A DNA stretch of 64,000 nucleotides. Origin: Candidatus Uhrbacteria bacterium. Its GTDB lineage: Bacteria; Patescibacteriota; Patescibacteriia; UBA9934; GWF2-40-263. Position numbers and translations under genes: made by a program. Shown here piece after piece: positions 1-64,000 of the stretch; positions within the stretch are counted from its first letter, which is position 1; every line of letters starts with the position of its first letter. The stretch is taken from NCBI GenBank assembly GCA_016844925.1, contig JAERTI010000038.1:66936-130935 (forward strand), in the 5' to 3' direction. The notes beneath the pieces are model-generated. The model saw only the letters and a list, made by a program, of their open reading frames with translations, was not told where the DNA came from and searched no databases.

Positions 1-257
1 TCAAAGAACAGTTCCGTTTGGCTGCGGCAAGTCACTTTGGCTCAGGTTGGGTCTGGCTGTTGCAGGAGGAGGGGAAGCTCGTGATACGTGATTATCACGA
101 TGCCGATACGCCAGCGGATACAGGTGTAACACCGCTGCTGACACTCGACGTTTGGGAGCATGCGTATTACATCGATCACCGGAACGATCGTGGGGGGTTT
201 ATCGAAGGGTTCTGGAAGCATGTGAACTGGGGGTTCGTGGCAGCACAAATGAACTAA
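1..257 (+). CDS. Fe/Mn superoxide dismutase, C-terminal fragment (gene starts upstream of window)
   Basis: In-frame ORF runs off the 5' edge. The C-terminal motif ...LDVWEHAYYIDHRNDR... is the Fe/Mn-SOD signature. Confidence 0.8.
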   Translation, partial: KEQFRLAAASHFGSGWVWLLQEEGKLVIRDYHDADTPADTGVTPLLTLDVWEHAYYIDHRNDRGGFIEGFWKHVNWGFVAAQMN

Positions 258-266
258 AAATGGACA

Positions 267-295
267 AAACACCCTGGACAAACAGGGTGTTTTGT
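267..295 (+). terminator. rho-independent terminator
   Basis: aaaacaccctggacaaacagggtgttttg. GC stem flanked by an A-tract and a T-tract. Same AAACACCC...GGGTGTTT style recurs across the window. Confidence 0.7.
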
Positions 296-348
296 GTTAG
301 GTTCGGTCCTCGTGCCACGTTGGCACGACGGGTTTCCAGGAGGAAAAC

Positions 349-2196
349 ATGGCAGAAGAACGATCGCGACGACCGTCCGTCATGACCGTGGTGGTCATTT
401 TGGGATGGTTGCTCTTCATCGGTCACACGGTGTGGAGCGACCTGACCAGTACGGAGGTCTCGTACTCGCAGGCCGTAGAGATGGTCGAGACGGGGCGTGT
501 GCAGAGCGTGCTCATCGACGGTGAGATTGCGCGACTGACTCCCGCACCGGAGGTGGAGCTCAACAAGGGGCTCACGGACGACTGGGAGGCACCAGTTCCC
601 GCGGACATGTCCAAGCTCGAGACGGCTCTGTCGGACGCCAAGGTGGAGTACACGGTCAAGCGCGAGGGGTTCCTGAGCAGGTACCTCTGGTGGCTCGTGC
701 CACTGACCGTCTTTGCCTTGATCGGCCTGATCATCGGTACGGCGGCCAGCAAGATCAACCCGAATCTGGAGGTCGGCTCCAAGGAGAAGAAGAAGTCCGG
801 GGGCATCCTCGGCTTCCTGAACCACCGTGGTCGCAAGGCCGAGAAGGTGGACACCAGGTTCTCCGACGTGGCCGGTCAGGACGCCGCCAAGGATCAGCTG
901 CAGGAGATCGTGAATCTCCTGAAGAAGGGCAAGGGCAAGTCCAGGCTCGGAGGCAAGGTCCCCAAGGGGGTCCTGCTGATGGGTCCTCCCGGAACCGGCA
1001 AGACGCTGCTCGCCAAGGCAACCGCCGGTGAGGCAGGGGTGTCCTTCATCCAGATCTCCGGCGCGGACTTCGTCGAGATGTTCGCCGGTGTCGGTGCTGG
1101 GCGCGTGCGCAGCCTGTTCGATCAGGCGCGCAAGGAAGCGCCGTGCATCGTGTTCATCGACGAGATCGATGCCGTGGGCTCCCACCGTTCCAAGGGTGGA
1201 TCCGGCGGAGACGGCGAGCGCGACCAGACCATCAACAAGCTGCTGGTGGAGATGCAGGGCTTCGACGACCTCACGGGCGTCGTGCTCATCGCGGCCACCA
1301 ACCGCTCCGAGAACCTCGACTCGGCCCTCATGGATCGGTTCGATCGCAAGATCACCGTGGGGCTGCCGACGCTCAAGGGACGCGAAGAGATTCTCCGCGT
1401 TCACTCTCGCGGCAAGGTCGTGGGCGAGATCGACTACGCGCAGATCGCCAAGATCACCACCGGCATGTCCGGTCGTGAGCTCGAGCAGCTCTTCAACGAG
1501 GCGGCGCTCATGGGCGAGCGTGAGGGTGCACGTAGCATCACCACCGAGCACCTGCGACGCTGCATCGAGATCGTGGTGGCCGGTCACAAGCGCAAGTCGC
1601 TTCGGCTTACCCCGGAGGACCGTAACGCTGTTGCGGTCCACGAAGCCGGGCACGCCATTGCGCAGGCGGCCCTGGGTCGCCGCGAGCTAGTGATGATGGT
1701 CTCCATCATCCCCAGGTCCAAGGGCTCCTTGGGCCTGAACATGAACACGCCTGAAGACGAGGACGACGCCTTGCTTCGTAACGCCCACGAGCTTCTCGAT
1801 GACGTGGTCATCTTGCTCGCTGGCCGAGCAGCCGAACGGTTGAGCAACGGCAAGGTCTCCACGGCAGCACACGACGACATCAAGCGTGCTACCGAGGTCG
1901 TCCGTGCCTACGTGACGGTCTACGGGTTCTCGCCCAAGCTCAAGAACCTCTCGCTCTACGGCAAGGGGCGTTGGAGCGATCAGACCCAGCAGATCGTCGA
2001 CGAGGAGATCACGCGCATCGTGCGTGAGTGCTACGAGCGCGCGCAAGCGCTCCTCAAGACGAAGACCAACAATCACATGCTGACCCAGATGACGGGCAGG
2101 CTCCTCGATCAGGAGGAGCTCACCAAGGAGGCGCTGCAGATGTTCCTCCGCGAGGTGGAGCCCGCCAAGCCGGTGCAGCTGAGCGCGAGCGCCTAG
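349..2196 (+). CDS. ftsH: ATP-dependent zinc metalloprotease FtsH
   Basis: Two N-terminal TM segments. AAA+ Walker A GPPGTGKT, Walker B IVFIDEID and SRH are present. The zinc-binding HEAGHA motif is present. RBS caggagg precedes the ATG. Confidence 0.93.
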
Positions 2197-2245
2197 AGCG
2201 CAACCCCCGACAAGACGGTCGGGGATTTTTAATACGCACAAAATA

Positions 2246-2275
2246 AAACACCCCGGACAAGTCCGAGGTGTTTTT
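2246..2275. terminator. bidirectional rho-independent terminator between ftsH and the convergent RRM gene
   Basis: aaaacaccccggacaagtccgaggtgttttt hairpin with an A-tract on one side and a T-tract on the other. Confidence 0.7.
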
Positions 2276-2286
2276 CTGAAAGATGA

Positions 2287-2541
2287 CTATTCAGCCTTTG
2301 GGCGAGCGATCGATACTGTGATAGCACGACCTTCAACCATCTGACCGTCCATGGCTTCCATGGCGGCGTTAGCTGTAGCCTCGTCAGCGTACTCCACGAA
2401 GCCGAAGCCGCGTGAACGTCCGGTGTCGCGATCAGTGATCACGCGTGCGGAAGTGACTTCGCCGTGCGCAGCGAAGAGCTCGCCGAGCTGTGCGTCGTCA
2501 ACGCTCCATGGGAGGGAGCCGACAAATAACTTGTTCAACAT
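2287..2541 (-). CDS. RRM-type RNA-binding protein
   Basis: RNP2-like LFVGSL and RNP1-like RGFGFVEY motifs. Start chosen at MLNKLFVG, internal to the longer ORF. Confidence 0.8.
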   Translation of the reverse strand: MLNKLFVGSLPWSVDDAQLGELFAAHGEVTSARVITDRDTGRSRGFGFVEYADEATANAAMEAMDGQMVEGRAITVSIARPKAE

Positions 2542-2746
2542 GTGAAATGAGAGAACAGAGTGAATTAACAAGCTCTCTGTGATCACGTTGGAACAAGAGA
2601 AGCGCAGATACTATGCCATGGTTTTTTTTGAGAGTCAACGACGTTATAAAGGCATGGATTAAAGAAAAACTTGATTCAATAAAGAAATAACCCGCCGGCG
2701 CTTCGTCGCGCGGCGGGTGGGGGTGGTGGGCGTGCGAGAGTTCTCG

Positions 2747-3037
2747 CTAGCCTACGACCAGCTGGAGGTGACGCGGAGCGCTTGGCTCGCTGGCGTCATC
2801 GAGCTCGAGTTCTTCGAGCTCATCGTCTTGGTGTCCCTGTGTGGAGATTCCGTAGAGGACATCTTCGCTCAGGATGCCGAAAGCGTTCAGTTCGCTCTCG
2901 ATCTCTCCGTCGTGCCAGGGACACAGGGAGGTTTCCTCAACCAGATGTTCCAGGTCGGTATCCGACAAGGGGAACAGCGCGGGAGTCTCGGAGCACAGCG
3001 GACACACGGTGGTGTCCTTGGGGGCAAACCGGATCAT
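2747..3037 (-). CDS. hypothetical small acidic protein with CxxC...CxxH pairs
   Basis: 96-aa ORF with GC-rich codon usage. CPLC and CPWH motifs suggest a possible zinc-binding anti-sigma-like domain. A hairpin terminator lies at 2689-2718. Confidence 0.4.
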   Translation of the reverse strand: MIRFAPKDTTVCPLCSETPALFPLSDTDLEHLVEETSLCPWHDGEIESELNAFGILSEDVLYGISTQGHQDDELEELELDDASEPSAPRHLQLVVG

Positions 3038-3068
3038 GGGAAGACCTTTCTGTTCTGCCTTGAGCGGG

Positions 3069-3524
3069 CTAGAACCGGGGCGTTCCCTCGGTGAAGACCT
3101 TCACGCGGTTGAAGCGCGTGAGCTCGTGCTCGGCTTCGTCCTCGTCCAGTCCGCCGGGGCGGGTGTTGTAGAACGTGCCGCCACGCGCCTGCACGACCTG
3201 CTTGCTCAGCAGGCCGCTGGCGTGGAACAGGGGGAGGTGGTCCTGCTCGAGGTCGATGCGCTTGATCTGGATGCGGAAGCGCTCGAAGACCTCCTTCAGG
3301 TCCTCGATGGCCTTGTGCAGCAGGCCGGTGACCTGCGAGCGCAGGTCCAGGTCCGGGTCGACGGGCATGCCCCAGGTGTGGAGCACATCGTGGCTCGGCT
3401 CTTCGGTGAGCGTGAGCGTGATGCCTCCATCCTCCATCTTGAGCACCAGCAGGTACTGCGACATCTGGGAGGGGGGACGGCCGTCTCGTCGGAGTCTCTC
3501 GGGGTGCTCGCTGAGCGATCCCAT
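3069..3524 (-). CDS. hypothetical protein
   Basis: 151-aa ORF with strong third-position GC. RBS ggaaagga lies 9 nt before the ATG. The long ORFs on other frames here are shadows of this gene. Confidence 0.5.
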   Translation of the reverse strand: MGSLSEHPERLRRDGRPPSQMSQYLLVLKMEDGGITLTLTEEPSHDVLHTWGMPVDPDLDLRSQVTGLLHKAIEDLKEVFERFRIQIKRIDLEQDHLPLFHASGLLSKQVVQARGGTFYNTRPGGLDEDEAEHELTRFNRVKVFTEGTPRF

Positions 3525-3626
3525 ACCAGGGTCCTTTCCGGCAGCATCTCGCCGCCTTGTTCTCCGTGGGCGTGCGCCCGCGGAATCCTCGTTTGAGGCC
3601 CCTTAGAATAGGGGTGTTTTCCCGTT

Positions 3627-4196
3627 TTGTCAATGGATTGGTATGATGGCGTCAGATATATGCGCAGAGTATCGATCACTATTGGACTGCTAGCGTTGTT
3701 GTTTTTTGCTGGCTGTGGAGCAAGTGAGGAGGTCGAGGTGAGCACGCAGCCCGAGGAGACCCTACCAATGGAAACCATCAAAGATGGTTATGTGAATCTA
3801 GCCTATGGCTATGGGTTTGATCCAGCCGAGGGGTATGACGTATGGGAACTCACGCAAGAGCAAACAGCGGCGCCTGCCGGAGAGGAGGCGACGATGGTGT
3901 TTGTGATCGGAGAGGAAGAGAATTTGTTTACGGTTCGGGGGATCGATGGGGCGCGTAGTGCGCATGAGTGGATCTCTCAAGAGCTTTCATTCTTCTACCC
4001 GAGTGGAAATGCCGCGCAGCGCGTGGGGGAGATTGATGGACGTGAGGCGATCTATTTGCGTGGGACGGGGGGTGCGGATTCACCTGCGCATGTTGTGGTT
4101 GTGCAAAATGGGGAGCAGCTCTTGGTGATCTCGTACGATCGGGAAAACAGAGAATTTGATACAATGCTCTCAACGTTTACTTTTCTAGAAACATAG
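3627..4196 (+). CDS. putative lipoprotein
   Basis: Signal peptide with lipobox LFFAGC. No recognisable domain. Confidence 0.55.
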   Translation: MSMDWYDGVRYMRRVSITIGLLALLFFAGCGASEEVEVSTQPEETLPMETIKDGYVNLAYGYGFDPAEGYDVWELTQEQTAAPAGEEATMVFVIGEEENLFTVRGIDGARSAHEWISQELSFFYPSGNAAQRVGEIDGREAIYLRGTGGADSPAHVVVVQNGEQLLVISYDRENREFDTMLSTFTFLET

Positions 4197-4197
4197 T

Positions 4198-5988
4198 ATG
4201 CCCCGTCTTGGATCTTCATCACCCGCAACTGGTGGTCAGCGTAGTGAGCAACCCCCACGACCATTGGATAGTTCGTTCTTGGCCGAGATGGCTAAGCAGG
4301 AGCGTCTGGTGCGTGGAAAGGAGCAACCTGAGGCGGGTCGTCCTTTGTGGGAGCAGCCGGCTGAGGAGGCTCAGGAGTATTGGCTTGATGTTGAGGCGAT
4401 TCTGGCTGGACCGGAAACGGCTGAACAACCAGCAGATCAGCTTCTGTACGTGAGTCCTGATGGAAAAATGATTGTTGGGCACGAGACGGTTGAGGGGGAA
4501 GGGCGTGTGCGGATGATGGATGCCGAGGATGTTCCAGCTGAGGCGAAGGCCATTCGTACCATCGATCAGTTGACGCAAGGGTATGAACGAATGGTTGATA
4601 CGGTGCTCAAGACAGCGGGAGGTGATGAAGATTTTTCAAAGGAGCAGCTCATGGGGATGCGTGAGTCGTTGATTGTTGAAGCGTCTCTTTCTGATGAGCC
4701 AAAGAAAGAATTGATGCAACTGCTGCGTACCATGAGTCGGGCAGAGGGGCGTGAGCAGGAGGCGACGCTCTTGGGTCGGCAGGCGGAGCTTCGAGAAACA
4801 GAGACCGCACTGGCGGCTTCGAGTGACGCGAACGAACAGCAGCAGTTACGCAATAAAGTCCATGCGCTCCGTAAAGAGCTGTATCAGTTGCGTCGAGAAA
4901 TTAATCCGCGTGCGGCAAAAGATGAGCTTCTGAAGATTTTGGAAGATACAGGCGAGGGGCTTGAGCCCATCTGGAGAGACAGGGAGGAGCCAACCAAAGC
5001 GGCTGTTGAGGATCGCATCGATCAGATCAGGGAGATGATGGCGGAGATCGATAAAAAGAAAGAGTTCCGGGTACTTGATGAGCTGAAGTGGTATGCCTAT
5101 AAGAAAGAGCTTCAGGAATTTGAGTTTGTTCTTAAGGCGATGGAGTTTCGTGAGGCGCACCCGCAGCTGTACTCGACAGATTTTGACGTTATGGATGATC
5201 GCCATCCTTGGGATCAAAGGTTGTTTGCTATCGGGAAGGAAATTACCAAGCGGGAGGCTCCTCGGGCTGATGAAGGGGTGAGGGATACATCGGTGTATCG
5301 CATGCTTAAGGATGTCTATCTCGATCCATCTTCTGAGATCCCTGCGGTGAGTGTGATGGAATCGATCTTGAAGTCATCAACGGCCCCTGAGGCACTGAAG
5401 GAGGCGGCGCGGGCTATGAAGGAGGATGTGAGAGAGAGGCGATTGCCTGCACCAGAACAGTTAAGGAAAAAACGAATGGAAGAGCGAAAGGCGCGACAAG
5501 AAGCAGCGGCGGAAGAGCGGCGAGCAAACGCGGAGAAGGCGCGGCTCGCGCGCGAGGCAAAGCGTCAGAGCCCGCTGGAGAAAGCCATGTTGTATTACAA
5601 CCATGGGAGGTCTCGTGAGCGCATCAATTTTTTGAAAGAAGAACTCAACATGAGCGAGGATGAGTTGCTTGCGATCAATAAGACGTTCAAGACCCTTAGG
5701 TCCATTGGAAAGAAAGTTCCTGGTATGTTCAGCGAGCAAGACTTCTCTTGGTCGGAGTTTGTGAATGCACCGCCGAAGGGGAAGCAAAAAGAACGAAAGC
5801 CTGGATTCTTTGCGAAGCTGTTCGGTCTCAAGCCACGGAAGGTGAAGCGCGCTGGGTTTTTCTCGAAGCGTCGGAGAATGATGCGAAAGATTAAGCGACA
5901 GTTTAAACGCATGCCACGCAACCGTCGCCAGCAGGTGGTGATGACGCTTGAGCGGCAGAAGGCGAACGTGTTTGAGCTCAAGGTCTAG
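4198..5988 (+). CDS. hypothetical charged/coiled-coil protein with strongly basic C-terminal tail
   Basis: 596 aa, Glu/Lys/Arg-rich. The C-terminus ...KPRKVKRAGFFSKRRRMMRKIKRQFKRMPRNRRQ is highly basic. The ATG is 1 nt after the upstream stop. Confidence 0.5.
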   Translation: MPRLGSSSPATGGQRSEQPPRPLDSSFLAEMAKQERLVRGKEQPEAGRPLWEQPAEEAQEYWLDVEAILAGPETAEQPADQLLYVSPDGKMIVGHETVEGEGRVRMMDAEDVPAEAKAIRTIDQLTQGYERMVDTVLKTAGGDEDFSKEQLMGMRESLIVEASLSDEPKKELMQLLRTMSRAEGREQEATLLGRQAELRETETALAASSDANEQQQLRNKVHALRKELYQLRREINPRAAKDELLKILEDTGEGLEPIWRDREEPTKAAVEDRIDQIREMMAEIDKKKEFRVLDELKWYAYKKELQEFEFVLKAMEFREAHPQLYSTDFDVMDDRHPWDQRLFAIGKEITKREAPRADEGVRDTSVYRMLKDVYLDPSSEIPAVSVMESILKSSTAPEALKEAARAMKEDVRERRLPAPEQLRKKRMEERKARQEAAAEERRANAEKARLAREAKRQSPLEKAMLYYNHGRSRERINFLKEELNMSEDELLAINKTFKTLRSIGKKVPGMFSEQDFSWSEFVNAPPKGKQKERKPGFFAKLFGLKPRKVKRAGFFSKRRRMMRKIKRQFKRMPRNRRQQVVMTLERQKANVFELKV

Positions 5989-6030
5989 AAAAAGAAAATC
6001 CCGTCGGTTGCGTACCGGCGGGTTTTTGGT

Positions 6031-6888
6031 TCAGTAGAGATTCTGTCTGAACGCTTCAGGACGCGGGTGTCCGGCTTGCGTGGCCCAAGCGTACAGACAA
6101 GCGCTGTCCTTGCCACTGCGAGAACCGGCGAAGTTGAGGAACAGGGCGTGGTGCCAGTAGGGCGAGTCCACGTAGCCACAGAGTCCCACGAGCGGGTCCA
6201 TTCCCCAGCTCAGCCCCAGGCGGCACTCTGCTGTGTAGGCCTGAGATTCGCTGGTGAAGAACTTGCTACAGGCGCTATCGAGGGCCTGTTGGTATTGCTG
6301 ATCATCAAGCGTCCCTTGTTCGGGGATGGTGGGCATGAGGCTTTCACCACGCTTCCATGCGCTGTAGTGCGCATACTCATGCTCGAGCCGGAGCATGAGC
6401 CAGAGCAGATCTTCCTCCGTCTTGATCGTGAGCAGGTATGGCTCTGAAATGATCAGTTCCAGGCGCCCTGAATCCGTTTCACTTTCGACGAAAAACAGAT
6501 TGAAGTCATCGTCCGGATGCAGAAGAGGTTCGATGGCTCCGTCCGTGATCCTCTGGAGTAGGTCCTCGTGCACACCTTCCGATGGGTGCCAGGCGATGGC
6601 TGCCACAAGAGGCTGCAAGACATCCGTACTGGATTTCCACTGGTCCGAGTAGGGAAGCAGTGGAAGCTCCCAACCAGGGGTCCGCGGGGGTTGGGCTCGC
6701 AATGGCCAGTAGCGCGGGTCTTGCTGAAGAAGTTCTTCTCTGAGGTCCGCGGCTCGCTTACTAAGAGCTAAAGACCAATGAGGGAGGGACAGTATGAGGG
6801 TGCATGCTATCAGGAGCATGAGCGTACCTTGGCCGTAAAGCCAGGGATTCTCCTGTGGGTGTTCCACGTAGGCCTCACTTTGCTGCAC
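6031..6888 (-). CDS. membrane-anchored hypothetical protein with HExxH motif (possible zinc peptidase)
   Basis: N-terminal TM helix, then an extracytoplasmic domain containing LEHEYAHY (HExxH). Confidence 0.4.
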   Translation of the reverse strand: MQQSEAYVEHPQENPWLYGQGTLMLLIACTLILSLPHWSLALSKRAADLREELLQQDPRYWPLRAQPPRTPGWELPLLPYSDQWKSSTDVLQPLVAAIAWHPSEGVHEDLLQRITDGAIEPLLHPDDDFNLFFVESETDSGRLELIISEPYLLTIKTEEDLLWLMLRLEHEYAHYSAWKRGESLMPTIPEQGTLDDQQYQQALDSACSKFFTSESQAYTAECRLGLSWGMDPLVGLCGYVDSPYWHHALFLNFAGSRSGKDSACLYAWATQAGHPRPEAFRQNLY

Positions 6889-6965
6889 GAGAGCAGCAGG
6901 AGATGACCTTAGGGGCTCATGGGGGACGTGTCAATGTAAAAGACAGGGTCTAGCCCTGCCTTTGT

Positions 6966-8267
6966 CTATGTCTTGAGAAGTTCTCGTGTGGCCTCTTTGT
7001 AGCTTTCGACAGCCGGTTGATTGAAGGCGTTTACATTCATTAACTTTGCGAGGTACATCATTTCGATCATTCTGAACTGGAGGTAGTAACCAAGCTCGCG
7101 TGGAGTGATGCCCTCCATGTCGATTTCTAGGAATGGACGCTGCTTGTTTTTGTAGGCCGCTTTCACGCCACCGACGATAGCGGCAGTGATTTGCTCCAGG
7201 CTCTTCCCTCCAATGTCCTGCACAAGTCCTGGCATCTTCATTTCTCGTGGAACGAGATTGATGTCGCCCTTGAAGGAGTAGATGATGTTGGTGAACTTGT
7301 CGTCTGGGCCGCCGTAGTAGAGCTGGGCCATGGAGTGGAGGTCGGTTGAGCCGATCGAGACAATCGGCGTGATACCTGCATTCACTACATCTCCATTAAG
7401 GTTTTTTTCTTTTCCAACACTTTCTCCCATGAGCTGTCGATACCACTTTCCGAGTGATTCAAGTTTTGCGGCGTAGACAAAACTGTTGTGAATGGAGCGT
7501 CCGAGTTCTGCGTGAAGGTACGTGCAGGCAGCACTCACGAGAGCGTGGTTACGAGTGAGGTCATCGGAGAGATTGTCTTGCAAGGCGTCGCGTGCTCCGC
7601 TGCGCATGGCTTCTATGTCGATCTTGCCTAGGAGCAGTGGTACTAATCCGACGGCACTCATGACGCTATAGCGACCACCAACCTGTTTAGGGATGGCGAT
7701 GCGGTGGGTTTTGTGTTGCTCGGAGGCTTTCCAAAGGTTGGAGCCTTCGTCGGTGATAAAGCAGAAGCGATCACGGACATCGCCAAACTGTTCTTCAAGT
7801 GATCGCCAGAGGACTTCGGTGTTGGAGATGGTTTCTGTGGTACCTCCAGACTTGCTTACTGAGATAATGGCAAAGTCTTCTCGGCTAGGCATGCGTGAGA
7901 GAATGCGCACCACAGCGGTCATGCGTTCATCTGAGACCGTGTCGAGAAATAGGAGCTTGGGGAGACGGTCATACAGCAGGCTCATGGATCCTGCGATGGC
8001 ATCGTAGACGGCTTGAGTTCCAAGGTTTGAACCTCCAATACCGATGACGACGATGTATTGAAGGGTGGGTGTTTTAATAGCCTCTACAAGCGCTTGTGCG
8101 CGTTCAAGTTGTCCATCGTCAGACGGGAGCTGGAGGGAGCACTCAGGATCGGCATAATCCGTCTTTTGTGCAACGGCCTGTAGGTGGGCGCGGTACTCAT
8201 TGAGCGACGCGGCTGTTTTGGTGAGTTCTGCGTCGTCTATGAGGGTGTGGGTGGCATGGAATTTCAT
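6966..8267 (-). CDS. pgi: glucose-6-phosphate isomerase (short bacterial/archaeal type)
   Basis: 433 aa. The IGIGGSNLG motif and overall PGI-family similarity support the call. Confidence 0.85.
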   Translation of the reverse strand: MKFHATHTLIDDAELTKTAASLNEYRAHLQAVAQKTDYADPECSLQLPSDDGQLERAQALVEAIKTPTLQYIVVIGIGGSNLGTQAVYDAIAGSMSLLYDRLPKLLFLDTVSDERMTAVVRILSRMPSREDFAIISVSKSGGTTETISNTEVLWRSLEEQFGDVRDRFCFITDEGSNLWKASEQHKTHRIAIPKQVGGRYSVMSAVGLVPLLLGKIDIEAMRSGARDALQDNLSDDLTRNHALVSAACTYLHAELGRSIHNSFVYAAKLESLGKWYRQLMGESVGKEKNLNGDVVNAGITPIVSIGSTDLHSMAQLYYGGPDDKFTNIIYSFKGDINLVPREMKMPGLVQDIGGKSLEQITAAIVGGVKAAYKNKQRPFLEIDMEGITPRELGYYLQFRMIEMMYLAKLMNVNAFNQPAVESYKEATRELLKT

Positions 8268-8308
8268 AGTGGAATAATCATACTACGGATGCTGAGAGGG
8301 GGTAAGTA

Positions 8309-8337
8309 GTTGATCCATGGGAGTCTGGATGATAATC
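8309..8337 (+). promoter_or_regulatory. sigma70-like promoter of small peptide gene 1
   Basis: TTGATC-N17-TAATCT, with an overlapping GATAAT. Confidence 0.5.
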
Positions 8338-8378
8338 TGGTTGATGTGCAACAGCCGAAAGGCAGAAAGGAGTGCATC

Positions 8379-8501
8379 ATGCACTGCACGAACGACTTGA
8401 TCGAGAGCGGGATCATCACGAACGAGCTCCAGGACGGCGGCATGATCGATGGCCTCGATGGCGGCATCATCGACAACAAGCTGGTCGACCCCGGCATCTA
8501 G
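8379..8501 (+). CDS. small acidic peptide (40 aa) MHCTNDLIESGIITNELQDGGMIDGLDGGIIDNKLVDPGI
   Basis: Perfect RBS aaaggag 6 nt upstream. Own promoter and own terminator. Confidence 0.5.
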   Translation: MHCTNDLIESGIITNELQDGGMIDGLDGGIIDNKLVDPGI

Positions 8502-8537
8502 CACGACTGCTGATCGCCGACACTGCCCTTACGGGCC

Positions 8538-8566
8538 CCCGGGCTACGGCTCGGGTTTTTATTTTG
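8538..8566 (+). terminator. rho-independent terminator
   Basis: cccgggc-tacg-gctcggg followed by tttttatttt. Confidence 0.6.
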
Positions 8567-8574
8567 GCTCATGC

Positions 8575-8603
8575 TTGATCGATGTAGGGTGGGTTGCTAT
8601 GCT
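8575..8603 (+). promoter_or_regulatory. sigma70-like promoter of small peptide gene 2
   Basis: TTGATC-N17-TATGCT. Confidence 0.5.
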
Positions 8604-8638
8604 GTGTGAGCCAACCAAGGCAACGACCAAGGAGTGCC

Positions 8639-8788
8639 ATGTTCACGACCATCAAGCTCGGAATGCTCAGCGGAGACGACGGCTCGGCCAAGGGTGCCAA
8701 CGCCGACATCTCCATCATCCACCGGCTCGATCACACGCCGATCGACGGTCAGCTCTCCAACCTCAACGACGTCACCGTCGAGTTCTAG
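8639..8788 (+). CDS. small acidic peptide (49 aa) MFTTIKLGMLSGDDGSAKGANADISIIHRLDHTPIDGQLSNLNDVTVEF
   Basis: RBS ccaaggag 6 nt upstream. The cassette is paralogous to the preceding one at the DNA level, with the same -35, RBS context and terminator stem. Confidence 0.5.
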   Translation: MFTTIKLGMLSGDDGSAKGANADISIIHRLDHTPIDGQLSNLNDVTVEF

Positions 8789-8825
8789 CCCGCCGCTAGT
8801 CAGACGAAGACGTACCCTCATGGGT

Positions 8826-8853
8826 CCCGAGCCACGCTCGGGTATTTATTTTG
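8826..8853 (+). terminator. rho-independent terminator (cccgagc-cac-gctcggg + tatttatttt)
   Basis: Perfect 7-bp GC stem plus a T-rich tail. It shares its stem sequence with the terminator at 8538. Confidence 0.65.
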
Positions 8854-8888
8854 TCTAAGAAAAAACTCGCCGAGTGGGCGAGGGGAGG

Positions 8889-9425
8889 CTAGCGGACCTC
8901 GACGTGCGTGGTGCCGAGGAGGTTGCCATCGTGGCGGGCTTCTACCGTCCAGGTGCCGGACTTGCGCAGGGTCTTCTCGTCGCGGGTGCGCCAGGCGGGG
9001 GACGGGCTGGTGATGCGCACGGTCTCGATGCGGTAGGGGGTGTCCGGGACGGACTCGTGGTACCAGATGAACTGGATCTCGATGGGAACAGTGGCGTGTC
9101 GCGGCGTGGCGACGGACACCCAGGCGTAGACCTTGGTGTTCACGGCGCTGGTTGCGATCGCGCCCGTGCTGTTCTTGCCGTCGAGCCCTGCGGCGATGTG
9201 GAACTCGTTCGCACGCACGGTGGTCACGGCGTCCCAGCCCTCCATGAGGGTGCGGTCCGCTTCCATCTGCATCAGGCGATCGACGCGGTCGGGATCCTGA
9301 GCGAGAGCCTCGATCCAGGCCTGCTGCTCGGGGTCGAGCCGCGTGTCCTGGGCGAAGGCGTGGTTGCCGCACAGGGTGAGGGCAAGGGAGCCGACAATGG
9401 CGAGGGGAACCAGGGTTCTCATCAT
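8889..9425 (-). CDS. secreted hypothetical protein
   Basis: Signal peptide MMRTLVPLAIVGSLALTLCGNHAFA. 178 aa with GC-rich codons. Confidence 0.55.
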   Translation of the reverse strand: MMRTLVPLAIVGSLALTLCGNHAFAQDTRLDPEQQAWIEALAQDPDRVDRLMQMEADRTLMEGWDAVTTVRANEFHIAAGLDGKNSTGAIATSAVNTKVYAWVSVATPRHATVPIEIQFIWYHESVPDTPYRIETVRITSPSPAWRTRDEKTLRKSGTWTVEARHDGNLLGTTHVEVR

Positions 9426-9560
9426 TTCCTCCAGGTGGTTGACGAGGCCGCACCTTAACGTCGAAATGCATGTTGGTCAACCGTGTGGATATCTACTTCG
9501 GTCACAAACGTCTAGGTGCTACACTGAATGTATTGAAATTAACTCGTGTCTTATTTACAT

Positions 9561-9785
9561 ATGAAAACATGCAAAAACTGCGGTAAGTGTGGTCCTCACT
9601 GTATTGGGAAGTGGCTCGTCATCATCGGTGGTTTGAACTGGGGACTGATGGGTCTTCTTGGTTACAATGCCGTCGAAGAGCTTCTGGGTGCCTGGCCATG
9701 GCTCGTCACGCTCGTCTACGTACTTGTTGGTCTCTCTGCGGTTCTGATGATCATTGAGAGCAAATGTGGAAAATGTAAGCGATAA
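9561..9785 (+). CDS. DUF378-like small membrane protein with Cys clusters at both ends
   Basis: The core IIGGLNWGLMGLLGYN matches DUF378. CxxCxxCxxxC lies at the N-terminus and CGKC at the C-terminus. Confidence 0.6.
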   Translation: MKTCKNCGKCGPHCIGKWLVIIGGLNWGLMGLLGYNAVEELLGAWPWLVTLVYVLVGLSAVLMIIESKCGKCKR

Positions 9786-9820
9786 AATAAACATCAGGGC
9801 CTGAGCCCTGATTTTTTATT

Positions 9821-10306
9821 GTGTTACCATTGAATCCTATGATCAAAGAAGGAGTAAAGGCACCGGGGTTTGAACTTCCGGACCAAGAGGGAAAGACGCA
9901 CAAGCTTTCTGATTACAAGGGAACGTGGGTGTTACTGTACTTTTATCCAAAGGATGATACGCCCGGCTGCACAAAAGAAGCCTGTGCCATTCGTGATAAC
10001 TGGTCGGCATTTAAGAAGTTAGGGGTTCAAGTGTTTGGTGTGAGCGCGGATTCGGTGAGTAAACATGCAAAGTTCGCGGACAAGTATGAGCTTCCGTTTA
10101 CGCTTCTTGCTGATGAGGAGAAACAAGTTGTTGAGTCGTATGAGGTGTGGGGATTGAAGAAGTTTATGGGGCGTGAGTACATGGGGATTCATCGATCGTC
10201 CTATTTGATTGATCCAAAAGGGAAGATTGCAAAGGTGTATGAGAAGGTGAAGCCTGCCAGTCATGCCGAAGAGATTCTGCAAGACTTGAAGGAGTTAATG
10301 GGGTAG
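9821..10306 (+). CDS. bcp: thiol peroxidase, Bcp-type peroxiredoxin
   Basis: YFYPKDDTPGCTKEAC active-site region. 161 aa. Confidence 0.85.
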   Translation: MLPLNPMIKEGVKAPGFELPDQEGKTHKLSDYKGTWVLLYFYPKDDTPGCTKEACAIRDNWSAFKKLGVQVFGVSADSVSKHAKFADKYELPFTLLADEEKQVVESYEVWGLKKFMGREYMGIHRSSYLIDPKGKIAKVYEKVKPASHAEEILQDLKELMG

Positions 10307-10359
10307 CATTGAACGATCTTTTTTCTTGTTTAATAGTCGTGGTATACTATTTTTAGCTT

Positions 10360-10803
10360 ATGAAAGTTATCCTCATCCAGGACGTAACGTCTTTAGGGAA
10401 GGAGGGGGACGTCGTGCAGGTGTCCGCCGGACATGCGCAAAATTTTTTGTTTGCGCAGAACTTGGCCGTTCCCGCCACTCCCGATGCGCTTAAAAAACGA
10501 GCGGAGATTGAGAAAGCAGCAGCTCGAGCTGCGCACAAAAATCTTTCGGTCTCTGGTGATCTGGCTGCACAGCTGGAAGGTCACGAGGTTGTCCTGAAAG
10601 AAAAGGTGAGCGAGGGTGGTGTTTTGTACGCGGCTGTAACGGAGAAAGCGATCGCTTCGGCCATGAAGAAGAGTGGTCTGAAGGTGACGCAAAAAATGAT
10701 CAAACTCTCAGAGCCTATCAAGGCTCCAGGAACCTACACGGTGACTATTGAGCTCCCGCACGGTTTTGAAGCCCAAGTGAACCTCATCGTCGAAGAAAAA
10801 TAA
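10360..10803 (+). CDS. rplI: 50S ribosomal protein L9
   Basis: MKVILIQDVTSLGKEGDVVQVSAGHAQNFL N-terminal domain, 147 aa. Confidence 0.9.
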   Translation: MKVILIQDVTSLGKEGDVVQVSAGHAQNFLFAQNLAVPATPDALKKRAEIEKAAARAAHKNLSVSGDLAAQLEGHEVVLKEKVSEGGVLYAAVTEKAIASAMKKSGLKVTQKMIKLSEPIKAPGTYTVTIELPHGFEAQVNLIVEEK

Positions 10804-10850
10804 TCAAACGGGCTTCCGCCCGTTTTTGAACAATCCGTTTTGAAGAATCT

Positions 10851-12476
10851 ATGACCCATCGTTTTATTTTTGTTGTAGGAGGAGTGATGTCTGGTGTTGG
10901 TAAGGGTGTCACCACAGCTTCCATCGGGAAAATTCTCCAGTCTCGAGGATTGACGGTCACGGCGATCAAGATTGATCCGTACGTGAACGTTGATGCAGGT
11001 ACCATGAATCCTGTGGAACATGGCGAAGTGTTTGTGACTGACGATGGGGACGAGACGGATCAGGACATGGGGAACTATGAGCGTTTTCTTGATGTTGATC
11101 TGACGTCAACGAATTACATGACGACAGGGCGTGTCTATCAGACGGTCATTGAGCGCGAACGAAACCTTGAATACAAAGGGCGGTGTGTGCAGGTTGTGCC
11201 GCATATCCCTCAGGAGGTCATTGATCGTATTCGTCGTGCGGCCGCCAATGCAAAGGCAGACGTAACAATGGTTGAGATTGGTGGAACCGTGGGAGAGTAC
11301 GAAAACATTTTGTTCCTCGAGGCGGCTCGCATGATGCACTTGGCTGACCCAGAGAACGTGCAGTTTATGCTCGTGAGCTATCTGCCTGTGCCAGCGCACT
11401 TGGGTGAAATGAAGACCAAGCCGACACAACACGCCTGTCGCACATTGAACAGCGCAGGCATCCATCCGGATTTTATTGTGTGTCGTGGTCAGTACTACAT
11501 GGACGAACCTCGCCGAACGAAGCTTTCCGTGTTCTGTAACGTGAAGCCGGAGGATGTTATTTCTGCCCCTGACGTCGATTCAATCTACAAGATTCCTGCT
11601 GTGTTTGAGGAACAGGGGCTTAGCGATACGATTTTAAAGAAGTTTGGCATCAAGCCGAAGAAGGCGGACATGGCAAAGTGGGAAGCAATGTCGGAGGTCC
11701 AAGAGAAGGCCACGAAGACGGTGAAGATTGGTGTGGTGGGAAAGTATTTTGCCACAGGGGAGTACACGCTTTCTGATTCGTACATCTCGGTGATTGAGGC
11801 ATTGAAGTCTGCGTCTTGGGCAAATAAGACAGCGATTGAACTGAAATGGATCAACTCTGAGGATTTTGAAAAAGATTCGTCAGCGCTCAGCCAGCTATCT
11901 GAATACGATGGGATTCTTGTGCCCGGTGGGTTCGGAACGCGTGGCATCGAGGGGGTTATTTCCACGGTTCGATACTGTCGAGAAAATAACGTTCCGTATT
12001 TCGGTATTTGTTATGGCATGCAACTTGCCTGTGTCGAGTTTGCGCGCAATGTCCTTGGAAAGGAGGCTGCTCATACAGTGGAGGTCGACGAGCAGACGCA
12101 GGATCCAATCATTCATGTGAATCCGATGCAGCTTGAGAACATTAAAGAGAATCGGTACGGCGGTACGATGCGTCTTGGGGCCTATGACTGTGATTTGGTG
12201 AAAGGATCTGTTGCGGCTGCAGCGTACGGAAAGAAGTCGGTTTCAGAACGTCACCGTCATCGCTATGAGTTTAACAATGACTACAGAGATGAGATCGAGG
12301 AAAAGGGGATGATCGTCTCAGGTGTAAATCCACAGACGAACTTGGTAGAGATCGTTGAGATCAAAGATCATCCGTTCTTTGTGGGAGTGCAGTTCCATCC
12401 TGAGTTTAAGTCGCGACCACTGCGACCACATCCGATTTTCAAGGCGTTTATTAAGGCGGCATTAGAGAAAAAATAA
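10851..12476 (+). CDS. pyrG: CTP synthase
   Basis: N-terminal synthetase domain FVVGGVMSGVGKG. C-terminal GATase domain with a catalytic Cys region. 541 aa. Confidence 0.95.
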   Translation: MTHRFIFVVGGVMSGVGKGVTTASIGKILQSRGLTVTAIKIDPYVNVDAGTMNPVEHGEVFVTDDGDETDQDMGNYERFLDVDLTSTNYMTTGRVYQTVIERERNLEYKGRCVQVVPHIPQEVIDRIRRAAANAKADVTMVEIGGTVGEYENILFLEAARMMHLADPENVQFMLVSYLPVPAHLGEMKTKPTQHACRTLNSAGIHPDFIVCRGQYYMDEPRRTKLSVFCNVKPEDVISAPDVDSIYKIPAVFEEQGLSDTILKKFGIKPKKADMAKWEAMSEVQEKATKTVKIGVVGKYFATGEYTLSDSYISVIEALKSASWANKTAIELKWINSEDFEKDSSALSQLSEYDGILVPGGFGTRGIEGVISTVRYCRENNVPYFGICYGMQLACVEFARNVLGKEAAHTVEVDEQTQDPIIHVNPMQLENIKENRYGGTMRLGAYDCDLVKGSVAAAAYGKKSVSERHRHRYEFNNDYRDEIEEKGMIVSGVNPQTNLVEIVEIKDHPFFVGVQFHPEFKSRPLRPHPIFKAFIKAALEKK

Positions 12477-12493
12477 GAATCAAACAAGGGAAA

Positions 12494-12553
12494 CACGGTT
12501 GACAAAACCGTGTTTTTTTGCTATCTTTCGCTGTTCTCACGCATTCGACTTTC
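12494..12553 (+). promoter_or_regulatory. pyrG terminator hairpin carrying TTGACA in its loop, followed by TATCTT -10 for the downstream gene
   Basis: aaacacggTTGACAaaaccgtgttttttt, then 17 nt, then TATCTT. This is an overlapping terminator/promoter module. Confidence 0.45.
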
Positions 12554-12587
12554 ACACCTAACGGCCCTGTGCCGGGGGAGATACTTC

Positions 12588-13067
12588 ATGGAGAACGTCT
12601 ATCACCTGATCCTGGGCGCCTTCGCTCTGGTGGGTGCTGCGCTCTGGGGCAAGTTCATCTTGTCCAAGAAGCGGAACTGGATCGCGGCAGCCGTCGGGCT
12701 GAGCATTGCGGCGACGGGGCTCTTGAGCGGCTGGATGCTGCTCACGAACCGTCCGACGGAGATGCGCTTCCTCACGGAGCTCATGGGGACCGCGGGGGCC
12801 GTGTTCGTGGCCTTCAAGATCGTCACCGCCAAGGGGAACAAGAAGAACCCCTGGGTGCAGTACGGCATTCCGCTGGCCATCATCGTGTTCCTCGGGGTGA
12901 CCTGGCAGGAGCAGATCGGCAAGATGGTCTCGGGGCAGTACTCGCTCCCGGCCGCGGCCTCATCGGCGGCGCCTGCTTCCAACGCATCGTCCGCTCCTGG
13001 TCCGACCAAGAAGGAGTGCGACGAGCTGCCCGAGATGTTCCGCAAGGACTTCGGGTGCAAGAACTGA
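12588..13067 (+). CDS. hypothetical membrane protein
   Basis: Four predicted TM helices. The Ala/Ser-rich C-terminal region ends KKECDELPEMFRKDFGCKN. GC-rich relative to its flanks. Confidence 0.5.
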   Translation: MENVYHLILGAFALVGAALWGKFILSKKRNWIAAAVGLSIAATGLLSGWMLLTNRPTEMRFLTELMGTAGAVFVAFKIVTAKGNKKNPWVQYGIPLAIIVFLGVTWQEQIGKMVSGQYSLPAAASSAAPASNASSAPGPTKKECDELPEMFRKDFGCKN

Positions 13068-13205
13068 GCCCTGCGGCTCTACGCTGACCTCGTCAGTGGC
13101 AAAGTGCCCTTAGCCTTGCCACGGCGGGGTATTTTGTTTACCCACTGAACCTATTGACACAAATACAGCATTCCTTTACTATCTGCACGAAATTAACCTC
13201 TATTT

Positions 13206-13487
13206 ATGGCACATAAGAAAGCGGGTGGTTCCACCAGTCTTGGCCGTGATTCGCAGTCTAAGCGCTTAGGCGTGAAGCTTGCAGACGGCCAGGGAACACG
13301 AGCCGGACAAATTATTGTTCGTCAGCGTGGTACAAAGATCCATCCTGGAAAAAACGTTCGACGCGGCAAGGATGACACGCTGTACGCAGCTGTTGCCGGC
13401 GTTGTGAAGTTTTCACGCAAGCGCATGGAGAACTTCCACGGGGCGCTCAAGAAGCGTGTATTCGTGAACGTTGAACCAACAAAGTAA
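13206..13487 (+). CDS. rpmA: 50S ribosomal protein L27
   Basis: [24 protein letters not shown]... is a canonical L27. A TTGACA-N17-TACTAT promoter lies upstream. Confidence 0.93.
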
Positions 13488-13559
13488 GCAAGAAGACATC
13501 GCCTTGGCGGTGTCTTTGTATTTGAGAATACATTCCAAAAAAGTTACCATAGAGTAGAT

Positions 13560-13796
13560 ATGACAGAGATGAACGATCAAATTGAAGCTGTTCTTGAGCA
13601 GGTTCGACCTGCTCTTCGTATGGACGGTGGGGGTATTGAACTTGTTGATTACAATGCAGAGACAGGAGTGGTGCGAGTTCGTCTGCAGGGGGCGTGCGTT
13701 GGGTGCCCCATGTCTCAGATCACATTGAAGATGGGGGTTGAGGCTGCCTTGCAAGATGCGATCCCAGAGATCAAAGAGGTTATTGCTATCAACTGA
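13560..13796 (+). CDS. NifU-like (Nfu) Fe-S cluster domain protein
   Basis: GACVGCPMSQITLKMGVE CxxC motif of the NifU C-terminal domain. Confidence 0.8.
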   Translation: MTEMNDQIEAVLEQVRPALRMDGGGIELVDYNAETGVVRVRLQGACVGCPMSQITLKMGVEAALQDAIPEIKEVIAIN

Positions 13797-13797
13797 C

Positions 13798-14193
13798 ATG
13801 CATCGACACAAAAAATCTCTTGAACAGTTCTGGAAAAACTTCCGGCAGATGTTCGTGAAAAGTAAGATGGTGCGGATTACAGCATTCATCTCATTTGTGT
13901 TTATTGCCATAACGTTCGCGCTCCCAGTGTGGCGCATTCTGCCCATGGCAAGCGAAACGCCGTTCATTGCACTTCACTACAACATCTATCTTGGCGTAGA
14001 TCGCTTTGGTCCCGTGCATTCGCTGTTTGTCCTTCCTGCCATGAGCCTCGGTTTTTTTCTGCTGAATGTATTCATTCAGGCTCATGCGTATCGAAGGCAA
14101 AAGACACTGACGTATTTTTTTGCCGCTGCGACCCCGGTGATCACGTTTATCCTCATGGTTGCTATGACTTTGATTGTGTTGATTAATCTATGA
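13798..14193 (+). CDS. hypothetical membrane protein
   Basis: The ATG is 2 nt after the nifU-like stop. Three TM helices. The stop overlaps the mraY start. Confidence 0.5.
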   Translation: MHRHKKSLEQFWKNFRQMFVKSKMVRITAFISFVFIAITFALPVWRILPMASETPFIALHYNIYLGVDRFGPVHSLFVLPAMSLGFFLLNVFIQAHAYRRQKTLTYFFAAATPVITFILMVAMTLIVLINL

Positions 14194-15245
14194 CCTTGGA
14201 ATCGTTTGAAATTGTCCGTGTTCTTCTTCTTAGTGCCGTGGCATTTGTGATTGCATTTGCTTGGGCACCGCTGTTACTTCGAGCGCTCGAGCATTGGGGG
14301 GCGGGGAAATCTATTCGTGCTGCCAGCGACGCTCCTGTCTTTGCAAGGCTCCATGCAAAGAAAAGTGGGACACCAACCATGGGGGGTATCTTGATCTGGT
14401 TTACCGTTCTTGCGATCGCCTTGGTGCTCTACTATTTGGCTCCACTACTGCCAGAGGGGTCACTCATAGCGCGGATGAACTTCCTCTCTCGCTCAGAAGT
14501 ATTGCTCCCACTCGGGGCGCTTGTTGCCTCCGCGATTGTTGGGTTTGTTGATGACTACTTTAATATTCGCGGTATTGGCCCAAAGGGGGGTGGTCTGCGC
14601 ATGCGACACCGTCTGGGAATCTATACAGCCATCGCTGTTGTGGGAGCTTGGTGGTTCCGGGTGAAGCTCGATTGGGATTTGCTTCACATTCCGTTTGTTG
14701 GCGATTTTAATATCGGCATGTGGTATGTCCCGTTTTTTATCTTGGTGATTGTTTCCACGGCGTTTTCTGTGAATGAGGCCGATGGTCTCGATGGCCTTGC
14801 TGGTGGGGCACTGCTCACGTCCTTTGGTGCCTATGCGGTCATTGCGTTTGCACAAGGACGCTACGACCTTGCGGTGTTCTGTGGAGTGATCCTCGGGGCG
14901 CTGCTTGCCTTTCTCTGGTTTAATATTCACCCAGCAAAGTTCTTCATGGGCGATACGGGAGCCATGTCCCTTGGGGTAACGCTTGGGATCGTGGCGATGC
15001 TGACGAACTCTGCATTGTTCCTTCCGATTATTGGTTTCATCTTTGTTCTGGAATCACTCTCTGTCATTGCACAGATTTTTAGCCGCAAGGTGCTCAAGCG
15101 GCGGTTATTCAAAAGCGCTCCCATTCATCACCATCTAGAAGCCATTGGGTGGCCTGAGCCGCAGATTGTGATGCGCATGTGGGTGATCTCCATGATTGCT
15201 GCGGCCGTTGGTGTTTCTTTCGTGCTCATTGATGCCTTGATTTAA
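14190..15245 (+). CDS. mraY: phospho-N-acetylmuramoyl-pentapeptide transferase
   Basis: Polytopic membrane protein with MraY motifs (DDxxN-type region, HHHLE). Confidence 0.9.
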   Translation: MTLESFEIVRVLLLSAVAFVIAFAWAPLLLRALEHWGAGKSIRAASDAPVFARLHAKKSGTPTMGGILIWFTVLAIALVLYYLAPLLPEGSLIARMNFLSRSEVLLPLGALVASAIVGFVDDYFNIRGIGPKGGGLRMRHRLGIYTAIAVVGAWWFRVKLDWDLLHIPFVGDFNIGMWYVPFFILVIVSTAFSVNEADGLDGLAGGALLTSFGAYAVIAFAQGRYDLAVFCGVILGALLAFLWFNIHPAKFFMGDTGAMSLGVTLGIVAMLTNSALFLPIIGFIFVLESLSVIAQIFSRKVLKRRLFKSAPIHHHLEAIGWPEPQIVMRMWVISMIAAAVGVSFVLIDALI

Positions 15246-16351
15246 TGTCTCGCTCAAAAGGATCAATCGATGTTTTACTGTTGGTCATTGTTGCTGTGAT
15301 CGTACTTTTTGGGCTTGTCATGCTCTTAAGTGCTTCAGCTCCAAGTGGATACTCTCAGTTTGCCGACAGTTACTACTACGTGAAGCATCAGATGATTTTT
15401 GGATTGATCCCTGGAATCGGTGCGATGGTCGCTTTCGCGCGCATTCCGTACACGTTCTGGCGTAAACATGCGTGGAATCTTCTCTTGCTTTCGATTGTGT
15501 TGCTTGTGCTCGTGTTTATTCCAGGACTCTCTGCAGGGATTGGAACGGCGCGCAGTTGGATTTCTGTTGGTGGTGTGTTTTCCTTGCAGCCATCTGAGGT
15601 CGTGAAACTGACCTTTTTGTTTTATCTCGCTGCTTGGCTCGCTCAGCGTGACAAGCATTCTGTGCGTGATGTTCAGGCCGGGTTCTTGCCCTTTGTCTTC
15701 GTGCTCGGAACCATCATGCTCTTGATGATCTTACAGCCAGACATTGGAACCATGTCCATCATCGCGGCCATGAGTCTTGTTGTCTATTTTGTTGCCGGTG
15801 CGCCGATTAGTTATGTGCTGGGATTAATCGCGGCTGGTGTGGCAGGGCTTCTGGCGCTGATTACGGCAGCCCCATATCGAGCTGCACGTTTTACAACGTT
15901 CCTACATCCTGAGCTCGATCCACAAGGGATCGGCTACCACATCAACCAGGCGCTCTTAGCGATTGGGTCTGGTGGAATCTTTGGTGTGGGTTACGGCCAT
16001 TCGCGACAGAAGTTTCAATATCTCCCTGAGGTGGCCAGCGATTCGATCTTTGCCGTGATTGGGGAAGAGATGGGCTTCATGGTTGCCGCACTGACGATTG
16101 GATTGTTCCTGTTGTTTCTCTGGCGCATCCTCGAGATTGCGAAGCGCTCTCCAGATAGTTTTGGAAAATATGTCGTGGTGGGAGTAGGGGCGTGGATTGT
16201 GATCCAAGCTTTTGTCAACATTGGTTCAATGGTCGCCCTCATGCCAATCACGGGTGTGCCGCTTCCATTTATTAGTTATGGGGGGACATCGCTGGCCATT
16301 TCGCTTGCTGCCGTGGGGGTGGTGTTAAACGTCTCTAAGAGCATGAAATGA
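15245..16351 (+). CDS. ftsW: SEDS-family peptidoglycan polymerase FtsW/RodA
   Basis: Ten TM helices and the SEDS signature. Located between mraY and murG. Confidence 0.85.
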   Translation: MSRSKGSIDVLLLVIVAVIVLFGLVMLLSASAPSGYSQFADSYYYVKHQMIFGLIPGIGAMVAFARIPYTFWRKHAWNLLLLSIVLLVLVFIPGLSAGIGTARSWISVGGVFSLQPSEVVKLTFLFYLAAWLAQRDKHSVRDVQAGFLPFVFVLGTIMLLMILQPDIGTMSIIAAMSLVVYFVAGAPISYVLGLIAAGVAGLLALITAAPYRAARFTTFLHPELDPQGIGYHINQALLAIGSGGIFGVGYGHSRQKFQYLPEVASDSIFAVIGEEMGFMVAALTIGLFLLFLWRILEIAKRSPDSFGKYVVVGVGAWIVIQAFVNIGSMVALMPITGVPLPFISYGGTSLAISLAAVGVVLNVSKSMK

Positions 16352-16352
16352 T

Positions 16353-17402
16353 ATGAAGGTGCTTTTTACCGGTGGAGGAACGATGGGCCCTGTGACGCCG
16401 CTTTTGGCTGTGCATGAGGCTCTCAAGGAAACGGATGTGCGTGTCGATGCTGTTTGGGTGGGTACACCTCATGGACCTGAACGTAGCGTGGTCGAGGCGC
16501 AGGGGATGCGTTTCTTCTCGCTTCCGGTTGCGCGACTTCCTCGCCGTCTCTCACTTGAGCTGTTGGCGTTGCCCGTGACGTTCACACGAGCCCTGTGGGG
16601 AGCATGGCGACTCCTTCATCGTGAGCGGCCGAGTGTGATTGCGTCGGCTGGGGGGTACACGGCTGTGCCGGTCATTGTGGCCGCGCGTACTCTCAAGATT
16701 CCCGTGTGGGTGCATCAGCAAGATGTAACACCGATTCTGACGAATCGACTCACAGCCCCGCTTGCCACACGTGTGACCGTTGCGTTTAAAGCTTCGACGA
16801 GCTTGTCGAAACGAGCTCAGGTCGTCGGCAACCCTGTGCGTCCAAGTGTGTTGAAAGGCGATCCTCAGCGGGCACGTGCATTTTTTGAAATTCGAAATAC
16901 TAAGCCGACGGTTCTTGTTTTTGGTGGTGGAACGGGGGCTAAGTGGATTAATGAACAGATCGATGAGATCGCCTTGAGTCTGGTTTCGCGGGCGAATGTG
17001 ATTCATCTGACAGGGAAGGGGAAGCGTGAGAACAAGAAGCGTCACCCGGATCATCACGCGCGGGAGTTTCTTGGTGGCGAGATGGCTGACGCGCTCGCGC
17101 TCGCCGATGTGGTGGTGTGCCGCGCAGGTCTTGGGACAATTACGGAGCTCGCGGCGCTTTCCAAGCCAGCGATTGTCATCCCGTTGCCACATTCACCACA
17201 AGAGGCAAACGCAGCGGCTGTGGAAGGGGCGTGTGTGGTGCTGCATGAGCATCGAACGAGCGCGGAAGACTTGCTCCGAGAAATTGAATCGCTCTTGGAC
17301 GATGCAGATGATCGAAGGGACCTTGGGGCAAAGATGCACGGCATGCTTTCAACAAACATTGCCGATGAGCTGGCACAGATGCTCATCGGGATGTCGAACT
17401 AA
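16353..17402 (+). CDS. murG: UDP-GlcNAc:lipid I N-acetylglucosaminyltransferase MurG
   Basis: N-terminal GGGTMGPVTP and a GT28 fold. 349 aa. Confidence 0.88.
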   Translation: MKVLFTGGGTMGPVTPLLAVHEALKETDVRVDAVWVGTPHGPERSVVEAQGMRFFSLPVARLPRRLSLELLALPVTFTRALWGAWRLLHRERPSVIASAGGYTAVPVIVAARTLKIPVWVHQQDVTPILTNRLTAPLATRVTVAFKASTSLSKRAQVVGNPVRPSVLKGDPQRARAFFEIRNTKPTVLVFGGGTGAKWINEQIDEIALSLVSRANVIHLTGKGKRENKKRHPDHHAREFLGGEMADALALADVVVCRAGLGTITELAALSKPAIVIPLPHSPQEANAAAVEGACVVLHEHRTSAEDLLREIESLLDDADDRRDLGAKMHGMLSTNIADELAQMLIGMSN

Positions 17403-17445
17403 CAAAACAAAAAACACACCCGACGAGGGGTGTGTTTTTCTTTCA

Positions 17446-17694
17446 CTATTCTGCTGCTGGAGCTTCAGGAGCTGGAGCGGCTGCTTCCTCTGCAGGAGCG
17501 GCTGCTTCTTCAGCTGGAGCCTCGGCTGGAGCTGCTGCTTCTTCAGCAGGAGCGGCTGCCTCTTCGGCTGGAGCGGCTGCAGGAGCCTCAGCTGGAGCCT
17601 CGGCTGCAGGAGCTGCGCCTGCGCAACCTGGGCACTTACCTTCTTCGTTAACGTCGACGCCAGCAGCGCCACAAGCAGTACATACACCTTCCAT
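17446..17694 (-). CDS. small protein with N-terminal Cys4 zinc ribbon and Ala/Pro/Glu-rich repetitive tail
   Basis: MEGVCTACG...GKCPGC followed by (AAPAEEA)n repeats. Imperfect tandem repeats are visible in the DNA at about 17460-17640. Confidence 0.5.
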   Translation of the reverse strand: MEGVCTACGAAGVDVNEEGKCPGCAGAAPAAEAPAEAPAAAPAEEAAAPAEEAAAPAEAPAEEAAAPAEEAAAPAPEAPAAE

Positions 17695-17831
17695 AGGAGT
17701 TGTTTGCGTTAGTGATTAACGGTCATCAGTATAGATCACGACCACCATCGTGGCAAATGCCCCACAAACAGAAACACGCCCATACGACAGGTCGCACAGA
17801 CGTGCTCTGTCGCGCTAGGCGCGCGCGTTGG

Positions 17832-18134
17832 TCAGGAGGCCTTGGCGGCATCCTTCGTGAGTCGGGTGATCGTTCCGGTCCGCTTGTCGGTCCGGTAGTA
17901 GATCTTGTACTTCTGGGAGAAGTCAGCCGACTGTCCCTTGATGTTGAAGCTCTGCCCGCTGCCGTCCTCGATGCCGACGTCGGTGACGTTGACGATGATC
18001 TTCAGCGACTCCCCCACGGTGAACACCACCGGGCGGGGCTTGTCGCTGGTCCTGTCGAACAGGGCCAGCATGAGGTTGTACTTGCTTGGTCCGTCCGTGA
18101 CATTGCGGAAGGCCGGGCCTTTGATCGTGGGCAT
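17832..18134 (-). CDS. hypothetical protein
   Basis: Start chosen at MPTIKGP, which has an AAGGAG RBS 8 nt upstream. GC-rich. No recognisable domain. Confidence 0.5.
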   Translation of the reverse strand: MPTIKGPAFRNVTDGPSKYNLMLALFDRTSDKPRPVVFTVGESLKIIVNVTDVGIEDGSGQSFNIKGQSADFSQKYKIYYRTDKRTGTITRLTKDAAKAS

Positions 18135-18469
18135 GCCCACTCCTTGCGTGAGAGACTCCATGACTGACGCTGGAGCCGGGCGCCTGAGACCCAAGGCGGG
18201 TCTCACAACCAAGGCATACACCAAGGTTGGACACCCCAAGATAGCCTATTTTAGGCCTTTTGTCAACCCTCAGGGGTTGCACCCAAGAACTTTTATTGCT
18301 ATATTCTGCGCGTTGGAGATCGCCCCTCAGGGCACGGCGAATCGTAAAACATCCAAAATTGGATGAGATTCCGCCGCCCGAGCGAAGCACTGAAGGAGAC
18401 GACCTAAAACGGTCGTTGACTGAAGAGCGCAGCGAGAAGGTGGAAGATCGCCAATTTTGGATGGTTTAC

Positions 18470-18545
18470 GCACCGGTAGCTCAGTTGGTAGAGCAAGGGC
18501 CTTTTAAGCCCGGGGTCGCGGGTTCGAGTCCCGCCCGGTGTACCA
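18470..18545 (+). tRNA. tRNA-Lys (anticodon TTT)
   Basis: Cloverleaf: acceptor GCACCGG pairs with CCGGTGT. D-arm is GCTC-AGTTGGTA-GAGC. Anticodon loop is CTTTTAA. T-arm is GCGGG-TTCGAGT-CCCGC. CCA is encoded. Confidence 0.85.
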
Positions 18546-18548
18546 ACA

Positions 18549-18586
18549 CAAAAGCCGACTTACAAAGTCGGCTTTTGTGTTTAGTG
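18549..18586. terminator. bidirectional terminator
   Basis: caaaagccgactttgtaagtcggcttttgtgttt. Confidence 0.7.
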
Positions 18587-18608
18587 TATACAAGGCCCTA
18601 CTTGATCC

Positions 18609-19889
18609 TTAAGACGCTCGGGAAACGTGCCTGCGTTGGTGGTAGTGGTGAATAGAGACTTTATCGAAGTGTTGTTTCGTCAGAAGGATGAGTCCTGCCA
18701 AGAGGAGGCCGAGACTCCCCACAGTAATAAACGCAAGAGATGGATTAAGCAGATCGATGAGTAATCCGATGACAATCGGGCCTGAGAGGGTGCCAAAGTC
18801 ACGCAGTGCCTCCATGATGCTATTTGTTTTCCCGTAATGACTTGGGCGTGAGAGCCGGCTCATGATGCCTTTTCCAGAGAGGCCTACAATCTCATTAACA
18901 AAACCGATACCGAGAATGGTTATCAGTAGGAAGATATAGTTCTGATCAAAAGCAAGGGCAAAGAAGAATACGGTGGTCATGCACAGGCCAAAGATGATGG
19001 AGCCAAGACGGTGATTGTCTGCCACGCGACCGATGGGGTCACCAAACAACGTGGGGATGTTCAAGAGGATGGCCATGAAGATGACTTGTGTGATAGAGGC
19101 TCCTTGGGTGAACGCAAAGATTGGAAGAACAAATTGCACCACGCTTTTAATAAATCCAAGGAAGAATACAAAGATGCCCACGACATGTAATCCAATGCCC
19201 CAATCTGTAAGTTCTTTTTTAAGACCACGGAAGAAATGTAGAGAGAGTTTGTGGTGATGAGTCTGAACGGACTGTTTGGTTGTTTGTGAGGGGAGCCAGA
19301 GCTGGATCATGAACACAGCGATCAGGCTGAATGGAATGATGAGAAGTGCGAGCCATTGGAATGAGACGTGTGGGACAATAAGAAGTCCTAAGAGCATAGC
19401 CCCTATGTAGACGAAGCTGCTGATTGAGTCGAAGTGCCCAAAGGCTGATGAGATGTGTTTATCCTTCACGGCGCGCATGTAGTACGTGGCCCGGCCGATA
19501 CTATCGAAGGCGTAGGCAAAGCCGTTAAGGAATCTCGCTACGACAATGAGAGCTGTGATACTAAAAAAAGCTGCGAGAGAATAGGAGAGACCGATGAGTG
19601 GGTAGGCAATGAGTCCTATTAGGATAATTTTCTTTGCTGAAATTTTGTCGACCAAGATTCCGGTGATGGGGAGGAAGAGGAGATAGGAGATGTCGTACGT
19701 AGCTTTTAAAAGCCCTGCGTTGGCAAAAGAATCTCCAAAAGAAAAAAGGAACAGAGGAAGGATGGGTTCGACAAAGCCCCAGCCAATCCATCGTATTCCT
19801 GTTGCCCAGGCAATAAGACTAATACCAGGTGAAAATTTTTTGTTCAGCATACGGCGTGTAGTATACAGGAGAGTTTTTGTTCTGAGCAT
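18609..19889 (-). CDS. MFS transporter
   Basis: About 12 TM helices with MFS-like N- and C-halves. The true start may be an internal Met. Confidence 0.7.
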   Translation of the reverse strand: MLRTKTLLYTTRRMLNKKFSPGISLIAWATGIRWIGWGFVEPILPLFLFSFGDSFANAGLLKATYDISYLLFLPITGILVDKISAKKIILIGLIAYPLIGLSYSLAAFFSITALIVVARFLNGFAYAFDSIGRATYYMRAVKDKHISSAFGHFDSISSFVYIGAMLLGLLIVPHVSFQWLALLIIPFSLIAVFMIQLWLPSQTTKQSVQTHHHKLSLHFFRGLKKELTDWGIGLHVVGIFVFFLGFIKSVVQFVLPIFAFTQGASITQVIFMAILLNIPTLFGDPIGRVADNHRLGSIIFGLCMTTVFFFALAFDQNYIFLLITILGIGFVNEIVGLSGKGIMSRLSRPSHYGKTNSIMEALRDFGTLSGPIVIGLLIDLLNPSLAFITVGSLGLLLAGLILLTKQHFDKVSIHHYHQRRHVSRAS

Positions 19890-19972
19890 GATAAAGAGGG
19901 TGGACGGCTATTTGTGGAGTGACACCATGCCAACAGAGTCTTGTTTCATGTAAACTAGAGGAAATATTTTCT

Positions 19973-22615
19973 ATGGCGAATACACCAACTTGGCACCACC
20001 TATCCGCAGACGATGTCCTTGATCATTTGAAGAGTTCAAAAGATGGGCTTGCTGTCGATCGGATAGAAGACCTTCAACAGTTGCATGGACCTAATGCGCT
20101 TCCGACAAAAAAGTCGGACGCTTGGTGGACTGTGTTGTTTAGGCAGTTCATTAGTCCGCTCATTTTGATTTTGATTGTTGCGGCGCTCATTAGCGTTGCC
20201 CTGGATGAGTGGGTGGACGTGGGAGTTATTCTTGCGGCTGTGGCGGTGAACACGGTGATTGGCTTTATTCAGGAATATAAAGCATCGAAGGCCCTGGCTC
20301 ACTTGAAGTCTCTTGTTCAGCCGCATGCGGTTGTCTTGCGCGGTGGGGCTGAGGTGGAGCTTCTCGCTGCGGAGCTCGTACCTGGTGATGTGCTTGTGCT
20401 TCAGACGGGTGATCGTGTGACAGCGGACGCACGTCTTGTTGAGGGAGTGGAGTTGTCTGTGAACGAAGCAGCACTTACAGGGGAGTCCATGCCGATCAAA
20501 AAGGCGGTGACGCTCCTTGAGCCAGGAGTGCCGCTCGCTGAGCGAACAAACATGCTCTATGCGGGCACCAGCGTTGTTGGAGGTAGGGGATTAGCCGTGG
20601 TGGTGGCTACAGGAGTGAAGACAGAACTCGGGAACATCGCCAAGCTTGTACAGGAAACGGAAGAGACTGACACACCTCTGCAGGAGCAGCTCGGCCGGTT
20701 AGCCCGTTGGTTGGCTTGGGGGGTTATGGGAGTCGTTGGGTTTTTGTTTGTGGCAGGTGTGTTCACAGGACGATCTACGCACGAGATGTTGGAGATGTCA
20801 GTAGCGCTTGCGGTGGCAGCGATTCCAGAGGGATTGATTGTATCTGTGACGATTATCCTCGCCATCGGTATGCAGCGCATTTTGCGTCGCAGATCGCTTG
20901 TCAGGCGGCTGGTGGCTGCCGAGACACTCGGAAGTGTCTCGATCATTTGTTCTGATAAAACGGGAACCATCACCGAGGGGGAGATGCGTGTGACGGACTT
21001 TATTGGACTCAAGGATGGGTATCGGGCAAAAGATCTTCCTGCAGAGAGACCTGCATTTGTTCAGCAGATGCTTGAGGTGATTGCTCTGTGTAACGATGCA
21101 AGTGTTGTGTCGGCCGATGAGGGGATGGTCCTCAAGGGGAGTCCGACCGAGCGTGCGCTCATGCAGGTGGTTCTTGATGTCGAGATAGATGTGCCAGCGT
21201 TGACGGCAGAGCATCCTCGTTCTGCGGAAATTCCATTCGACAGTGCACACAAATACATGGTGACGGCTAATGGCTGGCCTGAGGGTTCTCGGTATCTTTT
21301 GAAAGGTGCCCCGGGAATTGTCATGGAGTCTTGTGACAAGATTCAGTTAAACGGACGCCCAGTGAAGATGACGGATGCTCACCGGGAAGCTCTTGAGGTA
21401 CAGATTGCTGGACTTACTCAGAAGGGGTTGCGTTTGATTGCGACAGCATCGAGAAGCCACAAGGGCACTGTGTCTGACATGGGAGATCATGAGCTTGAGC
21501 ACTACACGTTCCTTGGATTGGTTGGGCTTCGTGATCCGCTGCGACCTGAGACCAAGGAGCAAATTGAGGCGGCAGCAGGCGCTGGTGTACGGACGATTAT
21601 TATTACCGGCGATCACCCAATGACCGCACAGGCGATCGGTGCTGAAGCGGGGCTTGTCGTGGGACCTGAGGGGGTGATTGTTGGACGCGTGCTTGACGAT
21701 TGGACAGATGAGGAGCTTGAGAAGCGTGTGGAGGATATTCATATCTATGCGCGTGTAGAGCCTCGGCATAAAATTCGTATCGTGAAAGCGTGGCAGTCAC
21801 GTGGCGAGGTTGTGGCGATGACGGGAGACGGAGTGAATGATGCGCCAGCCCTCAAGGCTGCTGATATTGGTATTGCGGTTGGTTCCGGAACCGAGGTGGC
21901 CAAGCAGGCATCCGATGTGGTGATCTTGGACAATAATCTTGGAACCATCACAGCTGCGATTGAGGAGGGGCGTGTGATCTTCGACAACATTCGCAAGACA
22001 ACGGTCTACCTCATGGCTGACAGCTTTACCGAGATGGTGCTCATTGGTGGTTCCATTATGATGGGGTTGCCGATTCCACTGCTGCCCGCGCAGATTCTTT
22101 GGATCAACTTGGTGGCTGATAGTTTTCCAAACGCAGGACTCACGCTCGAGCCTGGAGAGAAGGACATCATGAAGCAGCCTCCACGACCTCGAGACGAGGC
22201 GGTGTTGAATCGGGAAATGATGACGATCATTTTCTTGATTGGGGTCGTGACCGATGCGGTGTTATTCGTCTTGTATATCTGGCTCCTTGGATCCATTGGT
22301 GACATTGAGACGATTCGTTCTATCCTCTTTGCCGCTGTAGGAATTGATTCGCTGCTCTATATTTTTGCGGTGAAGAGTTTCCGCAAAAGCATCTTCCGCA
22401 TCAATCCATTCTCTAATCTGTACTTGGTCGGTGGAGTGTTCATCGGTTTTGGGCTCATGCTTTTGGCCCTCCTCCATCCATTCTTCCAGGAGATCTTTGA
22501 GATCGTGCCGCTGAGTTTGTCACACTGGATCCTATTGCTTATCATAGGAGTCATGAAGTTGGTGGCGATTGAAATTGCCAAGGAGGTATTCCTTATTCGG
22601 CCTAAACGAACGTAA
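19973..22615 (+). CDS. P2-type cation (Ca2+-type) transporting ATPase
   Basis: DKTGTIT phosphorylation site, PEGL in TM4, TGDHPMTA and GDGVNDAPALKAADIG motifs. ATG start with RBS agaggaaat. The longer ORF begins at a GTG. Confidence 0.88.
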   Translation: MANTPTWHHLSADDVLDHLKSSKDGLAVDRIEDLQQLHGPNALPTKKSDAWWTVLFRQFISPLILILIVAALISVALDEWVDVGVILAAVAVNTVIGFIQEYKASKALAHLKSLVQPHAVVLRGGAEVELLAAELVPGDVLVLQTGDRVTADARLVEGVELSVNEAALTGESMPIKKAVTLLEPGVPLAERTNMLYAGTSVVGGRGLAVVVATGVKTELGNIAKLVQETEETDTPLQEQLGRLARWLAWGVMGVVGFLFVAGVFTGRSTHEMLEMSVALAVAAIPEGLIVSVTIILAIGMQRILRRRSLVRRLVAAETLGSVSIICSDKTGTITEGEMRVTDFIGLKDGYRAKDLPAERPAFVQQMLEVIALCNDASVVSADEGMVLKGSPTERALMQVVLDVEIDVPALTAEHPRSAEIPFDSAHKYMVTANGWPEGSRYLLKGAPGIVMESCDKIQLNGRPVKMTDAHREALEVQIAGLTQKGLRLIATASRSHKGTVSDMGDHELEHYTFLGLVGLRDPLRPETKEQIEAAAGAGVRTIIITGDHPMTAQAIGAEAGLVVGPEGVIVGRVLDDWTDEELEKRVEDIHIYARVEPRHKIRIVKAWQSRGEVVAMTGDGVNDAPALKAADIGIAVGSGTEVAKQASDVVILDNNLGTITAAIEEGRVIFDNIRKTTVYLMADSFTEMVLIGGSIMMGLPIPLLPAQILWINLVADSFPNAGLTLEPGEKDIMKQPPRPRDEAVLNREMMTIIFLIGVVTDAVLFVLYIWLLGSIGDIETIRSILFAAVGIDSLLYIFAVKSFRKSIFRINPFSNLYLVGGVFIGFGLMLLALLHPFFQEIFEIVPLSLSHWILLLIIGVMKLVAIEIAKEVFLIRPKRT

Positions 22616-22616
22616 T

Positions 22617-22766
22617 ATGACTCGCTCCAAGTATCCACGCTCACTGGCAAAGTATGTCCGCCAGCAGAAAGCGCTTATTCGACGGCAGACACAAAACAAG
22701 GAGGAGCAGGAAGCGCGCATCAAAGAACTTATTTCACGTATCGACGCATCGCGTCCATCCACATGA
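22617..22766 (+). CDS. small basic protein (50 aa)
   Basis: MTRSKYPRSLAKYVRQQKALIRRQTQNKEEQEARIKELISRIDASRPST. The ATG is 1 nt after the ATPase stop. Its stop overlaps the translin start. Confidence 0.45.
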   Translation: MTRSKYPRSLAKYVRQQKALIRRQTQNKEEQEARIKELISRIDASRPST

Positions 22767-23338
22767 AACGTCCAGCCACTCTTTCTCAATTCCAAAAGCG
22801 GTATCACGGCCAGCAAGAGGCTCGCCGTGGGCTCATCGGGACATCTAACGAGGCTTTGAGTAAATCTAAGCGCGCCATTTTTGCGCTTCATCGAGACGAC
22901 CCTAAGGCCGCAGCAGACCTTCTTGTTCAGGCAGAGAAGTTGTTCACAAAAGCAGAGCGTTCATTCAAGAAGTTCCCCGCGCTCCGGTACGAGGGAGCCT
23001 ATAAGGCGGCTCTTGAGGAGTACGCCGAGGCGCTCTTGTTCGAACAATATTTGCGCACAGGAAAGCTGGGCAAGATTCACGAGCGGGCCATGGACCCGTA
23101 TGTGTACCTTGCCGGGCTTACAGATACGACCGGAGAGATGGTTCGCTATGCTGTCCGGCAGGTGACCCTCGGAAACATGAAGGCTGTTGGTGAAGTGTAC
23201 GATGCCGTTGAGATGGTAGTGGAGTACTTGCTGGACATGGACCTTACCGGGTATCTCCGTACAAAGTTTGATCAGGCAAAAAAGAATCTACGTCGCCTTG
23301 AGGGGATGACGTATGATCTAGCTATCCGTGACAAATAA
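22763..23338 (+). CDS. translin-family protein
   Basis: AALEEYAEALLFEQYL and GLTDTTGEMVRYAV resemble translin conserved helices. About 190 aa. Confidence 0.55.
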   Translation: MKRPATLSQFQKRYHGQQEARRGLIGTSNEALSKSKRAIFALHRDDPKAAADLLVQAEKLFTKAERSFKKFPALRYEGAYKAALEEYAEALLFEQYLRTGKLGKIHERAMDPYVYLAGLTDTTGEMVRYAVRQVTLGNMKAVGEVYDAVEMVVEYLLDMDLTGYLRTKFDQAKKNLRRLEGMTYDLAIRDK

Positions 23339-23341
23339 ACT

Positions 23342-24001
23342 ATGCGTGCCCTAGATGACGAATACCCTTGGGTATTTGGGCGTGATGATATTGATTTACT
23401 TGAGGACGAGATCGAAGATCTCTTTCAGCAGTTTGGCCGTGTCTCTAGTAAATCAAGTGATGTAGAAGTGCAGGTGTTGCAGGAGCAGGTTGAAACAGAG
23501 GAGCGGTCAGATGCGGAGCTGGCAGAGCGTTTGGGGTTGAACATGCTTGAGCCGCGTGGGGAAACGTCATCGTCTGGAGGATTCCAGTCGTCACCGACAT
23601 CTTCTCCTCAGATCGACAACATGCGCCTGCATCCTCTCTATCAGCGTGCGCGTGCGTGGGCTCAGGAACTTCGCTCTTGGGCAAAGGTGGCTTACGAAAC
23701 AGGGACTCCTGGTAAGGGGGATGTGTTTCGTGTATATGCCAATGTAAATCTTGTTCCGATCAAACTCTTTACCGGGCTTCATGAGGAGCAGCATGGAGAT
23801 GCTATTGGCCTCGAGGTGGCCGAGCAGGAGTACCAACTCGCGCTCACGTACCTGGAGCGCATCATTGAGTCGCTTACGTTGGTGTTGGTATTGGAGGAAG
23901 GAATTGGGCCGCTTGTTTCTTTGCGTGGGCAGGCTGAGGAATTACGAGCGATTGTCGTTGGTCAGCTTGCCGCGGTTCGACGGAAGAAAGGACGGATATG
24001 A
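23342..24001 (+). CDS. hypothetical protein
   Basis: 219 aa, with an acidic N-terminus and a Ser-rich linker. Start and stop are coupled with the neighbouring genes. Confidence 0.5.
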   Translation: MRALDDEYPWVFGRDDIDLLEDEIEDLFQQFGRVSSKSSDVEVQVLQEQVETEERSDAELAERLGLNMLEPRGETSSSGGFQSSPTSSPQIDNMRLHPLYQRARAWAQELRSWAKVAYETGTPGKGDVFRVYANVNLVPIKLFTGLHEEQHGDAIGLEVAEQEYQLALTYLERIIESLTLVLVLEEGIGPLVSLRGQAEELRAIVVGQLAAVRRKKGRI

Positions 24002-24660
24002 CAAAGCCAGCTGTTGCCGCGATCATTCCGGCATACAATGAAGAACAGACCGTGGCGGACGTTGTCCGTCCGCTTAAGGCCTCGCCCCATGTGGGAGAGG
24101 TTCTTGTTATTTCAGATGGGTCTACGGACCGCACGGTCGAAGTAGCTCGGGCTGCAGGGGCGACGGTGCATGAGCTTTCGGAAAAAGGAGGGAAGGGTCA
24201 GGCGATGTATCGTGCGCTCAGTTTTACAGATGCGCCCGTTGTTGCATTCTTTGACGCTGATTTAATTGGTCTGACACAGGAACATATCGAGCAACTTGTG
24301 CTGCCAGTCGTGTCAGGGAGCCGCATGATGAACGTGGGGGTGCGTGACAAGGGGCCGCTTGGCACGTTCATTGCCAAACACCTTCCGCTTGTAGGTGGAG
24401 AGCGAGTGATGTTGCGGCAAGTGATTTCAAGTATTGATCCAAAGTATTTAAAAGGATTCATGGTTGAATCATCGTTGAATTACTATTGCCGATCGCGCGG
24501 ATATAGTTATGGGGCGGTGATTTTAAGGGACCTCACCATGCGGCGGAAATTTCAGAAAGTGGGGCTGTGGCCGTCTGCACTGGAATATGTCAAAATGTGG
24601 TATGCCGTAGCGAAGGCGATGATTATCGTTCGTGTTGCGCGAGCACGTAAAGAATTTTAG
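23998..24660 (+). CDS. family 2 glycosyltransferase (DPM/DPG-synthase-like)
   Basis: AIIPAYNEE...ISDGSTD...FFDADL DxD-containing GT2 core. Confidence 0.75.
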   Translation: MTKPAVAAIIPAYNEEQTVADVVRPLKASPHVGEVLVISDGSTDRTVEVARAAGATVHELSEKGGKGQAMYRALSFTDAPVVAFFDADLIGLTQEHIEQLVLPVVSGSRMMNVGVRDKGPLGTFIAKHLPLVGGERVMLRQVISSIDPKYLKGFMVESSLNYYCRSRGYSYGAVILRDLTMRRKFQKVGLWPSALEYVKMWYAVAKAMIIVRVARARKEF

Positions 24661-24662
24661 GT

Positions 24663-26138
24663 ATGTCTATTGATTTGAGTTCCATTGATAATTTCCAAGA
24701 TGCCATGGTCACCGTGATGGGGCTTGGTCGATACAAAAAGGGAAGTGGTATTGGTGCTGCCAAGTGGCTTATGCGTCACGGAGCGCAGCTTGTGATCACG
24801 GATTTGAAAGACGAGGATGAACTGCATGAGAGCATTGATGAGATTGAGAAGTGGTACAAGCAGTACCGCGCGGAGTTTCCAGATCGGGAGATTTACGCGC
24901 CGGTGTTCGTGCTAGGAAAACATGACGCCGATAATTTCACGAACGTTGATCTTGTGGTGCAGAACCCGGGGGTGGCGCGTGAGAGTGAGTTCGTTGCGCT
25001 TGCCAAGGAGCAGGGAGTCCATGTCGAGTCAGACATCTCACTGTTCTTCCGTTACTGTCCGTTCCCGATTTATTCGATCACGGGAACCAGAGGTAAGAGC
25101 ACGACGACAGCCCTCATGGGAGAGATGCTCAAGCATAAAAACCCAAAAACGGTTGTGGCGGGAAACATCACACGGTCTCCGCTAGAAGATTTAGATTGGC
25201 TTCTTGAAGAGAAAGATCCCGTGCCCGTTGTTCTAGAGCTCTCATCTTGGCTTCTCGAGTCTCTCGAAGGGATGGGGCTTGGACCTCAAATTGGTGTGCT
25301 AACCAATGCCTTTAAAGATCACTTAGATCGTTACGACTCATTTGAGCATTACCTTTGGGCCAAGGAGTTGATCTTTCAGGAGCAGAATGAAGATCAGTAT
25401 GCGCTTCTAAATAACGACCAGGAGATCTCCACGGAGATTGCTGAGCGCATCCCGTCGAAGAAGAAGTTTTGGTTCGGGCAAGAGCCTCTTGCTGAAGGGA
25501 AAGACGGCGTGTTCCGTGAGGGTGACAATTTGGTTCGTCGCATCGATGGAGAAGACACGCCTTTTGCCCATGTGTACGATTTGAAACTTGAAGGTGATCA
25601 CAATATTACCAATGCTTTGTGTGCATCGCTCGCGGCACATTTGGCCGGTGTGAGCGATGACGATATTCATACAAGTCTGAAGGAGTTTGTCGGGCTTCCA
25701 GGTCGTCAAGAGATTCTTGGAGAGGTTGAGGGGGTTTTGTATGTAAACGACACAAACTCGACGTCACCTGAGGCGCTCATGGCCGCGCTTAAGCGATTTG
25801 GAAACGGTGGAAACATTGTGCTCATCACCGGTGGTAACGCAAAGGGCTTCACGTTTGAAGAGGTTGCCGAGATGATCGGAGAAGAGTGTAAGTTTGTGGT
25901 GCTACTCGAAGGAGGGGCAACCACAGAGCTCGAACAAGAAATAGGAGACCGCGCTCCGTCAGTGCGTGTTGATTCGATGAAGAAGGCAGTAAAGGCTGCG
26001 GTGGAGAACAGCACACTCGGCGATATCATCTTGTTGTCACCTGGTGCATCAAGTTTTGCCTTGTTTAAAAATGAGTTCGATCGAGGCGATCAGTTCAGGG
26101 CCGAATACGAAAAGGTGGTAAAGGCCTCCAAGCACTAA
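24663..26138 (+). CDS. murD: UDP-N-acetylmuramoylalanine--D-glutamate ligase
   Basis: N-terminal Rossmann domain VMGLGRYKKGSGIGAAKWL. Mur ligase P-loop SITGTRGKSTT. Confidence 0.8.
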   Translation: MSIDLSSIDNFQDAMVTVMGLGRYKKGSGIGAAKWLMRHGAQLVITDLKDEDELHESIDEIEKWYKQYRAEFPDREIYAPVFVLGKHDADNFTNVDLVVQNPGVARESEFVALAKEQGVHVESDISLFFRYCPFPIYSITGTRGKSTTTALMGEMLKHKNPKTVVAGNITRSPLEDLDWLLEEKDPVPVVLELSSWLLESLEGMGLGPQIGVLTNAFKDHLDRYDSFEHYLWAKELIFQEQNEDQYALLNNDQEISTEIAERIPSKKKFWFGQEPLAEGKDGVFREGDNLVRRIDGEDTPFAHVYDLKLEGDHNITNALCASLAAHLAGVSDDDIHTSLKEFVGLPGRQEILGEVEGVLYVNDTNSTSPEALMAALKRFGNGGNIVLITGGNAKGFTFEEVAEMIGEECKFVVLLEGGATTELEQEIGDRAPSVRVDSMKKAVKAAVENSTLGDIILLSPGASSFALFKNEFDRGDQFRAEYEKVVKASKH

Positions 26139-26214
26139 GAGAAAAAACAGGCTTAAGGGCCTGTTTTTTGGTTTTATCGTGTGAAATCGGGGGATTTGGT
26201 AGAATAGGGGGGTT

Positions 26215-27516
26215 ATGAAACGATTGATTCGAGCGGTTGTCCCGGAGCGGATAATCAACGTGTATCACCGCGGCCTGGCACACCTGGCGGCTGTTTGGTA
26301 TCGGCACCCTTCTCGTGAGCTCACGGTGGTGGGGGTGACGGGGACAAATGGGAAATCGTCGACGGTGCAGTTTTTGGGACGACTCTTGGGGCACGCGGGA
26401 TACCGTGTGGGGTGGACGACCACGGCGAGTTTTAAGGTTGCGGACAAAGAATGGGTGAACGATAAGAAGATGACCATGCTCGGGCGCTTCCAGACGCAGC
26501 GACTGCTCAGAGAGATGGTAACGGCAGGGTGCACACACGCCATTGTTGAGACGTCTTCGCAAGGAATCCTGCAGTCACGTCACATCGGGATCGATTATAA
26601 GATGGCGGTGTTCACTAATCTCACACCCGAGCATATTGAAGCGCATGGAGGGTTTGAGAATTATAAGAAGGCTAAGGGGGAGCTGTTTCGTGTGGCGTCC
26701 GATGCAATCATCGTGAATCTGAACGACCCTCATGCTGAGTACTACCTCTCGTTTGAAGCAGAGCGTTATGGGGGGTTTGCCATTGAGGCTGTTGAGAAGA
26801 ATGCGACACGGATAACTCTTCCACCGGTGTTGGCCAAGGATGTGCAGTACGAGGCAACGTGCACGACGTTTACGCTTGGGGAGCATCTTGTGCACTTCAA
26901 GCCGATTGGTCGGTTTAATCTTGAGAATGCGCTTGCGGCTGCTGCCACAGCAAGGGCATTGGGTGTCGAGGAGAGGTTGGTTGCCGACGCTCTTGAGAAA
27001 CTTGAAGCTGTCCCTGGTCGACTGGAGCGCATTGAAGAAGGGCAGCCGTTTGAGGTGATTGTTGATTATGCCTATGAGCCAGCGGCACTCAATGCCGTGT
27101 ACGCTGCTGTTGAGCTGATGCGCACTCAAGGGCGTTTGATTCATATTGTAGGCTCCGCTGGTGGGGGGCGCGATGTGGCGCGACGAGAGATTTTGGGGAA
27201 GATGGTCGCCGAGCATGATGACCTTGTGATTGTGACGAATGAGGATCCTTATGATGAAGATCCGTGGCAGATAATTAACGACGTCGCAGACGCGGCAGCA
27301 GCAGCGGGGAAGCAGGATGATCTTGATCTGTTCCGTATTCTTGATCGACAGGAGGCGGTTCAGCGAGCTATCGATCTTGCCGAGCGTGGAGATCTAGTCC
27401 TCATAACAGGGAAGGGTTCTGAGCCGGTGATGGCGGTGGCCGATGGTAAGAAGATTCCATGGGACGACCGGGTTGCTGCTCGGAAGGCTTTACATCAACG
27501 ATATGGACGCACCTAA
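26215..27516 (+). CDS. Mur ligase, MurE-like, lacking the N-terminal domain
   Basis: VTGTNGKSST P-loop. DYAYEPAAL and GRLIHIVGSAGGGRD...VIVTNEDP resemble MurE C-terminal motifs. Only 433 aa. Confidence 0.6.
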   Translation: MKRLIRAVVPERIINVYHRGLAHLAAVWYRHPSRELTVVGVTGTNGKSSTVQFLGRLLGHAGYRVGWTTTASFKVADKEWVNDKKMTMLGRFQTQRLLREMVTAGCTHAIVETSSQGILQSRHIGIDYKMAVFTNLTPEHIEAHGGFENYKKAKGELFRVASDAIIVNLNDPHAEYYLSFEAERYGGFAIEAVEKNATRITLPPVLAKDVQYEATCTTFTLGEHLVHFKPIGRFNLENALAAAATARALGVEERLVADALEKLEAVPGRLERIEEGQPFEVIVDYAYEPAALNAVYAAVELMRTQGRLIHIVGSAGGGRDVARREILGKMVAEHDDLVIVTNEDPYDEDPWQIINDVADAAAAAGKQDDLDLFRILDRQEAVQRAIDLAERGDLVLITGKGSEPVMAVADGKKIPWDDRVAARKALHQRYGRT

Positions 27517-28003
27517 GTTTCTACGACTCAAAGCAGAAGAGGAGGTGCTTGAGGTGCTGCGGGCTTCTCTGGCTCCGTACGTGCTGAAATTTATTCTGCT
27601 TATTGTTTGGCTTTTGCTCCCGTTCTTTTTCTTGTTTCCATTGCTGCGAGAAGGGACATGGGGCATTGTTGTCGTGACTCTTTGGATTCTTTCTGGAATC
27701 CTGTTACTCACTCGTGCCTATCTAAAATGGTCCCGCACACTTTTGGTTGTGACAGATCGTCGCGTGGTGGATCATGAGCAAAAAGGCTTTTTTCATCGTG
27801 TGGTGACAGAAGCGCGGTACGATCAGATTGATGAGGTGAGTTATTTTGTGAAAGGAATCCCGTCGACGTTGTTTCGATATGGCACCTTGCATATTCAGCT
27901 TGAGGGCTCTGCAGCAGATATTGAGGTGGCCCACATAAAACGACCAGCCCGTATTTCAGATTTGATTAACGACCTACGTAGCGAGGCACATGCCCAGAAA
28001 TGA
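27503..28003 (+). CDS. bacterial PH-domain (YdbT/DUF304-like) membrane protein
   Basis: Two TM helices followed by a bPH domain. The start overlaps the preceding gene by 14 nt. Confidence 0.55.
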   Translation: MDAPKFLRLKAEEEVLEVLRASLAPYVLKFILLIVWLLLPFFFLFPLLREGTWGIVVVTLWILSGILLLTRAYLKWSRTLLVVTDRRVVDHEQKGFFHRVVTEARYDQIDEVSYFVKGIPSTLFRYGTLHIQLEGSAADIEVAHIKRPARISDLINDLRSEAHAQK

Positions 28004-28445
28004 TCGGTCATTTGCACAACGACTTATCCGGTGGCGATACCTCGTCGTCGTGAATTTATTGGTGATAGTTTTTTTAAGCATGTCATTGGGTCGTGAGGTG
28101 GTTAGGAATTCAACCATCGATGCGGAAATCGCGGCGCTGGAGACAGAGGCAGAAGAGTTGGCGACCAGGAATATTGAGATTAGTGAGCTCAAGACGGCCA
28201 TGCAGACAGAGTCATTTATTGAACGTGAGGCGCGACTAAAATTAGGAATGAAGAAGCCGGGAGAAACGGTTGTGGTGGTACAAGATGACGTCCAGCAACA
28301 AGAGCCGCTTACAGATGATGCGTACGATCCTCTTGGGTATGTAATGGGTATGGAAGAGTCCAGAGAGGTGGTTGCAAATCCGACCAAGTGGTGGTATTAC
28401 TTCTTCGACAAAACAACGTTTGATCAAATAAATTCGTATGAATGA
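27990..28445 (+). CDS. septum formation initiator FtsB/DivIC-like
   Basis: Single TM helix plus a coiled coil AEIAALETEAEELATRNIEISELK. Confidence 0.6.
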   Translation: MPRNDRSFAQRLIRWRYLVVVNLLVIVFLSMSLGREVVRNSTIDAEIAALETEAEELATRNIEISELKTAMQTESFIEREARLKLGMKKPGETVVVVQDDVQQQEPLTDDAYDPLGYVMGMEESREVVANPTKWWYYFFDKTTFDQINSYE

Positions 28446-29394
28446 GGTGACCGAAAAGCCACAGGAGACAAAGGAGCAGCCTGAGCGCAGCGCATCAAAA
28501 ACAAAGAAGTTTCTTCAGACAACGAAGGGAAAAGGTATCGCCGCCGCTATTGTGGTGGTCGTTTTATTTGCTTGGGTAACCTCGCAGGTGTACAGCCGTC
28601 CTGTGACCGATGATCTTGTCCGTCGGGCAAGTGCTGTGATTCCGTATCCAGCCATCTCTGTGAATGGGACAACGGTTTCCATGAAAGAGTTTCTCATTGA
28701 ATATGACGCACTCTTGCAATACTTCGGTGGGAACAGCGGAGAGACGGCTCCTGCTGCCGATCAACTAGAGGTCGCTATTGCCGACACACTCGTGCATAAA
28801 ATTGTGATCGAGCAGCTTGCAAAAGAGCGTGGTGTAGAGCTCGATCAGGAGCGGGTGGATGCGTACTATCAGGACGTTCTCGCTGGGCAGCCCAGTGAGG
28901 AGACATTCATGCAGGAACTCGAAGAGACGTTTGGCTGGACAACGGACGAGTTTAAGGAGCGGATCATTACATCGATCGTTTTGGCGCTGCAGATGACAGA
29001 AGTGATTTTAGAAGATGAAGAACTTCAGGCTGAGCGTGCAGCACTGGCGCAGCAGGCGTATGACCGTGTGATGGGCGGAGAAGCCTTCGCCGTTGTGGCG
29101 AAAGATATTCATAGTGCGTTCCAGGGTCTCGAGAGCGATCTTGGGTATGTGAACTTGTCTGCCGTGCCCGAAAGTTGGTCTGCTGAGGTGGGCGCGCTCG
29201 AGACTGGTCAAGTAAGTGCTGTACTCGATTTACCTGAGGGGTATGCCATGTTCCGATTGGAAGACCGTGTGGAAGGTGAGGAGGATACAAGACTGCACCT
29301 TATGACGATTACAGTCCCAAAGATTACCCTCGAAGTTGTGGTAACGGAGTACCTGGAAGAAGCTGAAGTAAAGCGTTACGTGGGAGTAGAATAG
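28438..29394 (+). CDS. membrane-anchored SurA-N-like chaperone domain protein (putative)
   Basis: N-terminal TM anchor and a periplasmic helical domain. No parvulin motif seen. Confidence 0.35.
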   Translation: MNEVTEKPQETKEQPERSASKTKKFLQTTKGKGIAAAIVVVVLFAWVTSQVYSRPVTDDLVRRASAVIPYPAISVNGTTVSMKEFLIEYDALLQYFGGNSGETAPAADQLEVAIADTLVHKIVIEQLAKERGVELDQERVDAYYQDVLAGQPSEETFMQELEETFGWTTDEFKERIITSIVLALQMTEVILEDEELQAERAALAQQAYDRVMGGEAFAVVAKDIHSAFQGLESDLGYVNLSAVPESWSAEVGALETGQVSAVLDLPEGYAMFRLEDRVEGEEDTRLHLMTITVPKITLEVVVTEYLEEAEVKRYVGVE

Positions 29395-29436
29395 CTTGAT
29401 GGCGCAAAACGTCTTTGATACTATTGCGCCGCCCAC

Positions 29437-29512
29437 GCCACCGTAGCTCAGTTGGTAGAGCAATACTTTCGTAAAGTAGAGGTCGGCGGTTCAAATCCGC
29501 CCGGTGGCTCCA
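29437..29512 (+). tRNA. tRNA-Thr (anticodon CGT)
   Basis: Acceptor GCCACCG pairs with CGGTGGC. D-arm is GCTC-AGTTGGTA-GAGC. Anticodon loop is TTCGTAA. T-arm is GGCGG-TTCAAAT-CCGCC. CCA is encoded. Confidence 0.85.
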
Positions 29513-29546
29513 AAACACCCTGTCGAATGACAGGGTGTTTTGTTTG
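29513..29546. terminator. bidirectional terminator
   Basis: aaaacaccctgtcgaatgacagggtgttttgtttg. Confidence 0.7.
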
Positions 29547-29553
29547 TTAGGAG

Positions 29554-29567
29554 GGTGGATTTGAACC
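29554..29567 (-). repeat. inverted partial copy of a tRNA T-arm (GGTTCAAATCCacc)
   Basis: ggtggatttgaacc is the reverse complement of ggttcaaatccacc. It matches the tRNA-Thr T-arm at 13 of 14 positions. Confidence 0.5.
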
Positions 29568-29672
29568 GAGGGGATGGTAAGGGGAGATATCCCCTTACTT
29601 GCTGGGGGTGACAGCGAGCAAAGCGAGCACCAGAGGGGCGGAAGCCCTTATGGAGAGCCGAAGGCGATGTGA

Positions 29673-29728
29673 AATATCCGCCCGGTGGCTCCAAAACACC
29701 CTGTCGAATGACAGGGTGTTTTTGTTTG
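29673..29728 (+). repeat. direct repeat of tRNA-Thr 3' end plus terminator (att-like scar)
   Basis: aaatATccgcccggtggctccaaaacaccctgtcgaatgacagggtgttttTgtttg duplicates 29493-29546 with two 1-2 nt indels. Confidence 0.75.
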
Positions 29729-29783
29729 TAAAAGAAAAAAGAGACCACGGGGGTCTCGGGACACGTCGCGTGTCAGCGATGTG

Positions 29784-30242
29784 TCAGCAGATGCCCTTGG
29801 GCGGGCGAAGGTGGAACCGCAGCTGGTGCGCCAGGAATCGCAGGGACTTCCGGAGCTGGTGAGGGGACTGGATCACCGGCTTGAAGGCCGTGTGAGAGGA
29901 AGTCCGCTCGAGCGGGTTCTGGTAGACGGTGATGGTGATGTTGTCGTCGCCATCGATCTGGACGATCATCCAGTGAAGACGTCGTTCGCTCCATCGCGCC
30001 ATGGGGATTCGTACGGATCCGTCGGGACTCACGCCCACAGAACTGTTGTGCGGGTTTCCGTGAATGGTCGCGCCACAGTTCGTGTGGATGACGGTGTCGT
30101 ACGGGAGCGGGGCGTAGCCCTCGTCCTTCATCTGAAGCTTCTCTCGCGTGGACTCGATCGCACGCCTGAACTCGAGGGTCTGTGCGGGGAGCTTGGAACG
30201 GAACACGCCGATCCGTTTTGCGTCTGCTTGTCCCATTGGCAT
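29784..30242 (-). CDS. hypothetical protein
   Basis: AGGAGG RBS plus a TTGACA-N17-TATTCT promoter embedded in the upstream terminator. Weak resemblance to the C-terminus of calcineurin-like phosphoesterases, not relied on. GC-rich. Confidence 0.5.
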   Translation of the reverse strand: MPMGQADAKRIGVFRSKLPAQTLEFRRAIESTREKLQMKDEGYAPLPYDTVIHTNCGATIHGNPHNSSVGVSPDGSVRIPMARWSERRLHWMIVQIDGDDNITITVYQNPLERTSSHTAFKPVIQSPHQLRKSLRFLAHQLRFHLRPPKGIC

Positions 30243-30295
30243 TCGGCCTCCTGTGAAAATCGCACCCGGCAGAATAATCAAAAAGACCGATTTTG

Positions 30296-30571
30296 TCAAT
30301 CGGTCTTTTTGCTTTCTAGATACTTTTTAATCCATCGTTTCTTAAAAAACGGGAGGGATTGTGTTGAGAGGTAGTAGCCAATGGTGGGGATCAGGGCGCC
30401 CAGCCATGGTTGTTCTACGCCGATGCCCCACATCACTGCCGTGGCGATGATGTAGGTAATGATCGTGATGCTGACGATTCGATACGTACTTGTCTCCCAG
30501 GCTTTATCCGCCTCCACACGTTGGTTGCGACGCTGTAGTTCATGAATGTCTTTTGATGTCTGGTCGTTCAT
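30296..30571 (-). CDS. small 2-TM membrane protein
   Basis: 91 aa with two hydrophobic helices. The terminator hairpin gaccgatt-ttgtc-aatcggtc lies at 30281-30315. Confidence 0.5.
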   Translation of the reverse strand: MNDQTSKDIHELQRRNQRVEADKAWETSTYRIVSITIITYIIATAVMWGIGVEQPWLGALIPTIGYYLSTQSLPFFKKRWIKKYLESKKTD

Positions 30572-30648
30572 AGTACGTTGGTTGACAGGCTTACAAGATT
30601 CAACTTAGATGCCGGTGGACAATTCTGTCAACGACAGAAGGAGGTGAA

Positions 30649-31263
30649 ATGTCCAAAGTGCCTGAGCCAAACGTGTGGACCGACGCAGAGGGCAAGCCCT
30701 TGGGAGAGCGGACGGACATCGTTGGACGCAGGGGGCCGTTGCCATTCTCGCTGGAGACTGGTGCCAGAGCCGAGCAGTTGTACGAGCAGATGCGCACGGC
30801 CGGAGCTTCGTGCAGGGGGATCAGTCTCGGGCACTTCACACGCTTCCCGCCGCCCAACCCGGATCGCTGCGGTGAGTTCGTGGGGCATCTGCTGCAGTTC
30901 CGAGGGAAGCTCGGAACGGGCTACGAGCACAAGGGAGGATGGCTCAGCTTCGATCTTGTCTTGCGTCGCGTCATGGACGAAGGGTACGTTCCGGCTTCCT
31001 GGTCCATGCTCATGGCCTTCATGACCGCCGGGCACGGCAAGTTGATCGAGCGACCTGACTGTTGCAACGTGCTGGCTCTTGTTGAGGACACATCTCCTCT
31101 GATGGAGCCGAAGCTCAGTCTCAATTGCATGTCGTTCGGTCGCGGTTTCGAGGGGCGACTCAGTCTCTCGGGGAGTCCGCCGTTCGGATTCACGACCGGC
31201 GAGATGTGGATGAACGTCACGGAGAACTGGGTCCTGGTCGTCGAGAAGTCGGAGGCCGACTAG
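30649..31263 (+). CDS. hypothetical protein
   Basis: 204 aa, GC-rich. RBS ggaggtgaaATG. The terminator gccgagcaacacgctcggcttttttt follows. Confidence 0.5.
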   Translation: MSKVPEPNVWTDAEGKPLGERTDIVGRRGPLPFSLETGARAEQLYEQMRTAGASCRGISLGHFTRFPPPNPDRCGEFVGHLLQFRGKLGTGYEHKGGWLSFDLVLRRVMDEGYVPASWSMLMAFMTAGHGKLIERPDCCNVLALVEDTSPLMEPKLSLNCMSFGRGFEGRLSLSGSPPFGFTTGEMWMNVTENWVLVVEKSEAD

Positions 31264-31353
31264 ACCAACGCGCCGAGCAACACGCTCGGCTTTTTTTGTT
31301 TATAGATGTCCACTTGTGAGAGGTTCTTTCGACGGGTATCATAGAAGCACCGA

Positions 31354-32160
31354 ATGACTATGATACGAATCATTTTTCTTTTTGCCGTCGTCTTAATGAC
31401 GGCCGCGCTCCCGGCGAGCGCTGCAGAGGATTTAGAAACGGTTGTCTCAGTGCAGTTCGATGCCGAGACGATCGTGAAGGGGTACACGCTTGAGTCTGAA
31501 GACCAGCGCATGCGTTTAGGGATTCGTCCTGAGACGCTCAATGTCTCAACGCAGGTGGATATCAAAACCCTTGATCCTTCTTTGATGGGAGACTCCCTTG
31601 AGTCATTCGCAGAAGCACCCGCGGATGTGTTGAGCGAGCGGGTGTTGCTGGGGGAGATTTATCTCTTCGACATTTTGAACAAGAGTAGCTATGACGGAAG
31701 CGACTTCTTCTTTCTTGAGATCAAGTATCCAGAAGAGGAAGAGGAAGACGAGCGGCTTCATGGTCGCCGTCGCATCTACTTTTACAACGGTGTGAGCGGT
31801 GAGTGGGAGGAACTCCCGAGTACGGACAGTCCAGAAAATGGTTCTGTGCGCGCGCTGATTCATCTGCCGTACGCACGCTTGGCGATTTTTGAAGATCAGA
31901 TTCCTGAGGTGGGCGAGGCAAGTTGGTATGCCTACAAGGGGTGTGATTGTGCCGCTTCTCCGGATTATCCAAAGGGAACATATCTTGTTGTCACACGCGT
32001 GAATGATCCGGAATCAAGTGTGACGGTGGTGGTGAATGACTATGGCCCTGAGAGGGATGTGCATCCAAATCGTATTATCGATCTAGACCTTGTGGCCTTT
32101 GAGAAACTTGTACCGCGGACCTGGGGGCTTGTGGATGTCCGTGTAACATTATTGCAATGA
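31354..32160 (+). CDS. RlpA-like double-psi beta-barrel (DPBB) domain protein
   Basis: Signal peptide. C-terminal ASWYAYKG...VVTRVNDPESSVTVVVNDYGP...RIIDLDLVAF matches RlpA-like lytic transglycosylase DPBB. Confidence 0.7.
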   Translation: MTMIRIIFLFAVVLMTAALPASAAEDLETVVSVQFDAETIVKGYTLESEDQRMRLGIRPETLNVSTQVDIKTLDPSLMGDSLESFAEAPADVLSERVLLGEIYLFDILNKSSYDGSDFFFLEIKYPEEEEEDERLHGRRRIYFYNGVSGEWEELPSTDSPENGSVRALIHLPYARLAIFEDQIPEVGEASWYAYKGCDCAASPDYPKGTYLVVTRVNDPESSVTVVVNDYGPERDVHPNRIIDLDLVAFEKLVPRTWGLVDVRVTLLQ

Positions 32161-32837
32161 TTCGACTCAAAAAAGTTTCAAAAACGTACCACCCCAATGT
32201 TGTTGGTGTGAAGGGGGTGAGCCTGCATATTCCTGCAGGTGAGTTTGTTTCTATCGTGGGAAAGAGTGGAACAGGGAAGTCGACGCTCGCAAAGTTGCTG
32301 TTTGCTGAAGAGAGGCCTTCCTCAGGGGTGATTGAGATTGGTGGTTGGGATATTACGCACATTCATAACCGAGACATTCCGCTTCTGCGACGGCAAATCG
32401 GTGTGGTATTCCAGGATTTCAAGCTGCTCCCGCAAAAAACTGTGTATGAGAACGTGGCGTTTGCCCTTCAGGTGGGGGGTGCTAAGCCTCGACGTATTCG
32501 CGAGGTCGTGCCGAAGGTGCTTGAGATTGTTGGTCTTCACGAGAAAGCCAGCCGTTATCCACGCCAGCTCTCCGGTGGTGAGCAGCAGCGTGTAGCCATT
32601 GCTCGTGCGCTTGTGCACTCACCGAAGGTATTGGTGGCTGATGAGCCTACGGGGAATCTCGACACACTTAATACACGCGAGATCGTAGACCTGCTGCAAA
32701 AGATTAATGAGTTTGGAACAACGGTCTGTTTGGTGACACATGATCGCGAGGTGGTGAATCGGCTCAAGCGTCGTGTGATAACGCTTGAGGACGGAAAAGT
32801 GGCTTCAGACGTTGAACAAGGGAGATATAAACTATGA
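32157..32837 (+). CDS. ftsE: cell division ABC ATPase FtsE
   Basis: Walker [13 protein letters not shown] signature LSGGEQQR and Walker B VLVADEPT. 226 aa. Overlaps the ftsX start. Confidence 0.88.
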
Positions 32838-33748
32838 TTGTTTCTTCATTCCGCGTCACAAAATTTGCGTTTCAAAACTTCTGGAGAAATTTTTGGTTGT
32901 CCGTGATTACGGTGAGCATGCTGGTCATGACTCTCATCACCATCAATATTTTGTTGGTGTTGAACGTGGTGACTGAGGAGGCGATTTCTTTGGTGGAGGA
33001 TCGAATCGAAGTGTCTGTTTACTTTCATGACTACGTTGATGAGGCAACGGTGGGAGGAGCCGTGGAATACTTGAGAGACCTGGCCCAAGTGCGGGATGTG
33101 GAGACGATTAGTGCCGATGAGGCGTACGAGCAGTTTGTCGAACGTCACAGTGATGATGAGGACATTATGGCGTCGCTTGATGAGCTTGGGGGCAATCCCT
33201 TTGGTCCAACACTGGTAGTGAAAGCAAATTCGGCAGAAGATTTTGAGTTGATTATCGATGCACTCGACAACCCGCAGTTCCGAGACGATATTCGAGAGAA
33301 AGACTTCTCTGATTATCAGGAGATCGTGGATCGGATCCGTGGAACCACGGATCAGATTGCGACGTTTGGTATTGCCCTGACAGGGATCTTTCTGCTGATT
33401 GCTATCATGATCGTCTTTAACACCGTCCGTATCGGGATCTTCATTCACCGTGAGGAGATCGGCATCATGCGCCTTGTGGGAGCGAGTAACTGGTTTATCA
33501 AAGCACCGTTCCACTTAGAGATGATGTTCTTGAGTCTCTTGGCTGTCGGTATCGCCGCTGGAATCGTGTTCCCTGTGGTGAATATTCTTGAGCCAAAGTT
33601 TAGTGTGTACTTTGGCACGCAAGGGGCAGGCATCGCCGAGTTCTTTATGGAAAACGGCCTCTGGATTTTTGGAGGGCAGTTCTTGATCCTGGCAGTCGTG
33701 ACCATTATTTCTACATCCATGGCCATGAGGAAGTATCTCAAGGTATGA
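32834..33748 (+). CDS. ftsX: cell division permease FtsX
   Basis: Four TM helices, an extracytoplasmic loop domain and FtsX-type topology. Coupled to ftsE. Confidence 0.85.
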
Positions 33749-35331
33749 AGAACGTCAATCTCGTTTTAGCATTCATTGCCGCCGCATTCTTCGGAGTGTT
33801 GGCGGCTCTTGTTTATACAAAGTTTTTTTTCGAGCCTGACCAGCAGATCCTTGATTCTTCTGCACAGCAGGAGGTTGACCTTGATCAAGTTTGGGAGGCG
33901 GGTGTCCGTGCTGAACTTTTTAGCTATACAGCGCATGGGCAAACCTACGTTAGCTCGGGGACGGCTGAGATTCAGTGGCAGGTACCACAGTGGTCCGTTG
34001 ATCATTATGTTGTCTCTGCGATCGACGGAGTGAGCGACATGGAGACACGCGTTCGTGTCGAGCAGATGTCAGCACGTTTTGATGGGCTGAAGTCAGACAC
34101 AGAGTATACGTTCACCGTTACGGCCTGCGGGGTCTCGGATTGTTCCGATGGTGTTGAATCTGAGGAAGTGGAGATCCGAACAGGGGAGGAGTACTGGCAA
34201 ATTGAAGGTGAGGGAGCAAGTTATGAAGATGCGGTTGAGGTGGTTGAGCACGGATCGACGCTCTCATACGTACTGCCGTATGGAGATTGGGCACCAGCAG
34301 ACCTTCAGGGGGTCGTGAAGTACTACTACAATGCCATGCCTTCACCTGGGCAGGGGTTCGAGGGAGGAATTCGTGTGGCTGCCTCAGATGAGGGGTACGA
34401 TGTGTTTGAAGATGTGAAAGCGCTCTTTTTGCGGGAATGTCATGAGATGGGTCAGCAGGGCGCCGAGTGCCCGGAGCAGCTGCTTGAAATGTTTGCCTTT
34501 CAGGTGGTGCCATTGATGTCAGGAAAGGTTCGATTGTTTTTCGAAGCTAGTTCGCCTGCAGATGAGGATCATCTAACACGAATCTATTCGCTCGATAGTC
34601 AGGATGGCTATGAGGGGGAGGATTTCAATCGCGCAGTTGATTCAGATGTCTGTGGCGACGGTGAGCAGTGGGACCTTATTGAGGATGGTGACTGTGAACC
34701 TGAGCTTCTTATTGGATCAGAGGAGGCGGGGGAGCGTTCATGGTTGAATCAGGCGCGTCAGCACAAGATTGGGTACCCAAAGATGGATTCCTGGCTTTGG
34801 GATGAAGCCCCTGGCACGTTTATGATTGTGACGGGCGAGGATGAATGTGGGTATACGCGCGATGGGTTGTTTTATGCCGTGTGGGACGGAAGCGATTGGC
34901 TGGTTGAGCAGGAAGACGGATGCGCCACGCCACTGGTAAGTGCGGGGCATGGCCCGGTTGTCGTGCATATGGGGGAGGCGAGGTACAAAGTCTATTACGA
35001 GATGTACGATTATGTCAGTGGCAATGAGGGGGCGTGGGAATCCAAGCCAACACAGGTATTGTATGCCGATGGTCTGCGCACAGGTGATGAGAATGTCGTC
35101 GAGCTTGCTGATTGGGAGGATGAAGATCTGGCGCGCGAGATTCATTTCCTTTGGCCTGACGGCACGCTGCTTACAGATGATGAGGAAGCCGGCCTAGGAG
35201 ATCATGTGATTTGGTTGCCAGAACAGTCACTGGAGGAACAGGTGATGTATATGAATCTTGGGGGGTTTGATAATCCAGATTGGAAGAAGGCCTCGGCAGG
35301 ATTGGGGATGGCAAGGTTGGTGAATCCGTAG
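33745..35331 (+). CDS. membrane-anchored protein with FN3-like domain and large acidic beta-rich domain (possible FtsEX partner)
   Basis: N-terminal TM helix. FN3-like DTEYTFTVTACG. Translationally coupled to ftsX. No M23 or CHAP motif detected. Confidence 0.4.
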   Translation: MKNVNLVLAFIAAAFFGVLAALVYTKFFFEPDQQILDSSAQQEVDLDQVWEAGVRAELFSYTAHGQTYVSSGTAEIQWQVPQWSVDHYVVSAIDGVSDMETRVRVEQMSARFDGLKSDTEYTFTVTACGVSDCSDGVESEEVEIRTGEEYWQIEGEGASYEDAVEVVEHGSTLSYVLPYGDWAPADLQGVVKYYYNAMPSPGQGFEGGIRVAASDEGYDVFEDVKALFLRECHEMGQQGAECPEQLLEMFAFQVVPLMSGKVRLFFEASSPADEDHLTRIYSLDSQDGYEGEDFNRAVDSDVCGDGEQWDLIEDGDCEPELLIGSEEAGERSWLNQARQHKIGYPKMDSWLWDEAPGTFMIVTGEDECGYTRDGLFYAVWDGSDWLVEQEDGCATPLVSAGHGPVVVHMGEARYKVYYEMYDYVSGNEGAWESKPTQVLYADGLRTGDENVVELADWEDEDLAREIHFLWPDGTLLTDDEEAGLGDHVIWLPEQSLEEQVMYMNLGGFDNPDWKKASAGLGMARLVNP

Positions 35332-35459
35332 CGGGAATGATAGAATTTTGGTAATGATTTTTAACGTGCGTGTGTATGTTTGGCGAGAGAAGTCGAGGGG
35401 ACCGAGGACCGTCTCCTGAAGAGAGAAAAAGAGATGTCGCTAGAAAGTTAGGTGATTCA

Positions 35460-36008
35460 ATGAAGAATCTTGATGTTAATCTTTTTCGAAGTAAGGCTCA
35501 CTTGGGTGATTTCTCCAAGGTTGATATTGGGGAGATTGATGACTTGATGAAGTTGTTGGGGGAGGTGAAGATGCATGCGGAGGCAGACGCGGTGAATGCT
35601 GAGATAGGTGAAAAGGAGGCAAGGAAGCTGCGCGAGACAATGGAGGGTACAGAGCGGGGGCAGCAGATTTTACGTCTTCGTGAAGTGATTGAGGATGAAC
35701 TCGATACAGAGTTTTTTGGACCCAAAGAGCAGGGGCTTGCCAAGTATCGGATCATGAATGACATGCCCGGGATTATTGATGGGGAAGAGGTGTATCTTTC
35801 AGATGTGTTGTCAGAGATGGAAATAGGGCACTTGGGAATTCATGGTGATCAGGGCGATCATGATTATGGTGGATATAAAACTACGGTTAAAGTTCGGCTT
35901 AATGAGACCGGTGATGGAGTCTATCTAGATTATGAAGGAGGTGAGATGGACGATGCCGGCCGGGCTGAGCTTGAAGGCTTGATTAAAAAGACGATTGATC
36001 AAGCATAG
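35460..36008 (+). CDS. hypothetical acidic protein
   Basis: Start taken at MKNLDVN with an AGGTGA RBS. The longer ORF starts at a GTG. A terminator follows at 36017-36050. Confidence 0.45.
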   Translation: MKNLDVNLFRSKAHLGDFSKVDIGEIDDLMKLLGEVKMHAEADAVNAEIGEKEARKLRETMEGTERGQQILRLREVIEDELDTEFFGPKEQGLAKYRIMNDMPGIIDGEEVYLSDVLSEMEIGHLGIHGDQGDHDYGGYKTTVKVRLNETGDGVYLDYEGGEMDDAGRAELEGLIKKTIDQA

Positions 36009-36169
36009 ATTGATTGTCAGTAAACACCCGCCAGACGGCGGGTGTTTTTTACTTTAAGGGAAATGTATCAAGTTTAAAAAAGAAACACCCGCCAGCCAAC
36101 GAGTCACCCGGAAGGAGTTTCTCGCTGACGGCGGGTCAGCTGTGGGACGTGTTCCCGTGATGTGAGGTG

Positions 36170-37018
36170 TCAGGCCAGGAGTGGCCTCAGTGCCTCTTCG
36201 ATGTTGTTCTGGTACGCAGGGGAGCGCAGGAGGTTGTCGACATCGGGGAAGTCGATCTCCATGCGGCTGCTGAAGGTCAGGTGCCCACCGTTCACTTCGA
36301 TCATCTCGTTCACGAGCTGAGCGAGGCGGGGATGGATGTGGACTTCGAGGTTGCTCACAGCTTCCTCGAACGCGCCTTCCTTTCCACCGAATTCCTTCTC
36401 GATGTCGCGGAGCTTCTTGTGGGTCTTGCCCTTGCTGCTGAGATCCTTGGTGACGAAAGAGGCATACCGGAAGGCCGTGCGGACGGCATCCTTCCCCTTG
36501 TACACCGCGATCAGAAGGAAGATGATGTCGGCGATGGGGTTCAGGGCCAGGAAGATGCCAATGAGGCCAACGATCACCGTCGAGGCAGCCTCTGCACTCT
36601 GATCAGCTGCCTGCGCTTTGTTCGCGTGAATCTCCGCGAACTCCTTCTCGGCTGGACCCGCCACTTCCTCACGAGACCTTGTCTTGGCCGCGGAGAAGGC
36701 AGCTCCGAACTCGTTGTTGAGTCGGTGGGCCAGGAGCTCGGGGTCCATGTCGTCACGACCGGCGATCATCACCAGACGTGGCTTCACGAGGATTCCCGAG
36801 CGGAGGCTCTTGAGCGCAGCCTCGAAGTCGAATTCGAGGATGTAGTCGTCGGGGTTCGGGCCCGTGGGAAGTAGGAATCCGGGGATCTCGACTTCCGTGA
36901 ACAGTCGTCCGAAGGTCGCTTCGTTCACACCCGAGACGAGGTTGCCCGCGCTGTCAGCTGCGGCTTTTGCGGCATCGGTGACGGCACCTGCAGCCCCTCT
37001 GAGCTTTCTCAGAATCAT
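36170..37018 (-). CDS. hypothetical protein with one TM segment
   Basis: 282 aa. RBS ggaggaaagcgaaATG. GC-rich. Confidence 0.5.
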   Translation of the reverse strand: MILRKLRGAAGAVTDAAKAAADSAGNLVSGVNEATFGRLFTEVEIPGFLLPTGPNPDDYILEFDFEAALKSLRSGILVKPRLVMIAGRDDMDPELLAHRLNNEFGAAFSAAKTRSREEVAGPAEKEFAEIHANKAQAADQSAEAASTVIVGLIGIFLALNPIADIIFLLIAVYKGKDAVRTAFRYASFVTKDLSSKGKTHKKLRDIEKEFGGKEGAFEEAVSNLEVHIHPRLAQLVNEMIEVNGGHLTFSSRMEIDFPDVDNLLRSPAYQNNIEEALRPLLA

Positions 37019-37169
37019 TTCGCTTTCCTCCAGATGATGGTTGCCAGAAGGCAGCAACGACAGAAGATACATGAAAAAGGGCATTTTGTCAATGCAGAGC
37101 GGGTGTTTTGTTTGGTGGGATGGGTTGTCGAGAATGGAGGAATCGACTATGATATTGCCGTCGTGATCC

Positions 37170-37243
37170 TCCCGGGTCGTCTAAAGGCAGGACATCTGGT
37201 TTTGGTCCAGAGAATCGGGGTTCGAATCCCTGCCCGGGAACCA
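37170..37243 (+). tRNA. tRNA-Gln (anticodon TTG)
   Basis: Acceptor TCCCGGG pairs with CCCGGGA (U1-A72). D-arm is GTCT-AAAGGCA-GGAC. Anticodon stem is TCTGG/CCAGA with loop TTTTGGT. T-arm is CGGGG-TTCGAAT-CCCTG. CCA is encoded. G37 is atypical. Confidence 0.7.
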
Positions 37244-37282
37244 CATAAAACCACCAGTGCATTCTGGTGGTTTTATGTTTTG
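37244..37282 (+). terminator. rho-independent terminator
   Basis: aaaaccaccagtgcattctggtggttttatgttttg. Confidence 0.7.
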
Positions 37283-37338
37283 AGGGTAAACAAGAATCCC
37301 GCCCAGAGACAGGATTCTCTGCGCGGGGGCGCGGCCGA

Positions 37339-37644
37339 TTAGCCCTCGGCGGGGGTTTGGGTCAGCGTGGGGTTCGACTCCAGGGTGAAGGCCCATTCTA
37401 GGACTCCGATGGTCTCCTGGGCTTTCTCCCAGTCACGAGCCTGTGCGAAGCGTTCGATGGCTTGTGCATGTCCGGTGATGTCATGGGCGGGGTTGCCGAC
37501 CAGCATCTCCATGCGCCTGGTGGCCATGATCAGCTTCCAGGAGTCTTGAGCGCACGTGGCGTTTTTCATCTGTCCGATGAGATCCTCTCCCTCTGGCTTG
37601 AACGCAGGTGTGCGCTTGCTGGCGAGGGATGGGCGGCTCGACAT
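37339..37644 (-). CDS. hypothetical protein
   Basis: Start at MSSRPS with an AAGGAGG RBS. GC-rich. 101 aa. Confidence 0.45.
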   Translation of the reverse strand: MSSRPSLASKRTPAFKPEGEDLIGQMKNATCAQDSWKLIMATRRMEMLVGNPAHDITGHAQAIERFAQARDWEKAQETIGVLEWAFTLESNPTLTQTPAEG

Positions 37645-37660
37645 CTGTCCTCCTTCTTGG

Positions 37661-38476
37661 TTAGACGGACCCACCAAGATAGTCGAGCGTGTGCCAATTG
37701 TCAATCGTGTCGCCGTAGAACGTTGAGGCGAGGGAATGGAGATCTTTGCCCGTGGTGAAGTAGCGGCGCGCGCTGTTTTGGTCGATGCGTTCTAACATCT
37801 CTGGATGGCGCTCCAAGTAGTCTGCAAGGCTCTTTGCGACGATGCTTCCTTGGCTTAGTAGTTTCACGTGTTCAGGGTGGTGTTTGCTGAAGAGGTCTTC
37901 GATCAGGGGGTAGTGCGTGCATCCTAAAAGAATACTGGTGATCGAGGGGGCCTTGGCAATGAGCTCGTCGGTAAAGTGTTTGGCGAGCTGGTTGCAGTTT
38001 TCCCCTTCGTGGCGTCCAGCTTCGATCAGGTCGGTGAGTCCTGGGCACGCGAGTTGTTCAACACGGACGGATGGATTGAGTTTTTTTAGCTCTTCGACGT
38101 AAGCCTCGCTCTCTACCGTCGCTGGTGTGGCGAAGATTCCCACATCGGTTCCGTTTTGTGCGAGTTGTTCTGCAGCAGGACGAATGACACCTAGAACACG
38201 CCTGTCAGGAAATTCCTCAGGGAGTACTTCTTTTTGAATACGACTCAAGGCTTGTGCACTCGCGGTGTTGCAGGCCAGGATTACCAATGGGCAGCCTTGT
38301 TCAAACAAAAATCGTACGCCCTCGAGGGTGTACTGGTAGATTTCTTCTTGAGAGCGAACGCCGTAGGGGGCACGTGCGTTGTCGCCGAGGTAGATGGTTG
38401 AAAGATTCGGCAGGTGCTGATGAATGGGCTGTAGAACCGTGAGACCACCGAATCCTGAATCGAAAATACCTAACAT
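37661..38476 (-). CDS. murI: glutamate racemase
   Basis: N-terminal GIFDSGFGGLTV. The two catalytic Cys regions CNTAS and GCTHYP are present. Confidence 0.9.
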   Translation of the reverse strand: MLGIFDSGFGGLTVLQPIHQHLPNLSTIYLGDNARAPYGVRSQEEIYQYTLEGVRFLFEQGCPLVILACNTASAQALSRIQKEVLPEEFPDRRVLGVIRPAAEQLAQNGTDVGIFATPATVESEAYVEELKKLNPSVRVEQLACPGLTDLIEAGRHEGENCNQLAKHFTDELIAKAPSITSILLGCTHYPLIEDLFSKHHPEHVKLLSQGSIVAKSLADYLERHPEMLERIDQNSARRYFTTGKDLHSLASTFYGDTIDNWHTLDYLGGSV

Positions 38477-38586
38477 GTACGGACAGTAAACCAGGATCTT
38501 GGCGTGCTGTCGACAGTCGGCTTTTGCTGTGGCACCATAGGGGAAGAATTAATGAGAAACCTATGGTGAGACGAGGTGGTGAACAG

Positions 38587-38988
38587 ATGAGTCGAGACGA
38601 GCTGAATCGTCAGCTTCTGGAGAGGATGCAGGCTCAGCGAGATACGGAAAAACCTAAGCCGAAGGCTGAGAAACCACGACGTCCTTCCATTGCTGAACGT
38701 TTAGCTGCTCGCATGAGAGAGTTGGATGCGGCAAAGCAGAGCCCTGCAGAATCTCGTGACAAGCCAGTGAGACAAGTTGAGACACCTGAAGACAAAAATC
38801 GTACACGCTTAAGGCGGGAGATAGGTCAGATTGAGGGTCAGATAGCTCAAACGCAACAGCGACTCGATAGAGCTCGCCGCAGGAGAGATTCACACAAAGA
38901 AGATTGGTACAAAGGATTGATGCAGACCCTTGAGGATCGAAAAGCACGGACACAAAAACAACTAGATTCATTAACAGACGCTGAATAA
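38587..38988 (+). CDS. hypothetical basic coiled-coil protein
   Basis: Start chosen at MSRDEL with a GAGGTGGTGA RBS. Lys/Arg/Glu-rich helices. Confidence 0.45.
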   Translation: MSRDELNRQLLERMQAQRDTEKPKPKAEKPRRPSIAERLAARMRELDAAKQSPAESRDKPVRQVETPEDKNRTRLRREIGQIEGQIAQTQQRLDRARRRRDSHKEDWYKGLMQTLEDRKARTQKQLDSLTDAE

Positions 38989-38999
38989 GCGGCATACGT

Positions 39000-39497
39000 A
39001 TGGCAAAACCAACGGGACTATTTATTGGAAGTTTTCAGCCCTACCACATCGGGCATCATCTCGTTATTCAAGGGATGACAAAGTTGTGTGGCAAGGTGGT
39101 GATCGCGATCGGGAGCTCAGAGAAGTCTGGGACGCCCGAGCATCCATTTACCGCACAGGAGCGCAAAGAGATGATTCAGGCAGCGCTTCAGGACGAGGAT
39201 ATTATTCCGATGTTCGATATCGTCTTCATCGAGGTGCCTGATATGGATGATGATGGCGCTTGGGCAGATCATGTATTGGAGAAGGCTGGAGAGGTGGATG
39301 TTGTTTGGTCAGGGGACGAGTCTACTCAGAAGTGTTTTGAAGGAAAGAAAGAGATCAAGGAGATCAAGGAGGTGCCAGGCATTAGTGCCACGGGCATTCG
39401 AGAACAGATTAAAGTTGACGGCGACTGGCGCGACAAGGTGCCTGCAGCTGTTGTAAAAGCGATGAGCGACCTTGGTGGGCGCAAGCGCATGGGCTAG
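39000..39497 (+). CDS. nicotinamide-nucleotide adenylyltransferase, archaeal/NadM type
   Basis: GSFQPYHIGH (H/TxGH nucleotidyltransferase motif) near the N-terminus. About 165 aa, matching the length of archaeal-type NMNAT. Confidence 0.7.
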   Translation: MAKPTGLFIGSFQPYHIGHHLVIQGMTKLCGKVVIAIGSSEKSGTPEHPFTAQERKEMIQAALQDEDIIPMFDIVFIEVPDMDDDGAWADHVLEKAGEVDVVWSGDESTQKCFEGKKEIKEIKEVPGISATGIREQIKVDGDWRDKVPAAVVKAMSDLGGRKRMG

Positions 39498-39499
39498 AC

Positions 39500-39811
39500 A
39501 TGAAACGTTTTGTGCTTCACATCTTGATGATGACACTCTTGCTCGGGCCTGCTATGGCTCCGGTGGGTGTTCATGCATCTATGGATATGGGGGATCATGC
39601 CCCGACCATGCATGATTGTTTGAAGCACTGTTTCGAGGTGATGCAAGCGCAGGCGCAGGAACAGGCCGTTCTTGGAAAGGTGTTGGTATTGGAGAGCGAA
39701 GCGACAGTTTCGTTTCATGTCAGTGTGCCTCGAGATGGTCATCTAGTGACGGCTGATGCTTTTGATCAAAGTGACCCGCGGCAAATACTGACAACCCAAA
39801 AACGCGAGTAA
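39500..39811 (+). CDS. secreted Met/His-rich small protein (putative periplasmic copper-binding protein)
   Basis: Signal peptide, then HASMDMGDHAPTMHDCLKHC. Immediately upstream of the copper efflux genes. Confidence 0.5.
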   Translation: MKRFVLHILMMTLLLGPAMAPVGVHASMDMGDHAPTMHDCLKHCFEVMQAQAQEQAVLGKVLVLESEATVSFHVSVPRDGHLVTADAFDQSDPRQILTTQKRE

Positions 39812-39856
39812 ACAAACGCAAGGTTTCGAATTCTTTATTCACCTTGTGTTTTTGTT

Positions 39857-41209
39857 ATGTCAAAACAAGTTCGTTATTCAGTAAGAGGAACCACTTGTTC
39901 TAGCTGTGAGGTTCTTCTTGAGAGAGAAATCAAAAAGATCGAAGGAGTCCTACAGGTCTCGGCTAGTCACGCCGACGGATTCGTCGAGATGCATTTGTCT
40001 AAGTCCGCAGAGATTTCCGTCGAGGACCTCGATGCTCTTTTGGGTGAGCATGACTATCGATTCTCCGCCTGGGAGCCGCATGTTCATGAGCCATGGAATC
40101 TTAAGCGCATTGCCGCCGTTCTGCTGATCGCGGTTTCGGTTTGGTATGTTCTGGAGCAGTTTGGCTTTCTGGATATCACCCCAACGTTCGGTGGTGGCAC
40201 GGGTCTCTGGGCGATCTTCGTGATCGGCGTCGTGGCGTCGCTCTCATCTTGCACGGCCGTCTTGGCGGGACTCATCCTTGCGCTCAGCGCCAATCATGCA
40301 AAGCGCCACACGAGTGAGGGGACGCATGATCGCCTCAAGCCGCACATCATGTTTAACCTCGGCCGCGTGCTTGGATTTGCGGGGCTTGGTGCCGTTGTAG
40401 GAATGCTTGGTTCGATTCTGGTTTTGAGCCCATCGCTCAACGCCATCTTCGTACTGCTCGTGGCCGCTATGATGCTCATGATCGGCGCGAATCTTCTTGG
40501 TCTCATTCCGAAGGGGAAGTTTCAGGTGAAGCCTCCTAAGGCTCTTGCCCACAAGATTCATTCGCTCCAAGAGTCCGATCATCCTGCCGTGCCATTTGTC
40601 CTTGGTGCTCTGAGTTTCTTTCTGCCGTGTGGATTCACCCAGTCTGTTCAACTGTACGCGCTCTCGACAGGCAGTCCTGCGATGGCCGCGGCAATCATGT
40701 TGGTTTTTGCCCTGGGAACCGTTCCGGCGCTCTTTGGGATCGGTGCAGCAACATCGCTCTCAAAAGGAAAGACACTCAAGCGTGTCACGCAGGGTGCCGG
40801 AATTTTGGTTCTTGTCCTTGGCTTCGCTCAGGTTGCCAACGGAATGACGCTCTTAGGGGTCACGCTTCCAGAAGAAGTCACCGCAGAGCAGTTGGCGATT
40901 GCACAGGAGAGTCTGATACTGGTCGACGGCAAGCAGCTTATTCAAATGGAAGTTGCGAGTGCGGGTTTCTATCAACCAGAGGTGTTGCAGGTGGTCGCAG
41001 GGATTCCTGTTGAATGGGAGATCTACGGTCCGGAGTTCATGGGGTGTTTCGACACGCTCATCTCTCGAGGGCTTGGGATTCAGACACGGCTTAAGACGGG
41101 CGAGAACGTCGTTCGCTTTACCCCAGAGGAACCCGGGAAGTACATCTTCAGCTGTTCGATGGGGATGAGCCGGGGTACCATGATTGTGTTACCTAACGAG
41201 GGTGTATGA
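39857..41209 (+). CDS. HMA-domain / DsbD_2-like membrane protein with C-terminal cupredoxin-like domain
   Basis: N-terminal HMA CxxC (GTTCSSCEV). Six TM helices with Cys-containing segments. C-terminal [12 protein letters not shown] beta-rich domain. Coupled to copA. Confidence 0.6.
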
Positions 41210-43305
41210 ACAAAACAACATTCAACATAACCGGCATGCACTGCGCGAGTTGCGCGGTGAACATTGAGGAAGCCTTCAAGAAGACGGAGGGAGTAAAAGA
41301 GGCGAATGTGAACTACGCCCTTGCTCAGGCGGCTGTAGAGTTTGATGCCCCTGTGAGTGAGGAGGCCCTGCATGGCATTGTCAAAGAGATGGGGTATGAG
41401 GTGAAGACGGCAGATGAGACTCTCGATCACGACGATCACGGTCATAAGGCATCTATGCGTTCATGGGTTGCCTTGGCTCTCGCTGTACCAACATTTGTGT
41501 TTGGCATGACAGGGAACCTGCCATGGGTGCAAGGAGTGCTGGCAACGATTGTGGTGCTTGGGCCTGGGATGGAGTTTCACAAGGCGACTTGGGCGCAGCT
41601 TAAGCGGCGCAAGGCAAATATGGATACGCTCATTACCATGGGAACGCTCGCGGCGCTGGCGTTCAGCTGGTGGCAGATTACCGTTGGTGGCGATATCTAT
41701 TTTGAGACGGCCGCGATTATTACCGCATTCATCTTGCTTGGACGTTTCTTTGAGGCGAGGGCCAAGGGGCGTGCAAGTGCGGCGATTTCTCGTTTGCTCG
41801 AGCTCGGAGCAAAGATGGCGCATCGAGTGATTGATGGAGAGACGATCGACGTTCCTGTCGAGACCCTCCAGGTGGGGGATCATGTGCTCATTAAACCAGG
41901 AGAGAAGGTGCCGCTTGATGGCGAGATTGTTTCTGGAAGCTCCTCGCTCGATGAGTCCATGCTGACAGGTGAGAGTGCGGCGGTAAGTAAGGGGCAAGGA
42001 GATTCAGTCTTTGGTGCGACGGTGAACCAACAGGGAGCGCTTACAGTTCGAGTCACAGCTATTGGTGGCGACACGGTGCTCTCACAGATCGTCCGGCTCG
42101 TGGAGCAGGCGCAGCAGCAGAAGGCGCCCGTGCAGAAGATGGTCGATAAGATCTCCGGAATTTTTGTGCCGATTGTGATTGGGATTGCCCTGGTGACGTT
42201 CATTGTCTGGTTCTTCCTGACGGGGGACCTCAACGCATCGTTCATTCCGGCTGTGGCCGTGCTGGTGATTGCGTGTCCATGTGCTCTGGGGCTCGCGACG
42301 CCGACAGCGATTCTTGTTGGAACCGGTCGTGGGGCCAAGGAGGGGATCTTGATTAAGTCTGGTGAGGCGCTGGAGCGAAATCGACATTTGGATGTAGTGC
42401 TCTTCGACAAGACGGGGACGCTCACGCAGGGGCGACCGCAGGTGACGGATGTAACGCTCGATAAAGATGGGCTTGCTATGGTCGCATCGCTCGAGTCTTC
42501 CTCAGAGCACCCGCTTGCTCAGGCAGTGGTTGCCTACGCGCGCGAACAGGGGGGCGCTGTGGCGACGCCGACGGATGTACGATCAGTCACAGGGAAAGGA
42601 GTCGAGGGAGGCGTAGATGGGAAGAACGTTCGTGTTGGATCACCAACGTGGATCGGGACGTTTGTCTCAACTGAATCGATCAGTGACCAGGTGGCGGCGC
42701 TCCAGGCACAAGCCAAGACGGTTGTGCTTGCGACAGCGGACGATCAGTTGCTCGGCACACTTGCGATCGCTGATGCCCCTCAAGAGCATGCGAAGGCTTC
42801 CGTTGAGGCGCTCAAGAACATGGGGCGCTCGGTGGTGATGGTGACAGGCGACAATAAAGCTACTGCGCAGGCGATCGCGACTGAGCTCGGGATTGAACAT
42901 GTGGAGGCTGAGGTACTGCCGGGGGAGAAACTAAACGTCGTGAAGCGTTGGCAGGATGAAGGGAAGCGTGTGGCATTTGTCGGCGACGGCATTAACGATG
43001 CACCGGCGCTCACACAAGCGGACTTAGGGATCGCAATGGGAACGGGAACGGATGTGGCGATCGAAGCAGGGCAGATTGTGCTCGTGGGTGGCGGTCCTGA
43101 GAAAGTGGTCTCGGGTATTAAGCTCGCGACAGCGACCTACAAGGGGATCAAACAGAACCTCTTCTGGGCGTTCTTCTACAATACGGTCGCGATTCCACTT
43201 GCTGCTGTTGGACTCTTGAACCCAATGATCGCCTCGGCAGCCATGGCATTCTCGTCTATTTCTGTGGTGTTGAACTCGCTGCGGATTCGACGCGTGAAAC
43301 TTTAG
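41206..43305 (+). CDS. copA: copper-translocating P1B-type ATPase
   Basis: N-terminal [14 protein letters not shown] motif in TM6 (ACPCALG). DKTGTLT and [10 protein letters not shown] are present. Confidence 0.92.
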
Positions 43306-43349
43306 TCTTATGAAATAAAATCCCGGTGTCTTCCGGGTTTTTTGTTTGA

Positions 43350-43378
43350 AAATAAATACCCACCCAGCGTTGGGTGGG
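43350..43378 (-). terminator. rho-independent terminator (minus strand) with GGGTATTTATTT tail
   Basis: Reverse complement reads cccacccaacgctgggtgggtatttattt. Confidence 0.6.
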
Positions 43379-43395
43379 GGAGCGACATATTGTCG

Positions 43396-44136
43396 CTAGC
43401 TGACGATACGACGACGGCCGCACCAACCCTTCCAGGTGGCGCAGTCGGCGCCGCACAGGATGGCCTCCAGGACCAGGTTCACCTGGTCGAGGTTCTTGGC
43501 TTCCGGCAGGCAGATGTCCGTGAGGATCACCGAGTCGCCGTTGGTGGACAGGTGGTGGCGGACCGACACTTCGATCGGTTCCTGGTCGTCGATCTGCACT
43601 TCCCAGGCTCCTGCCTTCGGGCGCTGCTCTCCAGCGATGATGTCGAGCTTCACGTCCACGAGCTTCTCGGCGTGCTCTTCGGCCCAGGTGTCCACGAAGC
43701 CCTGAGAGCCGGTCTGACGAAGGCCGCTGCAGCGAATCGCCACCACACCTTCTTCACGCCAGAACTTGGGTTCGACCCGGGACTTGTTCCGTCCGTTGTA
43801 GGCGGACTTGAGAACGGGGTGGGTCTTGAGGGAGCCCATCCAGTTGGACACGCGCTTGTTCTTGACCCAGCCCTCGTCCGTGCGGACCATGGTGTGGCCT
43901 GCCTCCTCTTCGAAGGTTTTCAGGACTTCATCAGGACAGTTGTCCAGCTCATGCTGAGCTCTATCCGCCAGCGTCACGAAGATGTCCCTGGGGGACTCGC
44001 TGAAGGGAACGATCTCGGGGAGCTTGTCCGACTCGGCCAGGCCCGTGTTGGGCGTGCGCTGCTCCCACCGGTAGTAGGTGTAGGGCACCAGGCCGAGCTT
44101 CTCGAGCCCGATCACGATGGTGTACGACAGTTTCAT
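43396..44136 (-). CDS. hypothetical protein
   Basis: 246 aa, GC-rich. The C-terminus CGADCATWKGWCGRRR contains several Cys residues. Confidence 0.5.
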   Translation of the reverse strand: MKLSYTIVIGLEKLGLVPYTYYRWEQRTPNTGLAESDKLPEIVPFSESPRDIFVTLADRAQHELDNCPDEVLKTFEEEAGHTMVRTDEGWVKNKRVSNWMGSLKTHPVLKSAYNGRNKSRVEPKFWREEGVVAIRCSGLRQTGSQGFVDTWAEEHAEKLVDVKLDIIAGEQRPKAGAWEVQIDDQEPIEVSVRHHLSTNGDSVILTDICLPEAKNLDQVNLVLEAILCGADCATWKGWCGRRRIVS

Positions 44137-44292
44137 CTCTCACCTCTGTGTGCTGCACGCCAGAGTCCGGTGTAGCCCAGTAGCTCTTTTGTGTCAGCAG
44201 TGCGTCCGGAAAACATCTTCCGCGACGGCGTAAACGTAGGGAAAACCGTGGCGAGTGTCAATAGTTCGTGTCTTGTATAGGGCTCTGATTAT

Positions 44293-44326
44293 TGACAAAA
44301 GGCCTAAAAATGCCTATGGTGCTGGG
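44293..44326 (+). promoter_or_regulatory. sigma70-like promoter TTGACA-N17-TATGGT
   Basis: Near-consensus boxes about 55 nt upstream of the USP start. Confidence 0.55.
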
Positions 44327-44382
44327 TCTTTACGGCCGGAAAAGCTGGCCGTGAATACACGTTCTTCATACAAGGAGGGGTC

Positions 44383-45003
44383 ATGTTCGCAAGAGCGCTT
44401 GTCCCTGTGAGAGCCCAACAGTGGGTGCAAGGAGCCGCCGCCATGGCGCTTCAGATCGCTCTGGTGAGCGAAGAGTACGTCGAGTTGGGAGAGACCCAAG
44501 TCGATGCCGACACGGTGGTGCTCACCGGAGAGTTGCTGGGACGTTCAGACGTGCACCAGCTGCTGCCGTTCGAAGAGCGGGAGATCTGCCTGCGGGCGGA
44601 CCGGTGCATCTTCGTGCCGTTCGGGTCTCGTGAGTCTGGTGTGCGTGCTGCCGAGGTGGCACTGCCGCTGGCTAGGCATCTGGGGATGAAGGTCCTCTTC
44701 TACCACACCACGTGGCATCAGCCGGGACTGGACTCGTCCATTCCCGACGCGCACATGTGCGAGGACGCCAAGGGGATTCTCGAGCAGCTCAAGAAGATGG
44801 GGCACGAGGGCCAGGTGGCCTTCGAGTACCAGATCGAGCTGGCGGCGGACGTTCTCGAGGGCATCATCCTCGCGGCGCTGGTGCACAAGGCATCACTCAT
44901 CGTCACGGCTCGCGGCACCATGGTACGCATCGGCTCCTACGCCGAGCGTCTCTCTGGTGGCCCCGTACCCGTGCTCATCTGCGCGCAAGAGGAGGGAAGC
45001 TGA
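44383..45003 (+). CDS. universal stress protein (UspA family)
   Basis: C-terminal ...ASLIVTARGTMVRIGSYAERLSGGPVPVLIC USP ATP-binding motif. Confidence 0.65.
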   Translation: MFARALVPVRAQQWVQGAAAMALQIALVSEEYVELGETQVDADTVVLTGELLGRSDVHQLLPFEEREICLRADRCIFVPFGSRESGVRAAEVALPLARHLGMKVLFYHTTWHQPGLDSSIPDAHMCEDAKGILEQLKKMGHEGQVAFEYQIELAADVLEGIILAALVHKASLIVTARGTMVRIGSYAERLSGGPVPVLICAQEEGS

Positions 45004-46235
45004 TGAAACGCTTTTTCCACTCGCCCTACACCGTGATGGGTGTCGTGCTGGTCATGTACCTGATCAAGGTCACGGCCAAGCTCGGCATCGGCATGCGTGT
45101 TCATTCGCCGATGATCACCGGTGACGGCTGGCACAACGTGGCGGACATTTTCGAGGCCTTGATGGTCATCGGGGTGATCTTCTTCTCGCGCCTGCCGGCC
45201 TCCGACAGCTACCCGCTGGGTCGCAAGAACATCGAGAGTCTGTTCTCGGTGCTGGTGGGTGTCGGTCTGGCGCTCGCCGCGTGCAGCGTCATCTGGTCAT
45301 CCATCAGCGGCGCCATCGCCCTGAGTGCTGGGGCTCCTGCTGGTGTCCTGATCTCGTGGGAGTTCGCTCCCTGGGTCATGGGTGTCACGCTCGGTAGCGC
45401 CCTGCTGTCGATGGGTGTCTCGCGCTACCAGATCAAGATCGGACGCGATTCCGGGCACGAGGCCCTGGTCGCCGACGGTGAAGAAACCCGCAGCGACGGC
45501 CGCATCGAGCTGGCCACGTTCATCGGCGTGTGTGGGGAGTACTTCTTCCACTCGCCGTGGATCGAGTACCCGTTCGCGCTGATCGTTGCCTATCTCATGT
45601 TCAAGACGGCCTGGGAGATCTTCAACCGAGGCTGGGGCGCGCTGATGAAGCGTTCCATCGGCCTGGGGCACGAGCAGCAGATTCGGTTGCTGGTGGAGGA
45701 CCTGCCGGGGGTGGTCGAGGTCGACGAGATCAAGACTTTCCGGACCGGCAGCAAGGTCATTCTCATCCTCAAGGTGCTGACGCGCCAGGATTCGAGGATC
45801 AACCGTTTGCTGAAGAAGGCCATGGCGGTGCACATCGCTCAGTACCTGCGCAGCGAGGAGTTCGAGGACGGGGACTTCTTCATTCGGTTCGACGAGCCGG
45901 ACCCGGAGCGCTTCCGGCGGGCGGTGGCGGTGCACACGTACCGCGGCAATCTGGAGATCACGCGTGAGCTTGATACGGCTGATGCGGTGATGATCTGTGA
46001 CATCGAGCACGGGAGGGTGGTGCGTGCCACGCGGCACGAGTGCGATCTCTCGTACGACGACCGGATGGCTCGGGTGCACTGGTTCAGAGACCTGCTGGTT
46101 CAGAAGCGGGCGGTGGAGCTGGTGGTGTTCGAGGAGCGGACCGAGTTTGGTCTGATCGACGCTCACATGCTCAAGAGGTGTGGCATCAAGCTGACCAACG
46201 CGGCGGGGCGAGACCCTGTCATCTACGGGCTCTAG
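45003..46235 (+). CDS. cation diffusion facilitator (CDF) family efflux transporter with extended C-terminal domain
   Basis: The start overlaps the USP stop (TGATG). TM region with the CDF signature (HxxxD-like GDGWHNVADI, SRLPASDSYPLGRKNIE). About 410 aa. Confidence 0.7.
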   Translation: MKRFFHSPYTVMGVVLVMYLIKVTAKLGIGMRVHSPMITGDGWHNVADIFEALMVIGVIFFSRLPASDSYPLGRKNIESLFSVLVGVGLALAACSVIWSSISGAIALSAGAPAGVLISWEFAPWVMGVTLGSALLSMGVSRYQIKIGRDSGHEALVADGEETRSDGRIELATFIGVCGEYFFHSPWIEYPFALIVAYLMFKTAWEIFNRGWGALMKRSIGLGHEQQIRLLVEDLPGVVEVDEIKTFRTGSKVILILKVLTRQDSRINRLLKKAMAVHIAQYLRSEEFEDGDFFIRFDEPDPERFRRAVAVHTYRGNLEITRELDTADAVMICDIEHGRVVRATRHECDLSYDDRMARVHWFRDLLVQKRAVELVVFEERTEFGLIDAHMLKRCGIKLTNAAGRDPVIYGL

Positions 46236-46244
46236 ACGAGCTGT

Positions 46245-46274
46245 GCGATCCTTACGCAAAGGGTCGCTTTTTTG
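46245..46274 (+). terminator. rho-independent terminator
   Basis: gcgatccttacgcaaagggtcgcttttttg. Nearly identical to 53022-53049. Confidence 0.65.
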
Positions 46275-46280
46275 TTTCCC

Positions 46281-46310
46281 AAAATAAATACCCGCCATGC
46301 GTTGGCGGGG
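46281..46310 (-). terminator. rho-independent terminator (minus strand) with GGGTATTTATTTT tail
   Basis: Reverse complement reads ccccgccaacgcatggcgggtatttatttt. Confidence 0.6.
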
Positions 46311-46317
46311 TGTCGCT

Positions 46318-46785
46318 TCACTGGGTGAAGTGGCCGTCCATGTAGTTGTCCATGCAGATCTCACCTTCGGCGAGCAGACGGACGGTCTTTCGGGTGACGA
46401 GGATCTGCGGGGGGAACAGGTCGACAGCATCGTCCAGGAGGCAGTTCACGCTTTCGGCGGCGTCGGACTCTTCGACACGGAATCGCAGGCGCTTGTCGTC
46501 GTGGCGCATGTGATCCATGTGACGCTGAGCGGCGCGCAGGGCCATGGTGTCGTTGGGGAACTCGCCGTCGGCGTAACAGACGCGGATGTAGGTGGATCCA
46601 CGGATGAGATGCCAGCGGATGGTTGCCCAGTGAGTGGATTGGTCATCCAGGCCGGTGAGCTTGATGCTCATGGCGTGCACGCGTCGGACCAGCTTGAGCT
46701 TGGGTCGCGCGTTGCGTCGGGTTGATGGGCGGGGGGTTGACGTGGTGGGGACGAGGCCGAACAGGGCGGCAATGAGTCCTCTCAC
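46318..46785 (-). CDS. hypothetical protein
   Basis: 155-aa ORF, GC-rich. The true start may be an internal Met (MSIKLTG). Confidence 0.4.
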   Translation of the reverse strand: MRGLIAALFGLVPTTSTPRPSTRRNARPKLKLVRRVHAMSIKLTGLDDQSTHWATIRWHLIRGSTYIRVCYADGEFPNDTMALRAAQRHMDHMRHDDKRLRFRVEESDAAESVNCLLDDAVDLFPPQILVTRKTVRLLAEGEICMDNYMDGHFTQ

Positions 46786-46912
46786 GTGGTCTCCTTTCTT
46801 GCGCGGATGCGCAGGGTGTTGACCGTCTCAGGGCGAGACAGACGCCTCAACCTAATCGCTTTTTGTTGTTTTGTCAATGAAAAGCCCCCGCTTGCGTAGC
46901 GGGGGTTGCGTA

Positions 46913-47983
46913 CTAATCGCTCGAATCCAGGAGCGACTTCGTGCCGGCCGTGGGGCCGGGGAGGAGCGGGCGGGTGCCGGCTCCGGGGACGTGCAGCGGG
47001 TCGCTGGGCGTTCCCTTTCCAACCAGGGCGATGGACTTCATCACCGTGGCGACGTTGATGGTGCCGTGCTGGGTTGGCAGCTGGCGGCTCTTGAGCTGTC
47101 CGGTGAACAGGGCGAGCTGGCCGGTCATGGCGGCGATGGTGCCGAGCATGACGTCCACGATGCGCCGGGGATCGTTCAAGGGGACGATGGCCTCGGGGCT
47201 GGGGAGCATGCGCTCCCAGTACGGGCGGATGGCGTCGGCCTTGGCTCCGTAGTAGGCGCCGGTGTCGAACAAGATGGTGAAGAGGTTCATCCGGCGTGAG
47301 AGCAGGGTGAAGACGCTCTTGGCATCCATGAGGTCCGAGGGGACGTCCAGGTCCAGCCAGCGCCTCACCAGCGGGGCGCTGATGCGGTCGCAGCCGGCCT
47401 CGTCCGTGATGATCCAGGTGTAGACGTTGCGCGCCTGGCTCACATCCACCTGCTGGAGAAGGTAGTAGGCGACGAGCTCGGGGGTTTCCGAGCCCTGGCC
47501 TCCACCACCGCAGTTCATGTAGAAGGACGAGAGGATCTGGTCCAGTTCCTGTTCGCGGCCGAAGCGTGCGACCTGGACCGCGTGGCTGTCCGTGCGGGCG
47601 TCACCGAAGCAGATGAACAGGATCTCGAGGTCGTCGCTTCCCAGGTAGGTCACGGCTTCCTGCCACATCAGCGGCAGGCGCTTGAAGATCTCCTCGGGGT
47701 TGTCGCCCATCGAGCCCGTCACATCACAGGCGACGATCAAGACGTTGGCCGCCGTGGCGACCAGCTTGTGCGTGGCCGTGGGAATGGGCGTCGACGCGGT
47801 CTGCGTGAACGCCTTACGCGGCGGGGGCTTGGGGGCGCTGACCGGCGGCGTGTCCGGGCCGATCTTCTGTACGCGAGGATTCTTGTGCGCGGAGACCGCG
47901 CGAGAGAACCAGCCGCCAGTCTGCTGGCGCGTGGGGGGCGTGTTGTGCGAGTCGTTGCGGACCCAACCGAATGCTCCAGACAT
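46913..47983 (-). CDS. von Willebrand factor A (vWA) domain protein
   Basis: MIDAS-type LIVACDVTGSMGD. A Pro/Thr-rich linker lies N-terminal to the vWA fold. 356 aa. Confidence 0.7.
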   Translation of the reverse strand: MSGAFGWVRNDSHNTPPTRQQTGGWFSRAVSAHKNPRVQKIGPDTPPVSAPKPPPRKAFTQTASTPIPTATHKLVATAANVLIVACDVTGSMGDNPEEIFKRLPLMWQEAVTYLGSDDLEILFICFGDARTDSHAVQVARFGREQELDQILSSFYMNCGGGGQGSETPELVAYYLLQQVDVSQARNVYTWIITDEAGCDRISAPLVRRWLDLDVPSDLMDAKSVFTLLSRRMNLFTILFDTGAYYGAKADAIRPYWERMLPSPEAIVPLNDPRRIVDVMLGTIAAMTGQLALFTGQLKSRQLPTQHGTINVATVMKSIALVGKGTPSDPLHVPGAGTRPLLPGPTAGTKSLLDSSD

Positions 47984-47993
47984 GATGTACTCC

Positions 47994-48770
47994 TTAGCGA
48001 AGCTTGAAGGCTTCGCGGGTTGCTGTGCGGCCGAAGATGGTTTTACGGAGTCCGGCCAGCTCCTGGTTCAGTTTGCGTGCGTCCTGTGGGCGGGCCATGG
48101 GGTCGCGTCGGATCATCTTGGCGATGAAGGTGCTCAGCCGTGGATCCATGTCCTGCGGCAGCGCACCGTTCATCACATTGCCGCCACTAAGAGCAACGGC
48201 GGTCATCCCCAGCGAGAAGATGTCACTGGCGGGGATGGGCGGGAGTCCCTGCTGGAACTCTGGCGGGATGAAGTGCGGCGTGCCGCCCTTGGCTCGTGCG
48301 TCCGCTCCAGGGCCCACGATGGTCAGCCCGAAGTCCACCAGCACAGCGTTGTGCGTGGGGATGTCCAGGATGATGTTCGCTGGCTTGATGTCGCAGTGCA
48401 CGGCCCGCATGTAGTGCAGGTAGCTCAGGGCATCGAGCACACGCTGGAGGATCCAGCAGATGTGTTCATCGTGCACAGGGCCTTTGCGCTGCAGGACGTC
48501 CGCCAGACTTTCACCCTCGATGTAGGACATCACGGCCACCTGACCGAAGTCTGGATGCTCGAGGTAGTCCTTGAGGGTGGGGAGGCTGACGTGATGGATG
48601 CCCCAGAGGATCTTGGCTTCCTCGCGGAAGAGATCCATGTAGGCAGGGTCACCCGTCTTCTCTTGCTTGATGCAGACGGGTTCGCCCAGGAGCCTGTGCC
48701 GCCCGAGGAAGGTGCGTCCGAACGCTCCTTCTGAGATTTGGCGCTCGACTTGGTAGTTGCCGATCTTCAT
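47994..48770 (-). CDS. serine/threonine protein kinase (kinase domain only)
   Basis: GAFGRTF glycine loop, the VCIK lysine, catalytic HCDIKPANIIL, DFG and PPE motifs. 258 aa with no sensor or TM domain. Confidence 0.85.
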   Translation of the reverse strand: MKIGNYQVERQISEGAFGRTFLGRHRLLGEPVCIKQEKTGDPAYMDLFREEAKILWGIHHVSLPTLKDYLEHPDFGQVAVMSYIEGESLADVLQRKGPVHDEHICWILQRVLDALSYLHYMRAVHCDIKPANIILDIPTHNAVLVDFGLTIVGPGADARAKGGTPHFIPPEFQQGLPPIPASDIFSLGMTAVALSGGNVMNGALPQDMDPRLSTFIAKMIRRDPMARPQDARKLNQELAGLRKTIFGRTATREAFKLR

Positions 48771-49912
48771 GCCTTCTCCAGGGTGAAGAGGGTTTTGAGG
48801 GTTTCTGCCAGACGGTTGAGGCCGCGGGCGCTGCGATCAGGGTCGAGGTCGTTCAGGTAGTGAATGACGTGACCGTGACTGTGGCGCTCGGCAGTTGCCT
48901 GCAGTGTTTCGATCTTGCGCTGCGCGCTCCACTGGTGCTTGCCAATGCGCTTGAGCGTTGTGGCGTCGATCTTGCGCTTGTCTGCGAGAGCCTCTCGGTC
49001 CGTGGCTTCCACCACGATGGCGTTGCCGCTCACCATGGCGCTCATGTTCATCTCGGCAAGCTGCGCCCACTCCACGATCACCAGTCCCTTGGCCTGCGCG
49101 AGTGCCTTGCGGTACAAGCGCATGACGTGAGGGGTGGTGAGGGCGTGGATCTGCGTACGCGTCTCGTCCGGGCAGTGAGGATCGAACAGGCGCGTCTTGA
49201 GCGCGTCCCGGTCGACTTCCTTGCCGTCAGCCGTCAGGACATCTGGGCCCAGGAGGGTGGCGAGGGTATCGCGGACCTTCTGTGCACCAGGAGTCGCCTC
49301 GACGTAGAGGTCGCGAATGAGCTGGTCGAAGTTGATATGCGTGGCGCCGAGGCGCGTTGCGAGCTCACCTGCGACGTAGCTCTTGCCGCTGGCCATCTCG
49401 CCGGTGATGCCGATGAGATGCCTGCCGAGCAGACGCTCTTCCAGCGCCGCCTTCACGAAGAGGGGGACGAAGGGAGAGATGTCGACATGGTGGCAGGTGA
49501 GAGCCTTCACGAGTGAGCTCGAGATTTCGCGGAGTTCCTGCCGCGCTGGCAGGAACTCGACAAGCTCAGAGAAGCCGGGGAGCAGGAGGTCGTGGTAGGC
49601 CATCTGCTGGGCTTCGTACGCCTGGTCCGTCTCGTTGCGGATGCCGCGGAAGACGCGGTCGCAGCCGTGCTGAATGAACGCATCGACCAGCAGGCCGGTG
49701 GAGGAGTGAACCTCGACGTTCTTGAGATGCTCCAGGGCGCGTCGCGTCATGGCGACACGCTCGCTCAGCGTGAAGGTGTAGCGGCCGCGCTTGGCATCGT
49801 TGTCAGCGATGAGCACGATCAGGGTGTCGCAGCGTGAGGCTGCACGAGTGATCAGATCAATATGGCCGAAGGTGATGGGATCGGCCGAGAGGGGAAGCAG
49901 TCCTGTGGTCAT
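48767..49912 (-). CDS. coaDE: fused phosphopantetheine adenylyltransferase / dephospho-CoA kinase (CoaD-CoaE)
   Basis: The N-terminal 160 aa align with CoaD (LLPLSADPITFGHIDLITRA, ISSSLVK). The C-terminal half aligns with CoaE (IGITGEMASGKSYVAGELATRLGA). The stop overlaps the kinase start by 4 nt. Confidence 0.8.
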   Translation of the reverse strand: MTTGLLPLSADPITFGHIDLITRAASRCDTLIVLIADNDAKRGRYTFTLSERVAMTRRALEHLKNVEVHSSTGLLVDAFIQHGCDRVFRGIRNETDQAYEAQQMAYHDLLLPGFSELVEFLPARQELREISSSLVKALTCHHVDISPFVPLFVKAALEERLLGRHLIGITGEMASGKSYVAGELATRLGATHINFDQLIRDLYVEATPGAQKVRDTLATLLGPDVLTADGKEVDRDALKTRLFDPHCPDETRTQIHALTTPHVMRLYRKALAQAKGLVIVEWAQLAEMNMSAMVSGNAIVVEATDREALADKRKIDATTLKRIGKHQWSAQRKIETLQATAERHSHGHVIHYLNDLDPDRSARGLNRLAETLKTLFTLEKA

Positions 49913-50121
49913 GGCCGTCTCCGGTTCAGTTGTAAGGATCTGTCTCTAGACTATCGAGATCTGCAAGGTGCGTACGCAAAACAAAGAACCGCCAGACTTG
50001 GTGTGAGTCTGGTGGGGAAGTTTGGCCCTAAGGTTAGGGGTGCTTGGTGGGGTTAGGGGAGTGGGTGTTGACGAAAAATCTCGTCGTCAGTATTGTAAAA
50101 ATAACACTTACCCACACCTGT

Positions 50122-50874
50122 ATGCCCACACCACTGAAAACACTTCTTAAGCGTCTTGGTCTTTCTGAAAAAGAAGCACAGGTCTATTTAGCCTCGCTTC
50201 GTCTTGGAGAAGCGACGGTGACGCAGATTGCCCATGGGATGAAGATGCAGCGCACGACCGTGGCGAGTATTCTTGATCGATTGCGCGAGCGTGGGTTGAT
50301 TACGCAGAAGACGTCTAAGGGCAGGCGTGTCTATTGGATCGAGGATCCGCACGTGCTTGTAGAGCATGAGCAGGCGCGTCTGCATGTGGTTGAGCAGATT
50401 GCTGGGCGACTTCATGCGCAGTATCACCAGGCGGACAAGAAACCAAGTGCGGAGGTGTTTGATACAAAGGAGGGGTTGCGGAAGTTGATAACGCGCGTGG
50501 TGGCTGAGCTGCGTAAGGGGGATGAGGTACTCACGTTTGAGTCACCGGCAGCGAATCACTATCAGGCCGTGCTGACAGATGAAATGTTTCACGCCCTGGC
50601 AAAACAGAAAGATAAAAAAGGTGTACAGACACGTTCGCTTGTTCCATCAGGACAGGAGGAGTCGATTCGTCCTGGGGCGCTTGAGCATAATGTGCAGGTG
50701 CGCGTAATGCCGCCGGGTGTGCTCGTGGAGTCGTCCTTCTGGATGTATCGCAATACCTTGGTGCTGTTCTCTGGGACACACACATTCGCCGTGGTGATTT
50801 CGCATCGTCACATGAAAGAGTCCATGGCGTCGCTGTTTGAGATGGCCTGGGCGCAGTCGCAGCCGATTGGTTGA
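50122..50874 (+). CDS. TrmB-family transcriptional regulator
   Basis: N-terminal wHTH LGLSEKEAQVYLASLRLGEATVTQIAHGMKMQRTTVASILDRLRERGLI. A TTGACG-N17-TATTGT promoter lies at 50068-50102. Confidence 0.7.
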   Translation: MPTPLKTLLKRLGLSEKEAQVYLASLRLGEATVTQIAHGMKMQRTTVASILDRLRERGLITQKTSKGRRVYWIEDPHVLVEHEQARLHVVEQIAGRLHAQYHQADKKPSAEVFDTKEGLRKLITRVVAELRKGDEVLTFESPAANHYQAVLTDEMFHALAKQKDKKGVQTRSLVPSGQEESIRPGALEHNVQVRVMPPGVLVESSFWMYRNTLVLFSGTHTFAVVISHRHMKESMASLFEMAWAQSQPIG

Positions 50875-50947
50875 CAATTGGCTGTTTTTTCTTTATTCTT
50901 TCGCGTTCGTGAGTCTCAGGCTTACGGCGTTTTCTGGAGGACAGAAC

Positions 50948-52180
50948 ATGAACCAGCAAGACATCGCTCAGGCAGTCAGACAGTTGGTGGGCGGATCCCA
51001 TCGGGTGATCGTCTGCGCCACCGGTTCCAACGGTGGCATCGACAAGTGGCTGACGGTGCCGGGAGCGAGCAGCTTCTACGACGGCTACAACTTCACCTAC
51101 AACCGGAACATGACCACCGAACTGATCGGTCAAGAGGTCGACGGGTCGTTCGTCTCGCCAGAGATGGCGATCCAGTTGGCGGCCGCGGGCTACGAGCGCG
51201 CGTGCAAGTACGCGGTGCTCGACGGTCAGGCTGGCCGGCCCATCATCGCGGTGGGGGTCACATCTTCGCTTCCGAGCGACTACGACAAGCGTAGTCCCAA
51301 CCAGGCGTACATCTGTGCACGCACGGCGAAGGGGTTCTTCCTCGTGCACTTGCAGCTTCCCAAGGAGCCTCGTCAGGATGAGGCTTTGAAGCGGATGTCT
51401 CTCTCTGAGCTTCAGGCCATCCGCGATGAGATGCGTGAAGAGCAGTCGCAGATCGTCGATCTGGTCGCGCTCAACACCATCCTGAAGTTGGCGGACGCTG
51501 AGCAGGTAGCCATGGAGGCAGCTGGGACTCGGTGCGAACAGTTCTACGGATTCCCTGGGTCGATGGCTGTCGAACCCCAGCGCATCGACGCCGACCCCGA
51601 GGACATCTTCGATCAGGTCTTCGGCCTCGATCAGGATCCCGTGATCGATCGGGTGAACTGGTCGGATTACGTCCTGTTCCCCGGCAGCTTCAACCCGCTG
51701 CACTACGGTCACCTGGCCATGGCGGGGTGGATGGAGTACCGGACCCAGCGCAAGGTGGTCTTCCAGATCTCCCAGCACCACCCGGTCAAGGTGGAGCTGG
51801 CTTTCAAGGAGGACTTGCTTCGCCGGCGCATGCGGCAGTTCCGCTACCGACATCCGGTGGTGGTGACCCGTCACGAGGGCCTCTACTTCGACAAGTCCAA
51901 GCGCTTCCCGGGCGCGCACATGCTTCTGGGCGCCGACGCACTGATGCACATGCTCAACCCGGAGTTCTACCCCGAGGGCGTGGTGTCCATCGTCAAGGAG
52001 CTCGAGGGGTGCCGGCAGCGAGGAACGGTCTTCTGGGTCGTGGATCGTCAGGTCGGTGACGACCTGCTCACGCTCGACAACATCGTCCTGCCGCCGGGGC
52101 CGTTCGACGACCTGTTCCAGCACCTGAGTGCGGTCAACACCATCTCCAGCTCGGAGATCCGCGCACAGCAGGGTCGCTAA
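50948..52180 (+). CDS. fusion protein: CinA-C/PncC-like (NMN deamidase) domain + NadD-like nicotinate-nucleotide adenylyltransferase
   Basis: N-terminal ATGSNGGIDKWLTVPGASSFYDGYNFTYN...GSFVSPEMAIQLAAAG matches the CinA C-terminal domain. C-terminal FPGSFNPLHYGH and ISSSEIR match NadD. RBS ggaggacagaacATG. Confidence 0.7.
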   Translation: MNQQDIAQAVRQLVGGSHRVIVCATGSNGGIDKWLTVPGASSFYDGYNFTYNRNMTTELIGQEVDGSFVSPEMAIQLAAAGYERACKYAVLDGQAGRPIIAVGVTSSLPSDYDKRSPNQAYICARTAKGFFLVHLQLPKEPRQDEALKRMSLSELQAIRDEMREEQSQIVDLVALNTILKLADAEQVAMEAAGTRCEQFYGFPGSMAVEPQRIDADPEDIFDQVFGLDQDPVIDRVNWSDYVLFPGSFNPLHYGHLAMAGWMEYRTQRKVVFQISQHHPVKVELAFKEDLLRRRMRQFRYRHPVVVTRHEGLYFDKSKRFPGAHMLLGADALMHMLNPEFYPEGVVSIVKELEGCRQRGTVFWVVDRQVGDDLLTLDNIVLPPGPFDDLFQHLSAVNTISSSEIRAQQGR

Positions 52181-52216
52181 GACCCACGCGAGTCCAAACG
52201 GGGCTCGCTTTTTTGA

Positions 52217-52245
52217 TTGACAGCGGAGGTGTTTCTCGGTAGGTT
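52217..52245 (+). promoter_or_regulatory. sigma70-like promoter TTGACA-N17-TAGGTT immediately after a terminator
   Basis: Hairpin cgagtccaaacggggctcg plus a T-tract at 52189-52215, then TTGACA. Confidence 0.5.
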
Positions 52246-52273
52246 TTGCTCTGGCTCAGTAAGGAGGAGACCA

Positions 52274-53005
52274 ATGGATTTGCCGATTTTGGTGCCCTGG
52301 ACAGTGAAGCGGGGAGTGACTCGCCCACACGAGAAAGAGGCACCTGAGGCGATGGTCTTCCGTCTCCTTGGTGTGCCTAGCTGCGACGAGGTTGAGATTC
52401 TCGACATCCAAGAGGGGGCCGTGCGGTTCCTTGCTGGTGGACGAGAGAGAGTCACTTCACTGAGCAGCGCCCGCATGTGGGCGCTCACTGGATGGCTTCT
52501 GACTCGGATGCACACACTCAGGGAAGACAGAACCTACGTCGAGCTTCTCGTGGTCCTGGGCCCAGGTGGTGACCTGTTGTGTCAGCGCAAGGACATGGAC
52601 TACCCGGAGGAGTCCTTCCGTGGGAAGTTGTCACTGTTTGGTGGCGGGGTTCACGAGGGGGAGTCGCGTCCGGGGGCCTGTGTTCGGGAATTGTACGAAG
52701 AGATTCGTGATCTGGTTACAGCCGACGAGATCGCCAACGCGCTCGAGGAAGGTCCGCTGCTGACATTTCCGTACCAGGGGGTGCGGTACCAGGCCGGGGG
52801 AACGATTGCTCGAGCACCGGACGCAGATACGTTCGAGCGCTGGCGTCGTGTCCTCTCAGATCCGGCGAACCTTGGTGAGGCGCAGCCCGCCTTTGTTCCA
52901 GGTTTTGATCTGGTGCCCATGATTGCCGAGCAGTGCCTGCAGCCCCTCAAGCACTTCGCTGGCGTTCACCACCTCGTCATCGCTGCTGTTCTTGCTTTGC
53001 CTTGA
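52274..53005 (+). CDS. Nudix hydrolase with N-terminal extension
   Basis: Nudix box GGGVHEGESRPGACVRELYEEIR. RBS aaggaggagaccaATG. 243 aa. Confidence 0.75.
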   Translation: MDLPILVPWTVKRGVTRPHEKEAPEAMVFRLLGVPSCDEVEILDIQEGAVRFLAGGRERVTSLSSARMWALTGWLLTRMHTLREDRTYVELLVVLGPGGDLLCQRKDMDYPEESFRGKLSLFGGGVHEGESRPGACVRELYEEIRDLVTADEIANALEEGPLLTFPYQGVRYQAGGTIARAPDADTFERWRRVLSDPANLGEAQPAFVPGFDLVPMIAEQCLQPLKHFAGVHHLVIAAVLALP

Positions 53006-53021
53006 GTACGAGGCTTCGCAC

Positions 53022-53079
53022 GCGATCCTACGCAAGGGTCGCTTTTTTGATTGACACACAGGGAGGACTCTCGTATTCT
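53022..53079 (+). promoter_or_regulatory. terminator (repeat of 46245-46274) fused to promoter TTGACA-N17-TATTCT
   Basis: gcgatcctacgcaagggtcgcttttttgaTTGACAcacagggaggactctcgTATTCT. Confidence 0.55.
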
Positions 53080-53104
53080 CGGTCTGGATTCAACAGGAGG
53101 TCCA

Positions 53105-53584
53105 ATGAGCACACTGGCAGGCCGAACCATTCTGTACCCCGTACCGGTTCCCGGAGGAGGAGAGAAGACCGAGACCTTCGTTCTGGGAGATGGAGAGATG
53201 GCGCTCGTCGAAGCGATGACGAGCGCAGGTCTCTCGCGAGATCACTTCTGGGCCTACATGGCCGAGACCTACCCCAGGCACGTGATGGCGCCGCAGTGGC
53301 GTCGAGACTCGGGGACGCGGGGCGGTGTCGACGTCGCGGAGTTCATCCGTGCGATCCCGAGCGACCCTCGCTGGGTCGAGATGATCCAGATGTTCTACAC
53401 GGGCCGCTACGACGGCGAGCTCACCGAGGACATCACGCCGCCGGTGATGGCGCTCATCATGTGGGTCAAGGGAGAGGACTTCCTCTCCTTCCGCCACTGG
53501 GTGGAGTTCCTCGAGGCGGTGCAGAACCGTCCGAGCTCCGTCGCCAAGAAGCTCGGGATGTCCGAGGAGGGACCCCGGCTCTGA
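53105..53584 (+). CDS. hypothetical protein, paralog A of a tandem pair
   Basis: RBS aggaggtccaATG. Shares FW.Y.AE.YP....AP.WRR.SGT..G......RAIP.D with the next gene. GC-rich. Confidence 0.55.
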   Translation: MSTLAGRTILYPVPVPGGGEKTETFVLGDGEMALVEAMTSAGLSRDHFWAYMAETYPRHVMAPQWRRDSGTRGGVDVAEFIRAIPSDPRWVEMIQMFYTGRYDGELTEDITPPVMALIMWVKGEDFLSFRHWVEFLEAVQNRPSSVAKKLGMSEEGPRL

Positions 53585-53630
53585 CGAGCACACGGCTCGC
53601 GCTCCGACAACGACGTCGGGGCTTTTTTGT

Positions 53631-53658
53631 TTGACACCTCTTGGGGGTTTGTTAGGAT
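53631..53658 (+). promoter_or_regulatory. promoter TTGACA-N16-TAGGAT after terminator
   Basis: ccgacaacgacgtcgggg hairpin plus T-tract at 53604-53629, then TTGACA. Confidence 0.45.
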
Positions 53659-53682
53659 CCTTCGCGAAAGGAGGGATGTTTC

Positions 53683-54186
53683 ATGAACCCTCTTGAGACC
53701 GGCAAGGTGCTCTATTCGGTGTACGAAGGAGACCGACAGGTGATCAAGGAGCACACGCTCACTGCTGGGGAGAGGCTCATCCTGGAGACGATGGACGAGC
53801 ACGAGTACACTCTGGACATCTTTTGGGGCTACCTGGCCGAGATGTACCCCGAGTGTCCCGAAGCTCCGGCCTGGCGACGTCGGTCTGGAACGACCAACGG
53901 CATCCTGGTGAGTCGGTACCTGCGCGCGATTCCCAACGACCGTCATGGCTACTCGGTCTGGCGTCGTTGGATCCGCGAACGGTTCTTCCGTCGGTTCGAC
54001 GACGTTGTCGAAGCGCCGGGGGACGATGTGCGTGAGGAGGCCATGGCCATGGTGCTGTGGCTGAACCAGATCGTTTTCGTCGAGCACGAGGCCTGGGTGC
54101 CGTTCGTGCAGGCGTCGCGTCGCACGCTTCGCTACAAGCCCTCCAAGGAAGCTCGGCTTCGCGAGCAGGAGGCACTCTCGGCCTAG
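53683..54186 (+). CDS. hypothetical protein, paralog B of a tandem pair
   Basis: RBS aaaggagggatgtttcATG. Homologous over its full length to 53105-53584. Confidence 0.55.
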   Translation: MNPLETGKVLYSVYEGDRQVIKEHTLTAGERLILETMDEHEYTLDIFWGYLAEMYPECPEAPAWRRRSGTTNGILVSRYLRAIPNDRHGYSVWRRWIRERFFRRFDDVVEAPGDDVREEAMAMVLWLNQIVFVEHEAWVPFVQASRRTLRYKPSKEARLREQEALSA

Positions 54187-54253
54187 CGCCGATCCGAGGT
54201 ACGCAACCTCGGATTTTTATTTGGCAAAAAGAAAACGACCCAGCGGGTCGAAG

Positions 54254-54670
54254 TTAGGCGTCGGTCATAAGGAGGCTCATGACTTGATCGCGGAGCACTT
54301 GCTCCGGAAGGTGTTCGTGGGCAGACCAGCGTTGCAGATCCTCGGGACTGACGTCGAGGTGGACCTGTAGCTGGTCGGCGAGGTGGGGGTGGTTAACTCT
54401 CACCAGCAGGATGATGTGCGCGTACACGTCATCCGGCCACGAGAGGAAGGTGTCGAGTTGGACAGAAAGTCTGTCTCTTTGACCCTCGTGAGGAAGCGAT
54501 TTTCCCACGGACCATCGTGCCAGGTCGCTCGGAAGGGTCTTGATGTGCGTGGCCAGTACGAGGTGGGCGAACGTCGGGAGACGAGCAAGGAGCGTCTCGA
54601 TGCGGCGCCGAAACGTCTGCTGGGTCGATGATCTGACGAGCATGGAGACCTTTCTGTGATCGTAGCTCAC
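54254..54670 (-). CDS. hypothetical protein
   Basis: 138-aa ORF, GC-rich. No recognisable domain. Confidence 0.4.
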   Translation of the reverse strand: MSYDHRKVSMLVRSSTQQTFRRRIETLLARLPTFAHLVLATHIKTLPSDLARWSVGKSLPHEGQRDRLSVQLDTFLSWPDDVYAHIILLVRVNHPHLADQLQVHLDVSPEDLQRWSAHEHLPEQVLRDQVMSLLMTDA

Positions 54671-54749
54671 GGTGGCAGCGTGGGGTAAGTCTATCGCTGG
54701 CTCCTAAGAGGGTCAAGAAAAAACCACCCGTGCGTCGGGTGGGGGTAGA

Positions 54750-55388
54750 TCAGGCCGCGAGGGACTCGAGCTCGCGAGCGATGTTCTCGCGGGCGTGGGC
54801 CTCCAGGGCGTGGCGCAGCTGCGGCGTCTGGTAGATGTGCGGCCTCTCGAGGAACGTGCGCATGAACCTGGCGCGTAGGAGCTCGTAGTCATCTCCACGG
54901 ATCCAGCCGTACTCCTTGCGGATGTCCGTGGTGTACGCGTCGTAGCGCTCGCGGGTCGCGCCAAGGATGGCCAGGTCGATGTCGTTCACCCAGCAGGTGG
55001 CGTTGTCGTCCGAGGCAGCGTGACCCTTGGTGGCCATGATGAGCGCCTCCACGCGGGTGACCACCGGCAGCGAGAGCATCTGCGAGTCCTGGAGCCCGGA
55101 GTCCGTCAGGAAGACGGTTCTGAACTGCAGTGCACTGCTCTGCTCGTTGTCCATGTTCTCGGGGACGTAGACGGCATCGTGCCAGAAGAGCGCAAGCGCG
55201 ACGAGAGCTGGGTTCTCCATGTGAGAGCGGTGCTGCTGCCAGAGAGCGAAGCACTCGTCCAGGTGCTGGCGCGTGTGGTAGTGCCGCTGAGGCATCCCAT
55301 ACTGACGCATCAGCATGTTGAATACGTCGCGCCGGGGCGGAAGGCCCCAGGTCTCCATGATCAGTTTCCAGATTTCGTACAGCCTCAT
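54750..55388 (-). CDS. HD-superfamily phosphohydrolase-like protein
   Basis: H..H...D...LALFWHDAVY arrangement of His/Asp typical of HD domains. 212 aa. Confidence 0.5.
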   Translation of the reverse strand: MRLYEIWKLIMETWGLPPRRDVFNMLMRQYGMPQRHYHTRQHLDECFALWQQHRSHMENPALVALALFWHDAVYVPENMDNEQSSALQFRTVFLTDSGLQDSQMLSLPVVTRVEALIMATKGHAASDDNATCWVNDIDLAILGATRERYDAYTTDIRKEYGWIRGDDYELLRARFMRTFLERPHIYQTPQLRHALEAHARENIARELESLAA

Positions 55389-55599
55389 GATTTCTCCTTG
55401 GAGAGAGGGGATTATGCCGTATCTTAGCGGCTTGTCAAGGTAGGTAGATCGTACAGGAGTTCTCTGATAGATGTGCGATCACGCAGCGGTGCTCATGCTG
55501 TGTAAGAAAAACTCCCGCTGTTGTTGAGTCATTCTTTCAAGACATAACGATGAAAGATTTCGTCAAAAGAAAAACCACCCGTGCGTCGGGTGGGGGTGT

Positions 55600-55989
55600 C
55601 TAGCGGATGCGGATGTCCGCGAGGCGGTCGGCCAGGACCCGAAGCATAGGATCGTGGCCACGCTCATCCAGGACGACATGCGTTGAATGTGGGACGTGCG
55701 TCCACTGGAGTTTGTCGGCTTCTGGGTGCACCAGAATGAACTCGACGACACTGTTGACGAGGTGCAGGGCGTAGACCAGCCGGAGCATCTCTGGCTGGCA
55801 GTAGATCAGGCACAGTCGGACGGTGTCACCGCAGGCTGATACGTCCGAGAGTGCTTCCTCGATGCTGGACCAGCGGCACAGTGGAGTGAGTCCCGCATGC
55901 GAGATCATCTGGTGGGCGCGACGGTCGACGTCTGCTGGGGCTTGGTCCATGCCCACAAGGTAGGCGCTGACGCCTCGAACCTTACTCAC
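55600..55989 (-). CDS. hypothetical protein (degenerate receiver-like fold?)
   Basis: 129 aa with an alternating beta/alpha pattern. Its start overlaps the stop of the upstream gene (ATGA). Confidence 0.4.
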   Translation of the reverse strand: MSKVRGVSAYLVGMDQAPADVDRRAHQMISHAGLTPLCRWSSIEEALSDVSACGDTVRLCLIYCQPEMLRLVYALHLVNSVVEFILVHPEADKLQWTHVPHSTHVVLDERGHDPMLRVLADRLADIRIR

Positions 55990-56405
55990 GAGGATCTCCC
56001 AGGCGCGCGCTCGGCGATCTTGTCGAGTTCGGCGCGGAGCCAGGTGAGGATGCGTTTGTTGGTGACACGTGTCATGTGAGGGTTGATGGCTGCCCCGACA
56101 AGCATCTCAACGGTGATGGACTCACCCTTGAGACGATGACGTTCGGCATCGATTCCGGTGCGCGCGCTCGAGTCGTCGTAGCGCTTGGGGCCCTCGCCGG
56201 TCAAGAGGTAGGTACTCGTCGGTCCGCGTGCCAGATTGGTCTCGGCGAACACGATGTCTTGCTGACTTGCTCGGAGAAGTTCCAGAGCGGTTCTTCCTTC
56301 GTTGGACCCGAGAAACTTCTTGAGCTCTCTGATGGCCCGATGGTCAGGTGGCGTACGCTGGTGGCTCCGGTAGCGCGCAGCGGCCTCCTCCCATTTGGCA
56401 GACAT
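55986..56405 (-). CDS. hypothetical protein
   Basis: 139 aa, GC-rich, coupled to the downstream ORF. Confidence 0.4.
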   Translation of the reverse strand: MSAKWEEAAARYRSHQRTPPDHRAIRELKKFLGSNEGRTALELLRASQQDIVFAETNLARGPTSTYLLTGEGPKRYDDSSARTGIDAERHRLKGESITVEMLVGAAINPHMTRVTNKRILTWLRAELDKIAERAPGRSS

Positions 56406-56510
56406 ATCCTCTCCTATGATTGGATGTGTGCGCCTGAAGAATGGCCGTTTTTTGTACTTGTGTCAATTGATCTCTTGACACCTTCCGGCTTGTGAGATCT
56501 CTGTAATTTG

Positions 56511-56525
56511 GTATCCTCTGGATAC
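56511..56525. promoter_or_regulatory. perfect palindrome GTATCC-TCT-GGATAC in the uvrB promoter region (candidate operator)
   Basis: 6-3-6 inverted repeat about 55 nt upstream of the uvrB ATG. It overlaps a possible -10 (TATCCT). Confidence 0.35.
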
Positions 56526-56580
56526 AAATCAATGATCCCACCCCCTAGTGCAACCGCGTTAGGGGGCGGTTCTGCTTTTT

Positions 56581-58596
56581 ATGAAATTTGAACTCAAATC
56601 AAACTACAAACCTGCGGGCGACCAACCAAAGGCGATCAAGCAATTGGTGGCTGGTCTTGAGGATGGCCAGCCGCACCAAACACTCTTGGGTGTCACCGGA
56701 TCGGGAAAGACGTTCACGATGGCGAACGTGATTGCGCAGACGCAGCGTCCGACGTTGGTGATCGCGCACAACAAGACGCTCGCGGCACAGCTGTGCAATG
56801 AGTTCAGGGAGTTTTTTCCAGATAATGTCGTGGAGTACTTTGTGAGTTACTACGATTACTACCAGCCTGAGGCCTACATGGCTCGCTCTGATACGTACAT
56901 CGAGAAAGAGGCAATGATTAACGATGAGATTGATCGATTGCGACATGCGGCCACGCAGGCATTGCTATCTCGTCGAGATGTGATCATTGTGGCGAGTGTT
57001 TCATGCATCTATTCATTGGGGAGCCCTGATGAGTATAAGAAGACCGTGTTACATCTCACGGTGGGAGATGAGGAGATGACGCGTACAGAGATTTTAAAGA
57101 GGCTCGTCTCCATGCAGTTTGATCGGACAACGGCGGATTTGGTGCGCGGATCGTTTCGGGCGCGTGGAGATGTGTTGGAGATTATGCCGATGAATGAGGA
57201 GGTGTTGTATCGGTTGCTTCTGGAAGATGAGAAGGTCATGACCATCCAGCAGCTCGATCCTGTCTCACGAAAGATTCAAGATACGTTGCAGGACATCTGG
57301 TTGTTTCCAGCCAAGCACTATGTTGTTTCCACGACGTCGCAGCAACGGGCGCTTAAGGCGATCCGCGCGGAGCTGAAGCAGCGACTGAAGGAGTTTGATA
57401 AAGATGGAAAGGTGCTTGAGGCCGAGCGATTGTCTCGGCGTACGCGTTATGACTTGGAGATGATTCAGAATATCGGGTACTGCAACGGCATCGAGAATTA
57501 CAGTTCACATTTTGAGGGGCGTGAGCCTGGGGAGCCGCCGTTCACGTTGATCGACTATTTTCCAGATGACTTCCTGACGATTATCGACGAGTCTCACGTG
57601 ACCGTTCCGCAGGTCGGAGCGATGTACAACGGAGACAAGGCGCGTAAGGAGAGTCTTGTCGAGCATGGGTTCCGGCTGCCGTCTGCTAAAGACAACCGTC
57701 CGCTGAAGTTTGTGGAGTTTGAAGATCGAATGAATCAGGTGATTTACACAAGCGCCACGCCGGGAGTGTATGAGAAGAAGGTATCGGGCAAGCCGGTGGA
57801 GCAGATTATTCGTCCAACAGGACTTGTCGACCCGGTGATCACAATTCGACCCGTGAGTGCGGATGAGAAGTATGACGGGCAGGTAGAGGATTTGATCCAG
57901 GAGGTTGAGAAGCGTGTTCAGATGAAAGAGCGAACACTGGTGACGACGCTGACCAAGAAGATGGCTGAGGACCTGACAGAGTTCCTCGTCGAGAGGGGGA
58001 TTAAAGTGCAGTATCTCCACTCGGATGTGAAAACGTTTGATCGTGTGCAGGTGCTCTCAGATTTGCGAAAGGGATTGTATGACGTCGTGGTGGGAGTGAA
58101 CTTGCTGCGTGAGGGGCTCGATCTGCCAGAGGTGACATTGGTAGCGATCCTTGATGCGGACAAAGAGGGATTCCTGCGCTCGGAAACGTCCATTGTTCAG
58201 ACAATCGGTCGTGCAGCTCGGAACGTGAAGGGGGAAGTGATTCTGTATGCCGACAAGATGACAGGCTCTCTGGAGAAGGCAATTAAGGAGACGGAGCGTC
58301 GTCGAAAAATTCAAATTGCCTACAACAAGAAGCACGGCATTACCCCTAAGACGGTTGCGAAGGAGATTAAGGACATGCGGGAGATGCTGGGGGTTGAAGG
58401 GGAGACGGATGTCAAAGAGATCCTCAAGTTGGAGCTGATAGCGGAGCCACATGAGCTCAAGGTCGTGATTAAAGAAAAGGAATACGACATGAAGGAGGCG
58501 GCGAAGAAGTTGGACTTTGAGACGGCGGCGCTGCTGAGAGATGAGATTGATCTTCTGAAAAAAGAACTCGAACAAAAAAAGAAGAAGCGTAAGTAG
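56581..58596 (+). CDS. uvrB: excinuclease ABC subunit B
   Basis: Helicase motifs GVTGSGKT and DESH. C-terminal UVR domain [14 protein letters not shown]. Confidence 0.95.
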
Positions 58597-58597
58597 T

Positions 58598-61117
58598 ATG
58601 CATGACAAGATAACCATCAAAGGTGCACGTGAGCACAATCTAAAAAATATTTCCTTGGAGCTTCCACGGAATAAGTTGATTTGTTTTACGGGGGTGAGTG
58701 GGTCAGGGAAGTCCTCGCTGGCTTTCGACACGATTTTTGCTGAGGGGCAGCGGCGATATGTAGAGAGTCTATCGGCGTACGCTCGACAGTTCTTGGGGCA
58801 GATGGAGAAGCCGAATGTGGATGAGATTGAGGGGCTGTCACCGGGAATCTCGATTGATCAGAAGGCCCATAGCCGCAACCCACGTTCTACCGTTGCGACC
58901 ATCACGGAGATTTACGACTATCTGCGTGTATTGTTTGCCCGTGTGGGGCAACCGCACTGTGTGAAGTGTGATGAGCCAATTCAGAAGCTGACCAATGAAG
59001 AGATGGTGGATTTGGTGCTGAGTCGTTCTGCCGGAGCAAAGAAAGGATCGATTAAAGTTTTGGCCCCGATTGTGCGCGGAAGAAAAGGAGAGTACTACCA
59101 GCTCCTGTATGACTTGTATAACTCTGGGTTCGCCAAGGTGCGTATTGATGGAACAGAATACCGTCTAGATCAGCAGATCAAGCTAGCGCGCTACAAGCAG
59201 CACACCATTGAGATTGTTGTCGACACGATTCCTGTGGCGAGTTTTGGTGCAGGGAAAAAGATCGACAAGGAGGCGCGCCAGCGTCTGGCGGATGCGATTG
59301 AGATCGGTGTAGATCGCGGAGAAGATGTGGTGAACATCATCTATCCAGATAAGAGCGAGCAGTTGCTGTCGGCCAAGTTCAGTTGTCCAAAGGATGGCTT
59401 TTCGTTTCCTGAGATTGAGCCACGACTGTTTTCGTTTAACTCACCTTATGGTGCGTGTAATGAATGTACGGGGCTTGGAACAGCCGAGCTGTACTCGGAA
59501 GAGTTGTGTGGCATGTGTTCCGGAGCACGTCTTCGTCAGGAGGCGCTGTATGTGTGGTTGCCTGAGAAGTTTTCGATCACAGATGTAACGGGCATGGCGA
59601 TCGCAGATGCGGTCGAGTATTTTAATGGCGTGACACTCAGTGATAAGCAAACGCAGATTGCGGGTTCGATCTTTAATGAGATTCAGAACCGTCTACAGTT
59701 TTTGTTGGACGTTGGGTTGCACTACCTCACGCTTGATCGACGAGCTGGGACGCTTAGTGGTGGAGAGGCGCAACGCATTCGTCTCGCGTCGCAGGTGGGA
59801 ACGCGGCTTGTGGGAGCAATGTATGTTCTTGATGAGCCAACGATTGGATTGCACCAGCGCGACAACGAGCGGTTGGTGGAGACCCTTGAGGCGCTGCGTG
59901 ATCTCGGGAACACGGTGTTGGTTGTGGAGCACGATGAAGACACAATGATTGCCAGTGATTACATGGTAGAGATCGGTCCTGGGGCCGGGCGCCATGGGGG
60001 TCATGTGGTGGCCGCTGGAACGACGCCGGAGATTTTTAACGATAAGAACTCCCTCACAGCAGCGTATCTGCGTGGCGATAAGAAGATTGAGGTACCAAAG
60101 GAACGTCGCACGGTTGGGCCGGCGGCGATTAAGGTGCACGGAGCGCAGCAGAATAACTTGAAGAATATCGATGTGGAGTTTCCTGTGCAGAAGTTTACCT
60201 GTGTTACGGGTGTTTCTGGATCGGGGAAGTCATCGCTTGCTTACGAGACCATGTACAAGGCGATTTCAAAACGCCTTTATCACAGCAAGCACACGCCAGG
60301 AAAACACAAAAAGATTACGGGGCTTGAGTATATCGATAAGGCGATCTTGATTGACCAAGGTGCCATTGGAAGATCATCACGATCGAATCCAGCAACGTAC
60401 ACAGGTGTGTGGGGGCCGGTTCGTGACTTGTTCGCCGCAACGGCAGAGGCTCGGTACCGTGGCTACAAAAAAGGACGCTTTAGTTTCAATCGTCCTGGAG
60501 GGCGTTGTGAGAACTGTGAGGGGCATGGGCAGATCGCGATCGAGATGCACTTCTTGCCGACGGTGTATGTGAAGTGTGATGTGTGTAAGGGACGTCGGTT
60601 TGATCGAGAGACGCTCGAGATTCTCTACAAGGAGAAAAACATCTTCCAGGTGTTGGAGATGACGGTGGAAGAGGGAGCGGAGTTCTTTAAGGATGTGCCA
60701 CCGATCCATGATCGACTCGACACCCTCAAGCGTGTGGGTCTCGAATACGTAAAACTCGGTCAACCGGCACCGACGCTCTCTGGTGGAGAGGCGCAGCGGG
60801 TGAAGCTCTCAACGGAGCTTGCGAAGCGACAGACGGGACGGACGCTGTACTTGCTCGACGAGCCAACAACAGGATTGCACTTTGAGGATGTGAAGAAGCT
60901 CTTGGAGGTATTGCATTGGTTGGTGGATAAGGGGAATACCGTGATCGTGATCGAGCACAACCTGGACGTGATCAAGACCGCAGATTGGTTGATCGATTTG
61001 GGACCTGAGGGAGGGGACTTGGGTGGAGAGATTGTCAAAACAGGAACACCGGAAGAGATCGCGCGATGTGGACGCAGTCACACGGGGAAGTATCTGAAGA
61101 AGGTGTTGAAGAAATAA
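58598..61117 (+). CDS. uvrA: excinuclease ABC subunit A (short form, 839 aa)
   Basis: Two ABC ATPase modules ([11 protein letters not shown] twice, LSGGEAQR twice) and zinc-finger Cys clusters. Confidence 0.92.
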
Positions 61118-61150
61118 AAAAGTAGGGCCTTAGCCCTACTTTTTTCTTGA

Positions 61151-61753
61151 TTATTCCACGATAAGGGTTCCTTCCATGCCGAAGGCACGGTGGGAGCCGA
61201 TGTCGCAGTAGTAAGCGTATGTTCCTGGCTCGGTAGGGGCGGTGAACTTGAGTGCCTCGCCTTCGCTGATGCTGAAGTTAATGTCGAGCTCGTCGATGAC
61301 AAAGGTGTGGAAGCCGGCGTTCTCAGTAAAGGTGATTTTCACGCTCGCCCCAGGCTCTACGGTAAGTGTATCAGGAGCAAAGAAGAAATTTCCACTCTGC
61401 ATGTCTACATTCACGTCGGCAGATGTTCCAAGAACGATGTCGACTACTTGTACATCATCTTCTGTTGGATCACTTACTTCTTCAATCTCTTCCTCAGCAG
61501 GAACGAAGGTAAGTTCTCCACCTTCGAGTTCAAGTGTAACCTCTTCGTCAGTTGTTGCCTCATCGGCAGTTGCCTGAGTGTCATCGGCAGGGAGAGCTTC
61601 TGCAGAATCCTCAGCTTCTTCAGCAGCTTCTTCTCCGGTGGTCTCCGCCTCGATTTCAGATGGAAGGTCTGTGTGAACCTCAGTTTCTACAGGGGCGGCA
61701 CAGCCAGCTCCTGCAAGCAGAACAACAGCCAGAACGGAAAATAGGTATTTCAT
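61151..61753 (-). CDS. lipoprotein with C-terminal type-1 (blue) copper cupredoxin domain
   Basis: Lipobox LLAGAGC and an acidic linker. HTFVIDEL...YYCDIGSHRAFGMEG supplies the H, C, H, M copper ligands. Confidence 0.7.
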   Translation of the reverse strand: MKYLFSVLAVVLLAGAGCAAPVETEVHTDLPSEIEAETTGEEAAEEAEDSAEALPADDTQATADEATTDEEVTLELEGGELTFVPAEEEIEEVSDPTEDDVQVVDIVLGTSADVNVDMQSGNFFFAPDTLTVEPGASVKITFTENAGFHTFVIDELDINFSISEGEALKFTAPTEPGTYAYYCDIGSHRAFGMEGTLIVE

Positions 61754-61832
61754 AGGGTTATTTTATGAGTCGTGAGGGCAGTTTATAGGAACTTTTTTGG
61801 CAGGACAAGCAGGGTGTGTACAATAGAAACAC

Positions 61833-63176
61833 ATGATTCCAAAGAGCATTACGATAAAGAATAAGATGCTTCCTGATGCCCCAGGGGTCTATTTATATTA
61901 TGACGAAGATGGAGAGTTGTTGTACGTGGGGAAAGCGACTTCGTTGAAACGGCGTGTGGGGTCGTATTTCACGAAGGCCCATGACAATCGGATTGGGGAG
62001 ATGGTGGGGCAGATCGCAAAGATTGATTACATTGAGACGCCGACGGTTATCGAAGCGTTGGTGCTTGAAGCGAATCAGATCAAGTCGCTCAAACCTAAAT
62101 ACAACATCCTCCAACGGGATGATAAGACGTTTTTGTATTTGGTGATTACGAATGAGCCGTACCCGCGGCCATTGTTGATTCGGGGGCATGAACTCAAGAA
62201 AATGGGAGTGAATCCGTTTTCGAGTACGCCGAGCAAAGAGATGGAAAAGAGGTTTAAGAGAGTCTTTGGACCGTACACATCGAGCCGGTCGCTCAAGATG
62301 GCATTGGAGTTGATTCGAAAGGTGATTCCGTGGAGCACCTGTCAGCCGCCGGAGGTTACGGGGAAGACTCGAGCGTGCTTCAATTCTCAGATAGGTAAGT
62401 GTCCTGGGGTGTGTGCTGGACGAGTGTCGAAGAGGGACTACCAGCGCTATATGAGGCAGCTGATCATGTTTTTTGATGGGAAGAAGATTCGGTTGGAGCG
62501 CTCGATTGAAAAAGAAATGCAGAAAGCGTCGAAGGCATTGCAGTTTGAGGAGGCAGCCGTGTGGCGACGGCGACTAAGGGCCCTTCAGCACATACAAGAC
62601 ATTGCGTTGATTTCCAAAGAGGATCACGAGCTTCCGTATCGAGACGTTGGTGCTGTAGACGGCATTGATCTTGAGGGGCGGATTGAGGCGTACGATATTA
62701 GTAATATCTCTGGAACAAATGCTGTGGGCTCCATGGTGGTGTTTGAGGAGGGGCGACCAGCGAAGGCTCAGTATCGAAAATTTAAGATTAAGACCGTGGA
62801 GGGGGCGAATGATGTAGCGATGATGGAGGAGGTGATTCGACGACGCTTGCGGCGTGCGGAGTTATATCCCAAGGCGTGGGTGTTGCCGGAGATTATGGTG
62901 ATTGATGGGGGGAAGCCGCAGGTGAATCGTGTGCAGCAGGTGCTCGATGAGTTGGGGATGAGTGTGCCGATTATCGGGCTGGCAAAGGGGTTTGATCGTA
63001 AGCAAGATCGTCTCGTGTTCGATCGAACAAATGAAGAGGTTCGGCGTGTGGCCACCAGAGGAAAAGAGGTGTTTCAGCGGGCTCGGGACGAAGCGCATCG
63101 GTTTGCGGTAAAATATCATCGAGAATTGAGAGGAAAGACCATGAGACCAAAGAAGAAAAAGAAAAAGACCCCGTGA
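61833..63176 (+). CDS. uvrC: excinuclease ABC subunit C, short form lacking the C-terminal HhH region
   Basis: GIY-YIG (GVYLYYDEDGELLYVGKA), the UVR motif QFEEAAVWRRRLRALQHI and an endonuclease V-like domain. Ends in a Lys-rich tail after 447 aa. Confidence 0.8.
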   Translation: MIPKSITIKNKMLPDAPGVYLYYDEDGELLYVGKATSLKRRVGSYFTKAHDNRIGEMVGQIAKIDYIETPTVIEALVLEANQIKSLKPKYNILQRDDKTFLYLVITNEPYPRPLLIRGHELKKMGVNPFSSTPSKEMEKRFKRVFGPYTSSRSLKMALELIRKVIPWSTCQPPEVTGKTRACFNSQIGKCPGVCAGRVSKRDYQRYMRQLIMFFDGKKIRLERSIEKEMQKASKALQFEEAAVWRRRLRALQHIQDIALISKEDHELPYRDVGAVDGIDLEGRIEAYDISNISGTNAVGSMVVFEEGRPAKAQYRKFKIKTVEGANDVAMMEEVIRRRLRRAELYPKAWVLPEIMVIDGGKPQVNRVQQVLDELGMSVPIIGLAKGFDRKQDRLVFDRTNEEVRRVATRGKEVFQRARDEAHRFAVKYHRELRGKTMRPKKKKKKTP

Positions 63177-63180
63177 GGAT

Positions 63181-63552
63181 CTAGGAACCTTCCGCAGAGG
63201 AAGGAAAGAGGAGTTGTTCGAGGAGCAACATGCCTTCATTGAGGTCTTTGATGACATGGCTCGCGCCACCGGCAACAGCGTTGTCTGCCCAGCCTTTCTC
63301 TGAGCACACGGCCACAACGGGGCCACTGAACCGGTCTCGACACCGACGTGTCATGCTGGTCGCGGTATAGGGGAGTCGCCAGTTGAATGGCGCAACAATG
63401 ACGAGATCGTAGGCCTCGAAGCTGTCCATCGAGAACAAGTTCTTCAACTCGTTTGCCGTTCGGAAGTAGCGAACCTGCACTCGTTGACTGACCCTGAGGA
63501 GGACTCGGTCTACCGAGTCACGGTAGGCACAAATCACCAGGACGTTTTTCAT
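63181..63552 (-). CDS. receiver-domain-like protein (putative, degenerate)
   Basis: VLVICAYRD...YDLVIVAPFNW...GPVVAVCS pattern resembles the CheY fold. Key residues are uncertain. Confidence 0.35.
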   Translation of the reverse strand: MKNVLVICAYRDSVDRVLLRVSQRVQVRYFRTANELKNLFSMDSFEAYDLVIVAPFNWRLPYTATSMTRRCRDRFSGPVVAVCSEKGWADNAVAGGASHVIKDLNEGMLLLEQLLFPSSAEGS

Positions 63553-63596
63553 CTGGCACCTCCATGGGTGGCTGACTATAGTTAAACCTATATTGT

Positions 63597-63851
63597 ATGT
63601 TAAAGAACCGCAAACTTGAGACTATTACAGAGGCCGCAGGGTGGATCGGTGTGTTGGCCATCTTACTTGCTTACGCCTTAATTAGTTTCCAGATTGTTAA
63701 TGCTGAAAGTGTCTGGTACCACGGCCTTAACTTGGTGGGTGGTGTAGGGATTATTGTCGATGCGGTCGCGGATAAGAATTACCAACCTGCCGTGTTGAAT
63801 GTCGTTTGGATTGCCATTGCTATGTACGCGTTAACAAGGTTGTACTACTAA
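63597..63851 (+). CDS. small 2-TM membrane protein
   Basis: 84 aa with two hydrophobic helices. Confidence 0.45.
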   Translation: MLKNRKLETITEAAGWIGVLAILLAYALISFQIVNAESVWYHGLNLVGGVGIIVDAVADKNYQPAVLNVVWIAIAMYALTRLYY

Positions 63852-63862
63852 GCATATGGCCA

Positions 63863-64000
63863 TGGAATTGACCCACGTTCGTTTCGCACATGATTTAAAG
63901 GAGGTGCTTCAGGTACAGGATGAGATGGCTTACTATGCGGGCGCTATTTATCCTGACTCACGGTACATATCAGGCATTGATCGAGCGAAGACACATGGTG
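63863..64000 (+). CDS. partial ORF running off the 3' edge (hypothetical)
   Basis: MELTHVRFAHDLKEVLQ... Incomplete, so no call is possible. Confidence 0.3.

Follow-up and report, generated by a model that had tools for sequence, protein, structure and literature searches.

Two short units lie on the plus strand between pgi and the orphan open reading frame (ORF) orf178 in the 64,000-nt stretch of Candidatus Uhrbacteria DNA that we analyzed (here called the window). A sequence-only reading had described them as tandemly duplicated cassettes, each encoding a small acidic peptide with its own promoter, ribosome binding site (RBS), and terminator. This raises the question of whether they are real small-protein genes, how the pair arose, and what its products might do. 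On balance, we favor the view that the two ORFs, pepA and pepB, are genuine, autonomous, fast-turnover orphan small-protein genes, carried in moron-like cassettes and forming a related pair within a class of genes rich in G+C at the third codon position (GC3). Each unit would be monocistronic, consisting of a promoter-like site, a strong Shine-Dalgarno sequence, a short ORF, and an intrinsic terminator. The predicted products would be leaderless acidic peptides of 40 to 53 aa, rich in Asp, Gly, and Ile, with [ILVM]-D-G-type turn motifs.

Anatomy of the two cassettes

The pgi gene (6966 to 8267, minus strand) is divergent from both cassettes. On the other side, the minus-strand orf178 feature (8866 to 9425) converges on them; it comprises the ORF for an orphan 178-aa protein (8889 to 9425) and its own terminator (8882 to 8866). 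This protein has a signal-peptide-like N terminus, and its gene has a Shine-Dalgarno site and a GC3 of 0.90. The cassettes lie in a GC-rich patch of 0.60 to 0.68, compared with about 0.50 around them. Composition and the ORF map thus bear out the earlier description of a GC-rich patch beside a secreted 178-aa protein, with pgi divergent. The wider flanks consist of housekeeping genes of cellular type (pgi, DUF378, bcp, rplI, and pyrG). The nearest ORFs are orphans or housekeeping genes, and the adjacent ones have no recognized domain.

The promoter-like site of cassette 1 (8310 to 8338), read off the sequence, has a −35 hexamer TTGATC at 8310 to 8315, a 17-nt spacer ending in TG (8330 to 8331), and a −10 hexamer TAATCT at 8333 to 8338. 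It is followed by a 48-nt block (8346 to 8393) that holds the 5′ untranslated region (5′UTR), the Shine-Dalgarno sequence AAGGAG (8367 to 8372), the ATG, and the codons for MHCTN. The pepA ORF extends from the ATG at 8379 to the TAG at 8501 and encodes 40 aa (MHCTNDLIESGIITNELQDGGMIDGLDGGIIDNKLVDPGI). The 3′ end of the cassette (8526 to 8565) contains a mini-hairpin, CCCTTACGGG (8526 to 8535), a terminator stem-loop (8538 to 8555), and a T-tail. Cassette 2 repeats this layout. Its promoter-like site (8575 to 8603), also read off the sequence and identical in all relatives, has the −35 hexamer TTGATC at 8575 to 8580, a 17-nt spacer ending in TG (8595 to 8596), and the −10 hexamer TATGCT at 8598 to 8603. 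The Shine-Dalgarno sequence AAGGAG (8629 to 8634) precedes pepB, which extends from the ATG at 8639 to the TAG at 8788 and encodes 49 aa (MFTTIKLGMLSGDDGSAKGANADISIIHRLDHTPIDGQLSNLNDVTVEF). The 3′ end (8815 to 8852) again has a mini-hairpin, CCCTCATGGG (8815 to 8824), a terminator stem-loop (8826 to 8842), and a T-tail. Both 3′ ends were delimited by a terminator scan, alignment, and folding, and the predicted transcripts are about 220 to 240 nt each.

As the sequence-only reading had stated, both cassettes have the same −35 box; the string TTGATC[CG]ATG occurs only twice in the whole 64-kb window, at 8310 and 8575. An extended −10-like element lies 17 nt past each −35 (TGaTAATCT in cassette 1 and TGcTATGCT in cassette 2). 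The two sites score 7 to 8 of 12 against the Escherichia coli consensus, which is below the threshold of the promoter scan, so that they were read by eye and not called. The string AAGGAGTGC is found at 8367 to 8375 and at 8629 to 8637. Scanning from 7900 to 9900 yielded six terminator-like sites, compared with 1.2 expected from shuffled sequences, and both cassette hairpins, each with a T-rich tail, were among them. ORF calls and the terminator scan therefore confirm the proposed anatomy of two autonomous units, with a terminator in each.

The encoded peptides are acidic, with pI values of 4.05 for PepA (8 Asp and Glu versus 1 Lys and Arg) and 4.52 for PepB (7 versus 3), and their GRAVY values are close to 0. 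By inspection, neither has a hydrophobic N terminus, in agreement with the earlier claim of acidic 40- and 49-aa peptides devoid of a signal peptide. PepB begins with MFTTI. Two other kinds of element were considered for this locus and rejected: a transcription attenuator or leader peptide, since nothing lies downstream to be regulated and cassette 2 faces a convergent gene, and an integron cassette, since there is no attC-like site.

Replacement of the pepA core and kinship of the pair

Eleven metagenome contigs from independent ENA, Logan, and JGI assemblies have the same synteny as the window (pgi, small ORF, small ORF, 177-aa protein, DUF378, and AhpC/bcp). Some of them come from a northern Gulf of Mexico hypoxic-zone data set (IMG 3300003894; records with SAMN05791316 and SAMN05791319). 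The 11 contigs are mutually identical over positions 7177 to 9800, which leaves two haplotypes in all, that of the window and that of the metagenomes. These are 90 to 100% identical in most 100-nt bins, and the flanks at 7400 to 8334 and 8537 to 8888 are approximately 98 to 99% identical. The segment from 8394 to 8536, which comprises the pepA core and the first 35 nt of the 3′UTR, is unalignable (about 54% identity with indels, versus 97 to 100% in neighboring bins). The constant flanks around it include GTGCAACAGCCGAAAGGCAGAAAGGAGTGCATCATGCACTGCACGAAC and CCCGGGCTACGGCTCGGGTTTTT. In place of the 40 aa of the window, the metagenome haplotype encodes 53 aa, MHCTNTFGINRGGIDKATGHIDSCMTSHEKLPIDGQISLPDGDQVIDGLDGGK; AlphaFold2 gave no confident fold for this allele (pLDDT 49), nor a confident model for orf178 (pLDDT 41). 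The 48-nt block and the cassette 1 terminator are identical in both haplotypes. Six differences fall in the −10 region of cassette 1 (8335 to 8345), just before the constant block.

Because the divergence of the flanks is so low, point mutation cannot account for the difference in the pepA core. Judging from the alignments, one allele has been replaced by a homologous cassette that diverged from it long ago, presumably by recombination within the conserved signals. The pepA ORF core has thus been swapped between near-identical strains for an old divergent allele; the conserved 5′UTR/RBS block and the terminator would have provided the anchors for recombination. An assembly chimera was rejected because the same junctions recur in independent SPAdes, MEGAHIT, Logan, and JGI assemblies. 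Gene conversion from a silent cassette lacks a donor in the window, where there is no second copy of either core. The changes also do not fit a diversity-generating retroelement, which would alter adenines only: pepB shows A>C, G>A, and T>C, and replacement of the pepA core involved indels. No reverse transcriptase was found among the approximately 45 window ORFs scanned. No third pepA allele was recovered; the contigs reached via exact copies of neighboring proteins either have the same metagenome haplotype or end before the cassettes. One protein listed in the pepA cluster, P0021, is an unrelated solute-binding protein and was discarded.

The two pepA alleles are read from the same ATG and both start with MHCTN. 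They also have a motif in common (LxDG-xIDGLDGG), which reads LQDGG-MIDGLDGG in one and LPDGDQVIDGLDGG in the other, with an alignment score that was reached by 14 of 2000 shuffles. When read off the alignment, about half of the identical residues in this motif are encoded by different synonymous codons. Such retention of a motif between alleles would be expected if purifying selection acted on a peptide. It had been proposed that conservation at the DNA level alone, without conservation of the ORFs, would speak against the peptides; here, the pepA ORF was kept while its DNA was replaced.

Outside the replaced segment, the haplotypes differ in pepB by three clustered changes (D13A, D14N, and S16P), all nonsynonymous with no synonymous change, a tiny sample from two haplotypes. 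For orf178, there are 12 nonsynonymous and 8 synonymous codon changes, and for pgi, there are 10 and 27, respectively. As judged from these two haplotypes, the locus turns over fast, and pepB and orf178 gain mainly amino acid changes.

The sequence-only reading had also held that the cassettes are paralogous at the DNA level while their peptides have diverged. Kinship is clearest in the parts from stop codon to terminator (3′UTR and terminator), for which local DNA alignment gave a score of 39; shuffled sequences scored 13 ± 2.2, and 0 of 1000 reached the observed value. For the 5′ parts the result was marginal (5 of 1000 shuffles), and the two coding cores of the window have no significant DNA similarity by the same comparison. 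Divergence of the peptides was borne out, as the window's PepA and PepB do not align significantly. The common RBS context, offered as a further sign of duplication, is indeed present in both cassettes. It should be noted that AAGGAGT[GA]C..ATG also occurs upstream of the unrelated orf356 (47983) and orf100 (18134), and that the tail GGGTATTTATTTTG also ends orf155 (46280 to 46294). Since they are found at unrelated GC3-rich genes of the window as well, the RBS context and the tail are class-wide signals and not proof of duplication.

Paralogy of the coding parts becomes visible only via the metagenome pepA allele. This allele and pepB have in common a 22-nt stretch that is 95% identical, GCCGATCGACGGTCAG[A/C]TCTCC (PIDGQ[IL]S), a result matched by 0 of 2000 codon shuffles. 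Because metagenome PepA resembles both PepB and the PepA of the window, the three peptides can be regarded as one small family. The simplest explanation that we infer for the origin of the pair, and the most likely one, is a tandem duplication of the whole transcription unit.

Distribution and the two gene classes

To follow up the homology search suggested earlier for the peptides and for the 8889 to 9425 protein, a word-index search of 5.8 billion proteins was run with pepB alone, a four-peptide profile, and orf178 as queries. It returned nothing beyond this lineage except one orf178 homologue, 50% identical; homologues outside the lineage were thus found for the neighbor and not for the peptides. 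In a full HMMER scan of 1.84 billion representatives, the only small proteins matched were the three peptides themselves. The other matches were giant adhesins built of Big_9/Cadherin_4 repeats (E = 2e-9 to 6e-4), weak and spread over multiple stretches; these E values arise because many repeated weak stretches add up. No Pfam family matched the peptides at E ≤ 1. Neither the peptides nor orf178 had a match in Pfam, in NCBIfam, or among PDB sequences, nor in PADLOC or PHROG at E ≤ 1, and tblastn and blastn searches of phage and plasmid collections gave no match. Scans for DNA patterns (the terminator pattern in genome contigs and the 5′ constant block in metagenome contigs) produced chance matches only, in Aquimarina, an Omnitrophica MAG, and a phage-like contig.

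The contig that carries the distant orf178 homologue, L009, is syntenic with the window. In place of the cassettes it has a different, ORF-less spacer of 486 nt, and no trace of the cassettes was found in it. This implies that the cassettes were gained in, or kept only by, the lineage of the window. As far as these searches reach, the pepA/pepB family looks confined to one uncultivated marine bacterial lineage and, if translated, like a new orphan family.

Base composition separates the genes of this genome into two classes. Native genes (pgi, bcp, rplI, pyrG, mraY, ftsW, murG, murD, uvrABC, and others) have GC3 values of 0.50 to 0.60, and Shine-Dalgarno sites were found for 0 of 17 native genes versus 10 of 11 GC3-rich genes. 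A TANNNT hexamer lies 4 to 14 nt upstream of the ATG in 7 of 20 native genes, compared with 5% of random positions, and its position suggests that native mRNAs may be leaderless or very short-leadered. The minority class has a GC3 of approximately 0.8 to 0.95, a strong Shine-Dalgarno sequence, and typically its own GC-rich terminator immediately downstream. Its members are ftsH, pepA, pepB, orf178, orf100, orf155, orf356, a Ser/Thr kinase gene, a CoaD/E-like gene, and orf212.

The same split is seen in L009, where native GC3 is about 0.45, the orf178 homologue has a value of 0.84, and the positional homologue of the gene after pyrG has a value of 0.82. Because positional homologues are GC3-rich in this relative too, the class is old and has not drifted to native composition. 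Judged on these values, simple recent horizontal transfer fails to explain it. Possible sources are GC-biased gene conversion in often-recombining accessory genes or an expression regime that is maintained separately.

These observations bear on the idea that the units are functionless passengers, i.e., young or decaying ORFs on foreign-type DNA and possibly fragments of cadherin-like adhesin repeats. The adhesin stretch matched by the peptide profile is the strand-loop motif TPV[ND]GxI[ST]xxDxDGD. The Ca2+-binding strand-loop of cadherin-like/Big_9 repeats, with the pattern P-[IV]-[DN]-G-x-[IL]-[ST]...D-x-D-G-D, does resemble PIDGQ[IL]S-LPDGD of the peptides, and it is these weak profile matches that would make an adhesin fragment conceivable. 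However, a peptide spans only about one-third of one such domain of about 90 aa, and the peptides stay below every Pfam threshold. Absence of the cassettes from the next relative, the exclusively nonsynonymous changes in pepB, and the lack of Shine-Dalgarno use by native genes would likewise suit passengers. Against this, ATG, Shine-Dalgarno sequence, ORF, and terminator are intact for both cassettes in two haplotypes, the divergent pepA alleles keep their peptide motif through synonymous changes, and the age of the GC3-rich class, which extends to L009, argues for maintenance. We therefore consider passengers an unlikely explanation, though the one among the alternatives that retains the most credit.

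Translation, candidate roles, and significance

GC content by codon position supports the proposed reading frames. The values for positions 1, 2, and 3 are 0.55, 0.30, and 0.95 in pepA and 0.55, 0.37, and 0.90 in pepB, and the period-3 signal switches on at each proposed ATG and off at each stop codon. A GC3-GC2 contrast of this size occurs in about 1% of random 135-nt windows. Some gene callers start the ORFs further upstream, at TTG 8310 and TTG 8594, to give products of 63 and 64 aa. These longer versions were rejected because the in-frame extensions lack the GC3 signal (0.57 and 0.47). AAGGAG lies 4 to 6 nt upstream of each ATG. Contrary to the expectation that gene callers would miss such ORFs, both exact peptides appear in the NCBI and Logan protein collection. 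Genes were also called for the metagenome alleles, although three contigs have a call for an antisense 74-aa ORF in place of pepB.

The same layout is open to a different interpretation, in which the units are small noncoding or dual-function RNAs, with ORFs that occur in GC-rich DNA by chance. A length of 220 to 240 nt and the promoter-to-terminator arrangement fit small RNA genes, and several overlapping ORFs exist on both strands. Moreover, conservation is highest in the 8346 to 8393 block and in the terminators, and the body of the ORF is replaceable. Both transcripts fold somewhat better than shuffled sequences (z = −1.9 and −2.4), but this effect is modest and derives largely from the terminators. 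Rfam 15 offered no family for the cassettes even with the cutoff relaxed to E = 10, and the best score in the region from 8200 to 8950 was 14.7 bits (E = 2.7) against a gathering score of 50; at the gathering threshold, the 64-kb window contains three tRNAs only. An RNA without a coding function also leaves the exact bounding of the period-3 pattern by the ORFs, the correctly spaced Shine-Dalgarno sequences, and the peptide motif kept through synonymous changes to coincidence, and we regard it as quite unlikely.

A GC3 signature bounded by the ORF, Shine-Dalgarno spacing, a motif kept across synonymous changes, and the lack of an RNA-family match together indicate that pepA and pepB are very probably translated small-protein genes, which may have an RNA role in addition. 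It should be noted that translation in vivo is deduced from these features, and that use of the cassette Shine-Dalgarno sequences by the host ribosome is uncertain because native genes lack such sites.

Given small proteins, one candidate role is that of exported signals or weapons (RiPP precursors, bacteriocins, or pheromones), for which the core swap would represent pherotype- or bacteriocin-type polymorphism. The comC, agrD, and comX pherotypes are polymorphic loci for peptide signals in which a variable core sits between constant flanks. The pepA locus is similar in that flanks and expression signals are near identical and that, from one close strain to another, old divergent alleles stand in for each other at the core; GG motifs are present, and a rapidly evolving secreted protein adjoins. 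Unlike pherotype loci, the cassettes have no conserved leader and no nearby processing, export, or receptor genes, and they encode acidic, unprocessed-looking peptides in two alleles. Among the approximately 45 window ORFs scanned with Pfam or NCBIfam, there were no radical-SAM, lanthipeptide, lasso, ATP-grasp, or YcaO enzymes, no C39-peptidase ABC exporter, and no sensor kinase pair, although the adjacent ORFs, having no recognized domain, could conceivably encode an enzyme of an unfamiliar kind. RiPP precursors combine a conserved leader with a variable core; the five residues MHCTN are all that the N termini of the pepA alleles have in common, too few for a leader, and there is no signal peptide. 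Double-glycine leaders follow an LSxxELxxIxGG-type consensus. By inspection, the GG of PepA (positions 20 and 21) is preceded by ITNELQD, out of the consensus register. The peptides are also acidic rather than amphipathic and cationic, and they contain few of the Cys, Ser, and Thr residues on which the usual modifications depend. The precursor-peptide function suggested at the outset thus found no support, with no maturase or exporter among the scanned ORFs, and exported peptides of any of these kinds seem improbable.

Parts of a toxin-antitoxin or anti-defense system, such as an acidic antitoxin or a DNA-mimic peptide, would suit small, acidic, fast-evolving products of a compositionally foreign islet, but this proposal, which the sequence-only reading had also raised, is highly improbable: no adjacent toxin was seen and none was found among the approximately 45 window ORFs, there is no bicistronic layout, each unit being separate and self-terminated, the peptides lack the hydrophobicity of type I toxins, orf178 is predicted to be secreted and is not a cytoplasmic toxin, and no partner or defense-system match emerged. 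The regulatory role that the same reading put forward found no support either. Overall, an antimicrobial, toxin-antitoxin, or RiPP role is unlikely.

A more attractive guess, still tentative, is that the peptides are strain-specific binding modules, with a partner- or Ca2+-binding DG-turn and an interface under diversifying selection, possibly acting with orf178. It is prompted by the acidic, DG-turn-rich sequences and by fast evolution beside a secreted neighbor. A bolder version would make pepA a dimorphic, idiomorph-like microgene, in which old peptide alleles are exchanged via conserved UTR anchors as part of a strain-recognition or partner-specificity system set in the stable GC3-rich class. 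We give this version little credence; if true, it would mean two translation-initiation regimes in one genome, with accessory interaction-related genes on the second.

As fast-turnover orphan genes, pepA and pepB have precedents in kind. Sda, SgrS/SgrT, and SR1P are monocistronic small proteins or dual-function small RNAs. They resemble the cassettes as stand-alone units of about 200 to 250 nt with a promoter, a Shine-Dalgarno sequence, an ORF of 40 to 50 codons, and an intrinsic terminator, but have no sequence similarity to them. The cassettes also resemble phage morons, autonomous gene units in prophages that have their own promoter and terminator (PMC2920897). In both, a single short gene of deviant base composition, equipped with a promoter and a factor-independent terminator of its own, sits between two conserved genes, is variably present, and gives way to different inserts at one spot. 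For the cassettes, this likeness extends to their own transcriptional control and to their composition (GC of 0.59 to 0.67 versus about 0.50 and GC3 of 0.90 to 0.95 versus about 0.55). Unlike morons, they are flanked by cellular housekeeping genes instead of phage genes and have no PHROG or phage matches, and their GC3-rich class is old, with positions that are conserved in a distant relative.

The kind of gene is therefore known, as stand-alone small-protein genes and moron-like cassettes, and the interest of the locus rests mainly on the allele replacement and on the two-class genome architecture. If translated, pepA and pepB would constitute a new orphan family of small proteins in bacteria and, in addition, a clean natural case of whole-ORF allele replacement within fixed expression signals, in a planktonic uncultivated lineage, useful for studying the birth, duplication, and exchange of small genes. 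The wider pattern, in which long-kept, GC3-rich, Shine-Dalgarno-led, self-terminated genes stand among native genes without Shine-Dalgarno sites, may outweigh the two peptides in importance. It bears on how foreign-type genes remain expressed and on their failure to drift to host composition.

Two gene classes in the window

The genes of the window fall into two classes, a GC3-rich minority and a native majority. In the minority, to which ftsH belongs, GC at third codon positions (GC3) is approximately 0.8 to 0.95 (for example, 349-2196, 8379-9425, 17832-18134, 46318-49912, and 54750-55388). These genes carry their own GC-rich terminators, and 10 of the 11 in the window have a strong Shine-Dalgarno site. 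Native genes (for example, 6966-8267, 9561-12476, 14190-17402, and 56581-63176) have a GC3 of about 0.55, and such a site was present in 0 of 17 in the window. A TANNNT hexamer lies 4 to 14 nt upstream of the ATG in 7 of 20 native genes, compared with 5% at random; the genes preceded by it look leaderless.

Two additional GC3-rich orphan genes lie on the minus strand. The first belongs to an autonomous unit (17772-18266), which contains a 100-aa ORF (17832-18134; GC3, 0.91) without a Pfam match, the elements TTGACA-17-TATCTT, the start region AAGGAGTGGGC-ATG, and a terminator-like hairpin. The second, in 46280-46875, is a 155-aa gene (46318-46785) with an upstream TTGACA, the start AAAGGAG-N6-GTG, and the terminator CCCGCCAACGCATGGCGGG followed by a TATTTATTTTG tail, which is identical to that of cassette 2, the pepB unit.

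Variation at the cassette locus

Between the pepA alleles, which are otherwise unalignable, a 48-nt block (8346-8393) is perfectly conserved. Two AAGG motifs (AAGGCA and AAGGAG) occur in it, and the start codon lies inside a palindrome, GTGCA-TCA-TGCAC. The block could serve as a translational control site.

The product of the neighboring orf178 (8889-9425, minus strand) is a 178-aa orphan whose N terminus resembles a signal peptide (…LTLCGNHAFA/QD). Among 5.8 billion proteins, just one homologue was found, at 50% identity, and the AlphaFold2 model was not confident. The two haplotypes differ by 12 nonsynonymous and 8 synonymous codon changes in this gene. A lipoprotein was rejected because the Cys is lost among these changes. 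ATG 9561 is the probable start of the 79-aa DUF378 ORF, which is listed at 9546-9785. A TAT>TAG change turns upstream codon 3 into a stop in the other haplotype, and the two haplotypes also differ at the C terminus of this ORF.

The metagenome contigs differ from one another at 25 sites within 6966-9800, all of them located in 6966-7176, the 3' end of pgi. They form blocks common to subsets of contigs, which suggests a recombination mosaic.

Age of the deviant composition

In the distant syntenic relative L009, a 486-nt spacer (L009:6291-6776) occupies the place of the cassettes. No ORF with signals was found in it, and a direct repeat, GGTGGCGGAAGC, present twice, adjoins the palindrome GGAAGCTAAGCTTCC. 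The GC content of L009 is 0.49, and its native genes have a GC3 of about 0.45. Its genes at the positions of orf185 (L009:2130-2627) and orf178 (L009:5796-6290), which are homologous to them, are GC3-rich as well (0.82 and 0.84, respectively). The deviant composition is thus old and maintained rather than a recent, unameliorated import.

Follow-up and report, generated by a model that had tools for sequence, protein, structure and literature searches.

A lineage-specific non-coding rearrangement scar just past a tRNA-Thr gene of Candidatus Uhrbacteria

The tRNA-Thr locus and the duplication of its 3' end

The 64-kb stretch of DNA analysed here, called the window throughout, is ordinary core genome. 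Nearly all of its genes, which include those of FtsH, PGI, CTP synthase, MraY, FtsW, MurG, MurD and a Mur ligase, are carried by the + strand, and the GC skew is positive all along. Around the locus under study, the genes follow one another in the order DivIC, a SurA-like PPIase and tRNA-Thr, then a DPBB protein, FtsE and FtsX, with UvrABC farther along. The closest matches of the SurA-like protein encoded upstream belong to Candidatus Uhrbacteria and other Patescibacteria. The tRNA-Thr gene (29437-29512, + strand, anticodon CGT) is intact and encodes its CCA end (ARAGORN; Rfam RF00005, 68.5 bits), and its sequence is identical in seven close relatives. A putative promoter of this gene, TTGATG-N17-TACTAT (29396-29424, + strand), is located right behind the stop codon of the SurA-like gene, outside the scar described below. 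It scores under the threshold of the consensus scan; sequence comparison reveals TTGAnn-N17-TAnnAT at the equivalent position in the relatives whose tRNA is + oriented.

The tRNA gene runs into an intrinsic terminator (terminator 1, 29511-29542, + strand) made of a 14-bp stem and a GAAT loop, which is potentially bidirectional given the A-run that precedes it and the T-run that follows it. The 3' end of the tRNA and this terminator are present twice. An exact direct repeat of 47 nt, detected with a repeat finder, occupies 29495-29541 and 29676-29722, with a start-to-start spacing of 181; when up to 3 mismatches are allowed, the 47-mer occurs twice in the window and never in 100 shuffles. Across two small indels (AT after AAAT and one extra T in the T-run), alignment extends the two copies to 29493-29547 (R1) and 29673-29729 (R2), both on the + strand, with 98% identity over 54 nt. 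The initial annotation had described a duplication of about the last 20 nt of tRNA-Thr and of its terminator, with two small indels, and its coordinates and indels are correct. The repeat, R, comprises the end of the T-loop, the 3' strands of the T-stem and of the acceptor stem and CCA (18 nt of the tRNA), then the whole terminator hairpin and GTTTGT. The copy R2 carries terminator 2 (29693-29722, + strand), the same as terminator 1, and both R1 and R2 score as strong intrinsic terminators in the terminator scan. Identity of R2 to the tRNA ends abruptly in the T-loop, with no gradual decay. On its right side, R2 runs on into a flank that, in all relatives, comes after a single terminator. This conserved flank, which lies outside the scar, includes the terminator of the convergent gene orfA (29757-29741, - strand; terminator scan), which is kept in the related loci L006, L010, L018 and L026-L032.

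About two thirds of R is terminator, and the stem of this terminator varies by compensatory changes in each lineage examined. The terminators of the window and of its close relatives show 8 differences in 22 nt. These differences are no evidence for a replacement of the terminator by foreign DNA, since the stems vary compensatorily in all lineages and the overall divergence is 9-12%.

The presence of the repeat in the reads was examined in an independent assembly of the same strain, the Logan contigs (k=31) of run SRR13374099. These contigs do not span the locus: one stops at 29524 and the next begins at 29693, which correspond to the repeat start + 30 - 1 and to the repeat end - 30 + 1. Breaks at both edges of the 47-mer are those given by a k=31 de Bruijn graph when, in the reads, two different sequences precede this 47-mer and two different ones follow it. 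In the raw data, both ends of the DNA located between the copies, the spacer S, must therefore adjoin R. A head-to-tail R-S-R-S unit is not seen in the assembly, in which a higher copy number could have been collapsed by the assembler.

The spacer and the empty sites of related genomes

The spacer S (29548-29672, or 134 nt at 29542-29675 when only the exact repeat is counted) is orphan non-coding DNA, absent in seven close and three distant relatives, and there is no credible ORF in the 134-bp interval between the copies. Its left end includes an inverted copy of positions 51-66 of tRNA-Thr, in the T-arm (29553-29568, - strand, complementary to 29487-29502), with 15 identities out of 16 and a shuffle p of ~0.006 in local alignment. 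This inverted T-arm had been noticed in the initial annotation together with a hairpin between the copies, and both are real, the latter being a perfect 9-bp stem, GTAAGGGGA-GATA-TCCCCTTAC (29577-29598, sequence and alignment). A second hairpin is found at 29636-29647. The inverted T-arm and the terminator arms constitute an imperfect palindrome of 56 nt, centred on terminator 1, with 77% identity. Once reverse-complemented, the segment 29487-29524 can be aligned with 29529-29568, along the hairpin arm, then GGAG (the complement of CTCC) and finally the T-arm; the left end of S, with GGAG at 29550-29553, thus mirrors the 3' end of the tRNA across terminator 1. According to our reading of the indel layout, 8 nt are inserted and 6 nt are deleted in this mirror alignment, which also has one mismatch.

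Near the right end of S, TGGAG(AG)CCGAAGGCG (29651-29666, - strand) resembles a reverse-complemented acceptor/CCA 3' end of tRNA-Thr, its counterpart being CGCCTTCGGCTCCA in the tRNA-Thr alleles of other Uhrbacteria (L008, L019, L020). The exact 12-mer GAGCCGAAGGCG matches the tRNA-Thr 3' ends of L019, L020 and L008, with a post-search shuffle p of 0.014-0.02 per allele, so that a relationship between this end of S and the tRNA-Thr 3' end of other Uhrbacteria is only suggestive. The junction between S and R2 shows a microhomology of 4 nt, AAAT.

No other copy of S was found elsewhere in the 64 kb of the window, nor in the 33 related loci searched, where, besides the T-arm scrap, it has only 10-12-mers at chance level; S can therefore not be viewed as a mosaic of locally templated patches. 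For its middle part, about 107 nt (29569-29675), no template was detectable in the window or in the related loci. Exact-match scans gave no match in IMG/VR for four pieces of S and the S/R junction, no IMG/VR contig for the 3' end of this tRNA-Thr, and no match in JGI metagenomes for the two end pieces of S. BLAST of S against phage and plasmid collections returned nothing significant (one chance-level phage match, E 0.4), and exact-protein look-ups returned no record for the ORFs spanning S or for the genes at the window ends.

Several other identities were considered for S and rejected. All its matches to Rfam families are far under the gathering scores and are mostly driven by the terminator. 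Tandem Repeats Finder reports no array; S is single and R2 is followed by the conserved flank. As in the insertion of a transposon or MITE with target-site duplication, S lies between two direct copies of its target; however, the duplication reaches 47-55 bp whereas transposases typically duplicate 2-15 bp, and S has no terminal inverted repeats, no transposase and no second occurrence in either the window or the related loci, which does not fit a MITE or an IS. In the same way, S is similar neither to the palindromic element found upstream of tRNA-Lys nor to the tRNA-Gln leader. A tRNA-Gly(CCC) gene lies on the minus strand at the locus in most relatives, but the scrap is not a remnant of it, as it fits the T-arm of tRNA-Thr (GGTTCAAATCC) and not that of tRNA-Gly (GGTTCGATTCC); the close relatives that are devoid of S are also devoid of tRNA-Gly.

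Clusters of the SurA-like and DPBB proteins at 90% identity provided the close relatives, namely seven contigs from ENA, JGI and Logan (L026-L032), which derive from other samples and whose flanking genes share 88-91% nucleotide identity with the window. In all seven, tRNA-Thr is followed by one terminator and then directly by TTTTGTTTGTCAAAGAAAAAAGAGACCACGGGGGTCTC, a sequence that, in the alignment, stands after R2 in the window; the window is longer than these contigs by 181-182 bp at the locus. Three distant Uhrbacteria with a + oriented tRNA-Thr (L018, L012 and L024) show the same direct continuation and a single terminator. For example, the segment 9007-9088 of L018, contiguous with the intact tRNA of that locus, is 80% identical to 29676-29757 of the window. 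The comparison of the occupied site with its relatives thus reveals an empty site in seven close and three distant ones. By parsimony, these alignments suggest that the ancestor had R followed by the flank and that the lineage of the window later gained S and a second R, repeated loss of S by R/R recombination being a formal alternative. The feature is a lineage-specific non-coding rearrangement scar and not a gene island: about 125-134 bp of orphan DNA, S, were inserted just past the terminator of tRNA-Thr, and the stretch from the T-loop to 6 nt past the terminator was duplicated alongside. Identity along the locus is mosaic, with patches of 98-99% amid a background of 85-88%.

The scar adjoins a GC-rich block (29784-31263), which is not bounded by the repeat and which carries orfA (29784-30299, - strand), orfB (30296-30571, - strand) and orfC (30649-31263, + strand). 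The GC content is 0.60-0.62 at 29600-30200 and 30600-31200, versus ~0.50 around. The three frames are probably genes because their third codon positions carry an excess of substitutions versus relatives; none has a Pfam or PHROG family match. Homologues of orfA occur at the same locus in L006, L010, L014 and L018, and one of orfB occurs in L017. The orfA family has ~10 representatives while orfC is a genus-specific orphan. The initial annotation had pointed to a GC-rich block with three genes immediately beyond the second copy. The block is indeed present, with elevated GC, but it is not an island bounded by R2: it adjoins the empty site in all close relatives, with internal deletions in L029 and L031, and homologues of orfA and orfB are found at the locus in distant Uhrbacteria. 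The block is ~95% identical to that of relatives versus ~87% for the flanks. This higher identity may result from recent exchange or from constraint, neither of which makes the block the island of the repeat. A direct repeat of a tRNA 3' end should thus be treated with caution, as it does not suffice to establish an island; in the present case, only 134 bp lie within the repeat, and the GC-rich genes beside it are ancestral to the genus.

Origin of the insertion

The scar may have arisen by an endogenous duplication-insertion due to template switching, driven by the palindromes of the T-arm and of the terminator. This reading is tentative (probability of about 0.4) and is slightly favoured over a decayed pair of att sites. 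Synthesis would stall at the strong terminator palindrome behind the heavily transcribed tRNA gene, and a template switch at the hairpin would generate an inverted tRNA 3' end mirrored across terminator 1. Filler DNA would then be copied or captured from elsewhere, before re-annealing through the AAAT microhomology at the dyad-symmetric T-arm, which would lead to the stretch from the T-loop to the terminator being copied again. We infer this order of switches, as we would any role of an integrase. R1 and R2 would be identical (47/47) because of the duplication in situ, and no foreign attP matching a single lineage would be needed. Such an endogenous route fits somewhat better than an integrase with the fast-evolving, lineage-specific terminator included in the repeat and with the mirrored T-arm scrap. 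Furthermore, no mobile gene was seen at this tRNA in about 30 related loci, yet the locus is unstable across the family: L004 carries an 84-nt tandem unit beginning with the 12-mer of the tRNA 5' end, in L006 13 nt of the tRNA 5' end are duplicated around a hairpin spacer, and the cassette has been inverted several times.

Replicative template switching is known to produce DUP-INV-DUP structures, in which a direct duplication surrounds a short inverted copy of adjacent sequence. The scar is partly similar to them, its duplication flanking an inverted copy and its second junction showing a microhomology of 4 nt. In bacteria, it is well established that mutations arise by template switching at inverted repeats (PMC7202029), and the position of the junctions at the terminator and T-arm hairpins recalls the template-switch rearrangements studied at inverted repeats and quasipalindromes of E. 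coli by the Lovett laboratory (PMC7202029). However, classical quasipalindrome events change few bases, whereas here the adjacent template explains ~27 of the 134 bases of the spacer and the inverted copy is imperfect. Several observations argue against an endogenous origin. Templated insertions are usually local, whereas ~107 nt of S (29569-29675) have no template in the DNA searched. The inverted scrap is imperfect whereas the exact cores of R1 and R2 are identical, a combination that a single clean event does not account for, so that error-prone synthesis or two events would have to be assumed. The junction in the T-loop is of the type that tRNA-targeting integrases typically give, and the inspection for integrases and extra copies covered only 64 kb of the genome.

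The initial annotation had interpreted the repeats as attL and attR. According to this alternative, a prophage, ICE or IME with a tyrosine integrase, and with the 3' end of tRNA-Thr in its attP, would have integrated in the T-loop region, nearly all of its interior, integrase gene included, being deleted later. This scenario is the main rival of the endogenous one and is only slightly less probable. The idea that the 134-bp stump enclosed by the att repeats is a minimal CIME-like scar is to be regarded with the same reserve. What stands of this interpretation is a discrete, lineage-specific insertion with duplication, for which relatives show empty sites and whose left edge lies in the T-loop; the rest is not supported, as the DNA between the copies amounts to 134 bp of orphan non-coding sequence and as no integrase or mobile gene was found. 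The statement that the window contains no integrase holds for the 20 large ORFs examined with Pfam and for the precomputed Pfam annotations of the flanking genes, none of which shows PF00589; several ORFs have no Pfam match at all. Neither an integrase nor a mobile element was found at this tRNA in the variable region of ~30 related loci. The layout is otherwise the classic one of the tDNA-integrated islands listed in Islander (Hudson, Lau & Williams 2015, PMC4383910), with an intact tDNA, a copy of its 3' end starting in the T-loop/T-stem region, downstream and in the same orientation (an 18-nt fragment within 29676-29722, + strand), and an unoccupied attB in relatives (L026-L032; L018, L012, L024). 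The T-loop/T-stem region, in which the identity begins here, is the commonest crossover site of these islands (1836 of 3919; PMC4383910). The foreign-looking orphan DNA of S also speaks for such an element, and, on our reading of the sequence, the S/R2 junction retains a GGCG...CGCC dyad resembling the T-arm. However, Islander islands measure 2-200 kb and have a PF00589 integrase gene between the tDNA and its fragment, whereas the scar spans 181 bp, with no integrase or other gene between the copies, an inverted tRNA scrap in its spacer and a repeat that is mostly located in a lineage-specific terminator. Having neither this integrase nor this length, it should not be classified among the genomic islands. 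A precedent is provided by the recognised class of the CIMEs (cis-mobilizable elements; PMC5704250), decayed ICEs or IMEs in which attL and attR persist although the genes for integration and transfer are gone, and the scar could be a minimal CIME-like remnant. Nevertheless, known CIMEs are kb-sized, and their att sites are also those of ICEs or IMEs that can be identified in the species, while this remnant is far smaller and has no known cognate element. Neither the tRNA 3' end nor the tested pieces of S match viruses of IMG/VR, and the ends of S do not match JGI metagenomes. In addition, 36 of the ~54 repeated bases lie past the tRNA, in the lineage-specific hairpin, which attP would have had to match exactly. 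The T-loop is not conserved at the S/R2 junction (GTGAAATAT versus TTCAAAT), and the mirrored inverted T-arm scrap is left unexplained.

Another scenario relies on recombination with another Uhrbacterium or a sister chromosome carrying the tRNA-Thr cassette in the opposite orientation. As the palindromic terminator and T-arm can pair either way, a terminator and a patch of reverse-complemented tRNA end would have been spliced in and partly resolved. The cassette is found in both orientations among sister lineages, both ends of S resemble the start of a reverse-complemented tRNA-Thr 3' end, the right one fitting another allele (the GCCGAAG acceptor stem of L008, L019 and L020), and the mosaic identity of the locus shows that recombination occurs between lineages. 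However, the searches revealed no donor, both tRNA-like scraps are short, the match of the right end of S is only marginally significant, and none of the sampled Uhrbacteria loci matches the middle of S, which makes this import quite unlikely. An artefact of assembly or amplification, either a cycle of the assembly graph followed a single time or a chimera folded back during whole-genome amplification, is less probable still. MDA chimeras typically show inverted junctions beside hairpins, as is the case here, the occupied form is known from this MAG and a single sequencing run only, and a short-read graph cannot give the copy number of the S-R unit; but a separate assembler (Logan, k=31) breaks precisely at both edges of the 47-mer and 107 nt of unique sequence would not be invented. 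Lastly, S and R2 could constitute a functional small RNA or tRNA-like gene reusing the tRNA 3' end and its terminator, or, as the initial annotation had envisaged, a decayed second tRNA gene. S is indeed structured, owing to the hairpins at 29577-29598 and 29636-29647, and ends with a strong terminator. Against such a gene, the identity to the tRNA stops sharply in the T-loop, ARAGORN detects no tRNA of any kind in 29547-29740, and Rfam gives no tRNA match at E<=10 in 29500-29800 and no family near its gathering score. Furthermore, no promoter-like site was found, and S is missing in every relative and hence shows no conservation or covariation. The second tRNA gene is thus rejected, and a functional RNA appears extremely improbable.

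Whatever its origin, the scar joins the direct-repeat scars already known from tRNA ends and has no evident function. It would result in two tandem terminators and no new gene, and its structure should be unstable, since the empty site would reappear if R1 and R2 recombined. The two terminators would also act as inverted repeats able to flip S, because their hairpins are palindromes. Taken alone, it is of little consequence, as it is non-coding and strain-specific, changes no gene and adds a second terminator.

tRNA-Thr cassettes in opposite orientations

At the conserved locus, the tRNA-Thr cassette, made of promoter, tRNA and terminator, is + oriented in about half of the sampled Uhrbacteria and - oriented in the other half. 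Three pairs of sister taxa (L010/L014, L012/L011 and L018/L015) carry identical or near-identical tRNAs in opposite orientations between collinear flanks. The inverted block spans from the -10 region of the promoter (TTTGTTATCAT) to the tail of the terminator (TTTTGTTT).

These flips may be potentially more interesting than the scar itself. The latter might be a trapped intermediate of a general process by which small tRNA transcription units are reoriented again and again in Uhrbacteria (CPR), driven by the palindromes of the T-arm and of the bidirectional terminator, although this link is unlikely. The partial direct or inverted duplications of tRNA ends found in the window, L004 and L006 would then be by-products of such reorientations. 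In a variant of this proposal, an active inversion system, either a host recombinase or an inverton-like switch, might act on tRNA genes. If the flips were mechanistically linked to such scars, they would represent a modestly novel mode of genome rearrangement. The scar itself provides a lead into the rearrangement of tRNA genes in the reduced genomes of CPR, where recognisable mobile elements are scarce. It also marks a rearrangement hotspot, at which the MAG assemblies of the family often break.

Orientation of the tRNA genes at the SurA-FtsEX locus

In GTDB Uhrbacteria, the tRNA-Thr(CGT) cassette occupies a conserved position between the SurA-like gene and the DPBB, FtsE and FtsX genes, and lies on the + strand in nine loci and on the - strand in nine others, when the window gene (29437-29512) is compared with loci L006-L023. 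Opposite orientations are found even in sister taxa (+ in L010, L012 and L018; - in L014, L011 and L015, respectively), whose tRNA-Thr sequences are identical or differ by 1 nt and whose flanks are collinear. This implies at least three independent flips of the cassette, and there were probably five or six. The inverted block comprises the promoter -10 region, the tRNA gene and its terminator.

The neighbouring tRNA-Lys (18470-18545) and tRNA-Gln (37170-37243) are both on the + strand of the window, like all the genes around them and in agreement with the positive GC skew. By contrast, relative to the SurA-like gene, tRNA-Lys is on the - strand in L006, L010 and L014, and tRNA-Gln in L006, L007, L012, L013, L015, L017, L018 and L020. 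In the window lineage, all three local tRNA genes thus appear to have switched to the strand that is both coding and leading. A minus-strand tRNA-Gly(CCC) is located just upstream of the DPBB gene in most relatives (e.g., L006 9667-9740; L007 9351-9424). It is absent from the locus in the window (29750-31354) and in the close relatives L026-L032; orfC, a gene of the GC-rich block, sits roughly at its place.

Duplications and palindromic elements beside tRNA genes

The contig of L004, the nearest other lineage to the window (63% identity in SurA), terminates in a perfect tandem repeat (9000-9179), in which an 84-nt unit occurs 2.1 times. This unit opens with the 5'-most 12 nt of tRNA-Thr, placed directly 3' of the conserved promoter, and holds an inverted 8-mer from the same 5' region. 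This layout matches that of the window scar (29493-29729), where a tRNA end is directly repeated around a spacer holding an inverted scrap; in L004, however, it is the 5' end of the tRNA gene that is involved. The L004 repeat may partly be a contig-end effect. In L006 (9010-9065), the tRNA-Thr 5' end is also present as a 13-nt direct repeat (CTGAGCTACATCG), separated by a 23-nt spacer that bears the hairpin CCCGACCGTCGGGG.

Palindromic sequences are also found beside these genes. Immediately upstream of tRNA-Thr, L007 carries a MITE-like palindromic insert of about 142 bp (9058-9199), bounded by perfect inverted repeats of 20 bp (GCTGTGAATGATGAAACTCG) and containing a GC-rich hairpin. In the window, a 20-nt inverted repeat (19/20; CGTAAAACATCCAAAATTGG ... 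CCAATTTTGGATGGTTTACG) surrounds 88 nt at 18343-18470, its right arm adjoining the 5' end of tRNA-Lys. This repeat could represent a further small palindromic element or the relic of a flip; no similarity was found between it and the scar spacer S.

Mosaic identity of the orfA-orfC block

The orfA-orfC block (29676-31300) shares about 95% identity with the contigs of seven close relatives (L026-L032), versus about 87% for the flanking housekeeping genes, and a second patch, at 28350-28650, reaches 98-99%. Such contrasts in identity suggest that lineages have recombined with one another in a mosaic fashion. Deletion polymorphism is likewise seen in the block: 31032-31306 is missing from L029, and both 30350-30577 and 30681-31306 are missing from L031.

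Assembly breaks and bin labels

Five of the 21 GTDB contigs (L004, L005, L008, L009 and L010) stop 0-650 bp past the SurA-like gene, at or just beyond tRNA-Thr. Assemblies of Uhrbacteria MAGs thus often break at this locus, which would fit the presence of repeats or strain variation. In L024 (JACPAO010000074.1), binned as 'Methanobacteriota archaeon', unrelated high-GC DNA comes after a SurA-like gene of the Uhrbacteria type and tRNA-Thr, so that mis-binning or a chimeric contig is probable. The same Uhrbacteria locus also occurs in several TPA assemblies named 'uncultured Gammaproteobacteria' (L006, L012, L017, L022 and L023).

What the first reader, a model, noticed from the sequence alone, without database searches (positions are those of the whole stretch)
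46913..49912. Three-gene operon coupling fused CoaD-CoaE to a domain-minimal Ser/Thr kinase and a vWA protein
On the minus strand, coaDE (48767-49912), a 258-aa kinase-domain-only STK (47994-48770) and a vWA protein (46913-47983) run consecutively. The first junction overlaps by 4 nt and the second has a 10-nt gap, so the three are almost certainly co-transcribed. The kinase has all catalytic motifs but no sensor, TM or FHA domain. The vWA protein has a MIDAS site and a Pro/Thr-rich linker that would be a plausible phospho-acceptor. STK+vWA pairs are known from TerY-P-type triads, but no PP2C phosphatase is present here. Linkage to the last two CoA-biosynthesis steps is not something I recognise. 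CoaD and CoaE are normally separate genes in bacteria, and a fused PPAT-DPCK otherwise resembles eukaryotic COASY. The operon sits in a GC-rich accessory island next to NAD-metabolism genes. That makes a metabolic-signalling or defence-related module a reasonable hypothesis.
Basis: partly seen in the sequence, partly recalled or inferred. Interest (0 to 1): 0.75.

Follow-up and report, generated by a model that had tools for sequence, protein, structure and literature searches.

The report
CoA-synthesis, kinase and vWA gene trio
A three-gene operon in a tiny symbiotic (CPR) bacterium joins the last two steps of coenzyme A synthesis to a protein kinase and a metal-site adaptor protein, and the same trio is also carried as a unit by huge phages, which suggests that CoA supply is controlled by phosphorylation and traded between these bacteria and viruses.

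Summary
On the minus strand, 48767-49912 encodes a bacterial-type PPAT (CoaD) fused to a DPCK (CoaE). 47994-48770 encodes a 258-aa kinase-domain-only Ser/Thr kinase. 46913-47983 encodes a protein that no HMM library recognises, but whose confident model is a vWA fold with an intact MIDAS site. The junctions (4-nt overlap, 10-nt gap) and a terminator after the last gene indicate one transcript.

The window is a Patescibacteria (CPR) chromosome. The trio is not a strain-specific island: the same order recurs in all 15 fetched MAG/metagenome loci with upstream DNA. In the 11 distinct cellular-type loci a conserved 16-bp palindrome lies upstream, and in those with enough flank a TrmB-type regulator lies nearby. 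No defence signature was found.

New findings: the trio also occurs in huge-phage contigs (up to 536 kb), and its three gene trees are broadly congruent. The kinase+vWA pair exists without CoaDE in other large phages. The vWA gene alone sits next to a PurA-like gene in four lineages. CoaDE fusions without the pair occur in phages and archaeal-type contigs, often next to an HD phosphohydrolase.

Best reading: a CoA-salvage enzyme under a kinase/vWA phospho-switch, similar in design to ArnB/ArnC and TerY-P. This is inferred, not shown.

The parts
48767..49912 (-). coaDE: bacterial-type phosphopantetheine adenylyltransferase (residues ~1-162) fused to dephospho-CoA kinase (residues ~163-335), plus a C-terminal extension of about 45 aa
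   Evidence: TIGR01510 scores 113.7 bits (cut-off 103.3) and PF01121 scores 55.1 bits (cut-off 27). The PPAT half aligns end to end with 34 solved PPATs (E down to 9e-26); the DPCK half matches 1jjv, 2grj and 2f6r at about 3e-6. H17, K41, S131-S132, G176-K177 and D196 are invariant in 27 fusion homologs.
47994..48770 (-). Stand-alone eukaryote-like Ser/Thr protein kinase of non-RD type (HCD catalytic loop), 258 aa, translationally coupled to coaDE
   Evidence: PF00069 scores 112 bits. The G-loop EGAFGRT, K35, the E50/E51 pair, HCDIKPAN, DFG, GTPHFIPPE and a conserved C-terminal FGRTxTxExFKxR tail are all present. It is the best-conserved member of the trio, at 50-68% identity across loci.
46913..47983 (-). 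Cytoplasmic vWA/MIDAS protein ('vWAl'). It has a disordered N-terminal tail (~1-75) that starts with an invariant MSGxFGW motif, a vWA core (~76-320) and a disordered C-terminal tail
46885..46905 (-). Intrinsic-terminator-like hairpin that closes the operon
   Evidence: 8-bp stem with 7 G-C pairs followed by a T-run; dG -19.4 kcal/mol, z = -3.3, and 0 of 200 shuffles fold as well.
49929..49938 (-). Conserved -10-like motif TCCTTACAAC, about 16 nt upstream of the coaDE ATG
   Evidence: It is the only match to TCYTTACAAY in the 64-kb window, although 26 of 100 shuffles give at least one match. The same motif lies 12-31 nt upstream of the coaDE start in L001, L004 and L007, with a one-base-longer variant in L013.
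50070..50088 (.). Operator-like palindrome (GACGA-N-TCGTC; consensus GACGAAAAAnTTCGTC), about 158 nt upstream of coaDE. It overlaps the predicted promoter of the divergent regulator gene
   Evidence: It is present 136-250 nt upstream of coaDE in 11 distinct loci (12 fetched). It is absent, even with one mismatch in the arms, upstream of coaDE in every viral or phage-like trio locus. Background is 9 hits in 1.15 Mb. The sigma-70-like promoter hit is at 50068-50096(+).
50044..50874 (+). Divergent TrmB-family winged-helix regulator. The true start is probably downstream of the listed TTG, because homologs align only from residue ~9-31
   Evidence: PF01978 TrmB at 6.5e-13, plus a weak PF24409 hit. 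A homolog lies within about 2 kb of the trio in 12 fetched loci (11 distinct) and in none of the viral ones.
54750..55388 (-). HD-superfamily phosphohydrolase ('HD212'), genetically linked to CoaDE fusions in CPR, archaeal-type and phage contigs. It is an associated gene and is not part of the transcript
   Evidence: It lies directly after CoaDE in L001/L002, L019-L021, L029, L034 and L039, directly before it in L037, and directly after a CoaD-only gene in L052/L053. It is close by in L003, L010 and L011. Sources name the family 'predicted metal-dependent HD superfamily phosphohydrolase'. H38, H70-D71 and D136/D138 are invariant and H42 is nearly so. The model has pLDDT 96.6 and an all-alpha HD fold.

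Best explanation
This is a lineage-conserved, transcriptionally regulated operon of Patescibacteria (CPR). Its first gene makes coenzyme A from scavenged 4'-phosphopantetheine, using a bacterial-type PPAT fused to a DPCK. Its other two genes encode a self-contained phospho-signalling pair: a minimal non-RD Ser/Thr kinase and a cytoplasmic MIDAS-type vWA protein with disordered tails.

Shown: the domain identities and intact catalytic and MIDAS residues; the operon structure; conservation of gene order and tight coupling across CPR lineages; the upstream palindrome and nearby TrmB-type regulator in the cellular copies; carriage of the same trio by huge phages with broadly congruent gene trees; and the independent existence of the kinase+vWA pair in other large phages (and of the vWA gene next to a PurA-like gene) and of the CoaDE fusion.

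Inferred: the kinase phosphorylates the vWA protein's tail (Ser2 is the candidate site) and/or CoaDE. The vWA MIDAS site then binds or releases a partner. In this way the pair acts as a post-translational switch on the nucleotide-cofactor enzyme it is encoded with, in the manner of ArnC/ArnB or the TerY-P triads. In cells, the TrmB-type regulator acting at the palindrome adds transcriptional control. In phages, the same cassette would serve to keep up or redirect the host's CoA supply.
For: Domains and residues.

Operon structure.

Conservation. CoaD-(CoaE)->STK->vWA is kept in 15 of 15 MAG/metagenome loci that have upstream DNA and in 7 distinct viral or phage-like loci. The CoaDE/STK junction overlaps or has a gap of at most 11 nt in 14 of 18 loci. 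The STK/vWA junction overlaps or has a gap of at most 59 nt in 12 of 15.

Unit inheritance. NJ trees of the kinase, the vWA protein and the CoaD domain recover the same groups.

The window is cellular. L096 is viral, with a virion structural protein at E = 1e-77 located 1.7 kb from the trio.

The pair is an independent module. Kinase->vWA occurs without CoaDE in a 485-kb megaphage and in about 200 Bxz1-type mycobacteriophages. The vWA gene is adjacent to a PurA-like gene in four phage lineages.

Ser2 correlates with an intact adjacent kinase. The protein starts MS- in all 17 such loci read, MGG/MGC in 3 kinase-less phages, and MGS next to the Cali-type pseudokinase.

Precedent for reduced genomes keeping only PPAT and DPCK to scavenge phosphopantetheine: PMC8721197.

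Cis-regulation: the palindrome is found in 11 distinct loci and in no viral locus.
Against: There is no direct evidence that the kinase targets the vWA protein or CoaDE.

No phosphatase and no FHA partner is conserved with the cellular clade. PP2C appears near only one locus. A metallophosphoesterase of unknown substrate follows the vWA gene only in the viral-type clade.

The Ser2 correlation is phylogenetically confounded, because the trio copies form one clade and only the megaphage is an independent data point.

In three phage-like loci, small ORFs separate the kinase from the vWA gene.

CoaDE fusions work without the pair in many phages and in archaeal-type contigs. The pair is therefore not needed for catalysis, and the linkage could reflect co-regulation or co-transfer rather than a direct interaction.

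The DPCK half is below the strict NCBIfam equivalog cut-off (46.8 bits against 65.55).

Whether the genome lacks coaA and coaBC, which would make this a true salvage route, could not be checked from 64 kb.
Confidence: 0.45

Rival explanations
1. The trio is in origin a huge-phage takeover or counter-defence cassette that CPR bacteria have domesticated. On this view CoaDE is a cofactor-restoration gene, comparable in logic to phage NAD+ reconstitution. The kinase/vWA pair acts on host proteins, not on CoaDE.
For: The trio is present in IMG/VR contigs of 81-536 kb and in phage-like contigs, and these copies are interleaved with cellular copies in the trees. The phage kinases of the pair carry J-domain-type N-termini: a Pfam DnaJ hit at 1e-14 in the megaphage, and an HPD-containing segment in Cali that aligns with it. 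This suggests recruitment of host Hsp70. NAD/ADP-ribose genes cluster beside the module: ADP-ribosylglycohydrolase in L036 and L096, NADAR in L026, NAD kinase in L028, and NMNAT/NUDIX in phage TM30 and in CPR loci. CoaD alone is a recurrent phage gene (PMC8093824).
Against: The cellular copies are stably syntenic across Uhrbacteria- and Moranbacteria-type genomes. They have their own operator-like palindrome and TrmB regulator, which the viral copies lack. The CPR kinases have no J-domain. The direction of transfer is unresolved, since only midpoint-rooted NJ trees were made. No CoA-depleting defence system is known to me.
Confidence: 0.25
2. The 'protein kinase' is really a small-molecule kinase that supplies CoaD with its substrate, that is, a novel pantetheine or pantothenate kinase. 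The operon would then encode three consecutive CoA-salvage steps plus an accessory vWA protein.
For: The kinase is translationally coupled to coaDE. Reduced genomes need a source of 4'-phosphopantetheine (PMC8721197). ePK-fold enzymes include small-molecule kinases, and there are weak APH and ABC1 hits.
Against: The protein matches Pkinase strongly (112 bits) and keeps the protein-kinase activation segment and GT...PPE (APE-type) motif as well as the C-lobe. Close homologs sit next to the vWA gene in phages that have no CoaDE in the fetched locus, and these are fused to J-domain-type N-termini. The kinase is always paired with the vWA protein.
Confidence: 0.07
3. The trio is an anti-phage defence or abortive-infection system.
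For: The kinase matches the PADLOC kinase models mad6 and PD-T4-6. vWA-kinase combinations occur in conflict systems (PMC7159879).
Against: The PADLOC hits cover only the generic kinase domain. CoaDE and the vWA protein hit nothing. The operon is conserved in order and position across CPR lineages, next to housekeeping genes. It is itself carried by phages.
Confidence: 0.05
4. The adjacency has no functional meaning. The kinase/vWA pair merely hitch-hiked next to coaDE in one ancestor and has been inherited passively.
For: Each sub-module exists on its own elsewhere.
Against: Overlapping stop and start codons are maintained in most loci at only 35-60% protein identity and across the cell/virus boundary. 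The three gene trees are congruent. When insertions do occur, the order is still kept.
Confidence: 0.08

Closest known systems
ArnC/ArnD kinases with ArnB (vWA) and ArnA (FHA) of Sulfolobus acidocaldarius
   Different: No FHA/zinc-ribbon partner and no conserved phosphatase were found here. The output there is archaellum expression, whereas here the linked gene is a CoA-synthesis enzyme. Sequence identity is only about 10%. Phosphorylation is not shown here.
TerY-P triads (vWA protein TerY + Ser/Thr kinase + PP2C phosphatase) and related bacterial vWA-STPK-FHA-PP2C operons (for example Deinococcus DRA0331-0334, bioRxiv 10.64898/2026.01.23.701218)
   Same: An operonic pairing of a MIDAS-type vWA protein with a eukaryote-like kinase.
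   Different: PP2C is absent from the window and is not conserved with the trio. The vWA protein is not recognised by any Pfam or NCBIfam model. There is no link to tellurite-resistance genes. Unlike those systems, this pair is linked to CoaDE and is carried by phages.
Eukaryotic CoA synthase (COASY), a bifunctional PPAT-DPCK enzyme
   Same: The same two activities are fused in the same N-to-C order. The DPCK half matches the mouse COASY DPCK structure 2f6r at 2.7e-6.
   Different: The PPAT half is the bacterial CoaD type. It passes the TIGR01510 equivalog cut-off and matches 34 bacterial PPAT structures. The fusion is therefore most simply read as an independent event. It is found in CPR, in archaeal-type contigs and in huge phages.
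Phage auxiliary metabolic coaD genes (phrog_29208; PPAT genes reported in jumbo phages, for example PhiMa05, PMC8093824)
   Same: A PPAT homolog carried by large phages.
   Different: Isolated phages carry CoaD alone. The CoaD-CoaE fusion and its coupling to a kinase/vWA pair were found here only in metagenomic huge-phage contigs and in CPR genomes.

Membership tests
Phosphopantetheine adenylyltransferase (CoaD/PPAT, bacterial type) | Score above the curated equivalog cut-off of TIGR01510 | tested here: met
   113.7 bits against a cut-off of 103.3; residues 5-160 cover profile positions 3-154 of 155.
Phosphopantetheine adenylyltransferase (CoaD/PPAT, bacterial type) | Nucleotidyltransferase T/HxGH motif, the substrate-binding Lys/Arg and the ISSS ATP-binding motif (features named from my own knowledge of PPAT structures) | tested here: met
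   The sequence reads DPITFGH(17)ID...K41...FRGIR(92)...EISSS(131-132)LVK. It aligns with S. aureus and Thermus PPATs. S9, D11, P12, H17, K41, S131 and S132 are invariant, and G16, R92, D96 and E100 nearly invariant, in 27 fusion homologs.
Phosphopantetheine adenylyltransferase (CoaD/PPAT, bacterial type) | Catalytic activity (4'-phosphopantetheine + ATP -> dephospho-CoA) | not testable with these tools
   Needs an enzyme assay or complementation of a coaD mutant.
Dephospho-CoA kinase (CoaE/DPCK) | Pfam PF01121 above its gathering score | tested here: met
   55.1 bits against 27; residues 166-335 cover profile positions 2-166 of 180.
Dephospho-CoA kinase (CoaE/DPCK) | NCBIfam equivalog cut-off (TIGR00152) | tested here: not met
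   46.8 bits against a cut-off of 65.55. This is a divergent member. The P-loop G171...G176-K177 and D196 are invariant in the family, and the half matches the solved DPCKs 1jjv, 2grj and 2f6r at about 3e-6.
Eukaryotic COASY | PPAT-DPCK fusion whose PPAT domain is of the eukaryotic type | tested here: inconclusive
   The domain order is the same. Only the DPCK domain of COASY (2f6r) is matched, and every PPAT match is a bacterial CoaD. Whether a eukaryotic PPAT-domain structure was available for comparison is not known.
Eukaryote-like Ser/Thr protein kinase (Pkinase, PF00069) | Pfam score above gathering score, plus the catalytic Lys, the alphaC Glu, HxD...N, DFG and an APE-type motif | tested here: met
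   112 bits against 31.7. K35, E50/E51, H-C-D-IKPAN, DFG and GTPHFIPPE are conserved in the CPR orthologs, except that three loci have DMG or DLG in place of DFG and one (L004) has HGD in place of HCD. Kinase activity was not tested.
von Willebrand factor A (vWA) domain with MIDAS | Recognition by curated sequence models (Pfam vWA families) | tested here: not met
   No Pfam, NCBIfam or PADLOC hit at E <= 0.1.
von Willebrand factor A (vWA) domain with MIDAS | vWA (Rossmann-like alpha/beta) fold | tested here: met
von Willebrand factor A (vWA) domain with MIDAS | MIDAS motif: DxSxS, a Thr in the GGT-type loop, and an Asp in the TD(G/E) strand end | tested here: met
   D87-V-T89-G-S91 (a DxTxS variant), the GGGG160-163...S165-E166-T167 loop and T193-D194-E195. 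D87, S91, G160, G162, E166 and D194-E195 are invariant from CPR to phage homologs, and T89 nearly so. Metal binding was not tested.
TerY-P triad | A PP2C phosphatase encoded together with the vWA and kinase genes | tested here: not met
   No PP2C was found in the window by tblastn with the L003 PP2C. A PP2C_2 gene occurs about 4 kb from the trio in only one locus. A metallophosphoesterase of unknown substrate follows the vWA gene in the viral-type clade only.
TerY-P triad | The vWA component belongs to the TerY family | tested here: not met
   No match to any vWA or TerY model in Pfam or NCBIfam.
Known anti-phage defence systems (PADLOC-DB v2) | All components match the models of one defence system | tested here: not met
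   Only the kinase matches (mad6 and PD-T4-6 kinase models). CoaDE and the vWA protein have no hit.
ArnA/ArnB-type phospho-switch | An FHA-domain partner that reads the phosphorylated vWA protein | not tested
   No FHA domain appeared among the 23 window ORFs scanned against Pfam around the operon, but the whole window was not scanned.

The most novel reading that the evidence does not exclude
CoA supply, like NAD+ supply, may be a contested resource in virus-host and symbiont-host conflicts. On this reading the trio is a mobile, self-regulating 'CoA reconstitution' cassette. The kinase/vWA pair senses a cellular state and gates a PPAT-DPCK enzyme, possibly fed by the linked HD phosphodiesterase. 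Huge phages and CPR bacteria exchange the cassette. It would be the first case of Ser/Thr-kinase control of CoA biosynthesis in prokaryotes and the first CoA-centred counterpart of the phage NAD+ reconstitution pathways.
Probability: 0.15. Interest if true: 0.85.

Novelty: new variant of a known kind. Interest (0 to 1): 0.62.

Why it matters
CPR bacteria are thought to live on cofactors and precursors taken from their hosts. A conserved operon that ties the last steps of CoA formation to a kinase/vWA pair would give a concrete, testable handle on how such minimal cells regulate cofactor salvage.

The same cassette in phages of 81-536 kb adds CoA to the list of metabolites that large viruses may manage during infection. 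It also points to gene exchange between CPR bacteria and huge phages.

The work also defines three things that can now be studied. The first is a sizeable unannotated vWA family (about 1,475 clusters at 50% identity) that current HMM libraries miss. The second is a convergent bacterial-type PPAT-DPCK fusion found in CPR bacteria, archaeal-type contigs and viruses. The third is an uncharacterised HD phosphohydrolase family that now has a genomic link to CoA metabolism.

Tried and rejected
- Near-identity DNA search of 44-54 kb against GenBank phages found no match, so the region is not a known prophage.
- Exact-sequence look-ups of the window's CoaDE and vWA proteins found nothing on record. 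Context therefore had to come from homologs.
- The AFDB50 fold library was not available.
- Sequence search of the HD212 protein against PDB gave only noise. Its fold search gave only weak PDE-domain matches, with none at E <= 0.001, so no substrate can be assigned.
- The metallophosphoesterase has no PDB sequence relative, so whether it is a protein phosphatase is unresolved.
- Literature searches for a phage PurA + vWA pairing, for 'CoaDE' and for 'COG4339' returned nothing relevant. The CPR + CoA search returned no paper on CPR.
- A first fixed-spacing pattern for the palindrome matched nothing because the spacing was wrong. The regex version worked.
- Rejected: a frameshift artefact creating the fusion, because about 70 orthologous fusion clusters exist.
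- Rejected: recent horizontal import inferred from GC, because the GC excess is the same in all lineages.
- Rejected: a defence system.
- Largely rejected: the kinase as a pantetheine kinase, because it has protein-kinase-specific motifs and occurs in CoaDE-free phage contexts.

Full report
**1. What is in the sequence**

The first junction is an ATGA overlap. The second is a 10-nt gap that contains AGGAG. No terminator-like site lies at either internal junction. A strong hairpin followed by a T-run (46885-46905; dG -19.4 kcal/mol, z = -3.3) starts 7 nt after the last stop codon. Co-transcription is therefore the simplest reading.

**2. The three proteins**

*CoaDE.* Residues 5-160 pass the curated equivalog cut-off for bacterial PPAT (TIGR01510, 113.7 bits against 103.3). 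Residues 166-335 pass the Pfam threshold for CoaE (55.1 bits against 27), but not the stricter TIGR00152 cut-off of 65.55 (46.8 bits). The PPAT half aligns end to end with 34 solved bacterial PPATs, with E down to 9e-26. The DPCK half matches the solved DPCKs 1jjv and 2grj and the DPCK domain of mouse COASY (2f6r) at about 3e-6. In 27 fusion homologs the PPAT residues H17, K41 and S131-S132 and the DPCK residues G176-K177 and D196 are invariant, and R92 is nearly so. Both active sites look intact. About 70 orthologous fusion clusters exist, so the fusion is not an assembly artefact.

*Kinase.* It matches Pkinase at 112 bits. An alignment of CPR orthologs shows the G-loop EGxFGRT, the catalytic Lys (VCIK), the alphaC Glu, an HCD catalytic loop (which makes it a non-RD kinase), DFG, GTPxFxPPE and a conserved C-terminal FGRTxTxExFKxR tail. 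At 258 aa there is no room for other domains.

**3. Where it lives**

Homologs of the third protein and of the fusion that carry an organism label are named Candidatus Uhrbacteria, Moranbacteria/Moraniibacteriota, Falkowbacteria or 'Patescibacteria group'. The window carries FtsH, PGI, CTP synthase, two Mur ligases, P-type ATPases, an MFS transporter, UvrA/B/C and three tRNAs. It is a CPR chromosome.

Mapping the window proteins onto 16 related loci shows CoaD-(CoaE)->kinase->vWA in all 15 that have upstream DNA. The kinase is the best-conserved member (50-68% identity), and a TrmB-family regulator is detected within about 2 kb in 12 of them. In L001/L002 the operon again lies beside uvrBA.

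The trio is 4-9 GC points richer than its flanks in all 13 loci measured, although those genomes range from 33% to 60% GC. The 'GC-rich island' appearance is therefore a property of these genes that tracks host GC, as expected of a long-resident gene set rather than a recent import.

The CoaDE/kinase junction overlaps or has a gap of at most 11 nt in 14 of 18 loci. The kinase/vWA junction overlaps or has a gap of at most 59 nt in 12 of 15.

**4. Cis-elements**

A 16-bp palindrome (consensus GACGAAAAAnTTCGTC; window 50070-50088) lies 136-250 nt upstream of the coaDE start in 11 distinct loci (12 fetched; L004 and L005 carry the same sequence). These include loci where the TrmB gene is not divergent. 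The background rate for the pattern is 9 hits in 1.15 Mb of the other fetched DNA. The palindrome is absent upstream of coaDE in every viral or phage-like copy, even with one mismatch allowed in the arms. In the window it overlaps the only sigma-70-like promoter match, at 50068-50096.

A -10-like motif, TCYTTACAAY, lies 12-31 nt upstream of the coaDE ATG in four loci, with a one-base-longer variant in L013. It occurs once in the 64-kb window, although 26 of 100 shuffles also give at least one match.

The cellular operon therefore appears to be under dedicated transcriptional control. The adjacent TrmB-type protein is the most plausible regulator, but this is an inference.

**5. The phage connection**

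(a) *The vWA-like family without CoaDE.* It is found in about 200 Bxz1-type mycobacteriophages, in 6 Vibrio and 10 Rhizobium phages, in a gut phage and in a 485-kb megaphage. In Cali/SrishMeg2525 and in the megaphage, a kinase gene lies directly upstream. The megaphage kinase carries an N-terminal J-domain (Pfam DnaJ at 1e-14). The N-terminus of Cali gp251 has an HPD-containing segment that aligns with it, and its kinase domain has lost the catalytic Asp and the DFG motif. In Cali, TM30, Va1 and the gut phage, the vWA-like gene is followed by a PurA-like adenylosuccinate synthetase, directly or after one small ORF.

(b) *The full trio in viral contigs.* It is present in the phage-like metagenomic contigs L026-L028 and in the IMG/VR viral contigs L036 (536 kb), L095 (81 kb), L096/L097 (402 kb) and L098 (100 kb). 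L096 encodes a virion structural protein (phrog_1645, E = 1e-77) 1.7 kb from the trio. L036 carries three DNA methylases and an ADP-ribosylglycohydrolase but no hallmark gene in the 17 kb fetched.

(c) *CoaD-CoaE fusions without the pair.* They occur in about a dozen more viral contigs of 64-466 kb, and in archaeal-type contigs that carry GatD/GatE, the archaeal CCA enzyme and NFACT.

(d) *Phylogeny.* Midpoint-rooted NJ trees of the kinase, the vWA protein and the CoaD domain recover the same groups. Phage-like L026 nests among the chromosomal CPR copies. The MAG contigs L014-L016 group with viral L036. The CoaDE-less phage pairs fall outside. The trio has therefore been inherited or transferred as a unit across the cell/virus boundary. 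The direction of transfer is unresolved.

**6. Other recurrent neighbours**

An HD-superfamily phosphohydrolase (window 54750-55388) follows, precedes or lies near CoaDE in CPR, archaeal-type and phage loci. Sources name the family only 'predicted metal-dependent HD superfamily phosphohydrolase'. Its model (pLDDT 96.6) resembles PDE catalytic domains only weakly.

NAD/ADP-ribose genes cluster around the module. In CPR these are NMNAT-like genes and a NUDIX gene. In phages they are ADP-ribosylglycohydrolase, NADAR, NAD kinase and PRTase + NMNAT/NUDIX.

A metallophosphoesterase directly follows the vWA gene in L036, L014-L016 and L098. Its substrate class is unknown.

**7. How it most likely works**

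*Shown:* an intact PPAT-DPCK enzyme, an intact protein kinase and an intact MIDAS vWA protein are made from one regulated transcript, and all three are conserved as a unit.

*From established knowledge:* PPAT and DPCK convert 4'-phosphopantetheine to CoA. Reduced parasitic bacteria that retain only these steps are thought to scavenge the precursor (PMC8721197).

*Inferred:* the kinase/vWA pair is a phospho-switch acting on, or alongside, the enzyme it is encoded with. Four observations support this.
- The pair is a module of its own, and in other phages the vWA gene is placed beside another nucleotide enzyme (PurA-like).
- There is an experimentally characterised precedent: the ePK ArnC phosphorylates the vWA protein ArnB, which tightens its complex (PMC6509490, PMC12852372).
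- The vWA protein has long disordered tails.
- Its residue 2 is Ser in all 17 loci read that have an intact adjacent kinase, Gly in the three kinase-less phage copies, and the Cali-type copies next to a pseudokinase start MGS. This correlation is phylogenetically confounded.

I put about 0.45 on this model. The main rival (0.25) is that the cassette is primarily a phage takeover or cofactor-restoration device, whose kinase/vWA pair targets host proteins and which CPR bacteria later domesticated. I consider a defence system, a small-molecule kinase and meaningless adjacency all unlikely, for the reasons given under the rival explanations.

**8. Comparison with known systems, and novelty**

The closest known systems are the ArnC/ArnB switch, the TerY-P triads and related vWA-STPK-FHA-PP2C operons, eukaryotic COASY, and phage coaD auxiliary genes. 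This trio fails the defining TerY-P features: there is no PP2C and the vWA protein is not a TerY-family member. It is not a COASY homolog in its PPAT half. My searches of the held literature found no description of any of the following:
- a CoaD-CoaE fusion in prokaryotes or phages;
- its coupling to a kinase/vWA pair;
- the vWA-like family itself;
- the vWA/PurA-like pairing in phages.

I therefore rate it as a new variant of a known kind (a kinase/vWA signalling pair hard-wired to a cofactor-synthesis enzyme and shared with huge phages), with moderately high interest. The mechanism remains inferred.

Noticed in passing
window 54750-55388 (-); L001 6539-7180; L019 7136-7867; L021 5018-5665; L029, L034, L037, L039, L052/L053: An uncharacterised HD-superfamily phosphohydrolase family (sources name it 'predicted metal-dependent HD superfamily phosphohydrolase', often mis-named 'NMDAR2C subunit'; no Pfam hit) is repeatedly encoded next to CoaD-CoaE fusions, or next to CoaD alone, in CPR, archaeal-type and huge-phage contigs. 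This suggests an unrecognised role in CoA or phosphopantetheine metabolism. The model has pLDDT 96.6. The nearest solved folds are PDE catalytic domains, and only weakly.
   Followed up: partly
L019 6001-7134, L020 and L021 3881-5008: Bacterial-type CoaD-CoaE fusions (29-35% identical to the window protein) sit in contigs with archaeal markers (GatD/GatE, archaeal CCA-adding enzyme, NFACT, MJ1316). This implies cross-domain spread of the fusion, possibly into DPANN-like archaea.
   Followed up: partly
L017 (phage Cali) 4737-7380; L023 (Rhizobium phage TM30) 3839-6113; L024 (Vibrio phage Va1) 3884-5966; L025 ~3806-5820: In four unrelated large-phage lineages the vWA-like gene lies directly upstream of, or one small ORF away from, a PurA-like adenylosuccinate synthetase. 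No paper describing this pairing was found.
   Followed up: partly
L018 6755-7789 (megaphage LR745208.1); L017 3607-4737 (Cali gp251): The phage kinases paired with the vWA-like gene have J-domain-type N-termini: a Pfam DnaJ hit with an HPD motif in the megaphage, and an HPD-containing segment in Cali that aligns with it. The Cali-type copy has lost the catalytic Asp (HGA) and DFG (DWC), so it looks like a pseudokinase.
   Followed up: partly
L036 11187-11993; L014 5116-5919; L015 4874-5692; L016 11096-11899; L098 8811-9632: A calcineurin-like metallophosphoesterase (motifs DxH, GD, GNND, GHTH) immediately follows the vWA-like gene in the viral-type clade of the trio. It could be the missing phosphatase of a kinase/vWA/phosphatase triad, or a nucleotide pyrophosphatase. 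No homolog was found in the window.
   Followed up: partly
window 50070-50088; L001 5105; L003 5857; L004 5899; L007 559; L008 665; L010 2691; L011 501; L012 7867; L013 7808; L015 1599: A conserved 16-bp palindrome, GACGAAAAAnTTCGTC, lies 136-250 nt upstream of coaDE in cellular-type loci and is absent from all viral trio loci. It is probably the operator of the TrmB-type regulator.
   Followed up: yes
window 49992-50012 (-): A perfect 7-bp inverted repeat (CCAGACT-N7-AGTCTGG) followed by a T-rich run lies in the coaDE upstream region, between the palindrome and the -10-like motif. It was scored as terminator-like. It was not seen in the four orthologous intergenic regions examined, so it may be a lineage-specific attenuator or a chance hairpin.
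   Followed up: partly
window 50837-52180 (+), 52217-53005 (+), 39000-39497 (+): NAD-related genes lie near the operon. A 447-aa protein has a C-terminal NadD/NMNAT-like nucleotidyltransferase domain and a weak CinA-like N-terminal hit. It has a homolog next to the TrmB gene in L004/L005. There is also a NUDIX protein and a separate 165-aa NMNAT-like protein. In L003 and L008-L012 an NMNAT-like gene sits convergently, right after the vWA-like gene.
   Followed up: partly
L036 13443-14387; L096 8856-9761; L026 10530-10976; L028 10569-end; L036 5311-6513 and L003 16040-end: In the viral trio loci the module is surrounded by NAD/ADP-ribose genes: ADP-ribosylglycohydrolase, NADAR, NAD kinase and a nucleoside 2-deoxyribosyltransferase-like gene. 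A homolog of the last one is also present in the 652-kb L003 contig. This hints at a cofactor-management gene neighbourhood in huge phages.
   Followed up: no
L027 6316-6924 + 8496-8651 and 9292-10316: In this phage-like contig the kinase gene is split by an insertion of about 1.5 kb carrying reverse-oriented small ORFs, and the vWA-like gene is frameshifted. This looks like a decaying copy of the trio.
   Followed up: no
all trio loci (window 46913-49912 and 12 others): The trio is 4-9 GC percentage points richer than its flanking DNA in every lineage, whatever the genome GC (33-60%). The cause is unexplained and could be amino-acid composition or expression level.
   Followed up: partly
window 44383-45003 (+) and 44712-46235 (+); L003 3615-5731: A cation-diffusion-facilitator gene and a neighbouring gene without Pfam hits are syntenic with the trio in the window and in L003. 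CDF homologs are also next to the trio in L004 and L007. In the window, the two ORFs as listed overlap, so their starts need revision.
   Followed up: no
L007, L010, L016 (record titles): Three trio-bearing MAG contigs are labelled Gammaproteobacteria or Bdellovibrionales, although their genes group with CPR or huge-phage copies. This is probably mis-binning.
   Followed up: no
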